Source: an uncultured Actinomycetes bacterium (GTDB taxonomy: Bacteria > Actinomycetota > Coriobacteriia > Anaerosomatales > CAVRZR01). Taken from it: a stretch of DNA of 64,000 nucleotides. The notes below the pieces were generated by a model. That model was not told the DNA's origin and ran no database searches. It saw only the letters and a program-made list of their open reading frames with translations. Below, piece after piece: positions 1 through 64,000 of the stretch. Made by a program: the position numbers and the translations under genes. The stretch's first letter is position 1; each line of letters opens with the position of its first letter. Location of the stretch: assembly GCA_963809535.1 (NCBI GenBank), contig CAWEJW010000001.1, positions 1,150,105 to 1,214,104 on the forward strand, in the 5' to 3' direction.

Positions 1-440
1 TACTCCACTTGCGCCTTGGTTAGGGGGCGTCTCGCCCAATCAGTGAAGGTGTCGGCCTTGTCGAGCTGGACCCCGAGGAGGTCCTTTACGAGAGTCGCGT
101 AGCCGGTCTGCTGGGGGAAGCCCGCGAGGTTTGCCGCGAGTTGCGTGTCGAAGATCGGCGCCGCAGTCGTACCCATGAGCCGATAGAAGATCTCCAGGTC
201 CTGCGTCCCGGCGTGCAGCACCTTGACGATCTTCGCGTCGCGAAGCACCGAGAAGAGCGGTGACAGGTCATCGATGGCCAGAGGGTCGACGATGACGGTG
301 CCATCAGCTAGAGAAAGTTGGACGAGACACAGTCGCGGGAAGTAGGTCTTCTCGCGCATGAACTCTGTGTCGAGACCGATCGCCGGCGCGTTGCGCGCCC
401 GGTTGGCGAACTCCGCCAGATCTTCCGTCGTGCTTAGCAC
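1..440 (-). CDS. rnd: Ribonuclease D, N-terminal part (gene runs off the left edge)
   Basis: Absent from the ORF track because it is truncated by the window edge. Reverse translation from GTG at 440 reads VLSTTEDLAEFANRARNAPAIGLDTEFMREKTYFPRLCLVQLS..VLHAGTQDLEIF, a typical RNase D DEDD exonuclease N-terminus. Confidence 0.8.
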   Translation of the reverse strand, partial: MLSTTEDLAEFANRARNAPAIGLDTEFMREKTYFPRLCLVQLSLADGTVIVDPLAIDDLSPLFSVLRDAKIVKVLHAGTQDLEIFYRLMGTTAAPIFDTQLAANLAGFPQQTGYATLVKDLLGVQLDKADTFTDWARRPLTKAQVE

Positions 441-570
441 AAACGCTCCTCGCAACTGATGAGTTGAAGGCGGGCGACCCACCGCCCGCGAATCGCTATC
501 ATGAGTACCTTAGCCGAGGGAGATGTGTCGCACCAATCGAGGCCAGGCCCGGGGCGATCGGGAGGGGCAC

Positions 571-1560
571 GTGCGCGTTCTGGTCGTCTGCAACCTGCTC
601 TCAGGACCTTCGGTCTCCGACGTGTATGACCTGGCGCACGCCCTCGGACACCACGAGTGCGAGGTTGTGCTCCGCTACTTCAAAGGGCAAGGCGTCCTGG
701 CGGATCTGGTCGACGACGCTCAGCAGTTCGACCGCGTCGTGGCCGCAGGCGGCGATGGGACAGTCTCGAGTATCGCCTACGCGCTGAGGGACTCCGGAAC
801 CCCGCTCGTCGCTTCTCCCCACGGTACTGCCAACCTCATCGCCGCCTATCTGCGCATGCCTATCGATCCGGTACGGCTTGCCGACATCGTCTTGCGCGGC
901 AAGCGTCTCGACCTTGACATCGGAGAGCTGACTCACATGGGCAGCCTCGAGCCTCTCCCACCTCACCAGCGCAAGGGATTCATGCTGGCGGCGGGCGCGG
1001 GTTTCGATGCTGCGATCATGGAGGCAGCGAAACCTCTGAAGTCGTCTATGGGCGTGCTCGCGTATGTCGCAGGCATCATGCAGAACCTTGCGCCGACACA
1101 TTCGGCCTTTCGCGTCGTGCTCGACGGGCGTGAGCTTAGAACGGACGGCATCGCCGTACTCGTGGTGAATACTGGAAAGGTGCAATTCGATCTCTCGATC
1201 ACACACAGCTCTGATCCGCGCGACGGTAGGCTCGAGGTGGCGATCGTTCGTTCCAAAACGGCCGTGGGGCTCTTGCCAGCGGTGTGGGACGCATTGCTGG
1301 ACAAGGTCGTCGAGCGCCCCGAACGGGGACCCCTCGTGATCGAGTCTGCCCGCGAGGTCCTCGTCGAGGCAGACCCGCCGCTTCGACTGCAGTACGACGG
1401 AGAGGTCATCGACTGCACGACCCCGTTCGGCGTTCGCGTCCTCCCCGGCGCAGCCCGCTTCATCGTCGCCGAGAAATCTCTGGTCGGTGCCGCAGGTCCG
1501 GGCGCCAACGGCCGGGCCCGGCCGCTCCCTACCTTCGGCCGAAGGAACGGATCACCGTGA
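571..1560 (+). CDS. Diacylglycerol/lipid kinase family protein (YegS/DagK-like)
   Basis: ORF 523..1560. VRVLVVCNLLSG start region and the GGDGTVSSIAYAL motif match the DAGK catalytic domain. GTG at 571 follows GGGAGGGG. Confidence 0.8.
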   Translation: MRVLVVCNLLSGPSVSDVYDLAHALGHHECEVVLRYFKGQGVLADLVDDAQQFDRVVAAGGDGTVSSIAYALRDSGTPLVASPHGTANLIAAYLRMPIDPVRLADIVLRGKRLDLDIGELTHMGSLEPLPPHQRKGFMLAAGAGFDAAIMEAAKPLKSSMGVLAYVAGIMQNLAPTHSAFRVVLDGRELRTDGIAVLVVNTGKVQFDLSITHSSDPRDGRLEVAIVRSKTAVGLLPAVWDALLDKVVERPERGPLVIESAREVLVEADPPLRLQYDGEVIDCTTPFGVRVLPGAARFIVAEKSLVGAAGPGANGRARPLPTFGRRNGSP

Positions 1561-1576
1561 GAGTCGGGAGCCGCAC

Positions 1577-2323
1577 ATGAGTCGTGAGCGCAAACGGGAG
1601 ATCGCGATCGCCGTCCTCCTGGTCACTGTAGCTGTCGTCATCTACACGGCGAGAGTGCTGATCTTCGACCACACGGACGAGATGCTTCGCTACCTCATGG
1701 ACGATTTCGCATTCCTGCTCATACAGGCGTTGATCGTCTGGCTCGTCCTGGACCGCGTGATCCGGCGTATCGAGGCCGAGGCCCTGAGGAACAAGCTCAA
1801 CATGGTCATTGGCGCCTTCTACGCCGAGATGGGAAGCGCGCTTATGGGCGCCATCGCCTCGTTCGACATCGATTTCGCTGAGATTCGGCCGCTCCTCCTC
1901 GTCCAACCCACGTGGACACGCGATGACTACGCGCGCGCCAAGGCGGGCCTGCGCGGATTCGACTACTCCATCGAGCTGCAGTGCGGCGATCTGCCCGAGC
2001 TGAAGTCCCTTCTGCTCTCGGAGCGGTCCTTCATGCTGGGCCTTCTCGAGAACCCGAACTTGCTCGAACACGAAGCATTCACCGAGCTGCTGTGGGCGGT
2101 CTTCCACCTCGCCGAGGAGCTTGCCGTCCGCGCTGACGTCTCATGCCTTGTCGGCCCCGACGCCCGTCACGTTGCCGGCGACATCAAACGAGCATACGAG
2201 CTGCTCGTCATCCAGTGGCTCGACTACATGCGCCACCTGCAGACTGCTTACCCGCACCTATTCTCGCTTGCTGTGCGAACGAATCCTCTCGATCCGCAGG
2301 CTCCCATCGTGGTGACCAGCTAA
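1577..2323 (+). CDS. Hypothetical membrane-anchored protein
   Basis: In-frame ATG at 1577 inside ORF 1487..2323. Has an N-terminal TM helix (IAIAVLLVTVAVVIYTA). No family recognised. Confidence 0.6.
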   Translation: MSRERKREIAIAVLLVTVAVVIYTARVLIFDHTDEMLRYLMDDFAFLLIQALIVWLVLDRVIRRIEAEALRNKLNMVIGAFYAEMGSALMGAIASFDIDFAEIRPLLLVQPTWTRDDYARAKAGLRGFDYSIELQCGDLPELKSLLLSERSFMLGLLENPNLLEHEAFTELLWAVFHLAEELAVRADVSCLVGPDARHVAGDIKRAYELLVIQWLDYMRHLQTAYPHLFSLAVRTNPLDPQAPIVVTS

Positions 2324-2363
2324 GAACCGCTCACTGGTCCGCTCCCGCATCGTCATGAAACGC

Positions 2364-2392
2364 GAGAGGGCGGCCCGCTGGGCCGCCCTCTC
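2364..2392. terminator. Bidirectional terminator hairpin between convergent genes
   Basis: Perfect 13-bp stem GAGAGGGCGGCCC-GCT-GGGCCGCCCTCTC, between the stop at 2323 (+) and the cspA stop at 2415 (-). Confidence 0.6.
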
Positions 2393-2414
2393 AGACTTCG
2401 CTATGAGGTTTGAG

Positions 2415-2618
2415 CTACGCCTTGCGGACGTTGCTCGCCTGGAGCTTGCCGTTCTGACCGGTGGTCACGTCGAACACGACGGCCTGACCCTCGTCGAGGC
2501 TCTTAAAGCCGTCCATCTGGATCTCGGAGAAGTGGACGAAGAGGTCTTCGCCGTCCTCGCGAGAGATGAAGCCATAGCCCTTGTCCGGATTGAACCACTT
2601 GACGGTACCTTCAGCCAT
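2415..2618 (-). CDS. cspA: Cold-shock protein (CspA family)
   Basis: [33 protein letters not shown], 67 aa with canonical RNP1/RNP2 motifs. ATG at 2618 inside ORF 2415..2864. Confidence 0.95.
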
Positions 2619-2706
2619 TCCTAACTCACTCTCCGCCCCGCAGGGCAACAAAAAGGCGGCGTGCGTCCCGACTTGCTGACACCTTGGGGCGCCGCGCCGC
2701 GAACTC

Positions 2707-2739
2707 ACGGACCACATACGGTCCGTCAGCGGCAGTATA
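2707..2739 (-). promoter_or_regulatory. Candidate cspA promoter -10 box (TATACT, 2739..2734) followed by a 7-bp leader hairpin (2707..2726)
   Basis: The reverse strand reads cgcTATACTgcc, then ACGGACC-N6-GGTCCGT. This implies a 5' UTR of about 110 nt, as is usual for csp genes. Confidence 0.3.
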
Positions 2740-2802
2740 GCGAATCCGAAACAGGAATTCGAGAGTCGGCCCAGTTGGAGTGTTCGCGGCGCCAAGAAGG
2801 TT

Positions 2803-3960
2803 CTACGGAAGCCGGTACTCCTGGGCGCCCGTCGTCGATCGAATCGGTCGGATGCGAACCACACTCGCCTTGAAGATGAGCTTCACACGCGAACCCACGG
2901 CAAGATCCAAGGCCAATGCTGACAGCCTCGAGACGGTCGACGCAAAGCGCAGACACCCGTGGGTGACCACTACTCGCTCCATCGCGCCGTCAGCCGACAG
3001 GTGGTCGACCACACCCTCGATCTGATTGCGCGCTGACGTCTTTGGCAGCTCGACGTCCGGCTCGAAGAGAAGGACATCCTCCGGCCGAACACCGACAACG
3101 ACGGGTGTGCCGACCTCGAAGTCCCCCATCGCGAAGATGTGCTCATCGCCGCAGTCCACGCGAACGATGCCCCCGTCGTTCGAGCCGACGACGCCCTCGA
3201 TCGGGCATTCCGCGCCGACGAAGGTCGCGACCCACTCGTCCACCGGCAATGCCAGGACGACCTCGGGTGCACCCTCGCTGACGATCCGGCCGTCGCGCAT
3301 GACCCCCATGCAATCGGCCACTACGGCGGCCTCATCTCGATCGTGGGTCACGTACAGCGTCGTGACATGCTCGCTCGCCAGTATGTCGGCAAACTCGAGC
3401 GACAACTGTCGCTTGAGCAACGGGTCGATGTAGGACAGCGGCTCGTCCAGCAATAGGAGGTCCGGCTCGAGCACGAGGGCCCTCGCAAGGGCGACCCGCT
3501 GCGCTTCGCCGCCCGACAGCGTCAGAGCACTTCTCTCTTGCCAGCCGTCCATGCCCATGCGAGCCAGCACTGCGGATACGCGCCTGGCACGCTCGTCCGC
3601 CCCGACGCTGCGCAGGCGAAGGCCATAGGCCACGTTGTCACGGACGGTGCCTCGCAGCAGATACGGCTTCTGGAAGACGGCGGCAACGCGGCGGCGCATC
3701 GACAGACTGTGCCGGTCTCCCTCAACACCGTCGAACAGGACGCGCCCGGTTGTCGGCTTCTCGAGCATACCGAGCACGCGAAGCAGGGTTGACTTCCCCG
3801 CACCGGACGCGCCGAGGAGGCAGTACGTCTTGCCAGACGCCAGCTCGATCACATCGACGTCGAGGACCGTCTTCTTGCGATACGCGACGGAAAGCTCCTC
3901 GCCCCGCACGAGCGGCGCGTCGGACTTCCCAGAGCCAGAGGCCAGAGCGTCAGCTTTCAT
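2803..3960 (-). CDS. tupC: Tungstate/molybdate ABC transporter ATP-binding protein with C-terminal TOBE domain
   Basis: Walker [18 protein letters not shown] signature, and a C-terminal TOBE-like beta domain ([22 protein letters not shown]). In an operon with tupA and tupB. Confidence 0.8.
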
Positions 3961-4654
3961 ACGCAGTCGACGTGTTCTGGAGCGCCGTGAGGGCTATGTT
4001 CACACTCAGAGCGATCCCGATGAGGATCATCGCCCAAGCCATTGCCGCGGCGAAGTCCCCTCGCGTCACGTTGGCCATGATCGCGGTGGTCATGACGTCC
4101 GTGTACCCTTCGATGCCGCCTCCGACGATCGACACGGCGCCGACCTCCGAGATGATGGCCGCGAAGCCTGCGATCACCGAGACGATGACTCCCCCGCGGG
4201 CCTCCTTCAGGATCGCGTAGGCCATCTGCATCCTCGACGCGCCCAACGCCTGGAGTTGAAGCCGGAGGTCACGTGCAACCGACTGCACGGCGACGGCAGT
4301 GACGCCGATCACGAGCGGTATTGCGAGAATCACCTGCGCGATGACCATGCCCTGCGGCGTGAACAGAAGGTCCAGGGTGCCCAAGGGACCCGATCTCGAG
4401 AGCGCCAGGTATACGAACAGACCAACCACCACAGGGGGAAAGCCCATAGCCGTGTTCACTAAGAGGATGACGATGGCACGTCCAGCAAATCTCCTGATGC
4501 CGAGAAAGTAGCCCAACGGAATGCCGAAGACCGCAGCGATCAGCACCGCAGAGCCGGAGACCATGAGGGAGAGAGTGACGACCTGGTAGACGCGGGAACC
4601 ACCGTGAAGAAGCAGCTGGATCGCGTTGGTTATGGCGGTGATGTAGATCTGCAT
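3950..4654 (-). CDS. tupB: Tungstate ABC transporter permease
   Basis: 234-aa polytopic permease with an EAA-like loop (LQALGASRMQMAYAILKEARGG). Overlaps the tupC start by 11 nt. Confidence 0.8.
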   Translation of the reverse strand: MQIYITAITNAIQLLLHGGSRVYQVVTLSLMVSGSAVLIAAVFGIPLGYFLGIRRFAGRAIVILLVNTAMGFPPVVVGLFVYLALSRSGPLGTLDLLFTPQGMVIAQVILAIPLVIGVTAVAVQSVARDLRLQLQALGASRMQMAYAILKEARGGVIVSVIAGFAAIISEVGAVSIVGGGIEGYTDVMTTAIMANVTRGDFAAAMAWAMILIGIALSVNIALTALQNTSTAYES

Positions 4655-4742
4655 GGGGCCCCCGCTCGCTCTGCATCATATGAGACGCACGTCCGCACAC
4701 CGCACCGAGCTCACGCCCCACGCGATGTACGGACGATGACCC

Positions 4743-4780
4743 ATGTCTCGGCCGGCCGCCGCAGCAGCCGACCGAGACAT
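4743..4780. other. Intercistronic stem-loop between tupA and tupB
   Basis: ATGTCTCGG ... CCGAGACAT outer arms with a further GC-rich inner stem, in the 145-bp tupA-tupB spacer. Confidence 0.4.
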
Positions 4781-4799
4781 CATCACGATCGAGTAGAGA

Positions 4800-6005
4800 C
4801 TACCAGTAACCAGGATTCGCTCTGAAGAGCGGGAAGCCGAACGTGTCGACTCCATACGCATTGATCGCCGATTTCGCCTGTGCGGACATAATCCAGCGCC
4901 GAAAGTCCTGCGCACCCTCTGGGTTCCTCGTGTACGGAACGGCGGTGGTGCGCCTCGTGACTTCGATGACGCTGTACTGGTTCTTGTAGACGCTGGATCC
5001 CTCGTCGACGATCTTGAGGTTCGTGACCGTCTTCAGCGTCACGGAACAGTTCAGCCACGTGCCACGGTCTGCCAGCGTGTAGCCGGCCTGCTGATCGGCT
5101 GCCGAAAGGGCCTGCGCCATACCCATAGTACCGGTGGCCTTGTACCACGACTGACCGGTCTGCGGATTGCCGATGGAGGCCCAGATCTCCTTCTCCTTGG
5201 TGTTGGTGCCGGAGTTGTCGTTGCGGGAGATGAAGATCGAGTTGGTCGACGCAATCTTGCCGAAGGCAACCACTGGTGTATCGGCATCGAGGATGCCTGC
5301 GGGGTTATTCTTCGGGCCGACAAGCACGTAGTCGTTGTACATCACCTTGAAGCGGGTTGCGCCCTTGTACGGCGTCAACGCGCCGGACACCCTGCCGCTC
5401 ATGAACGGCACTTCCAGTACGGGGCTGTGCACGAGCAGGACGTCGGCGTCGCCGCTACCGCCCAGCGCGATCGATGCGCCGGTTCCGAGGAACGCAGCCT
5501 TGACCGCGTACTCGGGACAGTCTCTCGCAAAGAGGGGCCTCATGGCTTCCCACAGTCCCGCGTCTCTGAACGACGTGGTCGATGCGAGGGTCAGCTGGTA
5601 CCTGACGCCAGGGCCGTTCTTCACGGCCAGCGTCGCCGTGCGAGACATCCCTGCTGAGGGGGCGGCGTAGCGCGCGCGGATGAAGAACTTCCCACCGAGT
5701 TTCGGCGTGTACTTGTACGACCACCGGCCGTCCGTCTTGATCAGCGGCTGGGAGATGACGGTCCACCAGGTACGCCCCGGCTTGCGGATCTCCAATGTGA
5801 GGCGCTTGCCGTGATACGCCTTGCTCACGCGGCCGCTCATGGTGAACGGGGCCGCCTTGTACTGATACGTCGAGCTTACGATCAGAGTCGAAATCGGGAC
5901 GGTTGCCGCGTGGGCAGCGACTGGCACGGCTAGTGCCGCCGCTAGAACCACCGCCACCAGTAGTGCGGCTCGCCGACGCATAGGCGAGCTCTTCAAGTGG
6001 GGCAT
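4800..6005 (-). CDS. tupA: Tungstate-binding protein TupA with signal peptide and an extra N-terminal domain of about 100 aa
   Basis: LASTTSFRDAGLW and SRNDNSGTNTKEKEIW match the TupA anion-binding motifs (TTTS..DSGL / SRGDNSGTH). Signal peptide ends AVPVAAHA-A. The second ATG (6005) is better spaced from GGAAAGGAG than ATG 6011. Confidence 0.85.
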   Translation of the reverse strand: MPHLKSSPMRRRAALLVAVVLAAALAVPVAAHAATVPISTLIVSSTYQYKAAPFTMSGRVSKAYHGKRLTLEIRKPGRTWWTVISQPLIKTDGRWSYKYTPKLGGKFFIRARYAAPSAGMSRTATLAVKNGPGVRYQLTLASTTSFRDAGLWEAMRPLFARDCPEYAVKAAFLGTGASIALGGSGDADVLLVHSPVLEVPFMSGRVSGALTPYKGATRFKVMYNDYVLVGPKNNPAGILDADTPVVAFGKIASTNSIFISRNDNSGTNTKEKEIWASIGNPQTGQSWYKATGTMGMAQALSAADQQAGYTLADRGTWLNCSVTLKTVTNLKIVDEGSSVYKNQYSVIEVTRRTTAVPYTRNPEGAQDFRRWIMSAQAKSAINAYGVDTFGFPLFRANPGYW

Positions 6006-6007
6006 AT

Positions 6008-6115
6008 GCATCTCCTTTCCAATACGGGAGGCCGCACGGTTCCCCGTGTGACCCTATCGTTCCGCTGACCGTTGCCAGCGCGTGCTGCAGAGGGTCGATG
6101 CGGAATCGGAGTCGC
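6008..6115 (-). promoter_or_regulatory. Structured leader RNA, Moco/Tuco-riboswitch-like (copy RS2), directly upstream of tupA
   Basis: Reverse strand reads GCGACTCCGA..TTCCGC/GCGGAA stem..CACGG-GGAA-CCGTG (GNRA hairpin)..GGCCTCCCGTATTGGAAAGGAGATGC. The outer helix GCGACTCC/GGAGATGC covers the tupA SD and first ATG. A 27-column block is near-identical to 10681..10707. Confidence 0.55.
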
Positions 6116-6148
6116 GCCGCTGCGGCGACGCGTCAAACCCATGGATAC

Positions 6149-6836
6149 CTACTTCACGAGCACCATGCTTGCAGCCACTTTCTTCAGGTCCGCCAGACCC
6201 GGGTCGCCCTGCAATTCGTTGAAGTTCCCACCGGAGTTGTAGATGATCATCGGTGGTGTGGTCTTGTCTGCCGGGTCCTGGTACATCACGTCTGCGCGCT
6301 GGCCGTCCCACGCGGTCTTCCCGGCTGAAGTGATCGGGTAGCCGTGCGCCTTCGGACTGCCCTGCGTGAACACCAGAGCCTTGTTGCCGTTGAGGAACAC
6401 CAAGCTGCAGACAAGGCCCGTTCCCGGATCGAACTCTACGATGTCCACGGTGTCCAGCTTGTATCCGGCGGGCAGCGTCTTCGGATACCAGACAGGGAAC
6501 TTGACGTTCCGGGCGTAGGTGGCCACCTTTGCCGGCCAGATCGCCGGAGTTGCGGGCTTCGCCGGCTTCGTCGTGGTTGTCGTCTTGGTCGTCGTAGCCG
6601 AACCTGTGGCGGCCGCAGACCCCGGCCGGGTTGGTCGTGCTTGTTCCGCCCGCTGAACCTGTGCTCGTCTCGGAAGGCAGTACTGCCTGCACGGTCCCGG
6701 TGGCGGAGACTGCACCGCGCTTCTCGGTCTTGGGTGTGTCCCTCCTCTTACATCCGGGCACAAGCAGAACGGCCATCACGAGAAGTAGCACGCCCAATAA
6801 CACGGCCAAGCGGCCAACTGGTGAGCGGTTGTGCAT
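6149..6836 (-). pseudogene. Lipoprotein with DUF4367-like C-terminal domain, apparently frameshifted in its Ser/Thr/Gly linker
   Basis: Signal peptide plus lipobox (LLLVMAVLLVPGCK) is in the frame of ORF 6054..6875. The folded C-terminal domain (FPVWYPKTLPAGYKLDTV..) is in the frame of ORF 6149..6763. The frames switch near CCGGCCGGGG (6618..6635). Confidence 0.55.
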
Positions 6837-6902
6837 TCGCATCATCTCCTCCCTTGCTGCCAACCGAGTTCGCAATTTACCATGCGGTCAGCTGCACTCC
6901 CA

Positions 6903-6918
6903 TGCGATTCCCGTGCCA
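6903..6918 (-). promoter_or_regulatory. Sigma-54 (-24/-12) promoter candidate upstream of the lipoprotein-tupABC unit
   Basis: Reverse strand TGGCACGGGAATCGCA against consensus TGGCACG-N4-TTGCW. GG and GC have the exact spacing. Lies about 65 nt upstream of ATG 6836. Confidence 0.55.
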
Positions 6919-7173
6919 CACTAAGTCCGCACTTAGGGACTATACCCAATGCCGAATGCGAAGTGCTAGACGCCCCGCATGAACGACGGATGAACCAGCG
7001 GCGGCTCTCGTCGCCGGGCCGCTTCGCACTCTCTGGTGAAACATGGACGGCTCGGAGTCAAACGGCTTGCCCCATCACATGCGATACTCGCGAAAGGCGA
7101 ACCACCCACAGAACGACGTTTCCGAGGCGTGCCACTACCTGCTGATGCGAGCCGACCGACCGGAAGGACACCT

Positions 7174-8394
7174 ATGGTGCTCGACAAGCGCGACTTGTAC
7201 CGGCTGCCGTGGTCGATGAACGACAACCCGATTGCGTGGTTGGAAGTCACCGACATCTGCAACATCCATTGCGAAGGTTGCTACCGTCAGCACCTCACGG
7301 GTCACAAGCCGCTCGAGCAGATGAAGGAAGAAGTCGACTTCTTCTGTCAGTGGCGCAATCCCGACAACTTCTCTCTTGCGGGCGGCGAACCACTTATCCA
7401 CCCAGAGATCCTCGATCTGGTTGCCTACATCGCCAGCAAGGGAGTCAAGCCCGTCATCCTGACCAACGCCAAGGCGCTGACGCCCGAGCTGCTCAAGGAA
7501 CTGAAGGCGGCCGGCGCAGCCGGCTTCACCATCCACATCGACAGCCATCAGGAACGGCCGAGCTGGGGCGGGAAGTCGGAAGCCGATCTGAACGAGCTCC
7601 GTCAGAAGTACGCCGACATGATCGCCGCCGAGGGCGGCATGTACGTGATCTTCAACTCGACGGTCTACCCGTCGACGTTCCAGGAAGTCCCGGACGTGGT
7701 GCGTTGGGGGCGAGCAAACATAGACCGCGTTCAGGGGCTCGTGTTCATCACGTACCGCACGGCGACCACCGATACGAGCGTGGCCATGAATCCGTTCGAT
7801 CAACAAGTCGACATGAGCATGCTGAGTTACACGCGCGACTCGTTCGAGGAGGAGTTCGTCACATCGCCCGAGGTCTACGAGCTGCTGCGGGAGCACTTCC
7901 CGGAGTACGACGCGTCCGGCTATCTGGGCGGAAGCGTCCGTCACGACTCTTTCAAGTGGCTCCTCGGCACGCAAGTCGGCAGCAAGCGCGAGATATACGG
8001 TTCAGTGGGCAAGCGCACGATGGAGATCGCTCAGGCGGGCCATCATCTCTTCACCGGAAGGTACCTGGCCTACCTTTCGCAATCGACCATCGGCCGCAAG
8101 GTGTTCCTGCTCTCGCCGTGGGACCGCAGCCTGCGCCAAGCCTGGAAGAGGAGGCTCGGCCAGGTGCCCCGTCGCCCTCAGAGTCTCTTCGACAGGATCT
8201 ACCTGCAGAGTATCGGGATTATCCAGGCTCCGGACATCCAGGCCGACGGCCGCGCCGACATGTGCGACTCCTGTCCGGACATCACCGTCTACGACGGCAA
8301 ATTCATCAACTCGTGCCGCATGGACGAATACCGGCTGTTCGGCGGTTTCGTCTCGATTCTCGACAAGGACAAGGTCGAGGTGCCGGAGAGTTGA
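7174..8394 (+). CDS. Radical SAM protein (unassigned subfamily) with C-terminal Cys cluster
   Basis: CNIHCEGC (CxxxCxxC) after LEVTDI, GGEPLIHPE motif, C-terminal CDSCPD..C. ATG 7174 is preceded by GGAAGGA. Confidence 0.85.
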   Translation: MVLDKRDLYRLPWSMNDNPIAWLEVTDICNIHCEGCYRQHLTGHKPLEQMKEEVDFFCQWRNPDNFSLAGGEPLIHPEILDLVAYIASKGVKPVILTNAKALTPELLKELKAAGAAGFTIHIDSHQERPSWGGKSEADLNELRQKYADMIAAEGGMYVIFNSTVYPSTFQEVPDVVRWGRANIDRVQGLVFITYRTATTDTSVAMNPFDQQVDMSMLSYTRDSFEEEFVTSPEVYELLREHFPEYDASGYLGGSVRHDSFKWLLGTQVGSKREIYGSVGKRTMEIAQAGHHLFTGRYLAYLSQSTIGRKVFLLSPWDRSLRQAWKRRLGQVPRRPQSLFDRIYLQSIGIIQAPDIQADGRADMCDSCPDITVYDGKFINSCRMDEYRLFGGFVSILDKDKVEVPES

Positions 8395-8395
8395 T

Positions 8396-9226
8396 GTGGC
8401 AGCGCTGACACCAAAGCTCTCCGTGGCCGACGCCCTTCGCAGCCTCGGGCGCATCCTTGCAGGCCGTCCCCAGGTGCCATCGGCGCTGGCGGGAAACGAG
8501 CTGCTCAAGATCGTCCTCAACCGCCGGAGCGTCCGCCGCTTTGCGGCGCGCCCCGTCGGCGACGACGTCTTCGCGGCGATACTCGAGGCCGGCCGACTCG
8601 CACCCTCGACGGTAAACCTCCAGAGCTGGACATTCTTGAGCTTCACCGCGGACACGTGGCAATCCGCGTTCGAACGTCCAATCCCCTTCAGGGCGCAGCA
8701 CGCGGTCATCGTGTGCGGGGACGCCCATCGGTATCGACAGGCTCTGGAAGGCTTTCCCCGCAGCCCGCTGGTCGAGTACACGCTGGCGGTGACGAACGCT
8801 TCTCTCGCCGCCATGAACATGAACGTCGCCGCTGAGGCGCTCGGCGTGGCGTCCGTCATGCTGTCCGAGACCGGGCGCAGCGGCCTGCTCGACCCAGGCT
8901 ACTTGAGGGATCAGCTCGGCCTGCCCGAGGGCGTCTTCCCGTTGATGACGCTCGTCTTCGGCTACGCAAGCGCCGCGCCTCCGCCCATGCCACCCAAGCT
9001 GCCGTTGGACGAGATTTGTTTCACGGACGGCCGCTACCACGAGGCCGACGAGGCAGTGCTGCGCGATTGGATGGCGCAGATGACGGCGGGGTACAAGGCG
9101 AGCCATCTGTTCTCGTCCATGGACGCGCAGCTTGACGTCTATCGATCCAAGATCGGCCAGGCGGAAGCGGACTTGACCGACATGATCTTCCGCGACGGGG
9201 AGACAGCTCCGGAATCGAATCCCTAG
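8396..9226 (+). CDS. Nitroreductase-family flavoprotein
   Basis: LNRRSVRRFAARPV..ILEAGRLAPSTVNLQSW is the nitroreductase signature. The GTG starts 2 nt after the radical SAM stop, suggesting translational coupling. Confidence 0.85.
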   Translation: MAALTPKLSVADALRSLGRILAGRPQVPSALAGNELLKIVLNRRSVRRFAARPVGDDVFAAILEAGRLAPSTVNLQSWTFLSFTADTWQSAFERPIPFRAQHAVIVCGDAHRYRQALEGFPRSPLVEYTLAVTNASLAAMNMNVAAEALGVASVMLSETGRSGLLDPGYLRDQLGLPEGVFPLMTLVFGYASAAPPPMPPKLPLDEICFTDGRYHEADEAVLRDWMAQMTAGYKASHLFSSMDAQLDVYRSKIGQAEADLTDMIFRDGETAPESNP

Positions 9227-9237
9227 GACGCCCGGGG

Positions 9238-10068
9238 TCAGTGCCGGCTGATGATCGTCCCGACGTCCTCGCCCGCGAGAGCGCGGGTCAGGTTCCCCTT
9301 CTCCAAGCCATTGATGATCTGTATGTAGTCGAGTACCTGGCTGTTCCGCAGAATGTCGAGACACGGCCTCTCTAGGATCAGATCGTCGAGCCCTAGCTCC
9401 ACCAATTCCGAGACCGTGATCCTCGGAATGAACTGCGCGTCAGGATTCTTCTTCGGATCGTCGGTGTAGAGACCCTTCTCGTCCTTTACGAAGATGCACG
9501 TTCGCGCGCCGATAAGGTCCGCCATAAGGATGGTTCCGACGTCAGTACGGTGGATGGGGATGTGGCCCTTTTCGGGAGGGATGGCGAAGAAGTCGTAGGG
9601 CGGCATGCCGCTCGTGACCGGCACACAACCCTGCGCGAAGTAGTTGGGCAGTTTCACGATCGCATCCTGATCGATCTCGATGCCCCCGTGCTGGGCGAGT
9701 AGCGTCGCAACGAGGAGTGCATTCTGTCTCGACACCGAACTGCCGAAGGCGGCGATGATCCCCGTGGGCATGCCGAGTTCGAGCCCGATCGCATAGATGT
9801 GACGGCTTCGGGTCCCGCCGCCGGTCATGAGAAGCATCTTGTGCTCGTCCTTGTTGTCGACGATCTCCTCGATGACGGCAGGCAGGGCTCTCTTGCCGCG
9901 GTCGCAGATCGACTGCCCTCCGATCTTGACAACGTTCACGTCGGGGAAGAGGCGCTGCTGAGGAACGTCCTCGAGCGAGTCAAGGAAGCTCTCACTCACC
10001 AGGCTCTCACCCATGAGCTTGCTCTTGATGTGCAGACGCATGCTGTCACGTTCGCGCACGAGCGGCAT
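9238..10068 (-). CDS. Molybdenum storage protein (MosA/MosB, amino-acid-kinase fold) homologue, single copy
   Basis: VVKIGGQSICDRG, GGGTRSRHIYAIGLELGMP, SGMPPY, IPIHRTDVG, FVKDEKGLYTDDPKKNPDAQFIPRITV and NGL..GNLTRALAGEDVGTIIS track my recollection of the Azotobacter MosA/B sequences along the whole length. GGGAGG lies 6 nt before ATG 10068. Confidence 0.75.
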   Translation of the reverse strand: MPLVRERDSMRLHIKSKLMGESLVSESFLDSLEDVPQQRLFPDVNVVKIGGQSICDRGKRALPAVIEEIVDNKDEHKMLLMTGGGTRSRHIYAIGLELGMPTGIIAAFGSSVSRQNALLVATLLAQHGGIEIDQDAIVKLPNYFAQGCVPVTSGMPPYDFFAIPPEKGHIPIHRTDVGTILMADLIGARTCIFVKDEKGLYTDDPKKNPDAQFIPRITVSELVELGLDDLILERPCLDILRNSQVLDYIQIINGLEKGNLTRALAGEDVGTIISRH

Positions 10069-10133
10069 CGGCAACCTCCCGGTCCTCGGAGCACGGGCTT
10101 CTCATGTCCGATCTTGAAGCCGGTCGCGCGGGA

Positions 10134-10355
10134 TCACTTCTCTTCGTCGGCCTGGAACTGGTGACTCCCCTCCTCGACCTTGAGATCGACCAGCTCGGCG
10201 CTAACAGCTTGGGCGATCTGCTCCAGTTCACTGCGACGCAAGTGCTTGGCGTGGATCTTCAGGTCCGTGCCGGACACCGCGACCAGATAGAACCGCGGCT
10301 TCTTCTCACCCTCGTCGACTTTGCGACGCTCGCGATAGAAGATCTTGCCTGGCAT
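10134..10355 (-). CDS. Small conserved-looking hypothetical protein (73 aa) upstream of the MoSto gene
   Basis: MPGKIFYRERRKVDEGEKKPRFYLVAVSGTDLKIHAKHLRRSELEQIA.. A strong SD GAAGGAGG lies 6 nt before ATG 10355. Same strand as the MoSto gene, 59 nt upstream of ORF start 10074 (65 nt from the called ATG 10068). Confidence 0.6.
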   Translation of the reverse strand: MPGKIFYRERRKVDEGEKKPRFYLVAVSGTDLKIHAKHLRRSELEQIAQAVSAELVDLKVEEGSHQFQADEEK

Positions 10356-10603
10356 GTCGGCCTCCTTCGATGCGTTGTTGCGGCCTGCCCCAACTCTCTT
10401 GTCCATACCCAAGATGCGCTCCACATCGCCCGGCGTCGCGCTATGAGCTGTGGACGTGCACGCCGAACAGCGGATCCGTAGCCTTCCATCAAGCCAAGCG
10501 AAGCGCCAGGCGCTGTCGCCCGAGGCGACTGGTCCACTGGTGCTCCCCCGGGCAGAACCCTAAGGCAGAGTTTAGGCACGCTCACCTTGGGGTACATTGC
10601 GTG

Positions 10604-10706
10604 CGTCTCCGAGCGTCTCGACCTAATGGCCAAGAAGACCGACGGTCGTTGCGCCCGCAGGGTGCGGATGGAAACAGCCGGGCCTCCCGTGCTTGGAAAG
10701 GGGATG
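10604..10706 (+). promoter_or_regulatory. Structured leader RNA, Moco/Tuco-riboswitch-like (copy RS1)
   Basis: CGTCTCC-GAG..CGACC/GGTCG stem..CGGATG-GAAA-CAGCCG (GNRA hairpin)..GGCCTCCCGTGCTTGGAAAGGGGATG. Outer helix is CGTCTCC/GGGGATG. A TACATT -10-like box at 10593..10598 sits just upstream. Confidence 0.55.
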
Positions 10707-10775
10707 CTGATGGCACGCTCGTGCCGTCGTCTTGTCGTCCGCCCCAGTCTCGCGGGGCAAGCGAAGCTACTTCCT

Positions 10776-10879
10776 CCTCTCCTACCGAGGCCGACCATCC
10801 CTGCATCGGATGTAGCCACGCAGTAGGGAACTGCGGGCTCGCAGCAGGTGCGACCGGGGGTCGTGCCGGAAAGGGGAGG
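10776..10879 (+). promoter_or_regulatory. Possible third, more divergent tandem copy of the same leader (RS3) covering the SD of the cytochrome gene
   Basis: CCTCTCC-TA-CCGAG ... AGTAGGGAA, CTGCG-GGCT-CGCAG hairpin ... GCCGGAAAGGGGAGG. A 7-bp outer helix CCTCTCC/GGGGAGG would sequester the SD 5 nt before ATG 10884. Lacks the GGCCTCCC block. Confidence 0.3.
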
Positions 10880-10883
10880 TGCC

Positions 10884-12374
10884 ATGCCGAGGATCAGGGT
10901 TGTCTTGCGCATCGCGATCGTCGCGGCCGTCTTGGCGGTCGTCGGCGGTACTGCGGCCGTTGCGTACGCTGCCTACCACCACATGGGAGAGGTCGACTCT
11001 GGCTACTTCATCTCTGTCCATCCGAACGCCGCCGGCACGAAGCTCGACTCGTGCGGCCTGTGCCATGCCGGTGGCAGCTACACACAGTCGGGCAAGGATG
11101 TAGTGCTGGGAAGCTGCCAGTGGTGTCACTTCAAGTTCGGATATGAGGGCGAGGGCGGGCAAGCAGGGCTCCTCGCCACGCTCAACGCCTACGGCCTCGC
11201 CTACCTGAACGCAGGTCGCAGCAGCGCGGCGGTCTCGGCGATCGAGGGATTCGACTCTGACGGGGATGGCTTCTCGAACGCCGACGAGATCGCCGCAGTG
11301 CGATATCCCGGTGATAAGAACGACGACCCGACGAAGGTGACCGCGCCCTCGCGTGTCTATACCCTCGCCGAGATCAAAGCGATGCCGCCCTACAAGCAGT
11401 TCATGCTCATGAACACGAGCAAGTCCGGGGACTTCTACTGCACGTACACCGGCGTGCCAATGACGTATGTGCTGAAGGACGCGGGCATGTTGTCGACCGC
11501 CACCGGCATCAATGTGTTCGCTGCTGATGGCTTCTCGACGTCGCATCCGCTGGACCCGACGCCCGGGCTCTACCACGTGCGGGGGACCTATCCGTCCACG
11601 ACCTTCTTCTACAACGTCGAGGCCGACAAGAAGCTCACGTCGTACGGCTGGTGCGACTACAGCGCGGCGTCGGTCAAGGGCTGGAAGAACGGCCGTCGCA
11701 TCACCGGTCTCAAGATGCTTCTGGCCTACAAGTATGAGGGAAAGTACCTCGTACCCGGCGCCCTGGGACCGGACAACAGGCTCACGCCGGAGAGCGAGGG
11801 CCCGTTCCGCGTGGTGCCTCCACAGGTAGTCCCGGGTCCGCCGGACCAAGCGTCCACCGCCCTAAACCAGAACGTCCTCTGGCCATACAACAAGAACTGG
11901 GATCACAACGCCGGCTCCTCGAGCAAATGCGCCACGATCATCAAGGTTGGCCCGCTTCCCGCGGGGACTACTGACATCAACGTCCTCGAGGCCGGCTGGG
12001 ACTACGTCGACGCAGGCAAGATCGTCGTCTACGGCGCAATCGACCCGATCCCGACGGTGCGCGAGAAGCTTCACACGCTTGCCCAGTCCGTCGCCAAGCT
12101 CGACGCCAGCGCGTTCAGGGGCAAGAGCAGGTGGGAAAGGCTCGCGCGGAGGTTCTGCATTCTAGGCGAGATCTGGGTTGTCGACAGGATGGTCGCGAAG
12201 GGCAAGATCGACGGTGCGGTCCAGAGGATCACGCACGATCTTGTCCCGAAGGTTGACGGATGGGTCAAGCGCGGCAAAGCCGACTGCGACGACTGGATCG
12301 TCGACAGCCAGGCACAGCGAACGGTGTACTGGGCCTTGCAAGAGCTGCTCACACTGCTGAACGCCGCCGAGTAG
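10884..12374 (+). CDS. Secreted di-haem c-type cytochrome fused to a Ca-binding-like repeat and a molybdopterin-oxidoreductase-like domain
   Basis: N-terminal TM/signal (IAIVAAVLAVVGG), two CxxCH motifs (CGLCH, CQWCH), DSDGDGFSNADE (thrombospondin-3/dockerin-like Ca loop). It then has an Oxidored_molyb-like segment (YTLAEIKAMP..YCTYTGVPMTYVLKDAG..FAADGF). Confidence 0.75.
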   Translation: MPRIRVVLRIAIVAAVLAVVGGTAAVAYAAYHHMGEVDSGYFISVHPNAAGTKLDSCGLCHAGGSYTQSGKDVVLGSCQWCHFKFGYEGEGGQAGLLATLNAYGLAYLNAGRSSAAVSAIEGFDSDGDGFSNADEIAAVRYPGDKNDDPTKVTAPSRVYTLAEIKAMPPYKQFMLMNTSKSGDFYCTYTGVPMTYVLKDAGMLSTATGINVFAADGFSTSHPLDPTPGLYHVRGTYPSTTFFYNVEADKKLTSYGWCDYSAASVKGWKNGRRITGLKMLLAYKYEGKYLVPGALGPDNRLTPESEGPFRVVPPQVVPGPPDQASTALNQNVLWPYNKNWDHNAGSSSKCATIIKVGPLPAGTTDINVLEAGWDYVDAGKIVVYGAIDPIPTVREKLHTLAQSVAKLDASAFRGKSRWERLARRFCILGEIWVVDRMVAKGKIDGAVQRITHDLVPKVDGWVKRGKADCDDWIVDSQAQRTVYWALQELLTLLNAAE

Positions 12375-12413
12375 TCCTGCACAAGAGGTCGTTGCACGCC
12401 CGTCCGAGGCGAT

Positions 12414-12443
12414 GAGAGGGCTCCGGCTTGCCGGGGCCCTCTC
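12414..12443 (+). terminator. Strong hairpin between the cytochrome gene and the transporter gene (no U-tract)
   Basis: GAGAGGGCTCCGG-CTTG-CCGGGGCCCTCTC, a 13-bp stem with one G-U pair. It rules out the ORF-track start at 12412. Confidence 0.4.
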
Positions 12444-12477
12444 GCTACCCACCCGTGAATCCGTCGTACGATGGGTC

Positions 12478-13641
12478 ATGCAGTCACGGTCCGGCCGGGT
12501 CGATGGAACGAGGCGAGTGAAGAAGCAGCCGATCAAGGTCAACCTGACCGAGCTGGCTGGCTCGATGGGCGATTTCGGCACCCTCCTACCGTTGGCGGTT
12601 GGCTACATCGCCGTGTGTGGCCTCAACCCGGCGGGCTTGCTCGTGATGATGGGCCTGGCCAATATCGCCACCGGTCTCGTCTACCGCCTCCCAATGCCTA
12701 TCGAGCCTATGAAGGTGCTTGCAGTCGTGGCCATCGCCCAACATTGGACGCCTTCAATGGTGTATGCGTCCGGATTCGGCATGGGCATGGTATGGCTCTT
12801 CTTGGGCGTCACGGGAATCATCAGTTGGATCGCACGCGTGACGCCAAGACCGGTGGTAATGGGCATCCAGACGACTCTCGGCGTGCTGTTGGCCATTGAG
12901 GCGCTCCGTCTGGGATCGACTTCATGGGCACTCGCCATTCTAGGCGTCGTCATCGTGCTCACTCTCCGGGGCAACCGATATGCACCGGCAGCAATCGTGC
13001 TAGTCCTTCTTGGTTTGGGCGTCATGCTGCTCAAGGGTGACCTATCGCATCTGGCAACACCCGAGCTGAAACTGCCGTCCTTCGCCACGTTCACCGGCAA
13101 ACAGGTATGGCAGACACTCTTGCTCGCCGGATTCGCGCAGGTTCCACTCACCGCAACCAATGCAGTCATCTCCACGTCGCACCTGATCACGAGCTACTGG
13201 CCCGATGAGTACGTCAGCCCGAGGAAGCTCTCGTTCAGCCACGGCATCATGAACGCCACCGCTCCGTTCTTCGGCGGCATGCCCATGTGTCACGGCGCGG
13301 GAGGTCTCGCTGGCCAGTACTACTACGGCGCACGAACTGCAGGGACCAACCTTATCGAAGGCACGATCGAAATCGTTCTCGGGCTCTTCTTCGCGGCTTC
13401 CATCGCGGCGCTCTTCATCGCGTTTCCCAAAGCGATCATCGGAGCGATGATGTTCCTGGTCGGCGTCGAGCTGATGAAGTTCGCGCGGCACGTGAGGCCT
13501 GGTCGCGACCTCATCGTGTTGGGCGCGACTGTCGGAATCGCACTACTGACGAACATGGCCTACGGCTTCCTGGGTGGCATCGCCGTGCATGAGGCGCTCA
13601 AACGCATACCGAAGCGGAACACAGGCGAAGGAGGCCAGTAG
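12478..13641 (+). CDS. MOT1/SulP-related putative molybdate (or tungstate) transporter
   Basis: LTELAGSMGDFGTLLPLAVGY..GLANIATGLVYRLPMPIEPMKVLA resembles the MFS_MOT1 molybdate-transporter repeat, and the protein is polytopic. Start is uncertain (ATG 12478 or GTG 12517). Confidence 0.7.
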   Translation: MQSRSGRVDGTRRVKKQPIKVNLTELAGSMGDFGTLLPLAVGYIAVCGLNPAGLLVMMGLANIATGLVYRLPMPIEPMKVLAVVAIAQHWTPSMVYASGFGMGMVWLFLGVTGIISWIARVTPRPVVMGIQTTLGVLLAIEALRLGSTSWALAILGVVIVLTLRGNRYAPAAIVLVLLGLGVMLLKGDLSHLATPELKLPSFATFTGKQVWQTLLLAGFAQVPLTATNAVISTSHLITSYWPDEYVSPRKLSFSHGIMNATAPFFGGMPMCHGAGGLAGQYYYGARTAGTNLIEGTIEIVLGLFFAASIAALFIAFPKAIIGAMMFLVGVELMKFARHVRPGRDLIVLGATVGIALLTNMAYGFLGGIAVHEALKRIPKRNTGEGGQ

Positions 13642-13664
13642 GCGGAGCGGCCGCCGGACTGCGA

Positions 13665-13943
13665 CTACTCCTTTGTGCTCGCCAGACTGAAGCTCGGCAG
13701 CCCGCCAGAATGCTCGAGCGTGTAGTCGATGACGTCCCCAACGCGGAGGCCACACGCGGCGACCGCCTTCCGCATCTTGCGACCATCGCCCCACGCGACC
13801 CCCGCGGCGAGGAACATGCCCGAGACCAGGAGAACCCCGAACAGGACAACAGATCCCACCGCCCATGTGAGCCACGAGAAGAGGCGCCTCTGTCGGCCGC
13901 CGGTCTCGTCTTCTGGCGTCAGAAGCAGACAGCGAGGATCCAA
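13665..13943 (-). CDS. Hypothetical small membrane protein
   Basis: Only the C-terminal third of ORF 13665..14327 looks coding (LFSWLTWAVGSVVLFGVLLVSGMFLAAGVAW..). TTG 13943 follows GGGGGAG. The rest of that ORF overlaps the kinase gene. Confidence 0.35.
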   Translation of the reverse strand: MDPRCLLLTPEDETGGRQRRLFSWLTWAVGSVVLFGVLLVSGMFLAAGVAWGDGRKMRKAVAACGLRVGDVIDYTLEHSGGLPSFSLASTKE

Positions 13944-14149
13944 CTCGGTTTCACTCCCCCGTCTTGGACATACAGTTGCGCCTCGGGGTCTTTGTCCCCC
14001 ACCTGGGTTGTCGGGCGTGCCCTCACAGTACAAGAGGAGGCCCCGGCAGGACTTGCCGAGGCATCGATGGTCGCTGGTGGGCCATAGTGGACGTACCTGT
14101 AACCGTGGGAGCCGAGATGTAGGTCCGCCTCGCCTGGGGATGCACCGCC

Positions 14150-15565
14150 CTAGGGAAGAGTGTCTGCCGAGGGCAGACGCACGACCACTGTCGTACCTGC
14201 ACCAGGCATCGATGCGATCTCGACCGAGCCGTTCATGGCCTCTACGAGCTGGCGTGTGACAGACATGCCGAGACCGATCCCATCGGTGTCCTTGCCCACG
14301 TCCGAGCCTCGCTCGTAGCGGACCCATACCCGACCAAGCGACTCCTCATCCATCCCCCGCCCGTCATCCTGTACTGAGATCTCCAGGAAGTCATCAGCGC
14401 CTGTAAGAAGAACGGCGACGTGCGTTCCTGCCGGGTTGTGAACGAGCGCATTGCCGATCAGGTTGATGAGCGCTCGCTCAAGCAGCTTTCGGTCGACAAT
14501 GGCGAAGTGGGACAGCGAAGGTAGGCGGCAAGAGACGCTGTCTGCACCTGAGGGAAACGCCGCTCTCGCGCTGTCGACCACGCTGAGCAGGAAGTCAGAA
14601 AGATCTATGCGCTCCAGTCTTAGAGGCAGTGAGCCTTCCCTGACTTGGAAGGTGAGCAACAGGTCTTCGACTAGCTGCTGCACCCGCTGCGTCTGGCTGG
14701 CGATGATGCCCGCTTGGCGTCGCTCTTCGTCAGGCAGGTCGGAGCGTTCGTCGGCAAGAAGCTCCGCATAGCCTCGGATTGATGAAAGTGGCGTGCGAAT
14801 GTCGTGGGAGACGCCGGAGAGCCACTCCTGACGGAAGGTGAGGCCCTTCAGCCTCTCGGACATCCGGTCGAACGCCCTGCCCAGATCCCCAAACTCGTCG
14901 GCGCTGGGCAGCCCAATCCGATAGTCAAGGTCTCCTCCTCCTATCGCCTCGGTGCCCGCGTTCAGCGATTGCAGGGACCGCGTGATGTCTCGTCGAAGTG
15001 CAAGCAAACCAGCCGTGAGCAAAGCGGCTGCAAGTATCGTCAAGGCGCTAACCGTTCCAGATGTTCGCCGTTCTCTCGTCACGATTTCCGCGCTTATCGA
15101 CTGGACGAGTTCCCCGATCGCGCCCTTCGCGTCCGTGGACCGTATGAAGAGCTGCTCTGACAGCCGCTCCTCGGCTTCTCGGTCCACGGGGATGGCGGTC
15201 GCCCCGGCCTCATGGATGGCCACGATCCGTACGAAGAGCTCCCTGACCGCTTGGGCGTCTTGTGCGACCGTTGCAAGGGCCTGCTGATCGCGCGCTCTGC
15301 TGCCAGATGCGGCCTTGGTGATATCTCGGACGGCCTCATCAGAGGCAGCAATGAACTGCTGACTCGATCGGGCATCGTGATGGAGAAGGTAGGAACGCGC
15401 CAAGCCGTCAACCTCCTCAAGGTCTCCGCGCGCCTCAACGATCAAGATCTGCCTGTTCTGAAGTCCGACCGTCGGAAAATACGAGATCAGCACCCCGGCC
15501 ACAGCGAGCGCCGCTACGACCGCCGGCACGAGCGCCGCGAGAGTCAGTTTCGTCGAGATGCGCAA
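14150..15565 (-). CDS. Sensor histidine kinase (TM-sensor-TM-HAMP-HisKA-HATPase), with no cognate regulator adjacent
   Basis: H-box SHDIRTPLSSIRGY, N-box IGNALVHN, DDGRGM, GIGLGMS. TTG start at 15565 follows GAAGGAA. Confidence 0.85.
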   Translation of the reverse strand: MRISTKLTLAALVPAVVAALAVAGVLISYFPTVGLQNRQILIVEARGDLEEVDGLARSYLLHHDARSSQQFIAASDEAVRDITKAASGSRARDQQALATVAQDAQAVRELFVRIVAIHEAGATAIPVDREAEERLSEQLFIRSTDAKGAIGELVQSISAEIVTRERRTSGTVSALTILAAALLTAGLLALRRDITRSLQSLNAGTEAIGGGDLDYRIGLPSADEFGDLGRAFDRMSERLKGLTFRQEWLSGVSHDIRTPLSSIRGYAELLADERSDLPDEERRQAGIIASQTQRVQQLVEDLLLTFQVREGSLPLRLERIDLSDFLLSVVDSARAAFPSGADSVSCRLPSLSHFAIVDRKLLERALINLIGNALVHNPAGTHVAVLLTGADDFLEISVQDDGRGMDEESLGRVWVRYERGSDVGKDTDGIGLGMSVTRQLVEAMNGSVEIASMPGAGTTVVVRLPSADTLP

Positions 15566-15568
15566 GTG

Positions 15569-15763
15569 CTATTCCTTCGGCTCGACTATGCGGACAGCGT
15601 CGGGACGGACAACTCTAAGCGCGCTCGAATCGATGTAGTCGAGGAAGATGGTAGAGCCTCTGTCCCAGTCATCCAACGGTACTACCAGGTGCGGCCGATA
15701 GTCGATCACCTCTTGTATGACCTCGACGAGGACGGCATGGTGGACTGGCGTGGCGCGACGCAC
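15569..15763 (-). CDS. Small hypothetical protein possibly translationally coupled to the kinase
   Basis: 64-aa ORF ending 4 nt before the kinase start, and its 3' end carries the kinase SD. Start codon uncertain. No recognisable family. Confidence 0.3.
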   Translation of the reverse strand: MRRATPVHHAVLVEVIQEVIDYRPHLVVPLDDWDRGSTIFLDYIDSSALRVVRPDAVRIVEPKE

Positions 15764-15883
15764 TGGCCGAAGGGTTCGAACTCGTGGCTCGTCGAGTTCG
15801 ACTTCTACGTCGAGTGACTGCGGCCTATCTCCCGGAGTTCAGCATAGACAAGGCCCCCGACCGCAATGCGGTATGAAGCAGCA

Positions 15884-15912
15884 CGAGGCCCCGGACCAAT
15901 CCCGGGGCCTCG
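15884..15912 (-). terminator. Terminator hairpin downstream of tRNA-Val
   Basis: Perfect 11-bp stem CGAGGCCCCGG-N7-CCGGGGCCTCG, 10 nt after the tRNA 3' end on the reverse strand. Confidence 0.5.
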
Positions 15913-15921
15913 TCACTTTGC

Positions 15922-15996
15922 TGGTGGGCGCTATAGGATTTGAACCTATGACCCCTTCCGCGTCAAGGAAGTGCTCTCCCCCTGAGCTAAGCGCCC
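15922..15996 (-). tRNA. tRNA-Val (anticodon GAC), CCA encoded
   Basis: GGGCGCTTAGCTCAGGGGGAGAGCACTTCCTTGACGCGGAAGGGGTCATAGGTTCAAATCCTATAGCGCCCACCA folds as a cloverleaf. Anticodon loop is TTGACGC. Confidence 0.95.
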
Positions 15997-16122
15997 GATG
16001 CTTGCTGCGGGGAGGCAGCGAAGGGTATTGTACCAGCCCCGCGAGCATGAGAAACCCCCCATTTGGGGCCCCTGGTCTCGGCTTGCGCGCCCCTAATGCC
16101 GCTGTTAGACTACCCTTCGCGC

Positions 16123-16198
16123 GCGGACGTGGCTCAGTTGGTAGAGCACAACCTTGCCAAGGTTGGGGTCGCGGGTTCGAATCCCGTCGTCCGCTCCA
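16123..16198 (+). tRNA. tRNA-Gly (anticodon GCC), CCA encoded
   Basis: GCGGACGTGGCTCAGTTGGTAGAGCACAACCTTGCCAAGGTTGGGGTCGCGGGTTCGAATCCCGTCGTCCGCTCCA. A candidate promoter TTGCGC-17-TAGACT lies just upstream. Confidence 0.95.
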
Positions 16199-16288
16199 TG
16201 ACCCGTCCGAAGGCTGGTCCAACGGGTTCGCACGGCAGCCCGACCGATCGGCCTTCTTCCTTGACAGGCGCCCTCGGCGCCTAAGGTC

Positions 16289-16362
16289 GGCGACGTCGCC
16301 AAGTGGCAAGGCAGGGGCCTGCAAAGCCCTTATCCCCAGTTCGAATCTGGGCGTCGCCTCCA
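16289..16362 (+). tRNA. tRNA-Cys (anticodon GCA), CCA encoded
   Basis: GGCGACGTCGCCAAGTGGCAAGGCAGGGGCCTGCAAAGCCCTTATCCCCAGTTCGAATCTGGGCGTCGCCTCCA. Acceptor GGCGACG/CGTCGCC, anticodon loop CTGCAAA. Confidence 0.95.
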
Positions 16363-16658
16363 GCTATCTACCAGCGGAAACGCTGCTATTGAGAGGCCGC
16401 TTCCCTCTCGGGAGCGGCCTCGTGGCGCGAGGTGCTCTCAACGTCGAGATCCGACGCAGCCAGCAAGCGTGGCGCAAGGAAGCGCCGGGTATTTGCACTC
16501 AGATGAATGAAGTGTCAATGTCATCCACGAGAGGGGTGGTGACGAGGCAACGCCCCGCCCGGCTCTCAGGTGAAGGGCGCGCACAGAGATGGGGTGCGCC
16601 CTTCACTAAGTGTCGGCGCCAAGCAAACGCCGGACGGCGGGATGGTGACGGAATCCTG

Positions 16659-16740
16659 CTGCAAAGCCCTCGTCCCCAGTTTGGGTCCGGGCTTCGCCTC
16701 CAGCGGCTGACCAGCGGAAACGCTGCTATTGCGAGGTCGC
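16659..16740 (+). repeat. Degenerate direct copy of the tRNA-Cys 3' half plus about 38 nt of its downstream flank (att-like scar, copy 2)
   Basis: CTGCAAAGCCCTCGTCCCCAGTTTGGGTCCGGGCTTCGCCTCCA, then ..CCAGCGGAAACGCTGCTATTGCGAGGTCGC, aligns with 16319..16400. No matching 5' acceptor strand, so it is not a tRNA. Confidence 0.8.
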
Positions 16741-16926
16741 AGACGGACGGCGTGCGCCACGGTTGGCGCGATTGTTGGCGCGATGTGCGCCCGAAACGTC
16801 GCAAGACCGAGAGACACCGCGCGGGACGCCGCCGGACGCACACGGCCCCTTGAGCTGCGGGTTCGTCCACCGCAAACGTCCTTTACGAGACGCCCCGATA
16901 CCCCCCCGCAAACCCTACAGCCAGCT

Positions 16927-16970
16927 CTGCAAAGCCCTTGTCCCAAGTTCGACTTTGGGCGTCGCCTCCA
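16927..16970 (+). repeat. Second degenerate direct copy of the tRNA-Cys 3' half (att-like scar, copy 3)
   Basis: CTGCAAAGCCCTTGTCCCAAGTTCGACTTTGGGCGTCGCCTCCA differs at 4 of 44 positions from 16319..16362. Confidence 0.8.
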
Positions 16971-16978
16971 GACAAGGC

Positions 16979-17009
16979 AAGGGCCGCTCGGTATCGCCGG
17001 GCGGCCCTT
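16979..17009 (+). terminator. Rho-independent-type terminator after the last tRNA-Cys fragment
   Basis: AAGGGCCGC..loop..GCGGCCCTT followed by TGTGCCTTTCGTCTC. Confidence 0.5.
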
Positions 17010-17125
17010 TGTGCCTTTCGTCTCGCGTTGCCTGACGCAGTTCCGCGGTGTGGCAACCGCAACATCACGGACCGGCGAGTGGCGAGACATCGTGTCCGTA
17101 GGAACGCAGAGCGCGGGCGTGCAAG

Positions 17126-17281
17126 CTACGCCCGCGCGTACTTGATCTGGATCCTCTTCGTCTGCTCGAGTCGACCGAGTCCCCGTTCCAAGTCACGGGG
17201 ATCGTCGATGTTCTCGAGGGCCCATTGGAGTATCTCGGCGGGCACAAGGGGGAAGCGCTTGCGCGCCTGACTCAGGGTCAT
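17126..17281 (-). CDS. Unlisted 51-aa ORF of unknown function (below the ORF-track size cut-off)
   Basis: MTLSQARKRFPLVPAEILQWALENIDDPRDLERGLGRLEQTKRIQIKYARA. GAGGAG lies 6 nt before the ATG. Three CATCGCASCA repeats lie in its upstream region. Confidence 0.4.
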   Translation of the reverse strand: MTLSQARKRFPLVPAEILQWALENIDDPRDLERGLGRLEQTKRIQIKYARA

Positions 17282-17496
17282 GTCGGCTCCTCTGCTGCGA
17301 TGAAGTGCTGCGGCTTCGTGGTGCGATGCGGTGCTGCGATGTAGCTCGACGACGTTGGTGCGAGCTGGACCCTACAGACAAAGCCTCCCGCTTGGCTGAG
17401 CCGAGTACAACGGCTGCGGCGCCTAACGAGGCGAAACCGTTACATAGCCCTCGCACGTCCGGCTCGCGGCTGGCACGAATGCCCGTGCCTTGGTGC

Positions 17497-18093
17497 CTAC
17501 TCGCCCCACCGGGCGAACAGCTCATGGTCGATCCCCAACACATCGAGGACTTTGCCCACGACGAAGTTCACGATGTCATCCAGACTCTGCGGGCGCTGAT
17601 AGAACGCCGGTGCGGCTGGAAGGATGACGGCGCCCGCCTCGGCAAGCGAGGTCAGATTCCGAAGGTGGACGACTGAGAAGGGCGTCTCGCGCGGCACAAG
17701 GACGAGCGGTCGGCGCTCCTTGAGCATCACGTCAGCGGCACGCTCGGGCAGGTTGCCGGCAAGACCGCAGGCAATCGCTCCCACGAAACCCATGGACGCA
17801 GGTGCTACGACCATTCCGTCCACGCGGTGCGAGCCCGACGCCATGGGATCGAACAGATCGTTCACACTCGCGTAGCGCAGAGGCGCGTCGTTTCCGAGCT
17901 CCAGGTAGCCCTTCAACCCGTTAGCAGGCTCGTCGATCGGCAGATCGAATCCGAGTTCGTAGGAGGTCACGTCACGCCCGGCGTCGGTCATCGTGACCGC
18001 GACCTCATGTCCGGCGAGCACCAGCTGTTCCACCAGGCGCAGGCCATACGCACTTCCAGAAGCACCCGTGATCACGACTGTATAGAGTCCCAT
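17497..18093 (-). CDS. ubiX: Flavin prenyltransferase UbiX
   Basis: MGLYTVVITGASGSAYGLRLVEQL.. with full-length UbiX/Pad1 architecture. Clustered with UbiA- and UbiD-family genes. Confidence 0.9.
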   Translation of the reverse strand: MGLYTVVITGASGSAYGLRLVEQLVLAGHEVAVTMTDAGRDVTSYELGFDLPIDEPANGLKGYLELGNDAPLRYASVNDLFDPMASGSHRVDGMVVAPASMGFVGAIACGLAGNLPERAADVMLKERRPLVLVPRETPFSVVHLRNLTSLAEAGAVILPAAPAFYQRPQSLDDIVNFVVGKVLDVLGIDHELFARWGE

Positions 18094-18105
18094 TCCAGCT
18101 CCTTG

Positions 18106-19011
18106 CTATGTCTGCAGGCAATCCGCGAGCGCGCCCACGAAGACGACGATAGCGATGATGCCGTTCACCGTGAAGAACGCTGCATTCACGCGGGATAGAT
18201 CATCCCGCGTGACAATCGAGTTCTCATACCCCAGGAGAAAGGCAGCGAGCGCCACTCCTCCGTACCAGAACACGCCGGCTCCGGCGAGATACCCTGCGAG
18301 AGCCAGCAACGCCACGGTCGCGATGTGGTCGAAGCGAGTCTGGGTCAGCGCACGCGGAATCCCAAAGTCCACGGGCACGGAGTGAATCTTGTCACGGATG
18401 TCGCACGCGTAGTCCTGCGTGGCGTAGATGATGTCGAAGCCAGCGGTCCACAGGAGCACCGCTAGACCCAAGACCCAAGGTGCCGGATCCGCGAGCGCGG
18501 CCCCAACTGCTGCCCACCCAGCGATCGGCGCAAGACCAAGGCACATGCCGAGCCAGTAGTGGCACAACCAGGTGAAGCGCTTCGTGTACGGGTAGACGAC
18601 GAACGCCACCAGGGGAATCGGCGAGAGCCACCGCGTCAGAGGAGCCAGCTGGCAGACCGCGACAAGGTAGGCCGCGAGGACTACGGCAGCGAAGAGCCAA
18701 ACCTCCCACGTCTTCAGACGGCCCGCGGGAACCGCTCGCGAGGCCGTGCGCGGATTGCGCGCGTCGATCTCGCGATCCACCGCCCGGTTCACCACGAACG
18801 CGAACGACCGCGCGCCCACCATCGCAACGGTGATCCAGAGGATCTCGCTCCACGAAGGCAGCCCGGATCTCGCGGCCGCCGCCCCGTACAGAGCTCCTAC
18901 ATACGCGTACGGCAGAGCGAATACCGAGTGTTCGAGCTTGACGAGCTCGACGAACGTCCGTACCTTCTCAGCGACCCTACCCAAGCCCGAGATCGCCCCA
19001 CATCGCGTCAA
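18106..19011 (-). CDS. UbiA-family aromatic polyprenyltransferase (quinone biosynthesis)
   Basis: Polytopic, with VNRAVDREIDARNPRT and YATQDYACD Asp-rich motifs. Start is TTG 19011 or TTG 18984, both overlapping the end of the UbiD-family gene. Confidence 0.85.
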   Translation of the reverse strand: MTRCGAISGLGRVAEKVRTFVELVKLEHSVFALPYAYVGALYGAAAARSGLPSWSEILWITVAMVGARSFAFVVNRAVDREIDARNPRTASRAVPAGRLKTWEVWLFAAVVLAAYLVAVCQLAPLTRWLSPIPLVAFVVYPYTKRFTWLCHYWLGMCLGLAPIAGWAAVGAALADPAPWVLGLAVLLWTAGFDIIYATQDYACDIRDKIHSVPVDFGIPRALTQTRFDHIATVALLALAGYLAGAGVFWYGGVALAAFLLGYENSIVTRDDLSRVNAAFFTVNGIIAIVVFVGALADCLQT

Positions 19012-20476
19012 TCCTGGCCTTGACCTCGGGATTCATCACGAGCGACTCGGGCCACTCACGCTCGTGTCCCTCACCCGCGATCGGCCGTGTCGCGTCGATG
19101 CCCATCTTGAAGCCGAACGACTCGTAGTTACTCGAATGGTCGAGCCGATCCAGCGGACCCTTGCTGATGAGAAGGTTCCGGCTCGGGTCGACGTTGTTGA
19201 AACAGCGCCAGGCGACTTGGGAGTAGTCGTGGCAGTCGACGTCCTCGTCCACGACGATGACAAACTTCGTGAACATCATCTGGCCCATCGACCAGGCAAA
19301 ATTCATCACGCGGAACGCCTGCCCCGGGAACTCCTTCTTGATCTGGAAGATCGCGCAGTTGTGGAACACACCCTCGAGCGGCAGATCGTAGTCGACGACC
19401 TCGGGCATCATCGCCTTGACCACGGGCAGGAACAGCCGTTCGGTGGCCTTGCCGAGGTAGCAGTCCTCCATGGGTGGCTGGCCGACGATCGTCGCCGGAT
19501 AGATCGCGTTCCTTCGCATCGTGATGGTATCGACGTGGAACACGGGGAAGTAGTCCGCGAGAGAGTAGTAGCCGGTATGGTCGCCGAACGGACCCTCCCA
19601 ACGCGTCTCGTCCGTCGGCACGTAGCCCTCGAGCACCATCTCGGCGTGAGCGGGCACCAGGAGATCGTTCGTGAGCGAGCTGACGACCTCCACCGGTTCT
19701 CCTCTCAGGATCCCGCTGAACAGGTACTCGTCGATGATCGGTGGCACGGGCGCCGTCGCCGAGAAGATGGTCACGGGGTCTGCACCAAGTGCCACCGAGA
19801 CGGGCATCCTGTCGTAGCCTGCGGCTTTCCACGCGCGCAGGTTTTTGGCCCCATCGTGATGCACGTGGATGTGCATCCCAGTCGTCTGCTGGTCGAAGAC
19901 TTGAAGGCGGTACATCCCGACGTTCAAGCGGCCCTTGATCGGGTCTTTGGTCACGACGAGCGGCAGCGTGACGAAGGGACCGCCGTCCTCGGGCCACGTC
20001 GTCAGCACCGGTAGTTGTGTCAGGTCGACGTCGTCACCCTGCCGGACGACCTGCTGGCAGGGCGCCTTGCCACGCTTCACCTCTTTGGCGCCGACGCCCG
20101 CAAGGTCCTTCAGGTTCATCAGGATGCCGAGCTTGTCTCGCATGGATGCAGGCGCGTCGAGCGGCAGCAAGTCCATGAGCTGGCGCCCCTTGGCGTCCAA
20201 GTCCCGCCAAGAGCCGGTCTCGGCGTCGACGCCCAGAGCCCACGCCATCCGGTCGTACGAACCCATCAGATTGATGGCGACCGGGAAGTCGTAGCGCCGT
20301 CCGCTCTCACGGTCCACGGGATTCTCGAACAGCAGAGCCGGCCCCACGTGCTTGCTCACCCGGTCGGTGATCTCGCCGATCTCGAGCTTGGGGTCGACTT
20401 CGGCAGACACTCGCACGAGCTGCCCCTTGGCCTCGAGCAGCGCGATGAAGTCCCGAAGGTCGTTGACGGGTGACAT
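18977..20476 (-). CDS. ubiD: UbiD-family (prFMN-dependent) decarboxylase
   Basis: 499 aa. LRDFIALLEAKGQLVRVSAEVDPKLEIGEI.., VVTKDP..GRLNVGMYRLQV. Confidence 0.9.
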   Translation of the reverse strand: MSPVNDLRDFIALLEAKGQLVRVSAEVDPKLEIGEITDRVSKHVGPALLFENPVDRESGRRYDFPVAINLMGSYDRMAWALGVDAETGSWRDLDAKGRQLMDLLPLDAPASMRDKLGILMNLKDLAGVGAKEVKRGKAPCQQVVRQGDDVDLTQLPVLTTWPEDGGPFVTLPLVVTKDPIKGRLNVGMYRLQVFDQQTTGMHIHVHHDGAKNLRAWKAAGYDRMPVSVALGADPVTIFSATAPVPPIIDEYLFSGILRGEPVEVVSSLTNDLLVPAHAEMVLEGYVPTDETRWEGPFGDHTGYYSLADYFPVFHVDTITMRRNAIYPATIVGQPPMEDCYLGKATERLFLPVVKAMMPEVVDYDLPLEGVFHNCAIFQIKKEFPGQAFRVMNFAWSMGQMMFTKFVIVVDEDVDCHDYSQVAWRCFNNVDPSRNLLISKGPLDRLDHSSNYESFGFKMGIDATRPIAGEGHEREWPESLVMNPEVKARIDAMWGDLGLG

Positions 20477-20480
20477 GGCG

Positions 20481-22217
20481 CTACTCCTCGGCAGAAGAGA
20501 CGCGGGGTTCGCCCGCGGCTGATAACGTCTTCGCTGGTAAACGGCGCGTCTTCGGATGATACCGTCCGATAAGGTACGTCAACAACGACGCAACGATGGC
20601 CACCGCCCCCACCGCCGTCGCTTGGATGAGATCCAAGTCGTACTTGAACCCCCAGAACAGGTTGGGCAGGTTCCAGGTCGGGGTGACCCCCCATCCCCAG
20701 ACGAAGACGGCTACCTGGATGCCAAGCGTGGCAAGGATTGTCAGTGCCGTGACCGGACCAAGCGTGAGCCAGCGAGACAGGTACGAGCCGGACGGACCTT
20801 GGGCGTGCGCCCGGAACCACGGGTACACAAAGGCGCCCACGGCCGCGGCGATCAGGGTAGCGACGGCTGCCTCGACCATGCGACCGTTGAAGAACGCGCG
20901 CACCATGGTCTCCTCGTTGAACGCTGAAAGTGACCAGCCATATCCGTGCACAACGAAGTACAAGAGGTTGTAGACCGCGTAGTACGTCAGGGTCCCTGCC
21001 AAGGCAGCCACGAGCGCCCGCCAAGAGACAAGCCCGATCGCTGCCAGGACAGCCAGACAGACGGCCACCGCGGCAAGCCCCGACCAAAGGCGAGATTGAC
21101 GATCGAAGGCGAGTCGGGTCGCGTCGGCGTCGTTCATGAACTGGGTGACGGCCGCTCCGTGAGCGTCCTCGGCGAACCTCACGTCGGAGGTCTGACCGGT
21201 CGGACCAAGGACGTAGGCGACGTAGTCGTCCGCGAAGCGCAGGCGCTCGCTCCACGCCGGTCTCAGTTGCTCGGCACCGGCGCTGGCTAAAACGCTTTCG
21301 AGCACTTCGCCCTTGGAGAACCGTGGCACGGGTATGCCGGCCAACACTGCGACGGTCGGGGCGACGTCCTCTTGAGCGGCGTCGGCCCGCCCCAGAGCGA
21401 CGCCCTCCCCGAAGAGGACGCCGGGAACCTCAACGACCACGCTCTCCCCTCCTCCGTGTCCGCCAGAGTCGATGTGGCCGTGATCCGCGGTTATCACAAA
21501 CACGACGCTGCCCTGGAGGGCCTGAACGAGGCGCTCGATATCTGCGTCGACCTTCTTCGCCGTGTTGAGGTAGTCGGACGAGCTCCCGCCAGAGCGATGC
21601 CCGGCGTTGTCAACATCGGGCAGGTGCAGGACCGCCAGTCGCGGCTTGACGTGCTGGATGAGAGCTACGGCCTGGTCGACGAGCCCTGTCGACGCGTAGA
21701 ACGTCGTTGGATAGCTGCGTAGGAAGGACGCGGTCGCCTTGTCGGCGCCGTAGAGTTCGGCCATCTCTTCCGGTCCCACGACAACCGTGCTGACGCCTGC
21801 CGTCCGCGCCGAATCGAGCAGCGTCTCGACCGGTACCTTCCCGGTGAACCAGTTCGTCGTCACCCCGCTCACATACGGCGGGTCACCCGAAAGAAGCGTG
21901 GTCCAGTCAGGGAACGAAAGCGACGGTTGTGGCGCCAGCAAGGTGAGGTCCGTTCCATACTGACGCAACCGTTGGAGCCCATCGAGCTGACGCGAGGTCG
22001 CATCGCCCAGTCCGTCGATGATCACCAGGACGGTCGTTGTCGCCAGCTGCGTGCCGCTCGCGGCCTGCGGAACCTTCAGGGCCGCATATGGCGACGCATA
22101 GTCGACAACGCCATTCCACGAGTAGTTCGCGAGCGTATACGCACCGTACGCGGCCGCGACACACACCACGACTACGACCACGAACGCCAGCCAGTCGAGA
22201 ATCGCGCGTGAACGCAT
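20481..22217 (-). CDS. Membrane-bound alkaline-phosphatase-superfamily protein (type I phosphodiesterase/NPP-like) with C-terminal polytopic domain
   Basis: N-terminal TM, VLVIIDGLGDA and LHLPDVDNAGHRSGG and ITADHGH metal-site motifs, then about 6 TM helices. Confidence 0.75.
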   Translation of the reverse strand: MRSRAILDWLAFVVVVVVCVAAAYGAYTLANYSWNGVVDYASPYAALKVPQAASGTQLATTTVLVIIDGLGDATSRQLDGLQRLRQYGTDLTLLAPQPSLSFPDWTTLLSGDPPYVSGVTTNWFTGKVPVETLLDSARTAGVSTVVVGPEEMAELYGADKATASFLRSYPTTFYASTGLVDQAVALIQHVKPRLAVLHLPDVDNAGHRSGGSSSDYLNTAKKVDADIERLVQALQGSVVFVITADHGHIDSGGHGGGESVVVEVPGVLFGEGVALGRADAAQEDVAPTVAVLAGIPVPRFSKGEVLESVLASAGAEQLRPAWSERLRFADDYVAYVLGPTGQTSDVRFAEDAHGAAVTQFMNDADATRLAFDRQSRLWSGLAAVAVCLAVLAAIGLVSWRALVAALAGTLTYYAVYNLLYFVVHGYGWSLSAFNEETMVRAFFNGRMVEAAVATLIAAAVGAFVYPWFRAHAQGPSGSYLSRWLTLGPVTALTILATLGIQVAVFVWGWGVTPTWNLPNLFWGFKYDLDLIQATAVGAVAIVASLLTYLIGRYHPKTRRLPAKTLSAAGEPRVSSAEE

Positions 22218-22928
22218 CTACTCCTCCGCTCTCGCATCGAGCGCGGCGTCCAATTCATCCAGCGTCCGGATGAACCGGCTGTAGGCCGGCGGCTCACCGC
22301 AGTGCCTGTCGATGAGGACCGCAGTCATCCCGACCGCTTCCGCGCCGACGATGTCAGCATAGTGGTGGTCGCCAACATGCGCAGCACTTGCCGGCACCAC
22401 ATCCAGGCGTTCGCACGCCAGCTCGAAGATCCTCGGATCGGGTTTGCGCAGCCCGACGTCCGCCGAGCACACTACGTCATCAACGTAGGGGTCGAGCTTC
22501 AGACCACTCACCACTGCACGAAGTCGGCTGTCCCAATTCGAGATGATGCCGATCCCGAGCCCCCGCCCCTTCAGCCGTGCGAACGTCCGCGGCACGTCGT
22601 CGTAGAGTCGCCACCGTGACGCGTCGCCGAACTCCTCGTAGACCCGGCGAGCCATGAGCTCCGCATCCTCCGTGATCCCCAAACGGCGGCAAAGCAGCCC
22701 GTACATGCCGACCCACACGGCGGAGGTCTCGGCCTCGTCCGTCCAGAACGTGTCGTCTTCCCGATACCGGTCCTCGTAGTACTGGTCCACGAGTGGCATG
22801 AGTCCGTCGATCGCGGACAGCTCGTGGACATGTCCCGCTTCGGCGAGGACCTGGCGACACACCTCGGAGACGCTAGGGTACGGGTAGAGCAGCGTGTTCC
22901 CGACGTCGAAGAAGACGGCCCGAAGCAT
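22218..22928 (-). CDS. HAD-superfamily hydrolase
   Basis: MLRAVFFDVGNTLL (DxD-type motif I variant), ISNWD, HVGDHHYADIVGA. Confidence 0.85.
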   Translation of the reverse strand: MLRAVFFDVGNTLLYPYPSVSEVCRQVLAEAGHVHELSAIDGLMPLVDQYYEDRYREDDTFWTDEAETSAVWVGMYGLLCRRLGITEDAELMARRVYEEFGDASRWRLYDDVPRTFARLKGRGLGIGIISNWDSRLRAVVSGLKLDPYVDDVVCSADVGLRKPDPRIFELACERLDVVPASAAHVGDHHYADIVGAEAVGMTAVLIDRHCGEPPAYSRFIRTLDELDAALDARAEE

Positions 22929-22930
22929 CG

Positions 22931-23497
22931 CTACTCTCTGAACACGGCGACGTCGGCAGTGTGCGCGGGCGCTTCGACAGGACCCATCGGATAGCCGATG
23001 ACCACGAGGCCGGCAACCACTCTGTCTTCGTCGATGCCGAACGCCTCACCCAACTCGTCCCGTACCCAGTACGAGAACGTCACCATGCACGCGCCGAGCC
23101 CCTCGTTCGTGGCAGCCAGCAGCAGGTTCTCTATGGCTGCGCCGAGAGCGATGCATCGGCTCATCAGGGCGGGGACGTCATCGGTCCTCGGAATCGTGAC
23201 ACCGACGATGATCGGGGCTCCGCCCAGGTCCGTGTACCAGCGGGACGCCTCCTCATAGCGGTCAGGACCAAGAAGCTCGATGTAGTCGGCAAGGTAGACA
23301 GTCGACTGAGCCATGACATGTCCGACCTTCGCGCGCGTCTCCCCTGTCGCCACGTAGAACTTCCAGGGCTGTTCGTTCAGTGCCGAGGGCGCGAGAGACG
23401 CGGCATCCAAGAGCTTCTTGACAACGGTACGCTCGACCGGCCGGGCGGCGAAGTCTCGCACGGAATGGCGCGCGGCGATGACCTCAGAGAATTCCAT
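22931..23497 (-). CDS. Nitroreductase-family protein
   Basis: ATG 23497 inside ORF 22931..23761. MEFSEVIAARHSVRDFAARPV..APSALNEQPWKFYV. Confidence 0.85.
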   Translation of the reverse strand: MEFSEVIAARHSVRDFAARPVERTVVKKLLDAASLAPSALNEQPWKFYVATGETRAKVGHVMAQSTVYLADYIELLGPDRYEEASRWYTDLGGAPIIVGVTIPRTDDVPALMSRCIALGAAIENLLLAATNEGLGACMVTFSYWVRDELGEAFGIDEDRVVAGLVVIGYPMGPVEAPAHTADVAVFRE

Positions 23498-23592
23498 CCC
23501 CGATCCCTCCCCGGTCGTCGCTCGACCACACGACAAGATGACGCGCCTCAAGGCGTACGAGAAGGATATCTCACTGGCGGAGTGCCTGCCGC

Positions 23593-24405
23593 TCAGAGCG
23601 GCAGGGCGCCACTTCGGTGCTTTACGAGGGTCACCGTCGTGCCACCCGTGTCTGAGGGCGAGAACTCGACCTTGTCCATGAGCGCCCGCATGAACATGAT
23701 CCCGCGACCCCCAGCCGCGTAGACGTCGCCATTGAAGGCGTGCTCTCCACTGAACCCGCAACCGCAGTCGACAACCTGGATCACGACGCGGTCGGCGAAA
23801 GCCTTCACGTCGATGTCCACCTCCGCGTCCGCATCCGAAGGCGAACCATGACGGACGGCGTTCGCGAGAGCTTCCCCCAGAGCCACCTTGACGTCGAAGA
23901 CCGCGGCTTCACCCAGTTCCAGGTTTGAGACGAGCGAGCAGACTCGTTCGCGCGCCGAGGAGAGAGCCTCGACGCGCGAGGGCATCACGACCCGCTCGAT
24001 CCAGAGCGGCTCTTCGGTCTCCTCCGGGAGCTCAAGACCCTCGAGCGCGGCGGAGACGCTCGGGCTGGTCGCCACGCTGGCTGCGACCTGGACGAGACCC
24101 GCGAGCTCGAGGATCCTCGTCACATCGCGGTTGGCGCCAGCGAGCACCATCCGACCGTTCAGGGGACGCAACCGTTTGTCCAGCCACACGAGGAGGCTCA
24201 ATGCTGAGCTATCCGCGTAGGTCACGCGGCTCAGATCAAGGACCACGTTGCGGCAGCCTCCGTCCAGCGCCGCCTCGAGCGATTCCTTGAGCTCCGGTAC
24301 GACCGAGGTATCGACATCACCGACCAGCGAGGCGACGCAGGCGCTAGGCCCCTGTTCCTCTACCAGTCGAAGCTCGAACGTCATGTTGCTTATGTTTCCC
24401 AACAT
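23593..24405 (-). CDS. Fusion of a STAS anti-sigma-antagonist domain and an RsbW/SpoIIAB-type Ser kinase (HATPase) domain
   Basis: STAS: FELRLVEE..LVGDVD..VVLDLSRVTYADSSALSLLV (phospho-Ser motif DSS). Kinase: GEALANAVRHG (N box), VVDCGCGF (G box). Start is ATG 24405 or 24384, both overlapping the tail of the upstream gene. Confidence 0.75.
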   Translation of the reverse strand: MLGNISNMTFELRLVEEQGPSACVASLVGDVDTSVVPELKESLEAALDGGCRNVVLDLSRVTYADSSALSLLVWLDKRLRPLNGRMVLAGANRDVTRILELAGLVQVAASVATSPSVSAALEGLELPEETEEPLWIERVVMPSRVEALSSARERVCSLVSNLELGEAAVFDVKVALGEALANAVRHGSPSDADAEVDIDVKAFADRVVIQVVDCGCGFSGEHAFNGDVYAAGGRGIMFMRALMDKVEFSPSDTGGTTVTLVKHRSGALPL

Positions 24406-27400
24406 CGTGGTCGTGCTCCCCGCTCTCGTCACTGTCCGTCGCGAGATGACTCTCGGTCTGCTTCACTCTCACGGCGACGATTGCGACGTCATCACGCAGT
24501 TGTCCCTGGGAAAAGCGGGAAAGGGCGCCCTGTAGATGCTCGACGACGCTCTTCGCGCTCCCCCCATATCGAAGGACGCGTCGCACGCGGCCTTCGCCGA
24601 AGAACCTATTCCCACTTCGAGCTTCTGTTACCCCATCCGTGTACAGCAGCACGATGTCGCCTCGGGAGACCTCGACCGTCTCCTCGTCAAAGTGCACGCC
24701 CGCTGATGCACCCAGAATGGGGCCTGTCGGGGTCAGTCTGGTGATATCCCCTGATCCGGGGCGGAACAGTAGACCCGGCGGATGTCCTCCGTTCGCGAAC
24801 ACCAAGCGTCCCTCGCGGGGGTCGAGATAGGCCAGGACGACCGTCAGGATATCCGTTGGGTCATCATTCGCCGCGACCATGTCGTTGATCTCGTCGAGAC
24901 ACCCCGCCGGACCCAGTCCCGCCGCTACGAGGGCCCTGATCGAGTACTTCAGCATCGATGTCTTGGTGGCCGCCTCTACGCCCTTTCCGCACACGTCCGC
25001 CATCGCCAACACGATCTGGCCACTCGGCGATCTGAAGAGGTCGTAGTAGTCGCCTCCGATCTCCGCCTCCTCGCCAGCGGGCTCGTAGGCGGTGGCTGCG
25101 TCGATTTCGTCGAACGCGGGGGTCTTGTCGGGAAGGATGCTCCGCTGCAGGGTCGCGGCCACCTCGTGTTCCTTGCTATACAGACGTGCGGTGTCGATCG
25201 CCAGCGCCGCCTGAGAGCCGAACGTCTGAAGCAGGCCCATATCTTCCTCGTCGAATGCAGCCGGTGTCGCCGAGAACACGCTCAGCACGCCGACGGCACT
25301 GCCTCGTGCGAGGAGCGGGACCGAGAGCAGCGCCCTGAGGCCAACTTGAGCGGCTGAAGCGGCAAGTGGCAGGCTGCTCGACGTTATGTCACGTAGAATG
25401 ATTGGCTCGCCCGTTGAGAAGACCCGGCCGGGCAGATCCTCTCCCGGCGCCACTTCAAGATGCAGGATGTCGGCCGAGATGACCCCGCGGGCCATCGCAG
25501 TCGTCACGGTGCGCTTTACCGGGTCATACGTCATGAGCGACACCGCGTCGGCGGCAAAGATCATCTGCACGACGTCCAGGACTCGGTTCAATACCACCTT
25601 CAGTTGAAGCGATGAACCGACCGCCTGGGAGATCCGGAATATCGTCTCAAGATTCTTCGCCCTCGCAAGCGAGCGCTCGAAGAAGTACGCGTTGTCCAGC
25701 GCAAGCGTGATGATCTTGACCGCCCCCTCGACGAGTTCCACGTCTCTGGGTAGGAACGGAGAGTCCTCCGCGAGGGCGACAAACGCGCCCCCGTACGGTT
25801 CGCCGGGCTCGATCCGCGCGACGATCATCTCCGAAGCGTCGAGCTTCTCGAGCACGAGGTCAGTCTCGACCATCATCCCGCGATCAAGTGTTCTCGATGC
25901 GTCGCCGTGTCCGAGGGCTGACTCGGCGGCCCGGAGCACTGCCTGCTCGAGATCGGGATCGTAGCTTTGTGGCAGGCCAAGCGCCTCGCGGTCCTCGAAC
26001 GCCATGATCGTCCTTCGGCCGTCCAGGCTGCGGGAGATACGTACGCTCACGGCCTCTAACGCGTCGGCGAATGCGACTGGCCGTACGAGCTCCTCGGCCA
26101 CGTCGCGCAGGGACTCTGCGATGCGACGGGATTCGATCTCGCGCTCGAAGAAACGAGACTTCGTGATCCCGATCGCGGCCTGGGACGCGAACGTGTGGAG
26201 CATCTCGGTCTCCGCGTCGGAGTACTCGGCGCGTCCGTGCTGCAGGACGACGAACACACCCAGCTGATCCGTGCCAGCAACCAGGGGGGCGACGAGCGCT
26301 CTGGACAGACCGTCGCCAACGTCCCACCCCTGCATTGGGAGGTCCGTCGCTTCGGGCGTCTGAACCCGTCCCGTCTTGAGCGCTTCTTCGAACGAGCATG
26401 ACCGCGCGCGAAGCACCGGCCCGAACGGCGGCTGAGACCCCGCGGAAGCACGGGCAAGGTACAGCGACTGTTGGCTCGAGTCGAGCAGGTAGACTGCTAT
26501 CGTCCCAGGTCCCAACAGGTGTCCAACAGCCTCCGTGATGGCGTCCAACACCTGGTCAAGGCGTGAGGCACCTGCAAGCAGTCGCGAAACGTCATGAAGC
26601 GCATTGAGTCTCAGTCCGACGGCATTGAAGGCCTCGGCGAGCCTGCCGACCTCGTCGTCGCGACCCGGGTTCAGCGGCGACACATACGCGCCCTCGGCCG
26701 CTTCATAGCTCGCCGTCTCGAGCTGTCGAAGGGGGTAGACGAGACGCTGGGCCACGAGCCATGCAGCCGCCAGGGCGATGCTGCCGCCGAACAACAGGAC
26801 CAGGAACGTCGGAATCGACGCACGCACCGATGTGGAGAGCGTAGCTCGGGCGGGCTCGACGACGAGAACGCGCCAGTCCAGCCCGCGTGGAGAGCTTAGC
26901 GCGGCCCACAGGCCCCGCATCGCGCCCACGGAAGGCGCGGTAACCGAGACCTGGCCCGGCTCGCCATCGGGCGACGGCGCATAGTCGGCAGACGATAGCC
27001 TGAGCATCGGCCCGTTCGCGCCCGACACAACGACGTTCCGACCGTCCACCACCTGTGCAGATCTTTGATCGGTCGTGGAGGAGACCCGGTTCGCCGTCGA
27101 GGCGAGGAACCCCGTGCGGATCCTGCCGAGCAACACGCGCTTCTGCCCGTTCTCCAGACGCACGTGGCGCAGCGCCCACAGCGTTGCCGGCTGCCCGGCT
27201 GCCGCGGATGAGTAGTGCACCTCCGTCTCGGCGAGGCCCTCTTTGGCCGCAAATGCAAAGGCGGACGTCGGCACCGTGCTATCGAGTGTTGGATACGAAG
27301 CGACGACGTCCCCACCCGGATTGATCAAAACCAGACCGTCGAGGAAGTCGGTCGCTCCTACGTATTGGGACGCCAGTAGGCGGCTGGTCACCTTGTTCGC

Positions 27401-27649
27401 AGGCACTTCCTGCAACGTGACCGCCGTATGATCGACGTGAGTTGCAGCCTCCGAAAGCCTGCCCAGCACTTCCGTCCGCATCAGATCGAGGTAGGCGCCT
27501 ATCCGCTCGCGACTCTGCGTGGTCGCAAGGCGATAGGACCCCACGAACGTCACGAGCAGGGCTGCCACGACCGTGGCGACACCGACGATGAGGGTTATCC
27601 GAAGGATGCTGTAGGCGAGGCTACCGGTCCTGTGGCTCGCTTTCCGCAT
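24344..27649 (-). CDS. Large membrane sensor: periplasmic Cache-like domain, HAMP, tandem GAF domains, PP2C/SpoIIE Ser phosphatase
   Basis: 1101 aa. N-terminal TM, second TM plus HAMP (YPLRQLETASYEAAEG..), GAF-like repeats, C-terminal GGDYYD..ADVCGKG..LYTDGVTEA..DDVAIVAVRV PP2C motifs. Confidence 0.85.
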   Translation of the reverse strand: MRKASHRTGSLAYSILRITLIVGVATVVAALLVTFVGSYRLATTQSRERIGAYLDLMRTEVLGRLSEAATHVDHTAVTLQEVPANKVTSRLLASQYVGATDFLDGLVLINPGGDVVASYPTLDSTVPTSAFAFAAKEGLAETEVHYSSAAAGQPATLWALRHVRLENGQKRVLLGRIRTGFLASTANRVSSTTDQRSAQVVDGRNVVVSGANGPMLRLSSADYAPSPDGEPGQVSVTAPSVGAMRGLWAALSSPRGLDWRVLVVEPARATLSTSVRASIPTFLVLLFGGSIALAAAWLVAQRLVYPLRQLETASYEAAEGAYVSPLNPGRDDEVGRLAEAFNAVGLRLNALHDVSRLLAGASRLDQVLDAITEAVGHLLGPGTIAVYLLDSSQQSLYLARASAGSQPPFGPVLRARSCSFEEALKTGRVQTPEATDLPMQGWDVGDGLSRALVAPLVAGTDQLGVFVVLQHGRAEYSDAETEMLHTFASQAAIGITKSRFFEREIESRRIAESLRDVAEELVRPVAFADALEAVSVRISRSLDGRRTIMAFEDREALGLPQSYDPDLEQAVLRAAESALGHGDASRTLDRGMMVETDLVLEKLDASEMIVARIEPGEPYGGAFVALAEDSPFLPRDVELVEGAVKIITLALDNAYFFERSLARAKNLETIFRISQAVGSSLQLKVVLNRVLDVVQMIFAADAVSLMTYDPVKRTVTTAMARGVISADILHLEVAPGEDLPGRVFSTGEPIILRDITSSSLPLAASAAQVGLRALLSVPLLARGSAVGVLSVFSATPAAFDEEDMGLLQTFGSQAALAIDTARLYSKEHEVAATLQRSILPDKTPAFDEIDAATAYEPAGEEAEIGGDYYDLFRSPSGQIVLAMADVCGKGVEAATKTSMLKYSIRALVAAGLGPAGCLDEINDMVAANDDPTDILTVVLAYLDPREGRLVFANGGHPPGLLFRPGSGDITRLTPTGPILGASAGVHFDEETVEVSRGDIVLLYTDGVTEARSGNRFFGEGRVRRVLRYGGSAKSVVEHLQGALSRFSQGQLRDDVAIVAVRVKQTESHLATDSDESGEHDHDVGKHKQHDVRASTGRGTGA

Positions 27650-27763
27650 CGCTCACGTATCCTCCCGCGTCTCGTCCATGGTAAGGCAAGCGTTCGCCGA
27701 GCGCGTGCCCGCGATGTCCCACGAGGCATCCGACCCGACACCCAGCACCGCTCACACCGCAGG

Positions 27764-28489
27764 TCAGATCTGGAATGACGGCAGGACCCGCGTAAGCCAG
27801 CCCGTGATGAGACCGAGTCTTCCTGTGAAGATCAGAACACCCAGCGCCATCAAGAGCGCGCCAGCCACTCTGTTGATGACCAGGGCATGGCGGTTGAGCC
27901 AGCGCAGCAGGCCGCGCACCCTCCCGAAGAGCAAGGCGGTCAGCACGAAGGGCACGCCCAGTCCCAGAGAGTAGGTCAGAAGCAGCAACGCTCCGCGCAC
28001 GGCGTCCCCGCTGCTCGCCGCGAGGAACAGGATGGCGCCGAGAATGGGACCCACGCACGGCGTCCAGCCCGCCGCGAACGCCATCCCCATGACAAGCGCC
28101 GCTGCTCGGCCAAATGTGCGTGACTTCTCGAGTCCAACACGAGCTTCCCCATAGAGCCAGGGGACTTTGATGACTCCGGTCAACAGCAGGCCGAACGCGA
28201 AGACGACAACGCCCGCTACGCGCATGAGCTCCGAACGGTACTCCCTCAGGAACTGCCCGAGAACCGAGGCCGAGACACCGAGCGCCACGAAGATGATCGA
28301 GAACCCGGCAACGAAGAGCAGACTGGGCAGAAGAACGGCCGACACACTCGGCCGTTCTTCTGCAAGCTCCGTCGTCGTCAGGCCTGTCATGAACGACAGA
28401 TAACCGGGGATGATCGGCAGAACACACGGTGACAAGAACGAGAGCAGACCCGCAGCGAACGCCGCGCCGAACCCCACAGAGCCTTCCAT
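27764..28489 (-). CDS. ccdA: Cytochrome c biogenesis thiol-disulfide transporter CcdA (DsbD family)
   Basis: LLSFLSPCVLPIIPGYLSF and GWTPCVGPILGAIL motifs. ATG 28489 follows GGAGGTGTG. Confidence 0.85.
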   Translation of the reverse strand: MEGSVGFGAAFAAGLLSFLSPCVLPIIPGYLSFMTGLTTTELAEERPSVSAVLLPSLLFVAGFSIIFVALGVSASVLGQFLREYRSELMRVAGVVVFAFGLLLTGVIKVPWLYGEARVGLEKSRTFGRAAALVMGMAFAAGWTPCVGPILGAILFLAASSGDAVRGALLLLTYSLGLGVPFVLTALLFGRVRGLLRWLNRHALVINRVAGALLMALGVLIFTGRLGLITGWLTRVLPSFQI

Positions 28490-28525
28490 CACACCTCCGG
28501 TGGCCCGACGCGCCGGCACTTCGCC

Positions 28526-28750
28526 TTAGGCGACCTCTGCCTCATATCCTGCGGAGCGGATAGCGGCAAGGAGGTCGTCAACCGAAACGACCTGTTGGTC
28601 GTAGCGCACCTCAGTCATGCCACTCGCGAGGTCCGTTCGCGAATCCTCGACGCCGGGCAAGTCCCCAAGCGTCATGTCCACCAGCATCGAGCACGACCGG
28701 CAGTGCATACCGCTCGTCTTCAGTCGGATGACAGCAGTGTTGTCCGCCAT
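28526..28750 (-). CDS. Heavy-metal-associated (HMA) domain protein, CopZ-like
   Basis: 74 aa with a GMHCRSC metal-binding loop in a ferredoxin-like betaalphabetabetaalphabeta pattern. Confidence 0.85.
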   Translation of the reverse strand: MADNTAVIRLKTSGMHCRSCSMLVDMTLGDLPGVEDSRTDLASGMTEVRYDQQVVSVDDLLAAIRSAGYEAEVA

Positions 28751-28889
28751 GTGTCACCTCTCGCGTTCGTTCCATGGGCCGTGTGTGGTCTCGCTCATAA
28801 GGTACCCGACTGGCAGCCGGATGTTCCGGAGCGCGCAGGTCGTTGACGGTGCCGAATGGCGCAGCGCTCGAATCTGGATCCGAGCCGGA

Positions 28890-29249
28890 TCAGAGCGGGA
28901 TGTCCTCGGCCGGCGACAGTGGGACGCCGCTCTCGACGTGCGTCATCGCTCCGCAGTACGGGCACAGTCGCCACTCTTCGGCCAAAGACCGCCCGCAGTC
29001 GGTACAGCGACCACCCAGCACCACGTCGGCCCGTGTTCCCGCGCCGTCCTCCATGAGAAGGGCCCAGGCGACGCCTCCGGCGACGACACCGGCCAGCATC
29101 GGGATCATCCACCCGGCGGCTGTTGCGGCCGTGGATCCAACGAGGTCTGACCCGGAATTCAGCACGAGTAGACCCGCAAGAAAGGCCAGCGCGACGACAA
29201 CCCCTCCGAGCACTGCGGAGGCCAGCCTCATCACCTGTCTACGGGTCAC
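28890..29249 (-). CDS. Two-TM membrane protein with C-terminal zinc ribbon
   Basis: CTDCG..N12..CPYCG zinc ribbon after two hydrophobic helices. GTG 29249 follows GGAG-N5. The ORF-track start is TTG 29264. First gene downstream of the sigma-54 promoter. Confidence 0.6.
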   Translation of the reverse strand: MTRRQVMRLASAVLGGVVVALAFLAGLLVLNSGSDLVGSTAATAAGWMIPMLAGVVAGGVAWALLMEDGAGTRADVVLGGRCTDCGRSLAEEWRLCPYCGAMTHVESGVPLSPAEDIPL

Positions 29250-29290
29250 ATCAACTCCAGCCAAGAACGATTCGGTCGTGCCATCGAAGG

Positions 29291-29306
29291 TGCAAGCGAT
29301 GTGCCA
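29291..29306 (-). promoter_or_regulatory. Sigma-54 (-24/-12) promoter
   Basis: Reverse strand cTGGCACATCGCTTGCA matches YTGGCAC-N5-TTGCA at every conserved position. It lies in the 76-bp gap between the activator gene stop (29341) and the zinc-ribbon ORF (track start 29264). Confidence 0.7.
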
Positions 29307-29340
29307 GCGTAAACACGTTCAGCGCAGGTTCAAGACGTGG

Positions 29341-30687
29341 TCACAGTCCCAGCCGCGTCATCCGCGCCTCAAGCGTCTTGGCCGTCAGCCCCACGAGCTT
29401 GGCGGCCTTCGGAACGTTCCCTCCCGTGCGGTTGAGCGCTTGGCGCATGAGGTCGAGCTCGACCTCCTCCAGATCGATACCGTCCTCGGGCAGAGCGATA
29501 TTGCTCGCCGACGGCGCTATCGATACCGCACCCGCTCGCACTTCGGCCGGAAGGTCGCTCACCTGGACCTCATCGCCGTGCGAGAGGATAACCACGCGCT
29601 CGATGCTGTTCTCCAGTTCGCGGATGTTGCCGGGCCACTGGTATGTGACGAGCGCTTCCATCGCGTCAGGCGCGATTGTCTTGGCGCCGGCGTTGAATTT
29701 CTCAAGGAAGTGAGCGACCAGGAGCGGGACTTCCCCCGGCCGCTGGCGCAGTGGCGGGAGCGTCACAGGCACGACGTTCAGCCGATAGAAGAGGTCCTCA
29801 CGGAACTCTCCGTCGGCGATGAGTTGCTGCAGGTCCTGGTTGGTCGCCGCAAGGATTCTCACGTCGACGTCGATGGAGCGCGTTCCGCCGAGACGTTCGA
29901 AGCTCCTCTCCTGCAGTACCCTCAGAAGCTTCACCTGGACTGCAGGCGTGACGTCCCCGATCTCGTCGAGGAACAGCGTCCCGCCGTTGGCCATCTCGAA
30001 GCGTCCAGGTTTGGCTGTCATCGCCCCGGTGAAAGCGCCTTTCTCATATCCGAATAGCTCGCTCTCCAAAAGCGTTTCTGGAAGCGCGCCGGCACTGACC
30101 GACACAAAGGGCCTGGTCGCGCGCTCGGAAAGGTTGTGGATCGCGCGGGCGATGAGCTCCTTGCCCGTGCCGGACTCGCCGTAGATCATCACGGTTGCGC
30201 TCGTTGCGGCAACCTTGCGCACCGTCTCTAGGATCTCGATCATCTTCGGATCGGCGGCGACGATCCCCTCCACGTCGTACTCGCGATCGATCTCCTGACG
30301 CAAGCGCTCGACCTCGGCCGCCAGGCCGCTGTACTCCAGGGCCTTGTGGATCGCGAGCTTCAGCTCCTCGAGATCGAACGGCTTCGTCAGGTACTCGGTC
30401 GCGCCCGACTTCATGGCCTCAACCGCGGTCGCAACGTTCCCGTGAGCCGTGAGCATGATGATCGGGAATGACAGGCCCTTCGCCCGGATGCGGCGAAGCA
30501 CTTCCATACCGTCCGGTGCCGGCATCCGGTGATCCAGCACCATGATGTCGGGCGCGGACTCGGCGACTGCCTCGAGGGCCTCCTTGCCATCAGCCGCGGC
30601 GACGATCTCGTAGTCGCTCTCAAGCGCCTGGCTGAGAACCCAGCGCATGTTCTTCTCGTCGTCGACGATCATGACACGCCGTTTCAT
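29341..30687 (-). CDS. Sigma-54-dependent response regulator (REC-AAA+-HTH, NtrC family)
   Basis: ATG 30687 in ORF 29341..30909. MIVDDE..MLTAHG receiver, GESGTGKE Walker A, EKGAFTGA (GAFTGA loop), C-terminal Fis-type HTH. Confidence 0.9.
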   Translation of the reverse strand: MKRRVMIVDDEKNMRWVLSQALESDYEIVAAADGKEALEAVAESAPDIMVLDHRMPAPDGMEVLRRIRAKGLSFPIIMLTAHGNVATAVEAMKSGATEYLTKPFDLEELKLAIHKALEYSGLAAEVERLRQEIDREYDVEGIVAADPKMIEILETVRKVAATSATVMIYGESGTGKELIARAIHNLSERATRPFVSVSAGALPETLLESELFGYEKGAFTGAMTAKPGRFEMANGGTLFLDEIGDVTPAVQVKLLRVLQERSFERLGGTRSIDVDVRILAATNQDLQQLIADGEFREDLFYRLNVVPVTLPPLRQRPGEVPLLVAHFLEKFNAGAKTIAPDAMEALVTYQWPGNIRELENSIERVVILSHGDEVQVSDLPAEVRAGAVSIAPSASNIALPEDGIDLEEVELDLMRQALNRTGGNVPKAAKLVGLTAKTLEARMTRLGL

Positions 30688-30703
30688 CTGCGATCCTCTC
30701 GGT

Positions 30704-32233
30704 TCACTCTTCGACCGCGGTTGGAAGGGACACGCGGAACGTCGTGCCCTGCTCGCCGCTCTCGACTTCGATGTGCCCGCCGTGCTCGTCGACGATCCGG
30801 TGGACGATCGTGAGTCCCAGACCTGTCCCGCCGGTCCTTCGAGAGTAGAAAGGATCGAAGATCTTCGTGAGGTCTTGCGCCGGTATCCCCGGTCCATTGT
30901 CAGCGACATCTACCCGAACGAAGTCCCCGTCGCTCTTCGTCGAGATCATGATCCTGCCGCCGGCCGTCTGCATCGCCTGCACCGCATTGGTCACGAGGTT
31001 CAGAAAGACCTGCTTGAGCTGGTCGGGATCGGCCAGCACAGGAGGAAGATCAGGTTCGTTCACACGCTCGATCTCGACGTCCCCTTGTGTTGCGAACCTC
31101 TTCGTGAACAACAGCACGTCATCCAGGACTGACTCGACGTCAGTGTGTACCAAGGTCGGCGTGCTGGGCCGACCGAAATCGAGAAGCGCTTTGATGACCC
31201 TGTCGAGCCGGTCGATCTCTTGCTTGATGATCCCGGCTGCCTCCTCGATCCGCCGCTGGTCGCATTTTGCGTCCTCGAGCAGCTGCACCGATGCTCGGAT
31301 CACACCAAGCGGATTCCTCACCTCGTGCGCTACACCAGCGGTGAGCTCACCCATTGCAGCGAGGCGATCGGCCCGGATGAGCTGGTCCGTGAGAGCCTTC
31401 ACGTCGGACACGTCCTCGACGGTCACGACAGCGCCGAAGATCCTTCCTCCCACCGCGCGCATACGCGACGTCGAGGCCTGAACGTGCACCGTTCGGCCAC
31501 CCGCGGTCACGAGCGTGACCTCGCGCAGCGCCAGCGGCACACGACCCGAGAGGACCTTCGAGACATCCACATTGATGCCGCCGTCGTCTCGAAAGAGCGC
31601 CCCGATCGGTTTGGGCACCATGTCGAACTCTGACATGCCAAGCATCCGCTCAGCCGCCGGGTTCGCCGTCGTCACCGACCCATCGGGTCCGACCGTCAAC
31701 ACGCCGGAAGTGATCGATCGCAGGATCGACTGCGTATAGTCCTGGATGTTGATGAGCTGTATCGCGCGCTCCTCGAGCTTCTTATAGGCTTCCTCGAGTT
31801 GGAGGCTCACCTGGCGCAAGTCCCTGGTTCGCCGCTCCTCGTTGTCTCGAAGCGCTCCGAACAGCGCTCCGATGGACAGGAACATCGCTATCTCGAGGAG
31901 CGTCTCGAAAGTGCTGAGCTCCTCGTAGTCGAGCACACCGGACGAGCGGCTGATGAGCGCGTACAGCCCAAACAGGACCGAGCAGGCCGCACCGGTGATG
32001 ACCCCTCCGCGACGCCCGAACACGAACGCCGCGTAGACGATCGGGATGTAGTACAGGCGACGGTCCAGCTGGAGAAGAGCGCCGTTATACATCTCGTGCT
32101 TCGTGAAGACGAGCAGCAGCGTGATCGCGAGCACCATGACGCCGACGATGGCCGCAGCGCTGACCTGATACGCGCGCCGTTCGCGGCCGCTCTCTCTGGC
32201 AGTGGGGAACGGACGCTCTTCCGGTGGTGTCAT
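30704..32233 (-). CDS. Membrane PAS sensor histidine kinase (NtrB/AtoS-like partner of the activator)
   Basis: N-terminal polytopic domain, PAS (ILRSITSGVLTVGPDGSV), H-box AHEVRNPL, N-box NLVTNAVQA, DNGPGI, GTGLGL. Confidence 0.85.
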   Translation of the reverse strand: MTPPEERPFPTARESGRERRAYQVSAAAIVGVMVLAITLLLVFTKHEMYNGALLQLDRRLYYIPIVYAAFVFGRRGGVITGAACSVLFGLYALISRSSGVLDYEELSTFETLLEIAMFLSIGALFGALRDNEERRTRDLRQVSLQLEEAYKKLEERAIQLINIQDYTQSILRSITSGVLTVGPDGSVTTANPAAERMLGMSEFDMVPKPIGALFRDDGGINVDVSKVLSGRVPLALREVTLVTAGGRTVHVQASTSRMRAVGGRIFGAVVTVEDVSDVKALTDQLIRADRLAAMGELTAGVAHEVRNPLGVIRASVQLLEDAKCDQRRIEEAAGIIKQEIDRLDRVIKALLDFGRPSTPTLVHTDVESVLDDVLLFTKRFATQGDVEIERVNEPDLPPVLADPDQLKQVFLNLVTNAVQAMQTAGGRIMISTKSDGDFVRVDVADNGPGIPAQDLTKIFDPFYSRRTGGTGLGLTIVHRIVDEHGGHIEVESGEQGTTFRVSLPTAVEE

Positions 32234-33627
32234 CTGCGGCGCCTCGCCCAGGACGGCTCGATCCTGAGCTCCTCGCGGTACTTGGCCACGGTCCTGCGAG
32301 CGACCGTGACTCCCTCCTCCGACAGCATCTCGGCGAGCCTCTGGTCGGACAGCGGCTTCGCCGGATCCTCCTCGCGCACGAGCTCACGGAGCCGCTGTTT
32401 GACGCTCGTCGCCGCGACGTCCATGCCCGTGGTGGTCCTGTAGCCGCCTGAGAAGAAGTGCTTCAACTCGAACAGGCCGTATGGCGTCGCCATGTACTTG
32501 CCGGTCACGCCTCTGCTGATCGTAGAGAGATGCACGCCGATCTCGATGGCGACGTCCTCCAAACGCAATGGATGTAGAAGCCCTTTGCCGTCGTCGAAGA
32601 AGTCCCGTTGGACTTCCAGAATGATCTGCGTGATACGGCTGACCGTGTCCTTGCGACGGTCGACGTTTCGGATGAACGATTCCGCCGAGCGGATCTTGTC
32701 CTTCAGATAGCGGCGGGTCTCATCGTCCGCTTCGGATCCTGTCCTGAGCATGGCTCGGTACCGCGGACTCACCTTGAGCGTAGGAATGGCCTCGTTGTTC
32801 GCCGTGATGAGCCAGTCGTCACCGAATCGCCGAAGACTCACGTCCGGCACGATGTAGCCAGGTGAAGGACCTGGCGAGAACGCGCCAGCCGGGCGAGGAT
32901 TCAGCGACTTGAGTATCTCGACGACGCGCCGCACCTCGCCCTCGTCCACACGCAGCGCTCGTGCGACCTTGCGGAAATGGTTCGCGGCGATGTCGTCGAG
33001 ATGGTTCTGCACGATCCGCTCGAGCAGAGGTTCCTCGAGCTCCAGGTACTCCATTTGGATGGACAACGCCTCAGCCAGATTCCGCGCGCCAACGCCCGGA
33101 GGATCGAGCAGCTGCACGATCCGCAACCCCTCCCGGGCAGTCCCCTCGGACACACTGGCCAGCGCGGCGATCTCTTGGGGCGAGCCCAGGAAGAACCCGT
33201 CGTCGTCGAGCGAGCCGACCACCGCTTGCGCTGCGCGCAGCACGTCCTGTGGCACGTCGAGCATCGCAAGCTGGTCGAGCAGGTAATCATCGAATGACTG
33301 GACACCACCAACGAACTCCTCGGTGTTGGCGGTCTCAGCGTTGGGGTCCCGTGGCGCTACCTGCTCCATCGAGTCGAGGTCGTCGTAGAGATCGAGCCAC
33401 TCGTCCCAGGAGCGCTCCTCTTCGTCGGTGCTCTCTTGGAGTTCGTCTTCGCGCTCGTCTGGCTCCGTCTCGGTCTCATCGAGTTCGAGGACCGGGTTCT
33501 CGAGCATCTCGGCCTCGACGAGCTGCTGAAGGTCGGCTATGGGCATGGCGAGGATATTCAGGCCCTGATAGACCTGGGGTGAGAGCGTCACTCGCTGACG
33601 CATTTCTGGCCGTTGGCTGAGCTCCAT
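32230..33627 (-). CDS. rpoN: RNA polymerase sigma-54 factor
   Basis: ATG 33627 in ORF 32230..33762. MELSQRPEMRQRVTLSPQVYQGLNILAMP (region I), acidic region II, RpoN box ARRTVAKYREEL near the C-terminus. Stop overlaps the kinase start (ATGA). Confidence 0.9.
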   Translation of the reverse strand: MELSQRPEMRQRVTLSPQVYQGLNILAMPIADLQQLVEAEMLENPVLELDETETEPDEREDELQESTDEEERSWDEWLDLYDDLDSMEQVAPRDPNAETANTEEFVGGVQSFDDYLLDQLAMLDVPQDVLRAAQAVVGSLDDDGFFLGSPQEIAALASVSEGTAREGLRIVQLLDPPGVGARNLAEALSIQMEYLELEEPLLERIVQNHLDDIAANHFRKVARALRVDEGEVRRVVEILKSLNPRPAGAFSPGPSPGYIVPDVSLRRFGDDWLITANNEAIPTLKVSPRYRAMLRTGSEADDETRRYLKDKIRSAESFIRNVDRRKDTVSRITQIILEVQRDFFDDGKGLLHPLRLEDVAIEIGVHLSTISRGVTGKYMATPYGLFELKHFFSGGYRTTTGMDVAATSVKQRLRELVREEDPAKPLSDQRLAEMLSEEGVTVARRTVAKYREELRIEPSWARRRR

Positions 33628-33798
33628 CCCGGCCTCCGAGCTGCATATCTCCGCGCTGGCAGGGGGCGCCGTACAGCAAATAGTATACCGCCGACGGGCC
33701 CGCCCTACGCAGCCGGGAAGCACCTCCACGGGCACCGCCTCCCGCCTTCGCTGACCCGCCACTGCCAGGCCTAGCGATGGCAGTCGCAGCGTCGGACG

Positions 33799-34776
33799 TC
33801 AGTCTTGCGGAGGTAGCGCTGGAGCCGCGGCGCCCTGGGACTGAACCAGCACGATCGCCGCGATGACGAGCGCCCCGCCGAGGAGCTGCACGACGGTGAG
33901 CTTCTCGCCAAAGATCACGAATGCGGCGATCCCCGCCAGCACCGGCTCGAGCGTAGCCGTGATCGTTGCCGGCGTCGGCCCAATGAGATGCAGCGCCGTC
34001 AAAAAGGCGCCGAAGGGCACGATCGTGCTCACGATGGCGATGAACACGATCGCTGCTGCGGCGGCTGGGTCCGCGAATGCCTCGAGGACGACTTTGGGCC
34101 CCAGCGCGACGAGCCAGAAGAGCGCGGCGAAACCGAGGCCCCAGAAGAGCAGGTTCCACGGCGTGAAGCGCCGAGTCGCATACGTGCCCATCAGGGAGTA
34201 CGTGGCGAAGAGGACGGCGGACGCGAGCCCCCATGCGATTCCCGCTGCTGACACCACCAGACCACCACCGATCGCTCCCACGACAAGTGCGCACCCGACC
34301 ACTGAAAGGCTCACACCTGCCGGAAGTACCCAGGTCACTCGCTCGCGCAGGAACACGACAGATACGATCAGAACGAGCACGGGAGCGAGGTATTCGAGAA
34401 GGATGGCTGTCGCCACATTCGTAAGAGAGATGGTCTTGAAGTACGTGAAGTGCATGCCGGCAAGTGCGACCACGCCGAAGACCGCGAGGAACGGCATGTC
34501 TCGAAGCGAGACCTCGAGGTCCTTTCGGCGAGCTGCGAGCAGAAACGCCGCAAGCAGCAGAAAGGCCGAGAGCGCGCGGCCTCCGGCAAGCACAGCGGGC
34601 GGGACAGCGATGCCGAGCGGCTGCACGAGCCAGCTCTCCGGTACGTCGGCAGGCGCCGTGAACATCCACTTCGCGGTCAGGCCTCCCGCGGCCCAGCATG
34701 CCGCGGCGAATGCTGCGAGAAGGTAGCCGCGGGTTCGATGCTCGAGAGGTGGCGGCGGCCGGACGCCTTCAGACAA
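33799..34776 (-). CDS. EamA/DMT-superfamily transporter
   Basis: Ten hydrophobic segments with two EamA-like repeats. TTG 34776 overlaps the CDF stop. The ORF-track N-terminus is a shadow of the CDF gene. Confidence 0.75.
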   Translation of the reverse strand: MSEGVRPPPPLEHRTRGYLLAAFAAACWAAGGLTAKWMFTAPADVPESWLVQPLGIAVPPAVLAGGRALSAFLLLAAFLLAARRKDLEVSLRDMPFLAVFGVVALAGMHFTYFKTISLTNVATAILLEYLAPVLVLIVSVVFLRERVTWVLPAGVSLSVVGCALVVGAIGGGLVVSAAGIAWGLASAVLFATYSLMGTYATRRFTPWNLLFWGLGFAALFWLVALGPKVVLEAFADPAAAAAIVFIAIVSTIVPFGAFLTALHLIGPTPATITATLEPVLAGIAAFVIFGEKLTVVQLLGGALVIAAIVLVQSQGAAAPALPPQD

Positions 34777-35713
34777 GTCCGGACCTCTGCTCCTCGTTGG
34801 TCTTGTCCGCCTGGTACTCGTCGAACGGTTCCAGGTGGACGATGACGTCGGCAACACGATCGAAATGCTCGGCGACCGTCCGCTCCGTAAGCTCGGCGAT
34901 CCGGTGACCGTCGGCGACCGTGCGCGACGCATCCACCTGGATGTGCATGTCGACGTAGACCTCGGCCTCGGACCCGCGCGTCCGAACACTGTGGCAGCCA
35001 AGCACGCCTCCGACGTCGAGAGCCACCTCGCAGATCTCAGAGGCAGGGATCCGTGCCGCGTCGGACAGCGTCACGCTCGCTTCCTTGAAGACTTGCCAGG
35101 CGGTGTAGACGATCACCGCCGATACGATGAGCGCGGCAATGGCGTCGGCCTTGGTGTAGCCGAGCTTCACGAACACCAGACCGACAATAACGCCGATGCT
35201 GACGAAAGCGTCCGAGGCGGTGTGACTCGAGTCTGCGACGAGGATGGAGCTCCCGAGTCGGCGACCGGCACTCCGCTCCCACGCTGTCACCCCGAGGTTG
35301 ATCATGAGCGTGCCGATCATGATCGCGAAGGACACGGCCGTGACGGTAGGAGGTTCGCCGCCGCCCATCAATCGTTCGAAGGCGGCGCTCCCAACCCGAT
35401 AGGCCGCGAACACGAGCATCGCGCCGATGCCCGCTGACGCATAGGTCTCGTACTTCCCGTGGCCGTATGGGTGGTCACGGTCACGGGGACGCCCGGCCAG
35501 CCGCATGCCGATGAGCCCGACAACGTTGGACACACCATCGAACATCGAGTGAAAGCCGTCAGCCTGCATGGCGACTGAACCGGACAGGGTACCCCAGATG
35601 AGCTTCGCGAGAGCCACGAGCACGTTGAGGACAAGAACCGCCCACAGTACGAACCGTATGCTCCGTATGCGACCCGCAGCTGCTTCGCTGCCGGCCGGCC
35701 GGGAGTACCCCAC
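34769..35713 (-). CDS. Cation diffusion facilitator (CDF) metal exporter
   Basis: SGSVAMQADGFHSMFDGVSN (TM2 HxxxD site), HPYGHGKYE, SHTASDAFVS (TM5 site), C-terminal cytoplasmic domain. Confidence 0.85.
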   Translation of the reverse strand: MGYSRPAGSEAAAGRIRSIRFVLWAVLVLNVLVALAKLIWGTLSGSVAMQADGFHSMFDGVSNVVGLIGMRLAGRPRDRDHPYGHGKYETYASAGIGAMLVFAAYRVGSAAFERLMGGGEPPTVTAVSFAIMIGTLMINLGVTAWERSAGRRLGSSILVADSSHTASDAFVSIGVIVGLVFVKLGYTKADAIAALIVSAVIVYTAWQVFKEASVTLSDAARIPASEICEVALDVGGVLGCHSVRTRGSEAEVYVDMHIQVDASRTVADGHRIAELTERTVAEHFDRVADVIVHLEPFDEYQADKTNEEQRSGLV

Positions 35714-35743
35714 GTGCTTCGCCCCCGTGTTCGTTGCTACGCA

Positions 35744-35760
35744 ATACCCCTAGGGGGTAT
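35744..35760. promoter_or_regulatory. CsoR-type operator (ATACCCC-TAG-GGGGTAT) in the CDF/csoR divergent promoter
   Basis: 17-bp palindrome. Flanked by TATTAT (35758..35763, + strand, toward csoR) and CATAAT (35764..35759, - strand, toward CDF). TTGCTA lies 18 nt upstream of TATTAT. Confidence 0.65.
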
Positions 35761-35812
35761 TATGAGCCGGTATCGAGGTCATGCATATCCTACGCGAAAC
35801 ACGGGAGCAGTG

Positions 35813-36109
35813 ATGGCTGACGCGATCGGCACACATACGATGCAACCTGCGCAACGACAGTTGCTGAACCGCCTCAAGCGGCTCGAGGGCCAGATCCGAG
35901 GCCTTCAGTCCATGATCGAGTCGGGGCAGCAGTGTGAGGCGATCCTCACGCAGATCATGGCAGCGAAGTCCGCCCTCAACCAGGTGGGCATGCACATCAT
36001 CGGACACGCGATGAAGGAGTGCCTCATCGACGAGGAAGTCACCGACCGTGACGAGCTCATCGATGAGGCCATCAAGGTCTTCCTCAAGTACTCCTCGTGC
36101 GTGCAGTAG
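35813..36109 (+). CDS. csoR: CsoR/RcnR-family metal- (or persulfide-) sensing repressor
   Basis: ATG 35813 in ORF 35714..36109. LKRLEGQIRGLQSMIESGQQCEAILTQIMAAKSALNQVG..GHAMKECL carries the Cys..His..Cys ligand pattern, with His-Cys spacing one residue longer than in the CsoRs I recall. Confidence 0.85.
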   Translation: MADAIGTHTMQPAQRQLLNRLKRLEGQIRGLQSMIESGQQCEAILTQIMAAKSALNQVGMHIIGHAMKECLIDEEVTDRDELIDEAIKVFLKYSSCVQ

Positions 36110-36183
36110 CTGTTGCTCCACCCGTGGTTCCGCAGTCCTCGCGCCTGGAAGATGATTGCGCCCGGGCCGGCCAGCCAGGCCGA

Positions 36184-36579
36184 CTACGATGTGGCGTCGC
36201 AAGCCTCGTCGACGATGGCGATGATTGCGTCTTCCAGACCGCGTGCAGCCTCTTCCAGGTCGCGCTCGGGGTAGATCGCACGAAACAGCGACGGGCGCAG
36301 GGCTGCGACCGCAACGTGCCCGTCCTCCTCGTAGATGTTGAGCCTACAGGGGAGCAGCAGTGCGACCAGCGCATCCTTGTCGCCGTCGTTTGGCCCGACT
36401 TCAACGATCACCAACGGACGGATGGGAAAGCCTTTGGCGGCGAGGGCCGCCTGAATGTCATGCGATTCAAGAACGACGAACCCGTGCTGTGCCGCTGACG
36501 TAGCGACCGACCGCACGACGTCGGCCAGGGGCGCGTCGCTCAAGCGCTTGTATGCGTAACGCACTATCGCCCCCCTCAC
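36184..36579 (-). CDS. DUF302-domain protein
   Basis: 131 aa. GFVVLESHDIQAALAAKGF..LLPCRLNIYEEDG pattern is typical of DUF302. Confidence 0.7.
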   Translation of the reverse strand: MRGAIVRYAYKRLSDAPLADVVRSVATSAAQHGFVVLESHDIQAALAAKGFPIRPLVIVEVGPNDGDKDALVALLLPCRLNIYEEDGHVAVAALRPSLFRAIYPERDLEEAARGLEDAIIAIVDEACDATS

Positions 36580-36628
36580 GGTCCCGTCTTGCGGTGCTTC
36601 CTCGTCCAGACCAGACGCCGTCCTACGC

Positions 36629-36829
36629 TCAACCGAATCGGCTGCTCGGAACGCACGCCGTCGGACTGCTCGACTTGGTCCCTATGCCCAAGACGCCTCC
36701 GCCGACTCCGGTCCTCACGTCTGACGACCCGCAGCGCGGGCAACACCGGTCCTCATCAGACAGGAAGCGCGTCAGGAACTTCTCGAAACACTCGCCGCAA
36801 TCACGACATTCTAGATCGTATGTCGGCAC
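36629..36829 (-). CDS. FmdB-family zinc-ribbon protein
   Basis: GTG 36829 gives VPTYDLECRDCGECFE..CCPRCGS (CxxC..CxxC). It starts 1 nt after the trxA stop. Confidence 0.7.
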   Translation of the reverse strand: MPTYDLECRDCGECFEKFLTRFLSDEDRCCPRCGSSDVRTGVGGGVLGIGTKSSSPTACVPSSRFG

Positions 36830-36830
36830 A

Positions 36831-37154
36831 CTAGACCCCCAGCCCAAATTCTTTGGCGAGAGCTTCCGCACTCCGCGCACCCACGACCTGGCTTGTGACC
36901 TGCCCGCCTTCGAACTTCGCGATCGTCGGGATGCTCATCACGCTGTAGCGCACGGCAAGTTCTTGGTTCTCATCGACGTTCACCTTGACGAACTTCGCCT
37001 TGGGACCGACACGCTCGGCCAACTTCTCGACCTCGGGGCCCACAACCCGGCATGGTCCGCACCATGGCGCCCAGAAATCGACGACCACAGGTACGCTCGA
37101 TTCGAGAACCTCGGCCTGGAAGCTCTCAGTCGTGACGTCCATTGCGCTGCTCAT
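36831..37154 (-). CDS. trxA: Thioredoxin
   Basis: 107 aa with the FWAPWCGPCR active site. SD is GAAGGAG. Confidence 0.95.
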   Translation of the reverse strand: MSSAMDVTTESFQAEVLESSVPVVVDFWAPWCGPCRVVGPEVEKLAERVGPKAKFVKVNVDENQELAVRYSVMSIPTIAKFEGGQVTSQVVGARSAEALAKEFGLGV

Positions 37155-37189
37155 GATTCACTCCTTCGATGAACTCCGTCCGCGTCATT

Positions 37190-37205
37190 ATACCCTATGG
37201 GGTAT
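37190..37205. promoter_or_regulatory. Second CsoR-type operator (ATACCC-TATG-GGGTAT) in the trxA/ferrochelatase-like divergent promoter
   Basis: Palindrome flanked by TATTAT (37203..37208, + strand) and TATAAT (37209..37204, - strand). Same layout as 35744..35760. Confidence 0.6.
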
Positions 37206-37264
37206 TATACAATCAACGCGGTCGGATGGCTCGCGATATCATCCCCAGACAGGAGGGGTGCTGA

Positions 37265-38506
37265 ATGCCTGCCGGTCTGTGGGTAGCTCTCGTTGTCGGC
37301 GGCCTGGTTGCGGGACTGGGCGTCGTTGCCGCGCTGTCCTTCCCTGCCGGCCGCGAAGCTGTTGGTGGTATCGCTAGCCTCACAGGCTTCTTCCTCTCGG
37401 CATGGGCGCTCGGCAGGCTGACTGCCATATACGGCAGCTCTCAGACGCCTGGCATCGCTCTTGGCCTCGCCTTCGCCGCGGTGGTCGGCGGCTACTCTCT
37501 TGCGTCGGCCATGCTCTCGCAAGCGGCGCGCCGTCCGTCACCGCGACCGATCACTGGTGCAAGCGGCGACCGCACTGCCCTGTTGTTGCTGAGCGATGCC
37601 GAAGGCGAACTCTACCAACCTGCGGCGGCGGCCCTCGAGCTCGTGACGCTTCAAGACGACGACGTGCTGGAACTGGGAATCGTCGCGACCCCATTCCTGT
37701 TTGCCGCCCAGAAGGCGCGCTACCGAGCGATCGGGGGAAGCAGTCCCGCGCGGCGTCAGGTAGCAGAGATCGCCGAGGCCCTCGAGCGTACGTCTCCCGG
37801 ACTGCAGGTGGATCACTATGGCGCCGCCTGGTGTGACGGTCCGGGGAACCTGCTCGAGCGCGTGGAGGAGCTCGCTCGCGATGGCTACTCGCGCTTCATC
37901 GTCCAACCGCTGGCGGTGGCAGAGTCCCTCGAGATGCAAAGAGCGAAAAGCCTTGTCGATCGGGGTCGGCCGGACGAAGCCGGCATCCGCGTCGTCTACG
38001 CCCCGCCACTTCGGTCCGCGGCCGCGATCGCTGGCCTCATCGCCAGGCGGATCGCCGTCGGGCTCGCGGATCCAGCTGCGACAGGCATTGCGCTGGTGGC
38101 GCACGGACAGCCCGAGAGTCGCACCAAGCTGAACCCCACGTTCGATGAGGACGAGTCCGCGTTCCTCAATCAGATCAAGATGATCGCCACAGACAATGGC
38201 ATGCCGCCTTCGAATGTCCGGCTCGCCTGGGCGGATTGGCGCGATCCCGACGTGACGTCGACAGTACGGCATCTTGCCGCTCTCGGATGCACGAGGATCC
38301 TGGTCTCTCCCGCGAGCTACCCGGTGGACGGGGTGTCGACCTTGCTGGACATACCGATGGGGATCAAGCAGGCGCGGGTCGAACCCTCGGTCGCCATCGT
38401 CACGCTCTCCACGTGGCGTGACGAACCAGACGTCATACAGGCGCTGAGGGAAGGAGCGGTTGAATCACTGCGCGAGCTGGGGGAGCCTTCAGGCGGGATC
38501 GCCTAG
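37265..38506 (+). CDS. Membrane-anchored class II chelatase, ferrochelatase-like and divergent
   Basis: About 3 N-terminal TM helices, then RYRAIGGSSPARRQ (Y..IGG.SP motif) and ALVAHGQPES (SAHxxP-like). VSPASYPVDGVSTLLDI occupies the position of P.xFVxDHxETLxExD. SD is AGGAGGGG. Confidence 0.65.
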   Translation: MPAGLWVALVVGGLVAGLGVVAALSFPAGREAVGGIASLTGFFLSAWALGRLTAIYGSSQTPGIALGLAFAAVVGGYSLASAMLSQAARRPSPRPITGASGDRTALLLLSDAEGELYQPAAAALELVTLQDDDVLELGIVATPFLFAAQKARYRAIGGSSPARRQVAEIAEALERTSPGLQVDHYGAAWCDGPGNLLERVEELARDGYSRFIVQPLAVAESLEMQRAKSLVDRGRPDEAGIRVVYAPPLRSAAAIAGLIARRIAVGLADPAATGIALVAHGQPESRTKLNPTFDEDESAFLNQIKMIATDNGMPPSNVRLAWADWRDPDVTSTVRHLAALGCTRILVSPASYPVDGVSTLLDIPMGIKQARVEPSVAIVTLSTWRDEPDVIQALREGAVESLRELGEPSGGIA

Positions 38507-39222
38507 ACGGACTTGCACCGCTCCCAGTTCCACGCCTGCTGCCTGCGGATCTGGGGAATCCTGAACGCATAGCGCACAGCCATGCTCAGCCCCGCAGCGT
38601 TGCTCGAAGCGCGCGTCTCCAGCCGAGAGATACTGGTTCGGAGTTCCTCGGCAGTCGTGCCCCGGAACAGCGTGCATCCGGTGCCGATGCCCTTGAGCAC
38701 GTGGGCGTCGGACCCTCCCGTTGCCGCGATTCCCTGGCCCCCCGTGAACACCTTGGCGGCCATGCGATTCGCCCAGCCGAGGTATGGGATGGAGTTGTAG
38801 ACCTCCAGCGCGTGGAACGCGAGATCTCCGACAGCCGCGCCAAAGGTGCTGCGCCCGAACGGACCGAACACGCCACGGCCCGAGAACGGATGCGGAATGA
38901 CAGCGATGCCGTCCTGCTCGTCGATGGCGGCGAGCGTCTCGACAACGGACATGCCTTGCCGGATGGGCTTCTCCAGGAAGAGGCCGATGATGTGACCGGA
39001 GCTCGACGAGACCTCCTCGCCTACGATGATCTCAAAGTCGTACTGGTCCTCGAGGGACTTGGCGATGAGAGCCCCCTCGATGGTGTTGTGATCGGTGATC
39101 GCGATGACGCGCAGGTCGGTGTCGTGCTGGACGTAGTCCATGATTTCCGGAATCGATGCGAGGCCGTCGCTGTGATGGCTGTGGATGTGTATGTCTGCCC
39201 TGCTCCAGATGTCCGGCGTCAC
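38503..39222 (-). CDS. PHP-domain (polymerase/histidinol phosphatase-like) metal hydrolase
   Basis: ADIHIHSHHSDG, ITDHNT, PHPF, GGSDAH motifs. GTG 39222 follows GAAAGGGG-N6 (alternative ATG 39270). Listed only as the tail of the 680-aa ORF 38503..40545. Confidence 0.7.
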   Translation of the reverse strand: MTPDIWSRADIHIHSHHSDGLASIPEIMDYVQHDTDLRVIAITDHNTIEGALIAKSLEDQYDFEIIVGEEVSSSSGHIIGLFLEKPIRQGMSVVETLAAIDEQDGIAVIPHPFSGRGVFGPFGRSTFGAAVGDLAFHALEVYNSIPYLGWANRMAAKVFTGGQGIAATGGSDAHVLKGIGTGCTLFRGTTAEELRTSISRLETRASSNAAGLSMAVRYAFRIPQIRRQQAWNWERCKSV

Positions 39223-39386
39223 GCGGTGCCCCTTTCGGGAGTCTTGCGACGATTCCGCCCCGTGCCTCATGAGCAAACAGCGTACCTGCCAATTCCAGCC
39301 AGAACCGGGGAATCGCTGCTTCTCCACACGAGACGGTGCGGCGCGTATCGGGATTCGACCGACACACACACTATCGGCGCGCCTGA

Positions 39387-40545
39387 TCAGTGTCTGGAGG
39401 ACCACTCCCGAAGGCGCCTCACGCCCTCGTTCAAGCGCTCCAGGTCGGCGGCGTAGCTGATCCTCAGGAAGCCCTCGCCGCCGAGGTCCGAAATCGATGC
39501 CGGGCGCGACTGCGACCCCGGCCTCCTCGAGAAGAGCATGAGACAAAGCCAGGGAGTCGCTTCCCCACTGTCGCGCGTCGGCAAACACGTAGAATGCGCC
39601 GGTCGGTTCGCACTCGACCACAAGCCCGATCTCTCTGAGCGCCGGGACGAGGTATCTGCGACGCTCGTCATACGTCGCGCGCATGCGCGCTACGTCAGGC
39701 TGCGCGAAGGTCAGGGCGGCGATGCCCGCAACCTGCACGAAGTGATTCGCACACAAGAAGAAGTTCTGTTGGATCTTCTCGCAAGGCCGCACGAACTCGG
39801 CGGGCGCGATGAGGTACCCGAGTCTCCATCCGGTCATCGCGTACGTCTTGGAGAAGCCGTTGAGCACGAACGCGCGATCAGTGAACTCCAGGACGCTGTG
39901 CGCTCGCTCGACGAAGTCCAGGCCATGGTAGATCTCGTCGCTCACGATCCAGACAGCGTTGTCCTCGGCGATTCTCGCCAGCTCCTCGAGGTCCCCGGCT
40001 CGCAGGATCGAGCCCATAGGATTCGACGGGGAGTTGATCACGATCCCCCGGGTGCGAGGCGTCACGGCCGCACGTACCTCGTCCGGCTTGAACCGGAAGC
40101 CGTCCTCGGCCCGCACCGGAACGGGCACCGGCACGCCGCCGAGGAACGCCACGTAGTTGGGATAGGCCGGATAACAGGGATCCCCGATGATGACCTCGTC
40201 ACCTGGGTCGAGCAGCGCGCCGAACAGCAGCAGCATCGCAGGCGAAGTGCCCTGCGTGACGACGATGTGTCCAGGGTCTGCCTCGACTCCGTACGTGGAC
40301 CGATAGTGTGCGGAGACAGCCTCGCGCAGACTCGGAAGTCCCAGCGATTGGGTGTATCCGGTGTCGCCGTGCTCCAACGCTTCCTCAGCCGCGTGCTTGA
40401 TGACCTCCGGCGTCGGGAGGTCAGGGTCACCGATCTCAAGCCGCACGATATCGCGACCCTCCGCCTCGAGTTCCTGCGCCCGCGCGACCACGTCCATGAC
40501 CACAAACGGTCTGATCAGCTGTGCGCGCCGAGAAACGCCGGCCAC
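39387..40545 (-). pseudogene. Class I/II PLP aminotransferase (AspC-like) with an apparent frameshift near its 3' end
   Basis: Main frame reads ..NSPSNPMG..FSKTYAMTGWRLGY..APGIDFGP and then becomes Arg-rich. The canonical C-terminus GGEGFLRISYAADLERLNEGVRRLREW continues in the frame of ORF 39387..39671. The frames switch at about 39485..39492. Confidence 0.7.
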
Positions 40546-40578
40546 GTCGCGCCCTCCCTCTGCCCAGCCGCCGACACT

Positions 40579-41853
40579 CTACCTCGCCCTATACAGCGCG
40601 GTAGCCGCCGTGCCCAACGCCTCGAGTCGTCGCAGGCCTTGGAAGTCCATCTGCCGCGTGGCTATGACCTCGTGCGGCGGCAAGGGGTCATAGCGTACGC
40701 CGAGGCCGTCCGCGCGCTGCCAAAGCTCTGTCCCTGGCAGAACGTGCAGCGTCGAGATTTGCACCGTTCCCGGGTCCAGTGAGATCGCGAAGTCCAGGCC
40801 GGAGACGACGTCGGCCGGAGTGTCCCCGGGTAGGCCAATGATCAAGTCGCACTCGACCGAGATGCCCTCGTCCTTGAGCGCCCGCACGCCTGCGACAAAG
40901 CGATCATGGTCAAAGGCCCGCCGGCAGTTCGCCAGTGCCTCTCGGCCGACCGTCTGCGGACCGGTCTCCACGCTCGCCACGCCGGCTTTGCGCAAGAGAG
41001 CGGCTTCAGGGGGACCGATGCGCTCGATGTCCACCTCGATCGTGTGCAGGCGCATACCTCGATCCGCGTACGGACCCAGGAGCTGGGAGAGCCAGGCCAG
41101 ACGCTCCGGCGTCAGATTGAACACTGGATCGATGAATGAGAACGAGCGGAGTCCCGCCGAGGTCACGAACTCGATCTCGGCGGCCACTCGTGCATCCGAG
41201 AACCTCCGGGGCCGTCCGTAACCCTTGCCCTCGAAACAGTACGCACAGCGATGGGGACAGCCCCGGTACGTCTCCAGGTACGTCGAACCTTCCACAGGTT
41301 CCATGATCCCGGTGAGGTACGGCGACGGAATCGAATCCAGATCGCCAATCAGGTCTCGGTCGGGCGCGGAGACGATCTCGTCGGCCCTGCGGCACGTCAC
41401 TCCGGGGACGCCAGAGAGATCGACATCGGAACCGCCCGCCATGCGACGCTCCAGCACGTCAGCGAACGTTGCCTCGCCCTCGCCCCGCACCACGACGTCA
41501 ACGCCCGGCTGCGAGACGAGGACGGCATCGGCGACGGGCCCAACGTCCGGCCCACCGAGGACGATCAGTACATCCGGATGAGCTGCCTTGATGACGCGAA
41601 CAGCCTCGTAGATGTGCCGCGCGTTCCAGCACACCACGGACAACGCCACCACGTCCGGACGCGGCTTCAGGCCGAGCACCCGGTAGGCGATCCACCAGGG
41701 ATCGGTTTCGGTGTCGAGGTCGAGCGTCGTGAACCCGACAGCCCGGAGGCGTTCGTCCGCCTGCGCGTAGGCGCGCAGATACCCAAGGGCAAGCGAACGG
41801 TATCCCGGCGAGTTCACGCCGACGAGAGCCACTCTGAGGGCGGGTCCGCTCAC
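40579..41853 (-). CDS. B12-binding-domain radical SAM protein (class B)
   Basis: N-terminal Rossmann-like B12 domain (DVVALSVVCW..VLGGPDV..VVRGEGE), CPHRCAYC cluster motif, TIM-barrel core. Confidence 0.85.
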   Translation of the reverse strand: MSGPALRVALVGVNSPGYRSLALGYLRAYAQADERLRAVGFTTLDLDTETDPWWIAYRVLGLKPRPDVVALSVVCWNARHIYEAVRVIKAAHPDVLIVLGGPDVGPVADAVLVSQPGVDVVVRGEGEATFADVLERRMAGGSDVDLSGVPGVTCRRADEIVSAPDRDLIGDLDSIPSPYLTGIMEPVEGSTYLETYRGCPHRCAYCFEGKGYGRPRRFSDARVAAEIEFVTSAGLRSFSFIDPVFNLTPERLAWLSQLLGPYADRGMRLHTIEVDIERIGPPEAALLRKAGVASVETGPQTVGREALANCRRAFDHDRFVAGVRALKDEGISVECDLIIGLPGDTPADVVSGLDFAISLDPGTVQISTLHVLPGTELWQRADGLGVRYDPLPPHEVIATRQMDFQGLRRLEALGTAATALYRAR

Positions 41854-42626
41854 ATCCGGTCCCCGCTCTCGTTCCAGGCACGCGCTCTCTCGGCATCGAC
41901 ACCGGGCAGCGGCGACAGAGCTTGGATGGCCCTGTCATCAGGGGAGATGGCGAATTGCACCCAGGCCCTGTTGACCACCCCCGAGTCGATGACGGCATTG
42001 GCCCACGCTTCGTCCGGAAGAGGTACGCCCCCCGAAAGCTCTACCGTGACCACCACCACGCCGGCCGAGGCCAGGGCGGCGACGGTCGCCGGTGTCTTCG
42101 CGTAGGTGTGGGGACACGTCACTACGCGAGCCACCGGGGCGACCCGGACGTTGCGAGACCGAGCGGCCTCGATGAACGCACCGAGCCCGCCGAGCACGGA
42201 ATCCAGCGTAGCGACCCCTCCACGGGCACTAGCTCCCTCGGCGAGGCTCAAGACGACGACCTCGATGTGACGCACGCCCGCGTCGATGACGCCCGACGCA
42301 TTCATGCCCTGGCTGAGGGCCGGGCCGGCAGTGGTGAGCCTCAGCCGCTCGACACCTTGCTGCAGCGTCTCGGAAACGAGTGCGGGCAGCTCTGGATAAG
42401 CGAAGGCCTCGCCCCCAGTGAACCACACGTTCGGCCCCGGGCCCTCACGCCAGGCTTCGACCACACGGCGAATGTCGGCAACCACATCGCCGGCCGACCT
42501 CATTCGCAGGGGCGGCGGATCGCCACATTCGGGGCACACGGGCAGCCCCCCGCTGCCGACGTCCACTCTGGCGAATGCGATCACGAGCACCTCCGTCGCC
42601 AGCATAGCCGATGCCCGGAACCCCAC
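41850..42626 (-). CDS. Radical-SAM-like protein lacking the canonical CxxxCxxC motif
   Basis: FTGGEAFAYPEL (GGE motif) and RLTTAG resemble a radical SAM core, but only CPEC is present at the cluster position. Its stop overlaps the class B gene start (GTGA). Start codon uncertain. Confidence 0.5.
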   Translation of the reverse strand: MGFRASAMLATEVLVIAFARVDVGSGGLPVCPECGDPPPLRMRSAGDVVADIRRVVEAWREGPGPNVWFTGGEAFAYPELPALVSETLQQGVERLRLTTAGPALSQGMNASGVIDAGVRHIEVVVLSLAEGASARGGVATLDSVLGGLGAFIEAARSRNVRVAPVARVVTCPHTYAKTPATVAALASAGVVVVTVELSGGVPLPDEAWANAVIDSGVVNRAWVQFAISPDDRAIQALSPLPGVDAERARAWNESGDRM

Positions 42627-42698
42627 CTGCGGGAGCTACTCCGACAACCCGCGCGGAGTGCGTGCCGGCACTGCGTGAGCGGCGCCCGTTCGCACGAA

Positions 42699-42724
42699 GA
42701 AGCGCGGCTTCCAAGCCGCGCTTC
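42699..42724. terminator. Strong GC hairpin in a divergent intergenic region (terminator-like in both orientations)
   Basis: GAAGCGCGGC-TTCCAA-GCCGCGCTTC, followed by GTTTTG on the + strand and preceded by the complement of CAAAAC. Confidence 0.4.
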
Positions 42725-42934
42725 GTTTTGTCGAAAGAGAGGCACTAACCCTCGGTCGGCGGGGGTATATACCAATCGCTGATCGAGTCAGGTTGAAGGC
42801 CGATTGAGACGGGTGCCAGTCGGCTGAGCGGCGCGAGGGTCGAGGTGATGCCCGGGCGCTGGATTCGGCTCAATCGGGGGAAGGTGGCCTGCAGGACGTG
42901 CAGGTCACGACAAGCTACATGTTTGGAGGCAGCT

Positions 42935-44047
42935 ATGCGCGGAAAGAAGGTACCGGTTCTGTTCATCGCGATGGTGCTTCTTCTGGGCCTCGCGATGGTG
43001 CTTACGAGCTGCAAGAGCGGATCGCCCTCTGGCGGAACCACTACTCCGCCCAAGACGCTCAAAATCGCTCTTCTGCTCCCCGAAACAAAGACGGCCCGCT
43101 ACGAAACCCAGGACAGGCCGCTCTTCGAGGCGAAGGTCAAGGAACTCGATCCCAACATCGAGATCCTGTACAGCAACGCCAACCAGGACGCTGTCCAGCA
43201 GCAGTCGCAGGCTGACGCGGCGCTGACCAACGGCGCGAACGTGCTGGTACTGGATCCGGTCGACTCGGCGTCTGCCGCTTCGATCGTGACGAAGGCGAAA
43301 GCCCAGAACGTGCCCGTGATCAGCTACGACCGTCTGATCCTGAACGCGGACGTCGACTACTACATCTCGTTCGACAACGAGCAGGTCGGCAAGCTTCAGG
43401 GAACCGCCTTGCTCGAGAAGCTGACCGCGGACGGCAAAGCTGGCGGGACGATTGTGATGATCAACGGCTCACCCACCGACAACAACGCAACGCTGTTCAA
43501 GAAGGGCGCCCACAGCGCGCTCGACGGCAAAGTGAAGATCGGTGCCGAGTACGACACTCCCGACTGGAGCCCCGACAAGGCCCAGACCGAGATGGACCAG
43601 GCCATCACCAAGCTCGGCAAGACCGGCTTCGTGGGCGTCTACTGCGCCAATGACGGCACCTGCGGTGGCGCTATCGCCGCCATGAAAGGCGCCGGCGTTG
43701 ATCCCAAGAAGACCCCGACTACGGGCCAGGACGCCGAGCTGCCTGCTATCCAGCGCGTTCTCCTGGGCGACCAGTACATGACCGTCTACAAGGCGATCAA
43801 GCCCGAGGCGGAGGGGGCTGCCGAACTCGCGGTGTCGCTTGCCAAGGGAGAAGCCATCCCAGCGACCATTTCGCTCAGCAAGGTGAACAACAAGTTCAAG
43901 GACGTTCCGTCAGTCCTGCTGACACCGGTCTCAGTCACCAAGGACAACATCAAGGACACGGTCGTCGCTGACGGCTTCTGGACGACCGCACAGATACTGA
44001 CCTCACCTGAACTCGTGGCGGCAGGCGCTGCAGTCGGACTGCAGTGA
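42935..44047 (+). CDS. CUT2-family monosaccharide ABC transporter substrate-binding lipoprotein (xylose/ribose type)
   Basis: ATG 42935 after GGAGG. Lipobox LTSCK. PBP type I pattern (IALLLPE..ARYE.., VLVLDPVDS, VISYDR). Confidence 0.85.
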   Translation: MRGKKVPVLFIAMVLLLGLAMVLTSCKSGSPSGGTTTPPKTLKIALLLPETKTARYETQDRPLFEAKVKELDPNIEILYSNANQDAVQQQSQADAALTNGANVLVLDPVDSASAASIVTKAKAQNVPVISYDRLILNADVDYYISFDNEQVGKLQGTALLEKLTADGKAGGTIVMINGSPTDNNATLFKKGAHSALDGKVKIGAEYDTPDWSPDKAQTEMDQAITKLGKTGFVGVYCANDGTCGGAIAAMKGAGVDPKKTPTTGQDAELPAIQRVLLGDQYMTVYKAIKPEAEGAAELAVSLAKGEAIPATISLSKVNNKFKDVPSVLLTPVSVTKDNIKDTVVADGFWTTAQILTSPELVAAGAAVGLQ

Positions 44048-44862
44048 TCCAAGCTACGGCAGATACACCCGCCGCAGGCAAGGAGTGGCTCCTCTCGCTG
44101 AAAGGCGTGAGCAAGGCCTTTGGCGCCAACCAGGCTCTCGCCGGCGTCGACTTCGAAGTCGACGCCGGCGAGGTCGTCGCGCTCGTCGGTGACAACGGCG
44201 CCGGCAAGTCGACCCTCATCAAGGCAGTCGCAGGTGTCCAGCTCAGCGATGAGGGCTTGTACTACTTCGCCGGCGAACCCATGAAGATCACAAGCCCCCA
44301 GGATGCCACAGCATTCGGCATCGCAACCGTCTACCAGGACCTCGCCCTGTGCGACAACCTCGATGTCGTCGCAAACCTCTACCTCGGCCGCGAGCTGTTC
44401 GTGAGTGGTCTGCCCAGGGCTGCGTATTTCGTCGACGAGACGGCAATGGAGAAGAAGGCGCTCGAGCTGCTCGATTCACTTGCGGTCACGACGATCCAGG
44501 ACGTTCGCGTGCCGGTCGGTTCGCTCTCAGGTGGCCAGCGGCAGGCCGTGGCCATCGCGCGTTCCCTGCTCGGTGAACCGCGCGTGGTCCTACTCGACGA
44601 ACCGACGGCGGCACTCGGAGTCTCACAGACGGAGCAGGTGCTCAAGCTCATCCGAACGCTGGCTGACCGAGGGCTCGGCGTCGTGGTCATCAGCCACAAC
44701 CTCGAGAATGTGTTCGCTGTCGCCGATCGGATCATCGTCCTGCGTCTAGGTCGCCGGGCTGCCACATTCGACGTCCGCGGCGTCAGTCGCGAGGACGTCG
44801 TCGCGGCGATCACTGGCGCCGAGTTCGGCTTCAAAGTCAACGACGCCGGGGGGAATGCATGA
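44044..44862 (+). CDS. Sugar ABC transporter ATP-binding protein (single NBD)
   Basis: Walker A GDNGAGKST, signature LSGGQRQ, Walker B VVLLDEPT. Confidence 0.85.
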   Translation: MIQATADTPAAGKEWLLSLKGVSKAFGANQALAGVDFEVDAGEVVALVGDNGAGKSTLIKAVAGVQLSDEGLYYFAGEPMKITSPQDATAFGIATVYQDLALCDNLDVVANLYLGRELFVSGLPRAAYFVDETAMEKKALELLDSLAVTTIQDVRVPVGSLSGGQRQAVAIARSLLGEPRVVLLDEPTAALGVSQTEQVLKLIRTLADRGLGVVVISHNLENVFAVADRIIVLRLGRRAATFDVRGVSREDVVAAITGAEFGFKVNDAGGNA

Positions 44863-46067
44863 GCGCCGACGATCAGGAGACGCTCGATCCCGAGCGTGGC
44901 CTGGGCGCAGCGCTTCGAGGAGTCGGCGCTAGGCTCGCTGCGGGAGAGGCGGGTCCCCTCCTGATCCTGCTGATGCTCGCGGTGATCTGGACCTTCTTCC
45001 AGCTTCTGAACAACCGCTTCCTGAGCCCCGGCAACCTGACCAACTTGATGCTTCAGCAGGCTGCCGTAGCGACCATCTCGATCGGCGTGGTGCTCATTCT
45101 CTTGCTCGGAGAGATCGACCTCTCGGTCGGGGCGGTGAGCGGTCTTTGCGCCTCGGTCATGGCCGTGCTGATCGTGAACAACCACGTCCCCTCCGTCGTC
45201 GCGGTCCTCGGTGCGCTGGCGCTCGGCGCGCTCATCGGGTTGTTCAACGGCTTCATGATCACGCGGTTCCAGATTCCCTCATTCATCGTCACGTTGGCCG
45301 GCTCGCTCGCGTGGGTAGGCTTGCAGCTCTACGTGCTTGGCGAGACGGGCACGATAAACCTGAGCGACCCCTTCGTCGTCTCCCTCACGTTCACGTTCTT
45401 CCCCGACTGGGTCGGCTGGGCAGTGGCCTTGTTCGCAATCGCACTCACGCTCGGAATGTCCCTTCTCGGACGCGCCCGCCGGAAGGCGGCAGGCCTCCCG
45501 GTGGGCTCGATGCGAGGTCTCATCTTCCGCGTCGCAACCGTGGGAGCTGCGTTCGTCGCGCTCATCTTCGTCGTCAATCAGGATCGTGGCCTTCCTCTCG
45601 TCGTGGTGATCGTCTTCGCCCTGGCGCTCGTCTTCTGGTATCTCACAGAGAGCACACGCTTCGGACGACACATGTTCGCGCTCGGCGGCAATGCCGAGGC
45701 CACACGGCGAGCGGGCGTCAAGATCGATCACGTTCGCATCATCGTCTTCATGCTTGGCTCGACGCTTGCCGCAGCGGGCGGCATGCTCGGCGCTTCACGG
45801 CTGCTGGCGGTGAACCAGTCCTCGGGCAGCGGTGACGTACTGCTCATGGCGATCGCCGGCCCGGTCATCGCCGGCACAAGTCTCTTCGGGGGCCGTGGCA
45901 CCGTCTGGTCGGCGCTGCTCGGCGCCCTCGTCATCGGGTCCATCGCGAACGGCATGAACCTGCTCGCTCTCTCATCGTCGGTGAAGTTCATAGTCACCGG
46001 CGCCGTCCTGATCACGGCGGTAACGATCGAGGCCATCACGCGGATGCGCCGAGTGGGCGTGCGATAG
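44859..46067 (+). CDS. Sugar ABC transporter permease (XylH/RbsC-like)
   Basis: 402-aa polytopic protein. ATG overlaps the upstream stop (ATGA). Confidence 0.85.
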   Translation: MSADDQETLDPERGLGAALRGVGARLAAGEAGPLLILLMLAVIWTFFQLLNNRFLSPGNLTNLMLQQAAVATISIGVVLILLLGEIDLSVGAVSGLCASVMAVLIVNNHVPSVVAVLGALALGALIGLFNGFMITRFQIPSFIVTLAGSLAWVGLQLYVLGETGTINLSDPFVVSLTFTFFPDWVGWAVALFAIALTLGMSLLGRARRKAAGLPVGSMRGLIFRVATVGAAFVALIFVVNQDRGLPLVVVIVFALALVFWYLTESTRFGRHMFALGGNAEATRRAGVKIDHVRIIVFMLGSTLAAAGGMLGASRLLAVNQSSGSGDVLLMAIAGPVIAGTSLFGGRGTVWSALLGALVIGSIANGMNLLALSSSVKFIVTGAVLITAVTIEAITRMRRVGVR

Positions 46068-46119
46068 AGGTAGCCGCACTCCCTGCGTCCGTCGTTCCTA
46101 CGGACGACGCGGGTCGTGA

Positions 46120-46704
46120 CTACCTCTGAGGACTGACTGCATCAGAAGTGCCGGCCGCGTCCGCGATGACCCTGCATGGATTGCCGGCGGCAGTGACGCC
46201 CGGCTCCACGGACCGTGTCACGACGCTGCCAGCACCGACGATCACATCCCGCCCAATCTGAACCCCCGGCAACACGATCGTGCCACCCCCGAGCCACGCC
46301 CTCGCTCCGATTGAAATGGGCTGCGCCGACTCCAGCCCGCCCGCACGCTGTGCCGCGTCGCGTGGATGATCCGACGTCAACAGTTGGACGCCTGGGCCGA
46401 GTTGTACATCGTCATCAAGCGTGATGTGGGCCGCGTCCAGGAAGACGCAGTTCGCGTTGACGAACACTCGAGCACCGAGATGGATCTGCGTACCGTAGTC
46501 GCAGAAGAAGGGCGCCTCGACCCAGGAGTCCGCGCCGACATCCCCAAGTAGGTCGCGGAGCAGCAGATGGCGTCCGTCGCGATCCGCCGGATCGAGCATG
46601 CTGAGCTGCTGGGCGAGGCGCCGCGCGCGAAGGCGGGCCTCGACGAGTGCGGGGTCGCGGGCATCATACAGTTCCCCGCGAAGCATCTTCTCTTGCTCGC
46701 TCAC
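46120..46704 (-). CDS. Maltose/galactoside O-acetyltransferase-like hexapeptide-repeat protein
   Basis: MSEQEKMLRGELYDA N-terminal Mac domain, followed by left-handed beta-helix repeats. Confidence 0.85.
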   Translation of the reverse strand: MSEQEKMLRGELYDARDPALVEARLRARRLAQQLSMLDPADRDGRHLLLRDLLGDVGADSWVEAPFFCDYGTQIHLGARVFVNANCVFLDAAHITLDDDVQLGPGVQLLTSDHPRDAAQRAGGLESAQPISIGARAWLGGGTIVLPGVQIGRDVIVGAGSVVTRSVEPGVTAAGNPCRVIADAAGTSDAVSPQR

Positions 46705-46784
46705 CAGAACCCCCTTTGATCCCGCATGTCTAGCCTGAACCGCGTCGCAGTCCCACGCTTGCCACGGTCATGGTCGAACGCTGT

Positions 46785-47777
46785 TCACCCGAACGCTCTG
46801 GCATACGCCTCAAGAATGTGGTCCATCTCGGCGTTCACCCTCGCGTCGATGCAGCGACGGTTCGCGTCGGCCGCGAACCAGGCCAGTGTCCGACGAATAC
46901 CATCGCGGAACGGTATCGTGGCTCGAAAACCAGGTACGAACGTCTTGACCTTGCTGTTGTCGAACACCACGCTCCACGTCTTGTCGCCCAGCAGACTCCC
47001 GGACAGGTGCGGCGCCACTTTCACGATGAAGTCGGACGGGATGTGAACGATGTTCGCCTCGACACCCAGTGCGTCGGCGATGGTCTGGTAGATCTGATTC
47101 CACGTCAGCACCTCATCGGACGTGATGTGGAACGCCTGGCCCACCGCCTGCTCGTTGCCCAGCAGGCCAAGAAGCCCTCGCCCGAAGTCGTCCGCGTGCG
47201 TCAGGACCCAAAGCGATGAGCCGTCCCCGTGCACGATGATCGGCAGCCCACGTTCCAGCCGATCGGCCAGCGTGTACGTACCCCAGCCCCCTACGGCAAT
47301 CGGGAGGTTCGTATCGTAGGTCATGGAAGGACGCACGATCGTCACCGGGAAACCCTGGTCATGGTACGCCTGCATCAGGCGTCCTTCGCAGGCAATCTTG
47401 CCGCGAGAGTAGTCCCAATAGGGGTTGTGCAGGGGTGTCGACTCCGTGATGAGATAGTGAGCCGGCGGCTTCCGATACACCGAGGCCGAACTGATGAAGA
47501 CGTACTGCTTGGTCCGTCCACCGAAGAGCGCCAGGGCGCGGTCAATGTCATCAGGCGTGAACGCTATCCAGTCGACGACGACGTCAAACTCCAAGCCCCG
47601 TAGAGCGGCTCGAGCGTCTTCCTCGCGGTGTACGTCGGCGGTCAGGCTATGAGCACCGGGCAGCTGCACGGACCGCAATCCGCGATTGAGCACGTGGAGC
47701 TCGAATCCTTCGGAGATCGCCATCCGACTGACTGCGGTACTGATGAACCCGGTGCCGCCGATGAACAGCACTCTCAT
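46785..47777 (-). CDS. NAD-dependent epimerase/dehydratase (extended SDR)
   Basis: MRVLFIGGTGFIS (GxxGxxG), 330 aa. Confidence 0.8.
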   Translation of the reverse strand: MRVLFIGGTGFISTAVSRMAISEGFELHVLNRGLRSVQLPGAHSLTADVHREEDARAALRGLEFDVVVDWIAFTPDDIDRALALFGGRTKQYVFISSASVYRKPPAHYLITESTPLHNPYWDYSRGKIACEGRLMQAYHDQGFPVTIVRPSMTYDTNLPIAVGGWGTYTLADRLERGLPIIVHGDGSSLWVLTHADDFGRGLLGLLGNEQAVGQAFHITSDEVLTWNQIYQTIADALGVEANIVHIPSDFIVKVAPHLSGSLLGDKTWSVVFDNSKVKTFVPGFRATIPFRDGIRRTLAWFAADANRRCIDARVNAEMDHILEAYARAFG

Positions 47778-47964
47778 GGCAGGTTGATTCTCCCGTCTGG
47801 CGGCAGACAGTGCTCACGCCGAGTCGCACCTCTGCCCTACGCCTAATCTACCCCCACTCAGCACGCCGTTGCAGTTGTGCACTGCACGGGAGACGAGCTC
47901 GCCCCTGCTATCATCGGGACGATCGCGCCGAGTCGTTGCTCGGCCGTCTCGCCCTGGAGGGGCA

Positions 47965-48951
47965 ATGCCAGCCACGTACGCCGTCGGAGTGGATGTCGGA
48001 GGAACGCACATCGGCGCCGGTCTTATGGAGCGCACGGGGCGGGTCGTCAAGCACACGCAAGTCCTCACCCCCAAGAACAGCCCGTTCGCGGTCCTCGACG
48101 CGATCATCGCCCTCGTCTCCGAGACGATCGGAGACACGCACCCGTCTCACGTCGCCGGCGTTGGCATCGGCCTACCGGCATTGATCGACTTCCACAAGCA
48201 GTCAGTCGAGTTCTGCACGAACCTGCCCCTCGCCGGCGTCGACGTGCGATCACTCGTCATGTCGGGCGTCAGCCAGAACGTCACACTCGACAACGACGGC
48301 AACTGCGCGGGAATCGGCGAATCGCGGTTCGGCGCGGCCAAGGGTGTGCGCGACTTCGTGATGATCACGCTCGGCACCGGCGTGGGTGGCGCCCTGCTGT
48401 TCGACGGCCAGCTGTACCGCGGCTCACGTGGATTCGCCGGGGAGATCGGACACATGGTCGTGCGCCTTGACGGCCCTCCATGCCCGTGCGGCGGTTTGGG
48501 GCACATTGAGTCGTTTCTGGGCAGCCCGGCGATCGCCGCACGCGGGAGACAGGCTGCGCGCGCCGATGGCGGCGAGACCCTCCGCACCCGCGCCTGCGGC
48601 AATCCGGACAACGTCACCGCCGAGGACGTCGTCCAGTCCGCTCTCGCGGGCGACGGTACCGCGCGCGACATACTGCTCGAGGCCGGCGACATCCTCGGGG
48701 AAGCGCTTGTCGGGATCGTGAACCTGCTCAACCCACAGCTCATCGTTGTCGGCGGCGGCATCGGCGAGTCGGCCGACATGCTCGTCGCGCGCGCAGCTGA
48801 TGTCATAGCCGAAGAGGCGCTAGCGGGTCGGCGCGACGTCAAGGTCGTGCAAGCGTTGCTCAGCAACGACGCGGGCATACTCGGCGCCGCCGCCCTGGCG
48901 TTCGACGAGTACGACGGCCGAGGGGAGCCTCTAGCCGAGCGTGACCTCTGA
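47965..48951 (+). CDS. ROK-family sugar kinase (glucokinase-like)
   Basis: ATG 47965 after GGAGGGG. VGVDVGGTHIGAG, NDGNCAGIGE, and the zinc motif CPCGGLGHIE. Confidence 0.8.
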   Translation: MPATYAVGVDVGGTHIGAGLMERTGRVVKHTQVLTPKNSPFAVLDAIIALVSETIGDTHPSHVAGVGIGLPALIDFHKQSVEFCTNLPLAGVDVRSLVMSGVSQNVTLDNDGNCAGIGESRFGAAKGVRDFVMITLGTGVGGALLFDGQLYRGSRGFAGEIGHMVVRLDGPPCPCGGLGHIESFLGSPAIAARGRQAARADGGETLRTRACGNPDNVTAEDVVQSALAGDGTARDILLEAGDILGEALVGIVNLLNPQLIVVGGGIGESADMLVARAADVIAEEALAGRRDVKVVQALLSNDAGILGAAALAFDEYDGRGEPLAERDL

Positions 48952-49014
48952 AGCACTCGTGGGAGACGGGGCGGCAACCGGAGCTGGCTCGGTTCGGAAC
49001 GACGCTGTGTAGCA

Positions 49015-49048
49015 CTGCGGCCCTCCCCGCTTCCGGGGAGGGCCGCAG
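49015..49048 (+). terminator. Terminator of the ROK kinase gene
   Basis: 14-bp stem CTGCGGCCCTCCCC-N6-GGGGAGGGCCGCAG, followed by TCAGTTTCT. Confidence 0.6.
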
Positions 49049-49056
49049 TCAGTTTC

Positions 49057-49142
49057 TGGTGTCCGAGGCGGGAGTTGAACCCGCACGCCCTTGCGGGCAC
49101 TAGGCCCTCAACCTAGCGCGTCTGCCATTCCGCCACTCGGAC
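49057..49142 (-). tRNA. tRNA-Leu (anticodon GAG), long variable arm, CCA encoded
   Basis: Reverse strand GTCCGAGTGGCGGAATGGCAGACGCGCTAGGTTGAGGGCCTAGTGCCCGCAAGGGCGTGCGGGTTCAACTCCCGCCTCGGACACCA. Confidence 0.9.
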
Positions 49143-49296
49143 AGGTCGGTCCGTCCCGAAGGACAGCGACGGAGAGTATAGCAAGACTCCAAACTGCGTG
49201 CCTAGCCCGACGCGCGCGCCATCCACTGTCCCCCCAGATGCTGGACCCAGGTACGTTCGCCCTGGATACACTGGCCGCAGAGGCAGAGACGGGAGG

Positions 49297-50361
49297 CTAC
49301 TTCGCCGCTTCCTCGTCCTCGCCGCCGAGCAGGACCGAGATCAGCTCTTCCTTGATGATCGGCTGCGTCTTGACGTCGATCGGGAATGGCCTGGCGAAGT
49401 GGCAGGCGGCCTGATGCCCGCTGACCATCTCACGAAGCAGCGGCTCCTCGGTGGCGCAGATCGGGAACTGCGCGATAGGGCAGCGAGTGTGGAAACGGCA
49501 CCCGGTCGGCGGGTCGATCGGACTCGGCGGGTCGCCAGGCAGCAGAATGCGCTCGCGCGCCTTCTGGACGTCGGGATCCGGGAGCGGTACCGCGGACAGG
49601 AGCGACTGCGTGTACGGGTGGTTGGGATTCGTGTAGAGATCCTGCCACCCCGAGATCTCAACGATCTTGCCGAGGTACATGACCGCCACGCGATCGGAGA
49701 TGTGCTGAACGACGGAGAGGTCGTGCGCGATGAACAGATACGTCAGATCCATCTCGTCCTGGAGTTTGCCCAGAAGGTTCAGTATCTGCGCTTGGATCGA
49801 GACGTCGAGCGCCGAGACCGGCTCGTCACACACGATGAGCTTGGGATTCAACGCAAGGGCGCGGGCGATGCCGATACGCTGTCTCTGACCTCCCGAGAAC
49901 TCGTGGGGGTAACGGTTGATGTGTTCTGGGTTGAGCCCAACGATGTCGAGGAGTTCCTTCGCGCGCCTCGTCTGTTCGGCCTTGGACCCGATGTTGTGGA
50001 TCACGAGCGGCTCGGTGACGATCTCGCCGATGGTGAACCGCGGATTCAGCGAGGCATACGGGTCCTGGAAGATGATCTGTACCTGACGACGAAAGGCCTT
50101 TAGCTGGGACCCCTTGAACGCGCGCACATCCGCTCCGTCGAAGGTGATAGAGCCGTCTGTGGGCTCGAGGAGGCGCATGATCGTGCGTCCCGTCGTTGAC
50201 TTGCCGCATCCCGATTCCCCGACGAGTCCGAGCGTCTCTCCCGCTTCGATCGCGAACGAGACGTCGTCGACCGCGGAAACGTATCCCGCCTGGCGCGAGA
50301 ACACACCCTGGCGAACCGGGAAGTACTTCTTGAGGTGCTCGACTTGGAGGAGTTCCGCCAT
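49297..50361 (-). CDS. Peptide/nickel ABC transporter ATP-binding protein (OppF/DppF-like)
   Basis: ATG 50361 in ORF 49297..50427. [18 protein letters not shown]-terminal oligopeptide-type Cys motif. Confidence 0.85.
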
Positions 50362-51386
50362 CAGGCGCTCACCCCCGCGCATTCGGCAATGCCCCGTTCG
50401 AATCCGGGCTGCCCCGCGAAGTGGCACGCAGCCAGATGGGTTCCATCGACGGACTTGAACTCAGGTATGTCCGACCGACACACCTCTTGCGCGTAGGGGC
50501 ATCGGGGATGGAACGCGCAGCCCGAGGGCACGTAGATGAGGCTCGGGGGTTGACCCTTGATCGGACAGAGTTCGCTCTTCTCGGTCATGTCCGCCCGAGG
50601 AAGTGAGTCCATCAGCCCCCAGGTGTATGGGTGCAGCGGATGGTAGTAGACCTGGTCCACCGAGCCATACTCGGCGGGCCGGCCGGCGTACATGACGAGT
50701 ACGTTGTCGGCAACGTCAGCCACGACACCAAGGTCATGGGTGATCATGATGAGACCGGCTCCGGTGCGAGACTGCAGCTCCTCCATAAGTTCGACTATCT
50801 GCGCTTGGATGGTCACGTCGAGCGCCGTCGTCGGCTCGTCCGCGATCAAGATGTCGGGATCGCACGACAGCGCCATCGCGATCATCGCGCGCTGGCGCAT
50901 GCCACCCGAGAACTGGTGTGGGTAGTCCTTGACTCTCTTCTCGGGATTGGGGATGCCGACGAGGTCGAGCAGCTCGACAGCCCGATGCCAGGCGGCCTTC
51001 CTAGACAGCCCCCTGTGCAGGACGAGAGGCTCGGCGATCTGGCGTCCGATCCGGTAGACCGGGTTCAACGAGGTCATCGGGTCCTGAAAGATCATGGCGA
51101 TCTTGGCGCCACGGATCTGCCGCATCTCGTCCTCGGTCTTGGTAAGGAGCGATTCGCCCTCGAACTTCGCGTCGCCGCCTTCGATCTTGCCTGGCGGCAT
51201 GTCTATGAGGCCCATCATGGTCAGGGCGGTCACCGACTTACCCGAGCCCGACTCACCAACGACGCCGAGAGTCTCGCCACGGTCGAGCGTGTAGGACACG
51301 CCGTCGACGGCCTTCACGACACCGTCGCGCGTGTGGAAATACATCTTGAGGTCCCCGACGTCGAGGAGATGTCCGTTGTCGGCCAT
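50361..51386 (-). CDS. Peptide/nickel ABC transporter ATP-binding protein (OppD/DppD-like)
   Basis: ATG 51386 ([17 protein letters not shown]) in ORF 50361..52196. [17 protein letters not shown]. The N-terminal 270 aa of the listed ORF are a shadow of the permease gene. Confidence 0.85.
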
Positions 51387-51388
51387 CG

Positions 51389-52381
51389 TCAGTCCTTCAT
51401 CTTCACGTCGAGGGCGTCCCGTAGGCCGTCTCCCAGCAGGGTGAACGCCAGCACCGTTGAGAGGATCGCAAGTCCGGGCCAGAAGACGAGCCCCGGCTTG
51501 ACCACGAGGTATTGCCGCCCGTCCTGGATCATGGCTCCCCAGGAGACGTTCGGGGGCAGGATACCCAGTCCCAGGAAGGACAGCGCTGCCTCGGTCAGGA
51601 TCGCGCCACCGATCGACATGGTCGCGTAGACGATGATCGGTGCAACCGCGTTCGGCGTGATGTGCCGAATCATGAGGCGACTGTCCTTCGCTCCGAGCGC
51701 CCGGCCCGCCTGAACGTAGTCGTTCTCCTTCACCGAGAGGATCGAAGAACGGAAAACGCGAGCGATCGAGGGCCATCCAAGGATGCCGATGGTCATGATC
51801 ACCGGCCAGAGACCTGTCCGCGCACGAGCGGGGAGCACGGACAGGAGCAGAAGGGCGAACATGATGTAGGGGAAGGCCAGAAAGATGTCGGCCAGCCGCA
51901 TGATGCCGGTGTCGGCAAGGCCGCCGTAGTAGCCGGACATCGCCCCGAAGGCGAGTCCGATGAGGCACGACACCGCCACCGCGGTGAAACCAACGATCAG
52001 TGAGACCCGGGCGCCGTAGATCACTCGGCCGAAGACATCGCGACCCAACTGGTCCGTGCCCATGGGGTGTCCCATTGAGGGCCCCTTGAGCTGGTTCGCG
52101 AACGCGGTCGTGCTGTTGATGAGGCGAGGGTTGCCGAAGATCTGCGGAACCCATAGGTCGGCGGTGACGGCGGCGAGCGAGATCACGATCAGCCATATCA
52201 GCGCGGCGATGGCCAACTTGTTACGACGAAGCCGGTACCAGGCATCTCCCCACAACGTACGGCTGGGCTCGGACGAACTAGCCGCGGGCCCGCCGGGAGG
52301 CGTGGCGCCGGGAACCTCGGCGGCCGGCGTCACGAGCCCGTTCTCCGCGCCATCCGGCGCGGTGTCATTCGGATCGGTCAC
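51389..52381 (-). CDS. Peptide/nickel ABC transporter permease (OppC/DppC-like)
   Basis: 330 aa, polytopic, with an EAA loop (QAGRALGAKDSRLMIRHITPN). Confidence 0.85.
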   Translation of the reverse strand: MTDPNDTAPDGAENGLVTPAAEVPGATPPGGPAASSSEPSRTLWGDAWYRLRRNKLAIAALIWLIVISLAAVTADLWVPQIFGNPRLINSTTAFANQLKGPSMGHPMGTDQLGRDVFGRVIYGARVSLIVGFTAVAVSCLIGLAFGAMSGYYGGLADTGIMRLADIFLAFPYIMFALLLLSVLPARARTGLWPVIMTIGILGWPSIARVFRSSILSVKENDYVQAGRALGAKDSRLMIRHITPNAVAPIIVYATMSIGGAILTEAALSFLGLGILPPNVSWGAMIQDGRQYLVVKPGLVFWPGLAILSTVLAFTLLGDGLRDALDVKMKD

Positions 52382-52388
52382 AGGGTGA

Positions 52389-53363
52389 TCACTCCTGAGC
52401 CGCAGGCGTGTAGCGGATGCGTGGATCGAGGAAGGCGTACGAGATGTCTACGGCAAGGTTCATGAAGAGCACCACGAAGAGGACCAGGGTGACGCCGCCA
52501 AAGACCACGGGGTAGTCACGAGCGCCAATGGCACGATAGACCGTGAATCCGATGCCCGGCCAGTTGAAGACCGTCTCAGTGAGGATCGCGCCGGACAACA
52601 TCGCTGCCAAGTCGAGTCCTATGTAGGTAACGACAGGAATAAGGGCGTTCTTCATCTGATGGCCCCACAGTACTTGGCGGTGCGAGAGGCCCTTCGCGTA
52701 CGCCGTCCTCACATAGTCCTGCCCCTTCACCTCTAGGAGCTGGCTGCGCATGATCCGCGCCGCATAGGCGGTCGAAACGGCGGCTAGCGTTATGGCGGGC
52801 AAGATGAGATGGGCCCAGTAGGGGAAGCCTCCCCCACTCACCCCCGAGATCGGCAGGTAGAAGGCCCCGTTGGTCCACTGTTTCATCAAGATGCCGAAGA
52901 AATACTGCAGCATCATGCCCAGCCAGAACACCGGCAGCGCAACGGCGATCGACGTCGACAACGTCACCAGGACGTCCCAGAAGGAATACTGTTTGAGCGC
53001 GGATATGATGCCGGCGCCAATCCCGACGATGATCTCCAGCGTGATCGCCGCCAGCGCCAGCTTCACCGTGTTCGGGAACGCCTCCTTGAAGATCGTCGTG
53101 ACCCGACGACCGTTACGGATCGATGTGCCCAGATCGCCCTTCGACATCTGCTTGAGGTAGTTGAAGTACTGCTCGTACCACGGTTTGTCGAAACCGTATG
53201 CATGCCGAAGCGTCTGGTAGACCTCCGGTGACATGGCCTTCTCCCCAGTCCGCAGCCGGACGGGGTCACCGGGAAGGATCGTCGTGATGAAGAAGAGGAG
53301 CAGCGTGACGCCGAAGAAGACCGGAATGAACTGGAGCAGGCGCCGGGCGATGTACTGGAGCAT
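52389..53363 (-). CDS. Peptide/nickel ABC transporter permease (OppB/DppB-like)
   Basis: ATG 53363 gives MLQYIARRLLQFIPVFFGVTLLLF, the canonical OppB N-terminus. Confidence 0.85.
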   Translation of the reverse strand: MLQYIARRLLQFIPVFFGVTLLLFFITTILPGDPVRLRTGEKAMSPEVYQTLRHAYGFDKPWYEQYFNYLKQMSKGDLGTSIRNGRRVTTIFKEAFPNTVKLALAAITLEIIVGIGAGIISALKQYSFWDVLVTLSTSIAVALPVFWLGMMLQYFFGILMKQWTNGAFYLPISGVSGGGFPYWAHLILPAITLAAVSTAYAARIMRSQLLEVKGQDYVRTAYAKGLSHRQVLWGHQMKNALIPVVTYIGLDLAAMLSGAILTETVFNWPGIGFTVYRAIGARDYPVVFGGVTLVLFVVLFMNLAVDISYAFLDPRIRYTPAAQE

Positions 53364-53390
53364 CTGTTGCCTTTCATTGCCTAGCACGAT

Positions 53391-53431
53391 GAGGGGGTGA
53401 CAGGCCCTCGCGGGTGCCCTGCCACCCCCTC
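53391..53431. other. Large intercistronic hairpin between the binding-protein gene and the permease genes
   Basis: GAGGGGGTGACAGG ... CCTGCCACCCCCTC, a 14-bp outer stem with one mismatch enclosing a smaller GC stem. Confidence 0.4.
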
Positions 53432-53471
53432 ACGATACGTGCTTGGTTCTCAAACGCGCATCACGCAGGTG

Positions 53472-55193
53472 CTACTTGCCGCCGCCCGTGATCCAGGTCT
53501 TGCCGAATTCCGGCAGCTGCGTGACCCCGAAGACGAAGCCGTGGACACGATCGGATCCGACGAAGTTGTTCCGGTAGAACACGACAGGCGCAACCGGACA
53601 ATCGGCACCGATCTTCTTGTTGATCTCTTCCCATGCCTTCGACCGCGCAGCGGTATCCGCAATAGCGTTCGCCGCCGACATCATGTCGTCGATGGTCTTG
53701 TTGCTGTAACCCGAGTAGTTGTTGCCCCCACCCGTGATGAACATCGAGAGGAGGAAGTTGGCGGGCGTCGGGTAGTCGGCGACCCATCCCATGCGGCCGA
53801 ACTGGACCGTGGACCCCGGCTGCTCGCAGGCCTTGAGGTACGAGGCGAAGTCCGCGTAGGGCTGGAGGTCAGCCGTCACGCCGATAGTGGCCAGGTCGGA
53901 CTGGACGAGCTCCATGATCGGCTTGTGCGCGCCGTCAGCGTTGTACGCGAGCTTGAGCTTCGGCAGTCCCTTTCCGTCCGGGAAGCCGGCCTTCGAAAGG
54001 GCGGCCTTCGCTGCCTCAACGTCGTACTTGGCATCGGGCCACGCCTGCTGCAAATAGCCGCCGATTCCAGGCGGAACGAAGCCGTCAGCCGGAATGCGGG
54101 TTCCCTGGTAGACGACATCGACGATCGCCTGCCGGTTGATCGCCAGAGACACGGCACGCCGGACATCGATGTTCTTCATGACCGGATCGAGGTTGTTGAT
54201 CTCAAGGTAGTAGATGCCGGGGAAGGCGCCCAAAAGGACCTGCTTGCCCGGATCGACGGTGTAGCCGTCCGACGACTCGCCATACGTCGTCTTGGCCGTG
54301 TCGATCTGACCATTACCGATAATCGAGAAGTCAAGGTTCCCAGCCGTGAACTCGAGGTACTCGGTCTCGGTGTCCTTGAAGATGATGTAGTCGACTCCGT
54401 CGAGGTACGGCTTTGTGCCGTAATAGTTCTCGTTCTTCACAGTCTTGAGGAACTGCTCATGCTTCCACGGCTCGGACAACTTGAACGGGCCGTTGCCGAT
54501 GGGCATCTCGCCGAAGGGCACCTTCGTCCCGTTGTAGTCCACGCCACCCTCAACATACTTCTGGGGTACAGGAGCGAGGGCGGGGTGGGCAACCACGAAC
54601 TCGAAGTCGGCGTACGGCTTGGAGAGCGTGACCTCCAAGGTGAGGTCGTCGACTGCCTTCAGGCCGGACATGGTCGTGGCCTTGCCGTCCACGACGTCCT
54701 GATAGCCCTTGACCGACTCGAGGTGGAACCCGAGGACGGAGGGATCGGCCTTCTTGGTGATCGTGTTGATTTCCTTAGGATTCGCGATGCGGTTCCACGC
54801 GTACACGAAGTCCTTGGCCGTCACCGGCGTGCCGTCGCTGAACTTGTCGTTGGGGTTCAGCTTGAACGTCCACACGTCCAAGGTACCGTTCGGTTCCCAG
54901 GACTCGGCCGCAGCCGCCACCAGCTTGGTCGCGTCGAGAGGGTCGATCGCCACAAGGCTGTCGAACAGGTTCGATTCAACGTTGACGCCGCTGGTCTCCT
55001 GCGCATTGTAGGGATCGATGTAGGCCGGCTCGGTCATGTCGCCAAACTGGAACGTGCCACCGGCGACCGGTGTCTCGCCTGTGGTCCCGCCCGGCGTTGT
55101 CGTTGTCGGCTTGCAACCGCTCATGGCGGCCAACGACAGAATCAAACCGAGCGCGAGCACCACTGCTAGGGTGTAGCGCCATCTTACGGACAA
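53472..55193 (-). CDS. Family-5 peptide/nickel ABC substrate-binding lipoprotein (OppA/DppA-like)
   Basis: TTG 55193 follows GAGAGGAG-N7. Lipobox LAAMSGC. Full-length SBP_bac_5 architecture. The ORF-track N-terminus looks non-coding. Confidence 0.8.
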   Translation of the reverse strand: MSVRWRYTLAVVLALGLILSLAAMSGCKPTTTTPGGTTGETPVAGGTFQFGDMTEPAYIDPYNAQETSGVNVESNLFDSLVAIDPLDATKLVAAAAESWEPNGTLDVWTFKLNPNDKFSDGTPVTAKDFVYAWNRIANPKEINTITKKADPSVLGFHLESVKGYQDVVDGKATTMSGLKAVDDLTLEVTLSKPYADFEFVVAHPALAPVPQKYVEGGVDYNGTKVPFGEMPIGNGPFKLSEPWKHEQFLKTVKNENYYGTKPYLDGVDYIIFKDTETEYLEFTAGNLDFSIIGNGQIDTAKTTYGESSDGYTVDPGKQVLLGAFPGIYYLEINNLDPVMKNIDVRRAVSLAINRQAIVDVVYQGTRIPADGFVPPGIGGYLQQAWPDAKYDVEAAKAALSKAGFPDGKGLPKLKLAYNADGAHKPIMELVQSDLATIGVTADLQPYADFASYLKACEQPGSTVQFGRMGWVADYPTPANFLLSMFITGGGNNYSGYSNKTIDDMMSAANAIADTAARSKAWEEINKKIGADCPVAPVVFYRNNFVGSDRVHGFVFGVTQLPEFGKTWITGGGK

Positions 55194-55453
55194 TTCCTGA
55201 CTCCTCTCATTCCGGGACGAAGCAGCATGTGCCACCGCTCTCAAGCGAGAGGCCTCAGAGATCGCCCCGCGCCATCCGCCCAGCGGTAACACGCCGTATC
55301 TGCCGCGCCCGCGAAGAGCAGGCCCGGCCGACCACAACGAAGTTTCCCGCACGTTGCATAGAATGGCAACCCTTGACGTATGGCGCGACGTGCATGGCGC
55401 CACCGGTTTCTGCCGAATGGCGACAGGGCGCCGACGGCGAGCGAGACACAGAA

Positions 55454-55475
55454 GAGGCGCCCGAAGGGGCGCCTC
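55454..55475 (-). terminator. secG terminator
   Basis: GAGGCGCCC-GAAG-GGGCGCCTC stem, followed on the reverse strand by TTCTGTGTCTC. Confidence 0.55.
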
Positions 55476-55506
55476 CACTCGAAGACCCGGGAATCAGGCC
55501 GCAGCG

Positions 55507-55749
55507 CTATGCCGAGATGACCATGAGCACGAGCAGACTCACGCCGAAGATGATCGCCGAAACGATGGTGATGCGGTCGAGGTTCTTCTCGATGATGCTG
55601 GTTCCGCTCGAAGTGACCGGCATCATGCCGCCGAACATCTCGGACAGACCGGCTCCCTTGCCCGAGTGGAGCAGCACGAACACGATGATCGACGTCGCGG
55701 AAAGCACCGTCGTTATGAGCGCGATGATCTCTATGGCCCTCACGTACAT
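55507..55749 (-). CDS. secG: Preprotein translocase subunit SecG
   Basis: 80 aa with two TM helices flanking HSGKGAGLSEMFGG, the SecG signature. Confidence 0.85.
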   Translation of the reverse strand: MYVRAIEIIALITTVLSATSIIVFVLLHSGKGAGLSEMFGGMMPVTSSGTSIIEKNLDRITIVSAIIFGVSLLVLMVISA

Positions 55750-55856
55750 CTCCTCATTCCAAGCCGCCAGTCAAGGACGACTGGCGACCGCAAGCGAAAC
55801 GGATAGCGTCGCGTTCGTAGCATAGTCGCCGTGGCAATCCACACGAAATCGACGGG

Positions 55857-57470
55857 TCAGTATAGCAGACGGCTCGTGCCCGTCCACTCACCAGGCGGCC
55901 TCAAGCCGAGAGCATCGAGCACCGTCGGCGCCACGTCGGCGAGGATGCCGCCGGCCTTGAGCGCGTTCGCGCCAGGCACGATCGCGATCAGCGGCACGTC
56001 GTCGTTCGTGTGCGCGGTGAACGGCGTGCGGCCGTTCGCGTCGATCATACGTTCGGCATTGCCGTGGTCGGCGGTCACGAGGGCCGCACCGCCCTTCGCG
56101 CGGACCGCTGAGACCACGGCGCCCACACTCGCGTCCACCGTCTCGACTGCCTTGACGGCGGCGGCGAGCACACCCGTGTGCCCCACCATGTCGCAGTTTG
56201 CGTAGTTGACGATGTAGACATCCGAGCGGTCCCGCTCGATCGCGGCGACGAGGGCCTCCGTTACCTCAGGCGCACTCATCTCAGGCTGAAGGTCGTACGT
56301 CGGGACCTTGGGACTCGGAATGAGGACGCGCTCCTCCCCTGGTTTCGGAGTCTCGACGCCCCCGTTCAGAAAGAACGTCACGTGTGCATACTTCTCGGTC
56401 TCGGCCGTATGCAGCTGCCTGAGGCCCGCCTCGGACAGCACGTCTGCCAGCACGCAGCGAGGCAGGTCCTTTGGAAACGCCACCGGCGCCGGAATGGTCG
56501 GATCGTATTCGGTGAGGCACACGAAATGCACGTCGGGCACGGTCGGTCGCGCGAAACCGGAGAAGGCGGGATCGACGAACGCTCGAGTGAGCTCGCGTGC
56601 ACGATCTGGCCGGAAGTTGAAGAAGATGGCCGCGTCACCGTCCTTCACCCGCCCGATCGGCTCATGCGGCGCTCCATCGATGCTGGGGCGCGTGATGATC
56701 GCAGGCGCTACGAACTCGTCGGTGACGCCCTCCTCGTACGAGCGCAGGATCGCCGGTACCGCACCGTCGGCGACCTCTCCCTCGCCGAGCACCATCGCGC
56801 GCCAGGCACGCTCCACCCGCTCCCAGCGGTTGTCGCGATCCATCGCGTAGTAGCGACCCATCACCGTCGCAACGTTTCCGACACCGGCTGCAGCCATGAC
56901 ATCCTCGAGTTCGGCGACGTAGCCGGCACCGGATTCGGGAGGCACGTCCCGGCCGTCAAGGAAGCAGTGCACGTAGACGCGATCCGCTTCCCTCAAGGCA
57001 GCCATTCTCAAAAGTGAGTACAGGTGCTCCTGGTGGCTGTGGACGCCGCCGTCGGAGACGAGCCCCATGAAGTGCACGGCCTTGCCGGCCGCCACAGCAG
57101 TGTCGATCGCTGTGCGCAGTACCTCGTTCTCGAAGAGGGTTCCGTCCGCTATCGCGAGGTTGATGCGCGTGAGCTCTTGGAAGACCACCCGCCCCGCGCC
57201 CATGTTGAGGTGTCCCACTTCCGAGTTGCCCATCTGCCCCTCAGGCAGTCCGACGGCCAAGCCGGAGCAGCCCAGACGAGTCGTGGGCCACTCGGAGGTC
57301 AGGCGATCCAAGTTCGGGGTTCGTGCGAGCGTCACCGCGTTTCCGGGGCCAGGACTGGCATCGCCGTAGCCGTCCATGATGATCAGGCAGAACGGCAGGT
57401 TCCGCAGGTCGCGGTCAAGCTTGGAGAGGGCTTCCCGTTCTCCCAAGGGAGCGTGGTGCGCATCGCGCAT
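55857..57470 (-). CDS. gpmI: 2,3-bisphosphoglycerate-independent phosphoglycerate mutase
   Basis: ATG 57470 in ORF 55857..57989. LIIMDGYG, MGNSEVGHLNMGAGR, ADHGNAE. The true start may be slightly downstream, because the N-terminus is about 20 aa longer than usual. Confidence 0.9.
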   Translation of the reverse strand: MRDAHHAPLGEREALSKLDRDLRNLPFCLIIMDGYGDASPGPGNAVTLARTPNLDRLTSEWPTTRLGCSGLAVGLPEGQMGNSEVGHLNMGAGRVVFQELTRINLAIADGTLFENEVLRTAIDTAVAAGKAVHFMGLVSDGGVHSHQEHLYSLLRMAALREADRVYVHCFLDGRDVPPESGAGYVAELEDVMAAAGVGNVATVMGRYYAMDRDNRWERVERAWRAMVLGEGEVADGAVPAILRSYEEGVTDEFVAPAIITRPSIDGAPHEPIGRVKDGDAAIFFNFRPDRARELTRAFVDPAFSGFARPTVPDVHFVCLTEYDPTIPAPVAFPKDLPRCVLADVLSEAGLRQLHTAETEKYAHVTFFLNGGVETPKPGEERVLIPSPKVPTYDLQPEMSAPEVTEALVAAIERDRSDVYIVNYANCDMVGHTGVLAAAVKAVETVDASVGAVVSAVRAKGGAALVTADHGNAERMIDANGRTPFTAHTNDDVPLIAIVPGANALKAGGILADVAPTVLDALGLRPPGEWTGTSRLLY

Positions 57471-57471
57471 G

Positions 57472-58251
57472 CTAGAGCTTCGCGCTCGCTGCGGCCTCGG
57501 CGATATCGGCGAACGAGTCGACCGCGAGGGAGGCTCCACCCACCAGAGCCCCGTCGATGTCGGGCTCGCCGAAGAACAGCCGGGCATTCTCGGGCTTGAC
57601 CGACCCGCCGTAGAGGATCCGGGAGGTGATCGCAGCCGGCGGCCCGCAGAGCGCACCGATGGTGGCGCGGATCGACCGCGCGACGTCATTGGCCATCTCG
57701 GGTGTGGGCGTACGTCCCGTCCCGATCGCCCAGATCGGCTCGTAGGCGACGATGAGTCGATCGAGGTACTTGGCGGGCAATCCCTCGAGCGCAGCGCGCA
57801 CTTGCGCGCGAACGAACGACTCGGTCTCGCCCGCCTCGCGAGTGGCGAGCGTCTCGCCACAGCACACGATCGGCACCATGCCCACCTCGAACACCGCGAG
57901 TGCCTTGCGGCGCACGTCCTCATCCGTCTCGCGGAAGTACTCCCGGCGCTCAGAGTGGCCGACGATGGCGTGATCGCAACGGAGTTCAACGAGCATGCGG
58001 GGCGCGATCGCCCCCGTGAACGCGCCTTCGACTTCCCAGTAGCAGTCCTGTGCGCCGAGCTTCAACCCCAGTTTGTCGAGCTCGATCACCGTCGACACGG
58101 ACTTCAGCGCCGTGAAGGGCGGGCACACGACGACGTCCATCCGGTCCCACCAGCGCTCGAGCCGTTCCTCCATGTCCTGCACGAGCATGGCGGCCTCGCC
58201 CGCCGTCTTGTACATCTTCCAGTTGCCCGCAACCATTGGTCGACGGTCCAT
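57472..58251 (-). CDS. tpiA: Triose-phosphate isomerase
   Basis: VAGNWKMY, IVGHSERR, AYEPIWAIGTG. Confidence 0.95.
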   Translation of the reverse strand: MDRRPMVAGNWKMYKTAGEAAMLVQDMEERLERWWDRMDVVVCPPFTALKSVSTVIELDKLGLKLGAQDCYWEVEGAFTGAIAPRMLVELRCDHAIVGHSERREYFRETDEDVRRKALAVFEVGMVPIVCCGETLATREAGETESFVRAQVRAALEGLPAKYLDRLIVAYEPIWAIGTGRTPTPEMANDVARSIRATIGALCGPPAAITSRILYGGSVKPENARLFFGEPDIDGALVGGASLAVDSFADIAEAAASAKL

Positions 58252-58275
58252 GTTGTCGGTGCTCCTTCCAGCTGG

Positions 58276-59466
58276 TCAGGTTCGGTCGAGCAATGCCTCC
58301 AGCCCCGGGAGTTCGGAGCCCTCGAGCAGCTTCATCGAAGCACCCCCGCCGGTCGACACGAACGTGACGCGTTCCTCGGCGTTGAACTTCCTCAGCGCGG
58401 CGACTGAGTCTCCCCCGCCGACGACGGACACCGCGCGTGAATTCCGCGCGACCGCAAGCGCGACCTCGCGCGTGCCGGATTCGAACGGCGAGAGCTCGAA
58501 GACGCCCATCGGCCCATTCCAAAAGATCGTGCCCGCCCGCGAGATCGCGTCCTTGAAGAGCTCGATGGTGGTCGGTCCGATGTCCAGCCCCATGAGGTCG
58601 GGAGGGATCTCCTCGCGGCCCACGATTGTGGTGTCAGCGTCCTCCACGATCGCGTCGGCGACGACGAAGTCCACCGGCAGCAAGAGTTCGACGCCGCGCT
58701 CCGAGGCCTTGGCGATCATCTGCTTGGCCGGCTCGACCCAATCGGTCTCGACGATGGAACGACCGACGTCGACGCCTTTTGCGACGAGCAGCGTGAAGCA
58801 CATGCCGCCGCCGATGACGAGCGTGTCCACTGAATCGAGCAGACGGTCGATGACTCCGAACTTGTCGGAGACCTTCGACCCGCCGAGGATGGCAACGAAC
58901 GGACGCGCTGGGTCGGTCAGCATCGACGTGAGCGTCTCGACCTCGCGCGCGAGGAGCATCCCCGCGTACGCGGGCAGGTACGCGGTCACACCCACCGTCG
59001 ATGCGTGGGCACGATGTGCGGCGCCGAATGCGTCGTCGACATAGATGTCCGCCAGGGACGCCAGCTGCTTGGCGAAGACCAGGTCGTTCGCCTTCTCGCC
59101 AGGATTGAAGCGCACGTTCTCGAGCATCATGATCTCGCCGTCGACCATCCGCTCCACGGCCTCGGTGGCTTCCGACCCCACCGTCGTGTCGACGAAGTGC
59201 ACGTTGCGACCCAGGAGCCGTGCGAGCACGCGCCCGACCGGGCGAAGACTGTATGCGGGGTCGGGCTCCCCCTTTGGGCGCCCGAGGTGACTCACGATGA
59301 TGACGCGCGCCCCGTGATCGACGAGATAGCGCAGCGTCGGCAGCGCTGCCCGGATGCGGGTGTCGTCGGCAACCGTGCCCTCGCTGAGCGGCACGTTGAA
59401 GTCGACGCGCACCAGAACCCGCTTGCCGCTGACGTCGGCGTCACGAACGGTGAGCTTGTCGAACAT
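58276..59466 (-). CDS. pgk: Phosphoglycerate kinase
   Basis: ATG 59466 gives MFDKLTVRDADVSGKRVLVRVDFNVPL. FWNGPMGVFE, STGGGAS. Confidence 0.95.
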   Translation of the reverse strand: MFDKLTVRDADVSGKRVLVRVDFNVPLSEGTVADDTRIRAALPTLRYLVDHGARVIIVSHLGRPKGEPDPAYSLRPVGRVLARLLGRNVHFVDTTVGSEATEAVERMVDGEIMMLENVRFNPGEKANDLVFAKQLASLADIYVDDAFGAAHRAHASTVGVTAYLPAYAGMLLAREVETLTSMLTDPARPFVAILGGSKVSDKFGVIDRLLDSVDTLVIGGGMCFTLLVAKGVDVGRSIVETDWVEPAKQMIAKASERGVELLLPVDFVVADAIVEDADTTIVGREEIPPDLMGLDIGPTTIELFKDAISRAGTIFWNGPMGVFELSPFESGTREVALAVARNSRAVSVVGGGDSVAALRKFNAEERVTFVSTGGGASMKLLEGSELPGLEALLDRT

Positions 59467-59515
59467 CGCACGCTCCTGACTCGACCACTGGGGCGACGCG
59501 GAGCCAGGCAACGCT

Positions 59516-61600
<2,085 letters not shown>

Positions 61601-61604
<4 letters not shown>

Positions 61605-62605
61605 GCCGTCCGATCGCGAGGCGCGCTGAGCACGGAGGCCAGCGCCGCCTCGAGCTTCGCGGGATCGTGACGCGTGGGGCGGGCGGGATCGACGAGCTCG
61701 GCCGCGACGACTTCGGGCACAAGAGAGGCGATCGCAGAGCGTACTTCGGCGTTGCTCACGACGGATTCGACGTGCTTGTCCGACTCCGGACAAACGCCGG
61801 GCGCTGGCGGTGGGCCCGGCGAAGGCGGCTCGTGAACCAGCGCCACGTCGAGCGCACCCTCGAGGCCGTGCTCGACGAGCGCGCGAACGTGATCCGCTGC
61901 GTCGAGCCCGCATGTCTCGCCACGCTGATTCGCGACATTGCAGACGTACACGCGTCGGCCGTGAGACGCGCGAACGGCGTCAGCGACGTTTGCGACGAGG
62001 AAGTTCGGTATCACGCTCGTGAACAGGCTTCCTGGTCCTACGACGATGACGTCTGCCTGTCCGATCGCGTCGACCGCCGGCAGGTATGCAGCCGGGAACT
62101 CCGGCTCCAAGAGCACGTTCGCGACCGCCTCCTCGCTCGCAGCGATGTTCGCCTGCCCGGACACGGGCCTGCCGAGGCGGTCTTCGGCGTGTAGGATCAC
62201 GTCCTCGAGCGTCGAGGGAAGCACGCGCCCGCGCGCATCGAGCAACCGTTCCGAGGCCTCGATCGCCTCGGGGAAGCCGCCCGTGAGATCGGCGAGGGCC
62301 GCGATCATGAGATTGCCGAGCGCGTGGCCGGCGAGCCCCTCACCGTGTGGGAATCGGTACTGGAAGAGGCGTGCCGTCAGACTGTTGGGGTCGCTCAGGG
62401 CGACGAGGCAGTTGCGCACATCGCCCGGCGGGAGTATGCCGAGTTCGCGGCGCAGCTGCCCGGAGGAGCCGCCATCATCGGCCATCGTCACGATCGCCGT
62501 CGTCTCGAAGCCAAGGTCGACCAGCACCCGGAGGACGATGGGCAGTCCGGTCCCTCCCCCGATCGCGACAGCTCGGCGGGCACTTCCAGGGGCGTCTTCG
62601 GCCAT
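61601..62605 (-). CDS. yvcK: Gluconeogenesis factor YvcK/CuvA (CofD-like)
   Basis: VAIGGGTGL..VTMADDGGSSG..PPGDVRNCL. Confidence 0.9.
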
Positions 62606-63522
62606 CAGCGGGACTCCACGTCTCGGCCCATGTCGCGGTGCCCTACGGTCACGTGCCAGCCCCCGCGCCGCAAGTGGTCGGCGGTGACCTCCGTCAGCAC
62701 GACGCTTCGGTGCATGCCTCCCGTGCAGCCCATCGCGATGGTGAGGTGCTGCTTACCCTCCTCGATGTAGCCCGGCACGATCTGGTCCAAGAGCGAGAAC
62801 CAACGGCTAAGGAATTCCTGTGTCTCGTCGCGTTCGAGCACGTAGTCCCTGACGGTGCGCTCCAGACCAGTGCGGTCCCGCAGCCTCACGATGTAGTAGG
62901 GATTCGGCAGGAAACGGACGTCCATCACGATGTCGGCATCGACCGGCATGCTGTGCTTGAAACCGAACGAGATCACCGAGATGCTCAGCGTGCTCGAGAG
63001 ATTCTCGGCGTATCGATCGCGCAACACCCGCCGCAAGTCGGCAGGCTTGAGTTTGCTCGTGTCGATGATGATGTCCGCGCGCGCCTTGATGACCGAGAGA
63101 GCCTCCCGCTCGGCGTTTATCGCGTCGACGAGCGACTCCCCCTCCTTGGCCATCGGGTGCCGACGGCGCGTTTCTTTGAAGCGTCGGAGGAGCCGGTCGC
63201 TATCGGCCTCCAGGAAGATCAGCTGGAACGGGATCCCATCGTCCTCTAGGTCCTCCAGCTCCCCCACGAGCTCGTCGAAGAACTCCATCGCTCGCATGTC
63301 GGAGACGAGGGCGACCCGGCGAATCCTGCTCCCAGGCAGAGACGCGAGGTCCACGACCTGCCGCAGGAACGATGGCGGCAAGTTGTCTATGCAGAAGTAG
63401 CCTAGGTCCTCGAATGTATGGACGGCCTCGCTGCGACCAGCCCCGGACATGCCGGTTATGACAACGAGCTCGATGTCTGAGCCGCGCTCTCGTGACCCCT
63501 GGTCGGCATGTGCCTCGGCCAT
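62605..63522 (-). CDS. rapZ: RNase adapter/nucleotide-binding protein RapZ (YvcJ)
   Basis: VVITGMSGAGRS Walker A, GYFCIDNLPP, CTGGMHRSV. Confidence 0.9.
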   Translation of the reverse strand: MAEAHADQGSRERGSDIELVVITGMSGAGRSEAVHTFEDLGYFCIDNLPPSFLRQVVDLASLPGSRIRRVALVSDMRAMEFFDELVGELEDLEDDGIPFQLIFLEADSDRLLRRFKETRRRHPMAKEGESLVDAINAEREALSVIKARADIIIDTSKLKPADLRRVLRDRYAENLSSTLSISVISFGFKHSMPVDADIVMDVRFLPNPYYIVRLRDRTGLERTVRDYVLERDETQEFLSRWFSLLDQIVPGYIEEGKQHLTIAMGCTGGMHRSVVLTEVTADHLRRGGWHVTVGHRDMGRDVESR

Positions 63523-63557
63523 GCGATCCTCACATCTCGGGGGCTGACGTAATCAGT

Positions 63558-64000
63558 CTAGTCGACCGAGTCCTCACGAGCTGTCCGGGACCCGTTGGGG
63601 TCACCGGCGGGACTCGCAGCCAGCGTATCGACGACCTCCACTGCGACCGAATGGGGGATGCCGCGCACGGCAGCGATCTCGTCAACGGAGGTGGCGCGCA
63701 ACCGCCTGACCGACCCGAAGGCCTTCAGCAGGGCCTTCTTGCGCTTTGGACCGAGACCGGGGATGTCGTCGAGCTCGCTCGCGGTCATCGCCTTGCCGCG
63801 CATGTCGCGGTGGTAGGTGATGGCGAAACGATGTGCCTCATCACGGATGCGCTTGACCAGGTAGAGAGACGCTGAACCATTTGGCAGCACAACTGACTCG
63901 TCCCAACCGGGAACGAAGAGCTCCTCTTCGCGCTTGGCCAGAGCAGCGACCGGGACAGCGTCGACCCCGCTCGCTTCGAGCGCGGCGACCGCAGCCGACA
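63558..64000 (-). CDS. uvrC: Excinuclease ABC subunit C, C-terminal part (gene continues beyond the right edge)
   Basis: RIRDEAHRFAITYHR and a C-terminal (HhH)2 region IPGLGPKRKKALLKAFGSV..EIAAVRGI. The reading frame stays open upstream of the listed ORF 63558..63890 to position 64000. Confidence 0.85.
   Translation of the reverse strand, partial: SAAVAALEASGVDAVPVAALAKREEELFVPGWDESVVLPNGSASLYLVKRIRDEAHRFAITYHRDMRGKAMTASELDDIPGLGPKRKKALLKAFGSVRRLRATSVDEIAAVRGIPHSVAVEVVDTLAASPAGDPNGSRTAREDSVD

Follow-up and report, generated by a model that had tools for sequence, protein, structure and literature searches.

The archetype of the Moco/Tuco riboswitch family (RF01055) is the leader of E. coli moaA, in which the ribosome-binding site (RBS) lies inside P1 and which acts as a genetic OFF switch (PMC2408646). 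The P4 loop of the family is almost always GAAA and docks to a receptor in a bulge of P2, but a few bona fide members without this contact were reported by Regulski et al. (PMC2408646), so that it is a typical rather than an obligatory feature. The absence of P3 has been linked to the tungsten form of the cofactor (Tuco); this link is a published correlation and not a demonstrated specificity, the cofactor itself is unstable, and direct binding was not shown even for the E. coli archetype (PMC2408646). In Eubacterium limosum, P3-less "Tuco" riboswitches are located upstream of tupABC, wor1, fetABC and focA (PMC11725836), while several Moco RNAs can share one operon, as in the array of three P3-less copies of Syntrophomonas wolfei and the tandems of Geobacter metallireducens (PMC2408646).

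The locus described here lies within a window of 64,000 nucleotides, which is the whole stretch of DNA that was analysed. The window was scanned with cmscan at gathering threshold against all 4227 families of Rfam 15, and RF01055 (gathering score 36) was matched at 5996..6122 on the minus strand with 41.0 bits (E = 2.6e-6). The match is full-length (model positions 1–135), with the P3 positions deleted, and a local scan agrees with it. The initial annotation had recognised the Moco RNA motif upstream of a tungstate transporter gene and had proposed an Infernal search with this family; the identification is borne out, as both this copy and a second one at 68 bits score over the curated threshold. 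We consider that the element is a functional P3-less RF01055 aptamer, and predict that it serves as a cofactor-dependent OFF switch on the translation of a tupABC-like operon (with a probability of about 0.8). The leader and its parts, together with the second copy, are as follows.

6113..6132 (minus strand): upstream GC-rich hairpin "P0", made of CGCGUCGC (6132..6125), the loop CGCA and GCGGCGCG (6120..6113), 1 nt before the P1 core
5996..6122 (minus strand): Moco/Tuco riboswitch aptamer of the P3-less class (cmscan, RF01055, 41.0 bits)
6108..6111 (minus strand): 5' strand CUCC of the P1 core, paired with GGAG at 6015..6012, in agreement with the Rfam consensus
6060..6105 (minus strand): P2, consisting of P2a (UUCCGC/GCGGAA), P2b (GACC/GGUC) and a distal stem (CAGC/GCUG)
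6029..6054 (minus strand): P4 hairpin with a GGAA tetraloop (6043..6040), from the sequence, cmscan and covariation
6019..6028 (minus strand): P5 mini-hairpin CC-CGUAUU-GG within the conserved CCUCCCGUAUUGGAAAGG block, from the Rfam consensus structure
6012..6015 (minus strand): Shine-Dalgarno (SD) sequence GGAG, which is the 3' strand of the P1 core (read directly)
6003..6005 (minus strand): probable true start codon, a second ATG, aligned with the ATG of 22 orthologs and 6 nt after GGAG
10595..10719 (plus strand): second P3-less RF01055 copy (cmscan 68.0 bits, E = 3e-14, full-length match)

The four elements described in the initial annotation (an outer helix, an internal helix, a GNRA-capped hairpin and a 3' tract) are all found where it had placed them on the minus strand, and its helices are reproduced in the minimum free energy (MFE) structure from ViennaRNA. 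The extent it had given, 6008..6115, is slightly too narrow, as the Rfam match spans 5996..6122 and the conserved element reaches 6132. The P2a strands are UUCCGC at 6105..6100 and GCGGAA at 6065..6060, and the P4 hairpin stretch CACGG-GGAA-CCGUG occupies 6048..6035. The P3 stem is absent: the J2/4 linker leading from P2 to P4 is just 5 nt long (6059..6055), and the P3 insert measures 0 nt in the covariance model alignment, compared with 41–44 nt in P3-bearing matches. The 3' tract GGCCUCCCGUAUUGGAAAGGAG (6033..6012), thought earlier to be single-stranded, turns out to be mostly paired in the family structure, with GGCCU (6033..6029) closing P4, CC and GG (6028-6027/6020-6019) forming P5, and GGAG taking part in P1. 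The junction blocks CUCCGA, AGGG, GCCUCCC and UGGAAAGGAG are all found within 6111..6012, and all columns that are invariant in the 19-sequence seed are kept. The MFE of 5996..6122 is −48.6 kcal/mol (z = −1.27, with 19 of 200 shuffles folding equally well), which is unremarkable in a sequence of 64% GC, so the fold energy gives no support. What distinguishes the element from chance is the RF01055 covariance model together with the conservation and covariation among orthologs, a distinction that thermodynamics alone fails to make.

The aptamer sits between cistrons, in a gap of 145 nt separating a lipoprotein gene from the tupABC-like operon, and the element begins 26 nt past the stop codon of the upstream ORF (at 6149, minus strand). 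Directly downstream are genes for a TupA-like protein, a TupB-like permease and a TOBE-domain ATPase, which is the genomic context expected for RF01055, a family that precedes genes for Mo/W transport, for cofactor synthesis or for enzymes depending on the cofactor.

4800..6005 (minus strand): long-form TupA-like substrate-binding protein, with a signal peptide, an all-beta N-terminal domain of ~90 aa and a TupA-type binding domain
3950..4654 (minus strand): TupB-like ABC permease (NF038017 with 227.6 bits, over the cutoff; TupB with 154 bits, under the cutoff of 320)
2803..3960 (minus strand): ABC ATPase with a C-terminal TOBE domain, WtpC/ModC-like (PF00005 and PF03459; best NCBIfam match WtpC with 230 bits, under the cutoff)

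The binding protein contains PF12849 (PBP_like_2) at 97 bits. Its best NCBIfam match is TupA (NF041772), with 151.8 bits over aa 139–387 only, which misses the equivalog cutoff of 400. The closest solved relatives by sequence are 5my5 (E = 6.9e-41), named by the fold search as the TupA of Desulfovibrio alaskensis, and the Geobacter tungstate-binding protein 3lr1. The AlphaFold (AF2) model has a pLDDT of 89.7 and is similar to 5my5 according to Foldseek (TM 0.89, rmsd 2.4 Å); it includes a confident all-beta domain at about aa 45–130, and the anion-site motif reads ASTTS, compared with ATTTS in 5my5. No Pfam family and no sequence relative in the PDB were found for either the N-terminal extension or the lipoprotein, and the Foldseek output was dominated by the binding domain. 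The name tupA given in the initial annotation is therefore right at the family level, with TupB-like and ATPase genes downstream, but the protein scores under the equivalog cutoff and carries an extra N-terminal domain, making it a long-form variant with a putative specificity for tungstate.

This long architecture is common to about 85 proteins with 46–61% identity, mostly from MAGs labelled Coriobacteriia or Actinomycetes, and their loci (designated L001 and so on where needed) were taken from species-representative genomes and metagenomes. In the long-form loci tested, RF01055 adjoins the start codon with Rfam scores of 44–56 bits, and a clade-specific model built from Rfam-confirmed seeds located a proximal copy ending at the start codon in 22 long-form tupA loci besides that of the window. 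The resulting 23 leaders were aligned with MAFFT without fitting to any structure, and the structure tested was the one derived from Rfam. Pairing is seen in 86.6% of the cells, compared with 35–46% when partners are slid by 1–3 columns, and double-sided changes are present in 22 of the 38 pairs (10.1 ± 1.8 in column shuffles, a count reached by 0 of 500). The compensatory changes are found in P2a, P2b, the distal stem of P2 and P4, where they affect 6 of the 11 pairs. For the P1 core and P5, in which 94.6% and 95.7% of the cells pair, respectively, covariation is uninformative since the pairs are nearly invariant. P1, P2, P4 and P5 also emerge independently from RNAalifold, and the four junction blocks are invariant or nearly so in the clade alignment. 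The four-helix junction (P1, P2, P4, P5) is thus maintained by compensatory substitution across the orthologous leaders, which is the outcome of the covariation analysis of tupA leaders suggested in the initial annotation.

The same alignment bears on the position of the start codon. The initial annotation had placed both the SD sequence and the first ATG within the outer helix, and the former does form the 3' strand of P1. The first ATG (6011..6009), however, touches the SD sequence with no spacing, and the start conserved with 22 orthologs is the second one. Around the SD sequence, GGAAAGGAG is conserved, with an ATG following 4–6 nt later in nearly all clade members, as is the GGAAAGGAGA-N(4-6)-ATG arrangement. 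Read from 6005, the protein starts with MPHLKSSPMRRR, which lines up position by position with its orthologs, for example with MRHRKGLPGTRR of L005. From these alignments, the start codon of the TupA-like gene is probably the second ATG (6005..6003).

The position of the SD sequence also suggests how the element would work. In a scan of 5800..7100, no intrinsic terminator or sigma70-like promoter was detected between the aptamer and the gene, which fits control at the level of translation. When more flanking sequence is included, the P1 5' strand is 0.2–0.9 paired and GGA is 0.08 paired in the ligand-free ensemble; the P1 core is thus predicted to be mostly open without ligand, which fits an ON state and provides no positive evidence for the OFF state. 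By analogy with the archetypal RBS-in-P1 arrangement, we infer that P1 becomes more stable once the cofactor is bound, and that initiation is blocked in this way. When abundant, the metal-bound pyranopterin cofactor would bind the junction and lock P1, hiding the SD sequence and lowering translation of the binding protein. Synthesis of the downstream permease and ATPase would probably be lowered too, via coupling or mRNA decay, the net effect being a negative feedback on oxyanion uptake.

In GC-rich bacteria, leaders that are not translated are typical targets of Rho. Control could be exerted mostly at the level of transcription or of RNA stability, by Rho-dependent termination or decay, and not directly on initiation; other RF01055 members use terminators (PMC2408646, PMC11725836). 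We regard this as very unlikely for the present leader: no terminator was detected at the aptamer, there is no room for one as the start codon is only 6 nt beyond P1, the element is intercistronic and follows the upstream stop codon by 26 nt, and the SD-in-P1 geometry is kept in all orthologs.

The outer helix proposed in the initial annotation joins GCGACUCC (6115..6108) to GGAGAUGC (6015..6008) through 7 pairs, one of which is G-U, and contains one A-A mismatch. While the GGAG part of this helix is indeed buried in P1, its outer 3 bp (GCG/UGC), which would cover the first ATG, compete with the hairpin located immediately upstream. This hairpin was tested on the 23 leaders extended by 30 nt upstream: 87.5% of its cells pair, compared with 21–66% in slid controls, and 7 of its 8 pairs show double-sided change (2.2 ± 1.0 in shuffles, with 0 of 500 reaching it). 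The informative test in this case is the column-wise covariation count and not the duplex energy; when the upstream segment was tested against the P1 5' strand using mononucleotide shuffles, the latter gave a weak signal only (mean z of −1.06, negative in 20 of 23 leaders). The distal copies found in relatives also have a GC hairpin, of unrelated sequence, 1–8 nt before CUCC. The hairpin is therefore a real clade-specific appendage. It contributes −14.5 kcal/mol, and the nearest-neighbour energy of the aptamer with the hairpin is −56.3 kcal/mol, compared with −47.8 kcal/mol for the aptamer with the outer extension.

The alternative partner of the strand 6120..6113 is the start-codon region, by way of GCG/UGC in the window and GGCGC/GCGCC in relatives. 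This extension of P1 had seemed supported as long as it was pooled with the other helices, but when tested alone its covariation could not be distinguished from that of shuffles (329 of 500, with one compensatory cell). The hairpin and the extension are mutually exclusive, as both use 6118..6114, and this raises the possibility of a three-strand toggle. The hairpin would then be an anti-sequestor that captures 6120..6113 without ligand, leaving the SD sequence and the AUG open, and with ligand the strand would pair with the start region (GGCGC/GCGCC in relatives, GCG/UGC plus GGC/GCC in the window), burying the AUG. The extension pairs in 88.7% of the cells, compared with 19–65% when slid, the outer P1 pairs are also drawn in the Rfam consensus, both partners can accommodate the C-to-U changes seen on the shared strand, and compensation occurs in the extension for L001 and in the hairpin for L087. 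These observations are to be weighed against the absence of covariation beyond shuffles and against the nature of the 3' strand of the extension, which is conserved coding sequence (ATG-CGC-C). Moreover, the hairpin leaves the polymerase before the extension can form and is favoured by about 8.5 kcal/mol over the 3 bp burying the first ATG, so that the energy of ligand binding would need to cover the cost of opening it, and the hairpins of distal copies are not consistently complementary to their own start regions. A toggle of this kind therefore appears unlikely, and the outer helix probably does not bury the ATG. On the preferred reading, in which P1 itself holds the SD sequence, the hairpin is probably constitutive and would exclude the longer outer helix over the first ATG; its possible roles are stacking on P1, which is short, or marking and protecting the 5' terminus of the RNA under control.

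The P4 hairpin is GNRA-capped, as first described, but its loop is GGAA and not the GAAA of the family, and the bulge of P2 (6094..6089) reads CCCUCU where the receptor half CCUAAG is expected. The window copy thus differs from the canonical combination of a GAAA tetraloop with a receptor of the CCUAAG/UAUGG type. Among 69 scorable matches drawn from all fetched loci, the GGAA loop occurs in only 4 (the window, L002, L084 and L085), and an NCU-type receptor half is kept in 56 of 59 GAAA copies and in 0 of 4 GGAA copies (Fisher p = 6e-5, with relatedness ignored). Judging from the loop and the receptor half, the tetraloop-receptor contact of the window copy has probably been lost or altered.

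Such divergence could also be that of a decaying relic, with no ligand binding left and the leader reduced to a constitutive structure containing the SD sequence. The window copy is only 5 bits over the gathering threshold and has the lowest score among the Rfam-detected orthologous copies, its loop and diverged receptor are shared with the eroded copies of L002, L084 and L085, further weak copies exist in L004 and L088 (22–44 bits with the clade model), and the window has lost the distal copy carried by relatives. However, while the other three GGAA copies have the most degenerate cores, that of the window keeps every junction block intact, as well as each of the seed-invariant columns, and all of its helices pair with isolated mismatches only. 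We consequently find loss of function highly improbable, and the leader is a genuine, ordinary member of RF01055 that standard Rfam annotation would detect. The covarying 5' hairpin, the lost or altered tetraloop contact and the per-cistron copies are modest clade-specific variations, which leave the classification unchanged.

The near-identical 3' block that had been noticed at 10681..10707 is real, as GGCCTCCCGTGCTTGGAAAGGGGATGC matches it over 24 of 26 bases with one indel, and it is part of the second RF01055 copy. Downstream of that copy are genes for a GEGP diheme protein and a MOT1-family transporter. In relatives of the locus, two or three P3-less copies are found on one strand within about 4 kb (in L005, at 103–222, 3025–3153 and 3883–4010), and the cistrons each preceded by a module are a short tupABC, the uncharacterised lipoprotein and the long-form tupA. 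The window keeps only the tupA-proximal copy of this array: a search of 5900..7400 with Rfam at E ≤ 10 gave no distal copy of the kind that precedes the lipoprotein gene in relatives, and no third copy was found in the whole window using the clade model with filters off, the next best match having 11.3 bits (E = 0.11). The arrays raise the question of whether the clade has a new expression platform, namely a three-strand toggle copied before successive cistrons, each of them gated separately. We hold this to be distinctly unlikely; if it were true, tungsten acquisition in Gram-positive anaerobes would gain two new components under cofactor control, the lipoprotein and the beta-domain TupA.

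As for the ligand, the absence of P3 and the Tup-type transporter encoded downstream make the tungsten form of the cofactor the most probable one, by analogy with described members. The aptamer might instead sense Moco, or both metal forms, in which case the transporter would be a molybdate or mixed oxyanion importer. The link between P3 and Tuco is correlative, deletion of P3 from the E. coli RNA left its specificity unswitched (PMC2408646), and the other P3-less copy of the window precedes, and would control, a gene of the MOT1 family ("molybdate transporter"). In addition, the equivalog cutoffs of TupA, TupB and WtpC are all missed, and none of the 39 window ORFs scanned encodes a Mo- or W-dependent enzyme, and hence no tungstoenzyme. 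Conversely, the nearest solved relatives of the binding domain are the tungstate-binding TupA and the Geobacter tungstate-binding protein, and the P3-less RNAs surveyed so far track Tup/Wtp and tungstoenzyme genes (PMC2408646, PMC11725836). Sensing of Moco or of both forms is therefore possible but doubtful, and Tuco remains the preferred ligand.

A P3-less RF01055 element upstream of tupABC has already been published, the association of P3-less Moco RNAs with tup genes dating from 2008 and having been followed by recent physiological work. The present case adds little to riboswitch biology beyond correctly annotating a curated family in the genome of an uncultured actinobacterium. It is useful in assigning the tupA-like operon to the tungsten/molybdenum cofactor regulon, along with the neighbouring lipoprotein in relatives, and in placing the start of the binding-protein gene at 6005. 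It also points to a clade with natural variation (GGAA without its receptor, a 5' hairpin, per-cistron and eroded copies), which could show which tertiary contacts and flanking helices the RF01055 aptamer needs.

Compared with the E. coli moaA leader (PMC2408646), the window copy has the same P1, P2, P4 and P5 around a conserved multistem junction, the same CUCCGA, AGGG, GCCUCCC and UGGAAAGGAG blocks, a GNRA-capped P4, an RBS within the 3' strand of P1 (a predicted OFF switch) and Mo/W transport genes downstream. It differs in being without P3, which the E. coli RNA both has and needs, in its GGAA loop in P4 with a diverged receptor, in the covarying hairpin directly 5' of P1, and in its location between cistrons and not at the head of an operon. 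The similarity with E. limosum (PMC11725836) lies in a P3-less RF01055 element upstream of tupABC, a predicted sequestration of the RBS and several copies per genome. However, the E. limosum tupABC leader has a separate RBS-sequestor hairpin, with an anti-sequestor overlapping an aptamer helix, while in the window the SD sequence is itself a strand of P1, an arrangement nearer to the direct sequestration of the fetABC2 case (PMC11725836). The hosts also belong to different phyla, that of the window being, judging from the labels of homologs, a Coriobacteriia-like actinobacterium, and the window TupA has its extra N-terminal domain. Lastly, relatives of the window locus resemble S. wolfei and G. 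metallireducens in having several copies, here two or three P3-less ones on one strand, but while those of S. wolfei all come one after another before the first ORF and have terminators, each copy in this clade directly precedes its own cistron and holds the SD sequence of that cistron.

The genes around the P3-less RF01055 copies (RF01055 being the Rfam Moco/Tuco riboswitch, and the class without the P3 stem being Tuco-type by published correlation) were compared with those in homologous loci, which were fetched from species-representative genomes and metagenomes and are cited below by L-number in their own coordinates. The window features concerned are the following.

5600..5900, reverse strand: N-terminal extension (~90 aa, residues ~45-130) of the TupA-like protein
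6149..6875, reverse strand: lipoprotein gene upstream of the tupA riboswitch, with a change of reading frame at ~6620..6630
7036..8394, forward strand: radical SAM protein
8396..9226, forward strand: nitroreductase-family protein
9238..10074, reverse strand: amino-acid-kinase-family protein, UMP-kinase-like
10595..10885, forward strand: second P3-less copy and the spacer to the likely start codon
12412..13641, forward strand: MOT1-family transporter, next after the gene of a GEGP-motif diheme protein

In the window, the signal peptide and LVPGC lipobox of the lipoprotein lie in the frame of ORF 6054..6875, and its conserved C-terminal domain in the other, that of ORF 6149..6763. The switch coincides with a CCGGCCGGGG run, and is therefore either an assembly indel or the sign of a pseudogene; relatives carry the full-length gene in a single frame (L005 3144-3866, L009 2254-2895). 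The protein has no Pfam family (the match to DUF4367 is weak) and no PDB relative. In L003, L005, L006, L007, L008, L009, L010, L082, L089 and L095 the gene is preceded by its own P3-less copy, which contains its SD (in L005, for example, this distal copy is at 3025-3153), and the lipoprotein is thus a conserved, predicted cofactor-regulated protein adjoining tupA. The distal copy is absent from the window, where the lipoprotein leader is a plain SD (GGGAGGAG, about 6853).

A G-TAT(G/C)CT-like motif (GGUUAUGCU, GUAUAUGCU, GUGUAUCCU and similar) is found 25-35 nt upstream of the distal copies of L003, L005, L008, L009, L010, L082, L083, L089 and L095, before their 5' hairpin (the GC-rich stem just before P1), and is positioned as a -10 element would be. 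In the window, TGGGTATAGT (~6952..6943) precedes the lipoprotein gene and, immediately ahead of the hairpin, AGGTATCCA (6147..6142) overlaps the stop codon of that gene. A sigma70 consensus scan flagged none of these motifs.

Several of the fetched loci carry more than one copy. L005 has three on one strand within 4 kb (103-222, 3025-3153 and 3883-4010): the first precedes, and is predicted to gate, a short tupA-tupB-tupC set, the second the lipoprotein and the third the long-form tupA. Upstream of short-form tupA genes, a P3-less aptamer is followed in tandem by one with a P3 insert of 41-44 nt, an arrangement that could be a two-input one (Tuco plus Moco):

L022, 3591-3710 and 3758-3909: P3-less and P3-bearing RF01055 in tandem
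L028, 3511-3630 and 3764-3909: the same pair
L062, 3362-3480 and 3691-3845: the same pair

In the Synergistaceae loci (L067, L070, L071, L073-L079), two same-strand P3-less copies about 320-370 nt apart lie upstream of tupA, and this recurs in many MAGs of the family. Scored with the clade model, a covariance model built from Rfam-confirmed seeds, the tupA-proximal copies of L002 (3842-3965), L004 (3886-4010), L085 (897-1022) and L088 (2353-2477) reach no more than 22-44 bits; those of L002 and L004, which the Rfam scan covered, were not detected at gathering. All four carry mutations in conserved blocks (CUCCGA is replaced by UCAUGG or UUUGCA, for example), which gives them the appearance of aptamers undergoing erosion in certain lineages.

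The amino-acid-kinase-family, radical SAM and nitroreductase-family proteins encoded between the two riboswitch-controlled operons of the window have no obvious link to Mo/W metabolism; the first probably shares its family with the subunits of the molybdenum storage protein. About 165 nt separate the second copy from the likely start ATG 10885 (SD GGGGAGG) of the GEGP-motif diheme protein (NF041762, 417 bits). An AUG at 10704 occupies the start-codon position of the other copies and opens an ORF of roughly 40 codons ending at 10826, whereas the homologous copy in L001 (1837-1960) has AUGUGA in its place.

A coding-region hairpin of the TupA-like gene, GAUGCAUA/UAUGCGUC (6012..6005 with 5982..5975, reverse strand), is predicted by ViennaRNA; it would form independently of the aptamer and base-pair the first two ATGs with sequence surrounding the next ATG in frame, the third (5981..5979). 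The N-terminal extension of the protein is predicted to be a seven-stranded all-beta domain (pLDDT 92-98); it matches no Pfam family and is kept in about 85 homologs, while the characterised TupA proteins do not have it.

Follow-up and report, generated by a model that had tools for sequence, protein, structure and literature searches.

Proteins of the ModE and TunR types regulate mod and tup operons. At E. coli glnA, a sigma-70 promoter (glnAp1) lies upstream of a sigma-54 promoter (glnAp2) that has TCGC at -12; the two starts are ~115 bp apart and NtrC sites have been mapped. The canonical sigma-54 consensus is TGGCACG-N4-TTGCW (compilation of Barrios et al. 1999; Francke et al. 2011, PMC3162934), and the Actinobacteria have been described as being without a sigma-54 system (Francke et al. 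2011, PMC3162934). The P3-less form of the Moco riboswitch is associated with the tungsten cofactor. Such riboswitches control tungstate/molybdate transporters, and multiple copies occur in one operon of Syntrophomonas wolfei (Regulski et al. 2008, PMC2408646).

We analysed a stretch of DNA of 64,000 nucleotides (hereafter the window) in which a sigma-54-type promoter element lies in the leader of a lipoprotein gene, upstream of a P3-less riboswitch and tupABC-like genes. The promoter type is ordinary and the setting is unusual; the interest rests on the apparent exchange of riboswitch and sigma-54 element and on the actinobacterial host. If the site is used, trace-metal uptake would be under enhancer-dependent transcription layered over a riboswitch that senses a cofactor, and the locus would be a natural case of an RNA sensor and a sigma-54 promoter seemingly trading places between close relatives. 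If it is not used, it is just a good-looking motif beside an ordinary promoter. The site is a concrete target for the sigma-54 system of an uncultured actinobacterial lineage.

The -24/-12 element and its surroundings

The leader of the lipoprotein gene carries the following features.

6903-6918, minus strand: sigma-54-type -24/-12 element TGGCACGGGAATCGCA, with GG at 6917-6916 and GC at 6905-6904
6921-6936, no strand assigned: perfect palindrome CTAAGT-N4-ACTTAG, flanked by the -10 box and the -24 element
6939-6947, minus strand: sigmaA-type -10 box GGGTATAGT, read from the sequence, with the hexamer TATAGT at 6944-6939

An earlier note on this DNA had placed GG and GC at the exact consensus spacing, and the minus-strand reading of 6918 to 6903 bears this out, with exactly 10 nt between the dinucleotides as in canonical promoters. 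Compared with the consensus TGGCACGNNNNTTGCW, 11 of the 12 specified positions match and the sole mismatch is TCGC for TTGC. The tally of 15 of 16 given previously has to be reduced to this figure, as it included four N positions. A possible assembly indel would matter here, because a single base lost or gained in GGG or AA would alter the GG/GC spacing. The element is intergenic and oriented toward the lipoprotein gene. From its end to the candidate ATGs of that gene (6845, 6842 and 6836) we measured 58–67 nt, in agreement with the roughly 65 nt first proposed. A sigma-54-dependent transcription start, which is expected ~12 nt past the GC, is predicted near 6892.

Sites with at most one mismatch to the consensus occur twice in the 64-kb window, at 6903-6918(-) and 29291-29306(-), compared with a mean of 0.62 in dinucleotide shuffles of the window. 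With a sigma-54 position weight matrix (PWM) that approximates published compilations, the same two sites rank first and second with 17.1 and 16.0 bits. The PWM scoring proposed in the earlier note thus supports the site at 6903-6918, which is the second best in the window at 16.0 bits; the third-best site scores 13.6 bits and is in coding DNA. Under a first-order Markov null, 0.15 sites of at least 16 bits are expected per 64 kb. Both consensus sites are intergenic and gene-directed, ending 41 and 58 nt ahead of start codons. Positions that are intergenic and 20–150 nt upstream of a same-strand start make up 2.7% of strand-positions, and ~0.017 chance sites are expected at such positions per window, against two observed. 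The observation is upheld, and it exceeds chance by a wide margin. We count the fact that the two best sites of the window are both placed as promoters, given this expectation, in favor of a genuine sigma-54 promoter.

The earlier reading overlooked the sigmaA-type -10 box at 6947-6939, which is placed 20 nt upstream of the -24/-12 element. An E. coli-style promoter scan called nothing at 6939-6947, and no -35 is evident there. From the position of the box, a sigmaA start is predicted near 6932, within the palindrome. The box raises an alternative, namely that the sigmaA promoter (TATAGT, 6944-6939) alone drives the operon, and that the 16-mer in the leader either matches by chance or is conserved for a different reason, for instance as an operator or a segment of leader RNA. 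We consider this somewhat unlikely. The low chance expectation for a site of such quality and location speaks against it, as do two properties of the DNA that bear on the other roles: the element is without operator-like dyad symmetry, and the leader is without significant structure. Its folding is no better than that of shuffles (z = 0.46 and -0.29), and we rejected a structured leader RNA on these grounds. The sigmaA promoter alone is favored by the conservation of the box described below, and by the result of the search for an enhancer.

No enhancer site, which the enhancer-dependent reading of the earlier note had implied, was identified upstream. The sites at which activators bind are usually found 80–150 bp ahead of a sigma-54 promoter. 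The DNA upstream of the element contains a two-copy direct repeat, GAGCCGyCnnTGkTTCA (17 nt; 6991-7007 and 7037-7053), roughly 107 and 153 nt ahead of the putative sigma-54 start. We rejected it as an enhancer, as it is not enriched and has no dyad. Promoter pieces recur in the same spacer, with GTGGCACG at 7135-7128(-) and a ATCGCATG-like sequence at 7090-7075; none is enriched. The palindrome at 6921-6936 could be an operator or a 5' hairpin. It does abut the site, as had been pointed out, but a special meaning is unsupported, given that the window contains 35 perfect palindromes of the same 6-4-6 form. As the operator of a regulon it was rejected, with no other good copies in the window and none at other Mo/W genes.

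The sigmaA and sigma-54 elements are ~20 nt apart and their footprints would overlap, so mutual interference is possible. This leads to a further alternative, in which sigma-54 holoenzyme would bind mainly as a roadblock or competitor that damps the overlapping sigmaA promoter, with little or no activated transcription and no dedicated activator. The overlap itself fits, since the -24 element begins ~14 nt downstream of the predicted sigmaA start, and so does the lack of an identified enhancer site. Repression by promoter occlusion has reportedly been seen at sigma-54 sites in enterobacteria, which we also count for this alternative. However, the orientation and distance of the element are those of a productive promoter, and the conservation of -12 besides -24 (see below) fits a productive promoter at least equally well. 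We regard such a roadblock as improbable.

Sigma-54 machinery and a control promoter

The window encodes sigma-54 and an activator of the GAFTGA type, and has its second consensus site downstream of their genes.

32230-33636, minus strand: rpoN (sigma-54), whose product would act in trans and has the RpoN box ARRTVAKYRE and the full set of three Pfam domains
29341-30909, minus strand: NtrC-type activator gene with the GAFTGA motif
29291-29306, minus strand: control sigma-54 promoter TGGCACATCGCTTGCA, directly after the activator stop codon and conserved in the related locus L096

A PAS histidine kinase is encoded alongside rpoN and the activator. The presence in the window of a canonical RpoN box and of a GAFTGA activator is counted for a genuine sigma-54 promoter. 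RpoN is 77–99% identical in hundreds of metagenomic proteins, several of which bear names that place them in Coriobacteriia MAGs. Many MAGs with a Coriobacteriia label hold both sigma-54 and a GAFTGA activator in highly conserved form (77–99%), and the relatives of TupA and of the radical SAM protein also point to a Coriobacteriia group. The lineage is an exception to the reported actinobacterial absence of sigma-54. Among the papers searched, none dealt with sigma-54 in Coriobacteriia or with control of tup genes by sigma-54.

The second site was used as a control. In L096, where RpoN is 89% identical and synteny of the rpoN region is complete, the spacer has diverged and still keeps GCTGGCA[C/T]ATC[GC/AG]TTGCACCT at the control promoter. 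The conservation of the site within a diverged spacer is what makes it a positive control, and at the distance of L096 it shows the look of a functional sigma-54 promoter. The genes that follow it encode a small zinc-ribbon membrane protein, an HMA-domain protein and a DsbD-type protein; these targets suggest that the neighboring two-component system governs a regulon for metal or redox stress.

A different palindrome and GGTATCGAT repeats are present at the control promoter, and neither occurs at the 6903-6918 site. A common enhancer linking that site to the activator at 29341-30909 was rejected, with no shared k-mer or dyad. The tie between the site and the sigma-54 cassette at 29–33 kb, suggested earlier, finds no support: there is no common upstream motif, and the two loci are ~215 kb apart on the contig that carries both L089 and L096.

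The gene for sigma-54 is itself preceded by a conserved sigmaA-type box, GGTATACT. That the same type of box precedes rpoN, and is conserved there, is counted for the sigmaA promoter acting alone at the lipoprotein gene. A 32-nt block upstream of rpoN, CGGCGGTATACTATTTGCTGTACGGCGCCCC (33660-33700(-)), is identical in L096 (~6940-6975). It contains a TATACT -10 box and a sigma-54-like CGGTAT-N5-TTGCT (12.8 bits), and could reflect ordinary sigmaA control or autoregulation.

The tup operon and its relatives

Downstream of the element, the minus strand encodes a lipoprotein, a riboswitch and the components of a putative tungstate transporter.

6149-6845, minus strand: lipoprotein gene, with signal peptide, lipobox LVPGC, stop at 6149-6151 and ribosome-binding site GGGAGGAG
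5996-6122, minus strand: P3-less Moco/Tuco riboswitch (RF01055), 41 bits against a gathering score of 36, lineage HMM E = 2.7e-20
4800-6011, minus strand: tupA-like gene for a putative tungstate-binding protein with ~100 extra N-terminal residues
3950-4654, minus strand: tupB-like permease gene (BPD_transp_1)
2803-3960, minus strand: tupC-like ATPase gene (ABC_tran and TOBE domain)

The lipoprotein gene is frameshifted near 6620 as assembled, within the G-run ccggccgggg, so that one frame encodes the signal peptide and lipobox and another encodes the conserved C-terminal domain. The deposited annotation has only the C-terminal piece of 125 residues. Broken genes are also found in relatives from the same ENA project, which makes an assembly indel likely. 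The family is small and lineage-restricted (31 matches, P0241-P0271), and Pfam gives one DUF4367 match only. For the C-terminal domain (6149-6600) the AlphaFold pLDDT is 93.5, with a weak likeness to RseB/MucB, a LolA-like half barrel (TM 0.53). The lipoprotein may be an unrecognised accessory of tungstate uptake.

The TupA-like protein belongs to PBP_like_2. Its score with the NCBIfam TupA model, 151.8 bits, is under the 400-bit cut-off, and its homologues are named as tungstate-binding by JGI. The extra ~100 residues follow the signal peptide and precede the binding domain, an architecture shared by most close homologues (~390–410 aa); one longer relative has Ig-like/filamin Pfam matches.

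In the RF01055 alignment of the riboswitch (6122 to 5996) the P3 stem is missing. Its 3' end holds the tupA ribosome-binding site GGAAAGGAGAUGCAUAUG; the 3' strand reads GGAAAGGAG and is followed by the tupA ATG. The location of the ribosome-binding site within the 3' strand fits translational control. A second P3-less Moco RNA is found at 10595-10719 on the plus strand and is stronger, with 68 bits. It precedes two genes, for a GEGP-motif diheme protein (10848-12374) and a homologue of MOT1-family molybdate transporters (12361-13641).

Relatives of the locus were sought by two routes. An orthologue search via the divergent radical SAM gene retrieved 80 loci and was uninformative: the radical SAM–nitroreductase pair is conserved but never lies beside tup genes, and the upstream DNA of the nearest relatives could not be aligned with the window. 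Since the radical SAM gene is unlinked to tup elsewhere, relatives were gathered via TupA and the lipoprotein. The pair itself (7174-9226(+)) is 65–79% conserved across Chloroflexota and Coriobacteriia MAGs, and no match to a specific family was found.

The lipoprotein gene is directly upstream of tupA in all relatives collected. In most relatives (L083, L087, L091, L092 and L094) the operon has two P3-less Moco RNAs, U ahead of the lipoprotein gene and B ahead of tupA, as in L091 at 2239-2369 and 3104-3232. In L090 the riboswitch copies are weak, and L081 has U only. Every U copy has a sigmaA-type -10 box, G(G/T)TAnnnT, 33–52 nt before its CTCCG anchor. The B copies are without such a box and would therefore act inside a polycistronic mRNA. 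This agrees with the operon reading of the earlier note: the riboswitch before tupA is real and in no relative has a promoter-like -10. The absence of any obvious terminator between the lipoprotein gene and tupA was also borne out, as none was found between the stop at 6149 and the riboswitch at 6122-5996. Given that riboswitches next to tupA are without a -10 box, the whole unit is most likely transcribed from a single promoter ahead of the lipoprotein gene. Judging from gene order and these elements, lipoprotein gene, riboswitch and tupABC most likely form one conserved operon.

The window and the loci L089, L093 and L097 have no U riboswitch and have kept B. The downstream gene order of the window (cold-shock protein, MJ1433-like protein, lipid kinase) is shared by L093 and L097. 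L089 lies on one contig with L096, and the rpoN region of this contig is fully syntenic with the window. In the lipoprotein leader of the window there is no Rfam match at E <= 10 in 5900-7250 besides the tupA copy, and nhmmer with the lineage HMM found nothing in 6830-6990.

These searches bear on the possibility that the leader is a decayed first Moco/Tuco riboswitch, with the 16-mer derived from the segment GGUCACCGGGAC-GAU-AGGG. By eye, CCCTAAG...GTGGCACGGGAATCGCATGGG in the window is like CCTAAAG...GGTCACCGGGACGATAGGG in the riboswitch, and relatives have a riboswitch at exactly that place. However, besides the lack of an Rfam match, an HMM made from six upstream riboswitches recovers all other copies and finds nothing in the leaders of the window, L084, L089 and L093, even when those regions are searched alone. 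The leader is also without excess folding. We rejected a riboswitch relic because neither Rfam nor the lineage HMM gave a signal, and consider it very improbable.

The occurrence of a sigma-54-type core, TGGCA-N8-GC, set a priori, was compared across loci. The core sequences are as follows.

Window: TGGCACGGGAATCGCA
L089: TGGCAAGTATATCGCT
L093: TGGCATTTGATGCGCT
L097: TGGCATTGTACGCGCT

The core occurs once per lipoprotein leader in these four and in none of nine other loci, with a background rate of 0.10–0.11 per kb-strand. No locus has both core and first riboswitch: the core is found in 0/7 loci with the riboswitch and in 4/6 without it. Based on a conservative binomial across all loci, the probability is ~0.04. 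The distance from a G(G/C)TATAnT box to the core that follows it is 20–24 nt in the window, L093 and L097.

Between L093 and L097 the spacer is 54% identical. The most extended stretch of identity is the -10 block (18 nt), followed by TGGCATT (7), the start region (6) and GCGCTT (6). TGGCATT and GCGCTT thus rank second and fourth in length, and the mismatches map to the N4 spacer of the consensus. This pattern of conserved and variable positions follows the sigma-54 consensus, which counts against a sigmaA promoter acting alone. On the other hand, as sigma-54 matches the L093 and L097 sites are weak (9.6–9.7 bits, GCGC at -12) and within the single-site background, and this counts for it. As the two loci are one lineage, the independent support is thin. 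The L089 site has the top PWM score across 196 kb of related loci. However, its position differs, it overlaps a plausible TATACT promoter for nifQ on the opposite strand, and L093 does not conserve it when the two are aligned. A three-way alignment of the leaders of the window, L089 and L093 was too diverged to help. The conservation check named in the earlier note is therefore answered in part: the GG/GC core recurs in three relatives, but it is weak in two, elsewhere in the third and missing from the nine other loci.

The sigmaA-type box is conserved more widely. A G(G/T/C)TAnnnT box lies ahead of the operon in 8/8 riboswitch-bearing leaders and in L093 and L097, and the TATAGT of the window fits this pattern. 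Since a sigmaA-type box heads the operon in all relatives, sigma-54 would provide a second promoter at most. The presence of such a box at a set distance ahead of the operon in every relative is evidence for the sigmaA promoter alone. So is the sequence GTGGCRCGGGA, which is common to the window and L085 at the same relative position; L085 is without the -12 GC, which hints at a constraint unrelated to sigma-54.

Promoter arrangement and comparison with known systems

The -10 box 20 nt upstream could explain all expression of the operon, and this we count against the sigma-54 reading. Taking the evidence together, we lean toward two promoters in tandem, sigmaA and then sigma-54, with a riboswitch downstream that gates translation of tupA. 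In this arrangement a housekeeping sigmaA-type -10 box, ~20 nt upstream, would head the operon across the lineage, and in this clade the sigma-54 element would stand where most relatives have the first riboswitch. Sigma-54 RNA polymerase would bind 6918-6903 as a closed complex and would start near 6892 only upon ATP hydrolysis by a GAFTGA activator. The transcript would pass through the lipoprotein gene into the riboswitch (6122-5996). When the tungsten cofactor is abundant, the riboswitch would hide the tupA ribosome-binding site and so gate translation. Binding, start site, identity of the activator, read-through and interplay of the promoters are steps that we infer.

More tentatively, the first of two tungsten-cofactor riboswitches may have been replaced in evolution by an enhancer-dependent sigma-54 promoter in one Coriobacteriia-like clade. 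The uptake of tungstate would then answer both to a signal, external or physiological, that acts through an activator and to the intracellular level of the cofactor, sensed by the riboswitch that remains. We consider such a replacement possible, though open to doubt. If it is true, sigma-54 control operates in a phylum long described as being without sigma-54.

The element resembles canonical sigma-54 promoters in its GG/GC spacing, in 11/12 positions, in being intergenic and gene-directed, and in belonging to a genome with sigma-54 and a GAFTGA activator. It differs in the C at -14 (TCGC), in having no recognised enhancer and in its Coriobacteriia-like actinobacterial host. As at E. coli glnA, a housekeeping promoter would lie upstream of a sigma-54 promoter with TCGC at -12. 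In contrast to glnA, the elements here are ~20 nt apart and there are no mapped activator sites. Control by ModE or TunR likewise acts on oxyanion uptake at the level of transcription, and a LysR-type regulator that has a PBP_like domain lies beside the operon in some relatives. There is no such regulator beside the operon of the window, however, and the palindrome is not repeated at other Mo/W genes of the window. As in P3-less Moco/Tuco systems, immediately ahead of tupA lies an RF01055 aptamer that lacks P3 and includes the ribosome-binding site in its 3' strand, and relatives of the locus have two copies in one operon. The window differs from these systems in that the first copy is absent, a sigma-54-type element lies in the leader, and the second copy would be read inside a polycistronic mRNA, after the lipoprotein gene.

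Follow-up and report, generated by a model that had tools for sequence, protein, structure and literature searches.

The molybdenum storage protein (MoSto), which has been studied in a single organism, is to our knowledge the only known ATP-driven metal-oxide storage cage. Its beta subunit reportedly binds both ATP and molybdate, with Met-beta149 as the proposed gate into the cage, according to 2019 work of Brunle et al. In the alpha subunit (MosA), the side chains of Glu129, His140 and His156 bind the metal clusters covalently (PMC4504029), and polyoxotungstates are also stored by MoSto (2OGX, 7ZSE; PMC4504029). The protein has been stated to have no known homologues (PMC6448029), and a 2026 phylogenomic survey placed MosAB among the rarest molybdenum-related genes, restricted to certain taxa and with gene events that all postdate the Archean (PMC13144720). 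A tungsten store whose physiological role is defined was first reported in 2025, in the form of the TOBE protein Tub (PMC11980592). No paper on single-gene members of the MoSto family, or on the small partner protein described below, was found in the literature searched.

Here a single-gene member of this family is described from a 64-kb stretch of DNA, the whole of which is referred to below as the window. Most notable are the conserved partner of the MoSto-like protein, the spread of the pair across anaerobic bacteria and one archaeon, and its link to the handling of tungsten.

A beta-type member of the MoSto family

The MoSto-like protein is encoded by an intact ORF of 276 codons (Table 1), with a GGGAGG ribosome-binding site just upstream of the ATG at 10068, while an alternative TTG start at 10074 gives the longest ORF. 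A called gene with a product identical to the 276-aa protein is on record (P0001). The protein matches the Pfam AA_kinase family (E 2e-28), and the top match in a phmmer search against the PDB is MosB (2ogx_B, E 9.4e-71, residues 18-276 on 10-268), with MosA at E 2e-43 (2ogx_A) and the best UMP kinase at only 4e-8. The full-length match to the MosA/MosB family claimed in the initial annotation of this locus is thus borne out. When the AF2 model of the protein (pLDDT 83, pTM 0.82, with the N-terminal 30 residues at low confidence) was searched with Foldseek, seven MoSto beta chains ranked first (E ~1e-28, TM 0.72-0.75), followed by MoSto alpha chains and then by UMP and isopentenyl-phosphate kinases. 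The NCBIfam PyrH equivalogs (TIGR02075/TIGR02076) are not reached, with 64.2 bits against a cut-off of 158.05 for the archaeal type, to which the similarity is weak (pyrH_arch, E 1.3e-17), and 34.7 bits against 243.9 for the bacterial type. By both full-length sequence and fold, the 276-aa protein therefore stands in the MosA/MosB family, clearly above the UMP kinases, and is specifically a beta-type member. Many of its relatives carry the JGI name "molybdenum storage protein", and NCBI labels relatives "uridine kinase" or "amino acid kinase family protein", so that the family resemblance already exists in the databases.

Aligned together with both MoSto subunits, the protein has an identity of 46.7% to MosB and 33.7% to MosA, while MosA and MosB are 43.5% identical to one another. 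Among 76 members of the clade to which the protein belongs, 98 of the 276 positions are conserved at a threshold of at least 95%. Both MosA and MosB share 47 of these, a further 22 are common to MosB only and six to MosA only, and 23 match neither subunit and are clade-specific. The MosB-only set contains Met155 in the SGMPPY motif, which corresponds to MosB Met149 and is Phe in MosA, as well as K195-D196-E197. The residues which we take to constitute the ATP/molybdate site of MoSto beta are all present (K48, G83-G84-G85-T86-R87, M155-P-P-Y, R174-T-D and K195-D-E...G199-L-Y...D204-P-K) and are at least 95% invariant in the clade. The three cluster ligands of MosA, E129, H140 and H156, align instead with D133, Y143 and D159; the same positions are occupied by G, S and K in MosB and by G/D, Y (99%) and D (87%) across the clade.

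Judged from this alignment, the protein retains the catalytic (beta) signature of the family and has none of the alpha-type cluster ligands. As the covalent ligands are absent, as they are from MosB, the cluster chemistry and polyoxometalate pockets of the alpha subunit are not transferable to it by homology. The alignment against MosA and MosB that had been proposed as a check on the assignment therefore upholds the ATP-site motifs and not the covalent cluster ligands. The sequence motifs quoted in support of the assignment are likewise all present, with the small difference that the protein reads NGLEKGNLTRALAGEDVGTII where MosB has NGLVPGN.

Table 1. Features of the MoSto-like locus and its surroundings (window coordinates)
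Feature	Coordinates	Strand	Evidence
ABC ATPase with C-terminal TOBE (oxoanion-binding) domain	2803..3960	-	ABC_tran E 5e-31; TOBE E 9e-9
TupB-like ABC permease	3950..4654	-	NF038017, 227.6 bits (passes cut-off)
TupA-like periplasmic oxoanion-binding protein	4800..6011	-	PBP_like_2 E 1.8e-27
Second Moco/Wco riboswitch (RF01055), directly before the tupA-like gene	5996..6122	-	41 bits against gathering threshold 36; E 2.6e-6
Beta-type MoSto homologue, 276 aa, amino-acid-kinase/UMP-kinase fold	9238..10068	-	MosB 9.4e-71; Foldseek; motifs
Conserved 73-aa partner gene (MPGKIFYRER...)	10134..10355	-	Homologue in 79/80 related loci
Moco/Wco riboswitch aptamer (RF01055)	10595..10719	+	68 bits against gathering threshold 36; E 3e-14; full model
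GEGP-motif dihaem protein, first gene after the riboswitch	10848..12374	+	NCBIfam NF041762, 417 bits against 300
MOT1-family (MFS_MOT1) putative molybdate/tungstate permease	12412..13641	+	Pfam PF16983, E 8.5e-52, two stretches

A single kinase-fold gene and its small partner

When the 276-aa protein was compared by tblastn with all six reading frames of the 64-kb window, the only match was to the protein itself, which confirms the statement that one paralogue is present in the window. A genome scan, using one genome per GTDB species, returned 80 related loci at 59-87% identity, and a second member of the family is absent from all 80, with up to 10 kb of flanking sequence on each side; the double matches among these loci represent frameshifts only. 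No second paralogue was found within 5 kb in more distant relatives from the Chloroflexota and Methanocorpusculum. The second (alpha) kinase-fold subunit is thus lacking nearby, both here and in every relative examined.

For contrast, 81 loci from other lineages of the family were assembled, comprising 80 metagenome contigs, retrieved with an alignment of those other lineages that is narrower than the family-wide set, and a plasmid locus of Azospirillum. Two to three adjacent paralogues are encoded in 65 of these 81 loci, and each of the 16 apparent singles either sits on a short contig or adjoins the end of its contig. A gap of 11 bp separates mosB from mosA in Azospirillum sp. B510. The two adjacent paralogues of the MoSto family are therefore missing from the window, the 80 related loci and the sister lineages alike and, since the alpha ligands are missing as well, the protein should be called "a MoSto" only with a qualification.

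Directly upstream of the MoSto-like gene in the window is a 73-aa gene, with a GAAGGAGG ribosome-binding site before its ATG at 10355 and a gap of 65 nt to the MoSto-like start. Clustering of the ORFs within 7 kb of the MoSto-like gene in 81 loci (the window and the 80 genome loci) identified the most conserved neighbour as this small ORF, which lies on the same strand immediately upstream, with a median of 47 bp between the two. By tblastn a homologue is present in 79 of the 80 loci, and the one locus in which it is missed (L067) extends only 2 bp upstream. In Methanocorpusculum, a 75-aa homologue is located 18 bp upstream of the MoSto-like gene, while the Chloroflexota homologue (54% identity, E 3e-16) is found ~500 bp beyond the MoSto-like gene on the opposite strand, where it shares an operon with a DUF134 protein. 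The single MoSto-like gene and the small gene thus co-occur strictly, in bacteria and in an archaeon.

By contrast, a homologue of the small gene occurs in none of the 81 loci of the other MoSto-family lineages. The presence of the small gene with the single form and its absence from the paired form divide the family cleanly into two mutually exclusive architectures, one with two kinase-fold subunits and one with a single kinase-fold subunit and the small protein. The initial annotation had concluded from the lone gene that the cage is homo-oligomeric; the lack of a nearby paralogue stands, and the conserved partner had been missed. Because the MoSto-like gene belongs to a conserved pair, a cage built from copies of its product alone is not the simplest reading.

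The 73-aa protein is basic in its N-terminal two-thirds and ends in a variable acidic tail. The consensus of its homologues reads MAGKIFYRERxKVGEGEKKPRFxLVAVAGxDLKxYxKHLRKxELEQIAxAVGAELVLL before the variable acidic tail, and the residues R8, P20, R21, H38 and E43 do not vary among the clade, the Chloroflexota and Methanocorpusculum. Searches of Pfam and NCBIfam yielded only noise even at E<=1, and no match in the PDB was found by profile. An identical called gene (P0271) is nameless in its sources, and the named homologues are nearly all "hypothetical protein". The AF2 model predicts a beta-beta-beta-alpha-beta order at a weak pLDDT of 62, and nothing significant was returned by Foldseek with this model; as a conjecture, so weak a model might suit a protein that folds upon binding a partner. 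A remnant of the alpha subunit was considered as an origin for the small protein and rejected, with an hhalign probability of 1.4% against the MoSto family.

Genes and riboswitches linked to molybdenum and tungsten

Two Moco/Wco riboswitches are located near the pair in the window. One lies in the divergent intergenic region, where it faces the genes for the GEGP-motif dihaem protein and the MOT1-family permease and points away from the MoSto-like pair. The other overlaps the annotated start of the tupA-like gene, and the true start is therefore probably downstream of 6011. For the pair itself, no controlling riboswitch on its own strand was found, either in the window or in six further loci from the Coriobacteriia and five from the Syntrophales; instead, the riboswitches precede transporter genes. 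In three Coriobacteriia loci (L008, L012 and L015) a Moco riboswitch stands before a tupA-like gene, placed as in the window, and a further locus (L017) contains three Moco riboswitches.

The Tup-like genes of the window (2803-6011, minus strand) had been described as a tupABC neighbourhood of the MoSto-like gene. They are indeed nearby, at a distance of 3.2 kb with three genes between, and score below the TupA and TupB equivalog cut-offs. The sole NCBIfam match of the TupA-like protein is TupA, at 151.8 bits against a cut-off of 400, the permease reaches 154 bits against the TupB cut-off of 320, and the best NCBIfam match of the ATPase, WtpC at 230 bits, also falls below its cut-off. With TupA and TupB as the best or only specific matches at sub-cut-off scores, the designation Tup-like is justified and a claim of tungstate specificity is not, although such specificity is suggested by these sequence matches. 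The Mo/W context of the locus is nevertheless stronger than the initial annotation had it, as it includes two riboswitches, a MOT1-like permease and a TOBE-containing ATPase. No genes for molybdenum or tungsten enzymes were found in the rest of the 64-kb window.

A comparable setting recurs among the relatives. Around ten loci of the Syntrophales and Syntrophorhabdales encode, on one strand, the array regulator-tupA-tupB-ATPase-c3-small-MoSto-like, in which the regulator combines HTH_17 and PBP_like domains and is of the TunR/TaoR type. Counting as Mo/W genes those for TupA/TupB/ModA-like proteins, HTH_17+PBP_like regulators and molybdopterin oxidoreductases, at least one is present within 7 kb in 28 of the 45 loci that have at least 5 kb on both sides, while ~38% of these well-flanked loci have no recognisable Mo/W gene within that distance. 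The product of c3, a protein of 245 aa that is absent from the window, is encoded in the same-strand array of 47 loci, and over residues 1-155 it matches TCKD, the kinase domain with which TiaS uses ATP (profile E ~1e-7, PDB 3AMT/4RVZ).

Distribution and phylogeny

Relatives of the 276-aa protein are numerous, with at least about 8,000 retrieved in a database search at E<=1e-10. The 80 genome loci derive from Coriobacteriia/Anaerosomatales, Syntrophales, Syntrophorhabdales, Desulfomonilia, Leptospirales/Spirochaetota, Syntrophomonadaceae, Aminicenantia and others. The nearest outgroups of this single-gene clade are the lineages of Chloroflexota and Methanocorpusculum. The Chloroflexota/Anaerolineales relative (P0123, 56% identity) is a single gene flanked by a divergent Tup-like ABC transporter, and the Methanocorpusculum relative (P0130, 42% identity) is likewise a single gene. 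Counted with the two sister lineages, the 80 loci cover a minimum of six lineages of bacteria and one genus of methanogens that has been cultured.

In neighbour-joining trees the clade is monophyletic with 97-98% bootstrap support, and its grouping with the Chloroflexota and Methanocorpusculum lineages is supported at 85%. Support was low at the deeper nodes, which bear on whether the single-gene clade is older than the alpha/beta duplication, with 59% for (W,B) against 35% for (A,B) in one analysis and values of 20-34% in another.

Proposed function of the gene pair

We consider the chances about even that the two genes encode an ATP-dependent complex for the storage or handling of tungstate and molybdate, composed of one beta-type kinase-fold subunit and the small basic protein. 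In such a complex, the 276-aa protein would assemble into a UMP-kinase-like hexamer, to which the small basic protein would bind, decorating or completing it. ATP would be spent to capture tungstate and/or molybdate arriving through the neighbouring Tup-like, Mod-like or MOT1-like transporters, and the captured metal, possibly loaded as polynuclear clusters, would be held for the Mo/W-cofactor enzymes of anaerobes. The hosts rely on tungsten or molybdenum enzymes such as formate dehydrogenases, aldehyde oxidoreductases, class II benzoyl-CoA reductase and formylmethanofuran dehydrogenase. Tungsten storage had been offered as a reasonable hypothesis on account of the transporter genes; either metal may be the cargo and, with the Tup-like scores below the equivalog cut-offs, a preference for tungsten over molybdenum is not established.

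A more far-reaching version, which we regard as rather unlikely, makes the 73-aa protein a structural subunit that takes the place of alpha. Together with a beta-type homo-hexamer it would form a cage of a kind not seen before, with six active ATP sites instead of three, and would serve syntrophic bacteria and some methanogens as their main ATP-driven store of tungsten.

The main alternative to storage, unlikely in our judgement, is that the pair constitutes an ATP-dependent oxoanion-processing enzyme lacking a cluster-filled cage. The kinase-fold protein would activate tungstate or molybdate, or discriminate between them, by way of a transient phospho- or adenylyl-oxoanion that is passed on to a carrier or to cofactor synthesis, and the small basic protein would serve as an acceptor or a chaperone. 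The retention of the beta-type catalytic signature together with the absence of the alpha-type cluster ligands is in keeping with such an enzyme, and the MoSto beta site itself has reportedly been proposed, in the 2019 work of Brunle et al., to be a molybdate kinase. The c3 protein also points in this direction, as the presence of a TiaS-TCKD-like kinase domain in the same-strand array of 47 loci suggests a multi-step pathway. The architecture of the UMP-kinase hexamer, however, already encloses a cavity, and all characterised members of the MoSto family that we know of are storage cages. Furthermore, none of the cofactor-biosynthesis genes moa, moe and mog is among the conserved neighbours (clustered ORFs within 7 kb, 81 loci), which speaks against a processing role.

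Two further explanations carry less weight. The locus would belong to a conventional alpha/beta MoSto if the alpha gene were located elsewhere in the genome, with the small protein an unrelated accessory protein or regulator. The paralogue search in this genome covered 64 kb of a contig of at least 1.44 Mb, and the patterns used in the genome scan were specific to the 276-aa protein, so that a paralogue with 35% identity would escape them. This arrangement is nonetheless highly improbable, given that the genes adjoin wherever the family has two subunits, that no alpha gene was found within flanks of up to 10 kb in the 80 loci or the two sister lineages, and that the single and paired architectures are separated so cleanly by the small gene. 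The least probable explanation, which we consider remote, is a nucleotide or metabolite kinase unconnected with metals, to which the amino-acid-kinase fold, the NCBI "uridine kinase" names and the weak pyrH_arch similarity would lend themselves. Against it stand the scores of 64 and 35 bits with the pyrH models, far short of the cut-offs of 158 and 244, the replacement of the UMP segment, the closer identity to MosB (47%) than to E. coli PyrH (23%), and a neighbourhood related to molybdenum and tungsten instead of nucleotide metabolism.

Whichever function applies, one kinase-fold subunit with an uncharacterised small protein represents a large sister architecture of MoSto. If the pair is an ATP-dependent store for tungsten or molybdenum, it would provide a second route of tungsten storage and a natural experiment in the rebuilding of a heteromeric cage with a different partner, and would give reason to reconsider when metal storage evolved. 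If the small protein is in fact a structural subunit, MoSto-type storage would be an anaerobic, tungsten-linked invention with a much wider spread than the rare MosAB trait. Methanocorpusculum, which can be cultivated, provides a way into the system.

Comparison with known systems

The amino-acid-kinase fold is shared with the bacterial and archaeal UMP kinases (PyrH). As UMP kinases are homohexamers (trimers of dimers), a homo-hexamer of the single MoSto-like subunit is structurally plausible. The two differ in the UMP-site segment GNPFFTTD of PyrH, which is replaced here by the MoSto-type SGMPPY...HRTD with an insertion, as well as in overall identity and genomic context, as set out above.

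With the TOBE molbindins (Mop, ModG and the Eubacterium limosum tungsten store Tub; PMC11980592), the locus has in common a protein of ~70 aa encoded near Tup/Mod transporters in anaerobes, and the role of molbindins, the holding of tungstate or molybdate, is what the 73-aa partner might superficially suggest. Unlike the molbindins, the 73-aa protein gave no match to TOBE at a threshold as loose as E<=1, and its predicted order is beta-beta-beta-alpha-beta; molbindins also act without ATP and without a kinase-fold partner.

The closest likeness is to MoSto of A. vinelandii (PDB 2OGX, 4F6T, 4NDO, 6GU5, 6RKD), with which the 276-aa protein shares its full-length sequence family, its fold and an N-terminal arm of comparable length. 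Both the motifs of the nucleotide site and SGMPPY, with the Met proposed as the gate, are kept, and the genomic link to molybdenum and tungsten uptake fits a storage or handling role. It differs from MoSto in having one kinase-fold gene in place of two adjacent paralogues and a constant, unrelated 73-aa companion, and from MosA in the missing ligands E129, H140 and H156. The clade also has features of its own, including invariant residues such as Y143, strong conservation of the N-terminal arm, and four positions at which 78-91% of its members have Cys. Finally, while MoSto belongs to aerobic diazotrophs, the hosts of the single-gene form (Coriobacteriia, Syntrophales, Syntrophorhabdales, Syntrophomonadaceae, Spirochaetota, Anaerolineales and Methanocorpusculum) are strict anaerobes.

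Conserved neighbours of the MoSto-like gene

Of the 81 loci that comprise the window and the 80 related genome loci with a single MoSto-like gene, 47 carry a further conserved gene, c3, directly upstream of the small gene and in the same orientation; it codes for a protein of ~245 aa. Over its N-terminal 155 residues the c3 product matches TCKD, the ATP-using kinase domain of TiaS (profile E ~1e-7 against PDB 3AMT, 4RVZ and 3U02), and the motifs DDTD, PYTSHNS, GSDPG and HGGT are invariant. c3 is absent from the window and from nearly all Coriobacteriia loci, the sole exception being L013, where the copy is on the opposite strand.

The small gene itself is duplicated upstream of the single MoSto-like gene in three loci of the Syntrophales/Desulfomonilia type. 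The Chloroflexota homologue codes for 86 aa, including an extra basic tail, and is not found upstream of the MoSto-like gene; it occurs on the opposite strand, in the same orientation as a gene for a putative DNA-binding protein (DUF134), and ModA/ModB-like genes adjoin this pair in both L163 and L165.

Features of the window and of related loci
Feature	Location	Coordinates	Strand	Remark
Radical-SAM and nitroreductase-family protein genes	Window	7036-9226	+	Convergent with MoSto-like gene
Moco/Wco riboswitch and downstream operon	Window	10595-13641	+	Riboswitch 68 bits (strong)
Three tRNA genes	Window	15925-16359		Between histidine kinase gene (14150-15565) and next region
UbiX-like flavoprotein, UbiA prenyltransferase and UbiD decarboxylase genes	Window	17497-20476	-	In a row
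c3	L017	8964-9692		Also in L033 and 45 other loci
c3	L033	7584-8321		
Small-protein homologue and DUF134 gene	L163	5893-6604	-	Chloroflexota
Small-protein homologue and DUF134 gene	L165	5930-6641	-	Chloroflexota
Duplicated small gene	L051	9193-9881		
Duplicated small gene	L053	9155-9819		
Duplicated small gene	L056	8468-9927		

Other genes of the window

In the operon following the Moco/Wco riboswitch, the first gene codes for a dihaem protein with the GEGP motif (417 bits against NF041762) and the next for a permease of the MOT1 family. The pairing of an oxoanion permease gene with a dihaem protein gene, with a molybdenum-cofactor riboswitch ahead, is puzzling. The radical-SAM and nitroreductase-family genes are not among the conserved neighbours of the MoSto-like gene in the related loci, and the radical-SAM protein (452 aa) showed no SPASM or equivalog match. 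The UbiX-like, UbiA and UbiD genes constitute a prenylated-FMN decarboxylase module with no relation to the MoSto-like finding. Several long ORFs overlapping the three tRNA genes are probably spurious.

Variation within the MoSto family

The 732 aa protein P0132 combines a polytopic membrane protein of ~450 residues with Gly-rich linkers and, fused at the C-terminal end, a MoSto-like domain (42% identical to the 276 aa window protein). P0132 may represent a membrane-tethered form of the MoSto family. The number of subunits also varies in this family, since three adjacent paralogues are encoded in some metagenome loci (L085, L086 and L127). Four cysteines of the window MoSto-like protein, C55, C148, C191 and C236, are conserved in 78-91% of the single-gene clade, and two of the four are missing from its Syntrophomonadaceae members. 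These cysteines may have a part in redox chemistry, or in thiometalate or metal binding. At three of these four positions MosA/MosB instead carry other residues (I49/M51, V231/L233 and N142/T144).

Follow-up and report, generated by a model that had tools for sequence, protein, structure and literature searches.

A putative sigma-54 transcription module with its own -24/-12 promoters in an environmental Coriobacteriia lineage

Introduction

Does a phylum that has been reported to lack sigma-54 nevertheless hold a complete and working sigma-54 system? Actinomycetota was listed as devoid of the factor by Francke et al. in 2011 (PMC3162934) and again in a 2025 survey (PMC12316311), which gave high G+C as the cause. 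The question is raised by a 64-kb stretch of DNA, hereafter called the window, in which a sequence-only reading had noticed rpoN, a kinase gene and an activator gene next to a single target promoter. We compared this cassette with 80 related loci, all of them from metagenome-assembled genomes (MAGs), and found at least three conserved -24/-12 elements instead of one, including an element before rpoN (P1) and another before a PHP-domain gene (P3), in addition to the promoter already noticed (P2). P1, P3 and the comparative conservation of P2 are new relative to that reading. After analyzing these data, we consider it likely that this locus serves an environmental lineage of Coriobacteriia, within Actinomycetota, as a working module for sigma-54 transcription. 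The features are collected in Table 1.

Table 1. Features of the sigma-54 locus and its neighbourhood, in window coordinates
Feature	Coordinates	Strand	Size or sequence	Basis
Fused STAS / RsbW-like kinase	23593..24432	-		Pfam, NCBIfam
HAMP-GAF-GAF-PP2C (SpoIIE-type) phosphatase	24344..27649	-		Pfam, NCBIfam; syntenic in most loci
CcdA/DsbD-type thiol-disulfide transporter gene	27764..28519	-		Pfam DsbD_TM; packed against HMA; syntenic in most loci
CopZ-like HMA metallochaperone gene	28526..28750	-		Pfam HMA; NCBIfam CopZ-like matches below cutoff
Zinc-ribbon gene (two-TM protein with C-terminal C4 zinc ribbon)	28890..29249	-	119 aa from GTG 29249	Pfam below gathering score; orthologues
P2, consensus sigma-54 promoter (predicted)	29291..29307	-	TGGCAC-N5-TTGCA; cTGGCACATCGCTTGCA = cTGGCACatcgcTTGCA	Only exact match; conservation
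NtrC-type activator (enhancer-binding protein)	29341..30687	-	448 aa	Pfam REC, Sigma54_activat, AAA_lid, HTH_8
Membrane PAS histidine kinase	30704..32233	-	509 aa	Pfam PAS_4, HisKA, HATPase_c
rpoN (sigma-54)	32230..33627	-	465 aa	Pfam Sigma54_AID, CBD, DBD; TIGR02395; structure alignment
P1, sigma-54-type -24/-12 element	33675..33690	-	cGGTAT-N5-TTGCT; cGGTATactatTTGCT	Direct reading; conservation
EamA transporter and CDF metal exporter	within 33799..36109	- (rpoN strand)		Pfam; CDF-EamA-rpoN synteny in most loci
CsoR/RcnR-type metal repressor, divergent	35714..36109	+		Pfam
PHP-domain metallohydrolase gene (CehA/McbA family domain)	38503..39222	-	239 aa	Pfam PHP_C; NCBIfam NF038032 89.5 bits, cutoff 80
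P3, sigma-54-type -24/-12 element	39272..39287	-	aGGTAC-N5-TTGCT; aGGTACgctgtTTGCT	Direct reading; one of three window matches

Results

Domain, motif and orthologue comparisons indicated that the three cassette proteins are complete and under constraint. RpoN scored 397 bits against the TIGR02395 equivalog (cutoff 277) and exceeded the Pfam gathering scores of PF00309 (45 bits), PF04963 (167 bits) and PF04552 (189 bits); the three-domain architecture of sigma-54 (region I, core-binding and DNA-binding) is present, and the protein could be aligned to solved sigma-54 structures over nearly its full length (E = 2.5e-75). The RpoN box, which reads the -24 element, is ARRTVAKYR(E); it is invariant across 16 relatives and aligns to 8f1i chain M. 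Pfam and TIGR02395 thus agree with the earlier identification of rpoN by its readable box. The tight packing that had been described for the three genes was also found: the kinase ATG (32233) and the rpoN stop overlap as ATGA, and the activator starts 16 nt past the kinase stop.

The activator carries GAFTGA at residue 217 and matched PF00158, PF00072 and PF02954 with 239, 110 and 43 bits. Both hallmarks of the NtrC class, an AAA+ domain with GAFTGA, Walker A, Walker B and arginine finger and a receiver combined with a Fis-type HTH, are present. All 68 activator orthologues have GAFTGA, Walker A and the LDxxMP motif of the REC aspartate, and 66 of them have the arginine-finger motif. The nearest NCBIfam families of the activator are AtoC, NtrC and ZraR, whereas the kinase, whose N-terminal region has about four TM segments and weak Pfam matches to MASE1/DUF4118, is best matched by AtoS. 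However, every score fell under its equivalog cutoff (AtoS, 350 of 646 bits; AtoC, 502 of 714; ZraS, 203 of 479; ZraR, 397 of 760). AtoS and AtoC are the best matches of the two proteins; there are no ato genes nearby, and the sensor has no obvious periplasmic domain. Judged by these profiles, the pair is outside the AtoSC and ZraSR equivalogs, although it would work like both.

Immediately downstream of the activator gene, the exact YTGGCAC-N5-TTGCA match of the sequence-only reading was recovered on the same strand as P2. P2 (29307..29291; core element, 29291..29306) lies 34 nt past the activator stop and 42 nt before the zinc-ribbon gene, with a predicted transcription start near 29281; it fits YTGGCAC-N5-TTGCW at every conserved position and has the GG and GC doublets at a distance of exactly ten bases. 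P2 is the sole exact TGGCAC-N5-TTGCW match in the window, whereas shuffled sequences gave 0.03 expected matches and any match in only 3 of 100 shuffles. Among 69 related sequences covering the 3′ end of the activator gene, 66 keep P2 within randomized flanks. The information content of the flanks is close to zero, whereas TGGCA and TTGCA reach about 1.6 to 2.5 bits, and positions left free by the search pattern are fixed as well. The only loci without P2 (L013, L070 and L079) also lack the zinc-ribbon gene. Across related genomes P2 lies 4 to 81 nt past the activator stop, and about 65 of them share the syntenic order rpoN-kinase-activator-[TGGCAY-N5-TTGCA]-zinc-ribbon gene. This synteny, together with the joint loss of P2 and the gene behind it, supports the view of factor, sensor, activator and adjoining promoter as one cassette.

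The probable target of P2 is the zinc-ribbon gene. Orthologues of the protein keep CxxC-x10-CxxC, WR[LM]CP[HY]CG and both TM segments; just 11 database homologues were found, and those from named sources are annotated as "hypothetical protein". The start at GTG 29249 is favoured by the orthologue alignment and a GGAG ribosome-binding site, which makes the gap after the activator gene 91 bp; the 76 bp given before holds if the ORF starts at TTG 29264. Because genomes without the zinc-ribbon gene retain rpoN, the two-component system, P1 and mostly P3, this gene is not the sole reason for the system.

A relaxed pattern, GGYAY-N5-TTGCW, has exactly three matches in the window, which are P1, P2 and P3; all are intergenic and on the gene strand, with a start codon following after 42 to 49 nt. 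By chance, 0.34 matches were expected, and three were reached in 1 of 100 shuffles. Of the 190 matches in 1.44 Mb of related loci, 185 coincide with the three orthologous positions. All three elements lie upstream of a gene, in its orientation, and are conserved beyond neutral expectation. P1 and P3 differ from the consensus by a T for C at position four of TGGCAC and, in the window, by C or A for T at the first base, but they retain GG-N10-GC and TTGC.

P3 ends 49 nt before the GTG of the PHP gene, its likely target, with a predicted transcription start near 39261. An exact orthologous P3 precedes the PHP gene in 50 related loci, and most of the remainder have TGGTTC-N5-TTGC-type variants in which GG-N10-GC is kept. 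P1 ends 47 nt before the rpoN ATG, and its predicted start is near 33664. Of 79 sequences, 72 have the form [TC]GGTA[TC]-N5-TTGC[TA]; GG, TA and TTGC never vary among these, and the flanks are random. The position of P1 before rpoN suggests autoregulation.

P1 also overlaps a TATACT hexamer, a potential housekeeping -10. P1, and perhaps P3, could accordingly be a housekeeping extended -10 (TGnTAnnnT, e.g., TGGTATACT) with a conserved initiation region, and the rpoN operon would then be constitutive rather than autoregulated. TGGTATACT, TGGTATATT and TGGTACGTT fit this form, one clade of seven loci has only GGGATAATG where P1 would be, a more distant clade has separate CATAAT or GAATAT boxes just upstream, and a CCGATA motif precedes P3. 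However, all 72 of 72 elements keep the second G of GG, although TGn would leave this position free, and all 72 of 72 have TTGC at exactly GG+10, a feature with no role in a housekeeping promoter, whereas the final T of the would-be -10 hexamer is present in just 57%. Beside the sigma-54 gene, P2 and P3 repeat the GG-N10-GC frame. We therefore regard the housekeeping explanation as unlikely and read P1 and P3 as sigma-54-type elements.

NtrC-class enhancer sites lie about 80 to 200 bp upstream of the promoter. On the P2 side this distance falls within the activator gene, whose last 70 codons had a third-position entropy of 1.1 to 1.5 bits (gene mean, 1.18) and showed no constraint. Neither dyads nor 6- to 8-mers common to the regions ahead of P1, P2 and P3 exceeded those of control regions, and no conserved site was found in the stretch 29300..29460, where binding of the activator had been proposed; a degenerate site may escape such searches by synonymous-site entropy, dyads and k-mers. 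An 18-bp perfect palindrome, GAGGTCGAGCTCGACCTC (29450..29467), about 150 bp upstream of the P2 -24 element, resembles an enhancer. We rejected it because it is a by-product of the peptide EVELDL in GC-rich codons, and orthologues break 0 to 6 of its 9 pairs. No enhancer site was found, so the activator is only a putative regulator of P1, P2 and P3.

P2 could be a real sigma-54 promoter that the adjacent kinase-activator pair does not activate, or the pair might not act on P1 and P3; a distant enhancer-binding protein would then act, and the local two-component system would control distant targets. This arrangement would fit the missing activator-HTH site upstream of each promoter, and the window represents 64 kb of the roughly 1.44-Mb contig, so that other activators and promoters may exist elsewhere. 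However, no second activator or rpoN gene was found in the window or in the 80 related loci (1.44 Mb), the strict rpoN-kinase-activator-P2 order holds in about 65 genomes with P2 close behind the activator stop, and activator genes in known systems usually adjoin their targets. We therefore give this alternative little weight and retain the adjacent pair as the probable activator of the three promoters.

Two other candidates were examined and dropped. A GC-rich hairpin after P1 was seen in many loci, but its folding energies do not surpass those of shuffled sequence (mean z = -0.24), and the window has a weak version of it. A fourth promoter candidate, TGGCACGGGAATCGCA (6903..6918), precedes a lipoprotein gene; chance alone would yield one match of this kind with one mismatch, and the lipoprotein gene and a TGGCACGGGAATCGCA-type motif were absent from about 70 contigs related via the neighbouring radical-SAM gene, contigs of mixed G+C that form no valid lineage background. 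Within the cluster, no intrinsic terminator was found at any intergenic position, including that between EamA and P1, and no known RNA family was detected.

Downstream of the zinc-ribbon gene, Pfam bears out the HMA-domain gene and ccdA that had been listed there. The HMA gene lies less than 60 nt past the zinc-ribbon gene in many loci and has its own TGGCAY-N5-YTCGCA element in about nine; in the window a housekeeping-type -10, GGGTACCTT, precedes it. It may therefore be reached by read-through from P2 or have its own promoter. The PP2C phosphatase and the STAS/RsbW-like kinase, which form the conserved downstream context (23593..27649), are by their domains a partner-switching module. The neighbourhood as a whole is a conserved metal/thiol set, comprising a CsoR-like repressor, a CDF exporter, thioredoxin, HMA, CcdA, the zinc-ribbon membrane protein and the PHP metallohydrolase.

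Whether the locus belongs to Actinomycetota was addressed by labels and gene order. The 80 related loci stem from many different studies, and most bear one of the labels Coriobacteriia, Actinomycetota, Actinobacteria or Anaerosomatales; NCBI taxonomy places Anaerosomatales within Coriobacteriia, Actinomycetota. The actinobacterial-like flank uvrC-rapZ-yvcK-whiA described earlier is present and extends further, giving uvrC (partial)-rapZ-yvcK-whiA-gap-pgk-tpi-secG (yvcK, CofD family, 61601..62605), an order that we take to be typical of Actinobacteria such as Mycobacterium and Streptomyces. Labels and gene order together point to Actinomycetota. The lineage claim would be an artefact if the contig came from a Firmicute-like organism, or if rpoN had been mis-binned or recently transferred, and about 14 of the 80 MAG records are indeed labelled "uncultured Eubacteriales bacterium". 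However, mis-binning can be set aside, because about 27 kb separate rpoN from whiA in the same window and the identical RpoN protein is encoded on a contig of about 1.44 Mb. The cassette and its surroundings have equal G+C, and the cassette is syntenic over RpoN identities from 89% down to 67%; any transfer would therefore be old. Given these data, an artefact is very improbable, and the Firmicute placement that could have undone the lineage point found no support. The sigma-54 lineage has 62 to 66% G+C, and factor, activator and sharply conserved promoters occur in at least 126 species-level genomes.

Discussion

Overall, we propose the following mechanism for the module. A signal, possibly a membrane or metal/thiol cue, would be sensed by the membrane PAS kinase, leading to phosphorylation of the REC domain of the NtrC-type activator. 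Powered by ATP and by means of its GAFTGA loop, the activated AAA+ ring would convert the closed complexes that sigma-54 RNA polymerase forms at the three local -24/-12 promoters into open ones. P2 would drive the two-TM zinc-ribbon gene and in many genomes also HMA-CcdA behind it; P3 would drive the PHP metallohydrolase gene; and P1 would drive the rpoN-kinase-activator operon itself, so that autoregulation would be positive and the module self-amplifying. Basal expression might come from CDF-EamA read-through or from a housekeeping -10 overlapping or preceding P1.

A parallel is the sigma-54-dependent system for envelope and zinc stress of Escherichia coli, ZraP-ZraS-ZraR. In both systems, a membrane histidine kinase is paired with an activator of the REC-AAA+-HTH_8 type (here, the better NCBIfam matches include ZraS and ZraR), sigma-54 promoters (predicted ones here) precede the kinase-activator operon, consistent with autoregulation, and the gene of a small envelope-associated metal-binding protein, and the neighbourhood is metal-related. 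However, rpoN is here the first gene of the putatively autoregulated operon, and the small target protein, which has two TM segments and its zinc ribbon in the cytoplasm, bears no relation to periplasmic ZraP. Instead of diverging, the promoters follow one another on one strand, with no enhancer sites visible, and the scores are under the ZraS and ZraR equivalog cutoffs.

With one sigma-54, one kinase and one activator, the module also resembles the systems of Borrelia (Hk2-Rrp2-RpoN-RpoS) and Chlamydia (CtcB-CtcC). Sigma-54 has very few target promoters in these bacteria, which have no enhancer or can do without it, in line with the failure to find one here. To our knowledge, rpoN lies outside the kinase-activator operon in both. 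CtcC lacks a DNA-binding domain, whereas the present activator keeps HTH_8. A single activator each was described for Borrelia and Chlamydia by Francke et al. (PMC3162934). In contrast to both, the targets here flank rpoN, which has its own -24/-12 element. The nifU2-rpoN operon of Rhodobacter capsulatus is autoactivated, with rpoN transcribed from a sigma-54 promoter in positive feedback. The RpoN3-AprX-xrpA module of Cereibacter sphaeroides comprises a dedicated sigma-54, one cognate activator and one target (PMC11999139). However, these two belong to Proteobacteria in which sigma-54 is already in wide use, as additional rpoN copies or as circuits specialised for nif, whereas the present rpoN is the only one seen, forms one operon with its two-component system and occurs in a phylum reported to lack the factor.

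A broader reading is possible, though we hold it tentatively and think it may well prove too strong: a class-level branch of Actinomycetota, environmental Coriobacteriia including Anaerosomatales/OPB41, would have vertically kept a complete sigma-54 system, with the factor-kinase-activator operon under its own sigma-54 promoter and a whole regulon of maybe just three or four flanking promoters. If true, it would surpass every known self-contained and self-amplifying sigma-54 circuit in compactness and would directly contradict the published idea that high G+C has left the phylum without functional sigma-54.

A working module in this lineage would correct the textbook-level generalisation that Actinomycetota is without sigma-54. 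It would also be a very small circuit, with factor, sensor, activator and targets within 11 kb, handy for dissecting sigma-factor autoregulation, and it might act as a portable, tightly off, orthogonal expression switch in Actinobacteria. For the biology of these Gram-positive anaerobes, sigma-54 would be tied to a new theme, that of its metal and thiol neighbourhood.

The rpoN operon and its kinase-activator pair

The sequence-only reading described rpoN with its RpoN box, a membrane PAS kinase and a GAFTGA activator as a tightly packed, overlapping unit, and our searches agreed on both points. The rpoN product reached 397 bits in the NCBI rpoN equivalog model (cutoff, 277) and aligned nearly end to end with solved sigma-54 structures, whose RpoN box is likewise ARRTVAKYRE. 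The rpoN stop codon is overlapped by the kinase start codon (ATGA), the gap from the kinase stop to the activator start is 16 bases, and the relevant genes of the cassette and its targets are all on the minus strand. Across 68 orthologues, the functional motifs of the activator are preserved without exception or almost so; the aspartate of its LDHRMP motif is residue 52. The nearest named families were AtoC, NtrC and ZraR for the activator and AtoS and ZraS for the kinase, all below their equivalog cutoffs. By these comparisons, the pair is predicted to work like the AtoSC/NtrC/ZraSR systems but is a member of none of them.

Features of the window
Feature	Position	Strand	Description
rpoN	33627 to 32230	minus	465 aa; all three Pfam sigma-54 domains
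Histidine kinase gene	32233..30704	minus	about four N-terminal membrane segments, then PAS, HisKA, HATPase
Activator gene	30687..29341	minus	REC, Sigma54_activat AAA+ with GAFTGA, lid domain, HTH_8
P1	33690..33675	minus	cGGTATACTATTTGCT; ahead of rpoN
P2	29307..29291	minus	cTGGCACATCGCTTGCA; promoter element
P3	39287..39272	minus	aGGTACGCTGTTTGCT; ends 49 nt short of the PHP gene GTG
Zinc-ribbon gene	best start GTG 29249	minus	two-TM protein, C-terminal zinc ribbon; start behind GGAG
CopZ-like HMA gene		minus	downstream of zinc-ribbon gene; Pfam, NCBIfam
CcdA/DsbD-type gene		minus	downstream of HMA; Pfam
Phosphatase and STAS/RsbW-like genes	23593..27649	minus	partner-switching proteins
Palindrome	29450..29467		GAGGTCGAGCTCGACCTC; perfect, 18 bp; in activator gene
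(G)CCGATA	about 39340..39385	minus	present twice as a direct repeat, 21 nt apart, at about 50 and about 80 nt upstream of P3
Aminotransferase (class I/II) frameshift	about 39390..39500	minus	near 3′ end of gene
Moco riboswitch	10595..10719	plus	above Rfam gathering score
Moco riboswitch	5996..6122	minus	above Rfam gathering score
Lipoprotein-like gene	6149..6875	minus	signal peptide with LVPGC; split over two frames
One-mismatch site	6903..6918		TGGCACGGGAATCGCA; before lipoprotein gene
tRNA-Ala(AGC) call	34666..34753	plus	88 nt; ARAGORN
UbiX-like/UbiA/UbiD cluster	17497..20578	minus	Flavoprotein-family (UbiX-like), UbiA-prenyltransferase and UbiD-decarboxylase genes

P2 is conserved together with the zinc-ribbon gene

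A consensus -24/-12 element had been read directly after the activator, and P2, the element before the zinc-ribbon gene, is an exact match 34 bases past the activator stop. It is the sole exact TGGCAC-N5-TTGCW in 64 kb, where shuffles gave an expectation of 0.03. For comparison, we took all sequences in which the activator gene is complete (the window and 68 loci) and examined the DNA past its stop. A loose-pattern match lay 4 to 81 nt past the stop in 65 of them, and beyond these 65, the related locus L043 carries P2 at its contig end. By our own estimate, the chance of such a match in a stretch of this kind is about 0.002 per locus. All of the matches read TGGCA[CT]-N5-TTGCA, which is stricter than the search pattern demanded; the bordering bases fit the known consensus (Y ahead of TGG; A or G behind TGGCAY), and flanks more than 5 or 6 bases out hold essentially zero information. 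Only three loci lacked P2 (L013, L070 and L079), and these are exactly the loci without the zinc-ribbon gene, in which HMA or CcdA stands directly behind the activator. P2 and the zinc-ribbon gene are thus gained or lost together. In the related loci, the zinc-ribbon start codon mostly lies 31 to 50 nt past P2, and the order CDF-EamA-rpoN-kinase-activator-zinc ribbon-HMA-CcdA-phosphatase is near-universal among the 80 loci wherever the contig is long enough.

Further elements before rpoN and the PHP gene

Of the local candidate sigma-54 promoters, the sequence-only reading had found P2 correctly but overlooked two more. Inspecting the 170 nt upstream of rpoN across all loci revealed P1, [TC]GGTA[TC]-N5-TTGC[TA], which 72 of the 79 sequences carry at 24 to 62 nt ahead of the rpoN start, with GG, TA and TTGC invariant and the flanks random. 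P3 recurs ahead of a gene for a PHP-domain metallohydrolase, which shares the strand of rpoN and lies a few kilobases upstream of it; an exact GGYAY-N5-TTGCW precedes this gene in 50 related loci, and most of the remaining loci have TGGTTC-type variants that keep GG-N10-GC and TTGC. A search of the window on both strands for GGYAY-N5-TTGCW hit P1, P2 and P3 and nothing else; shuffles gave 0.34 on expectation and reached three in 1 of 100. Transcription from P2, P1 and P3 is predicted to start near 29281, 33664 and 39261, respectively. The related loci, 1.44 Mb in all, contain 190 matches, of which 185 sit at positions orthologous to P1, P2 or P3; the remaining five include P2 at a contig end and a site ahead of HMA.

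A weaker element, TGGCAY-N5-YTCGCA, stands ahead of HMA in about nine loci, in which HMA is far from the zinc-ribbon gene or separated from it by extra genes. Loci with a short gap suggest co-transcription of the two genes. The window has a housekeeping-type -10, GGGTACCTT, ahead of HMA. In L026, L030, L037 and L067, HMA is flanked by 1.4 kb and 3.4 kb of additional genes, in the stretch from the zinc-ribbon gene to CcdA (about +3300 to +8400 after rpoN), and HMA there has its own TGGCAY-N5-YTCGCA.

Upstream of P3, (G)CCGATA recurs in many loci (L004 to L080) at a variable distance, about 14 to 45 nt in most; it was not found upstream of P1 or P2, and it may serve as a housekeeping -10 (GATAnT) or as the site of a regulator. 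The nearby aminotransferase gene seems frameshifted: its expected C-terminus, ...FLRISYAADLERLNEGVRRLREWSSRH*, is found in a different frame, and as a result the stop-to-stop ORF continues across P3 and into the PHP gene. The frameshift reflects either a sequencing error or genuine damage to the gene.

P1 contains TATACT, and TGGTATACT fits the extended -10 TGnTAnnnT, which raises the possibility that a housekeeping promoter is the main constraint at this position. We argue against it, since the second G of GG, the free "n" of TGn in an extended -10, is invariant, TTGC is invariant at a fixed spacing and has no role in a housekeeping promoter, and the last T of the would-be hexamer is kept in just 57% of the P1 sequences. 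In the more distant clade, TGGTAC is preceded by a separate box, CATAAT or GAATAT, at 6 to 8 nt upstream, and one clade of seven loci has GGGATAATG alone at the P1 position, with TTGC absent. We propose that the rpoN operon would receive a sigma-54 input through P1 and a basal housekeeping input, the latter from a -10 overlapping or adjacent to P1 or by read-through from the CDF-EamA genes, which would be possible because no terminator-like site was seen between them and the rpoN operon. Sigma-54 polymerase bound at P1 might mainly activate (positive feedback) or also block the basal promoter; the sequence favors neither.

The activator and its binding site

Strict synteny, and the finding of no other activator in the window or the 80 loci, led us to infer that the adjacent activator serves P1, P2 and P3. 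The absent enhancer site is the main gap in this argument. The 3′ end of the activator gene, the expected place of a P2 enhancer, had no synonymous-site constraint, its variability being as elsewhere, and no dyad or k-mer was common to the upstream regions of the three elements. The palindrome GAGGTCGAGCTCGACCTC was rejected as an enhancer: it encodes EVELDL, whose E/L and V/D codons are mutual reverse complements, making it a codon by-product, and its DNA is not conserved in orthologues. The activator site may be degenerate or elsewhere, or an enhancer may not be needed; some single-activator sigma-54 systems are reported to activate without one.

Proposed target genes and their neighborhood

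Domain searches returned the order read downstream of P2, namely the zinc-ribbon gene, HMA and ccdA. The zinc-ribbon protein is about 106 to 127 aa long. Its N-terminus is basic; two TM helices, a short loop on the outer side and a variable acidic linker come next, and the ribbon motif, CxxCG-x6-WR[LM]CP[HY]CG, is invariant. The positive-inside rule predicts a cytoplasmic ribbon. The family is fast-evolving, and we found only 11 homologues, the source-named ones all being "hypothetical protein". We speculate, by analogy with ZraP or Psp proteins, that the protein feeds back on the kinase. It is not the sole purpose of the sigma-54 system, because genomes that lost it retain rpoN, the two-component genes and P1, and in L013 and L079 P3 persists as well. 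The conserved neighbors (a CsoR/RcnR-like repressor, a CDF exporter, thioredoxin, a CbiX/ferrochelatase-like protein, the PHP metallohydrolase, HMA and CcdA) suggest a metal or thiol-redox and envelope theme for the cluster.

The cluster is syntenic in most relatives with a HAMP-GAF-GAF-PP2C (SpoIIE-type) phosphatase of 1101 aa, followed by a fusion of STAS (anti-sigma-antagonist) and RsbW-like (anti-sigma kinase) domains in a single protein. The two form a partner-switching module with no adjacent sigma factor gene.

Elsewhere in the window, two Moco (molybdenum/tungsten cofactor) riboswitches were found, one ahead of a 515-aa ORF of unassigned function and then an MFS_MOT1 molybdate transporter gene, the other ahead of a PBP/permease/TOBE-ATPase ABC transporter. 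As a promoter of the lipoprotein-like gene, TGGCACGGGAATCGCA is not conserved and is best taken as chance; neither gene nor motif was found in the related contigs fetched. The tRNA-Ala(AGC) call falls in the overlap of the CDF and EamA ORFs and was not repeated by the Rfam tRNA model, so it is probably false. The UbiX-like/UbiA/UbiD cluster, which adjoins a phosphodiesterase-family gene and a HAD hydrolase gene, is apparently a prenylated-flavin decarboxylase system.

Lineage and significance

The exact RpoN protein is on record on a 1,444,783-bp contig, and its closest relatives, where named, are "Coriobacteriia bacterium". We scanned one genome for each GTDB species and obtained 126 relatives; the best 80 (67 to 89% identity) all come from metagenome-assembled genomes. 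Many different submitters gave most of these 80 a Coriobacteriia, Actinomycetota, Actinobacteria, Coriobacteriales or Anaerosomatales label; about 14 records, all in the same naming style and apparently from one assembly series, read "uncultured Eubacteriales". NCBI taxonomy places Anaerosomatales within Coriobacteriia, Actinomycetota. The uvrC-rapZ-yvcK-whiA flank read earlier is present and runs on into gap-pgk-tpi-secG, an order familiar from Mycobacterium and Streptomyces. Labels, taxonomy and gene order thus all point to the proposed actinobacterial lineage. Mis-binning is no issue because rpoN lies about 27 kb from whiA within the window; the G+C content of the cassette (0.63 to 0.64) is like its surroundings. 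The comparison covered 64 kb of the host genome and 21-kb neighborhoods of the relatives.

Francke et al. 2011 (PMC3162934) did not find the sigma-54 system in Actinobacteria, a 2011 survey listed rpoN homologues in 2 of 182 actinobacterial genomes (PMC3372290), and the paper describing Anaerosomatales nowhere mentions sigma factors (PMC9686372). Two papers contain both rpoN and Coriobacteriia, and by title and abstract neither seems to deal with this system. The rpoN gene call is not new because the NCBI pipeline already names these proteins sigma-54; the biology of the Coriobacteriia system appears undescribed in the searched literature.

Overall, the original observation is correct in all checkable details, because the gene domains, the element and the downstream genes check out. 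On sequence grounds, we consider the finding real and its interpretation supported and extended, with components that are all of known kinds. What is new is the organization, in which a single operon combines rpoN with its kinase and activator and stands behind a -24/-12 element of its own, the conserved targets clustered around this operon, and the lineage, which contradicts a statement repeated in the literature.
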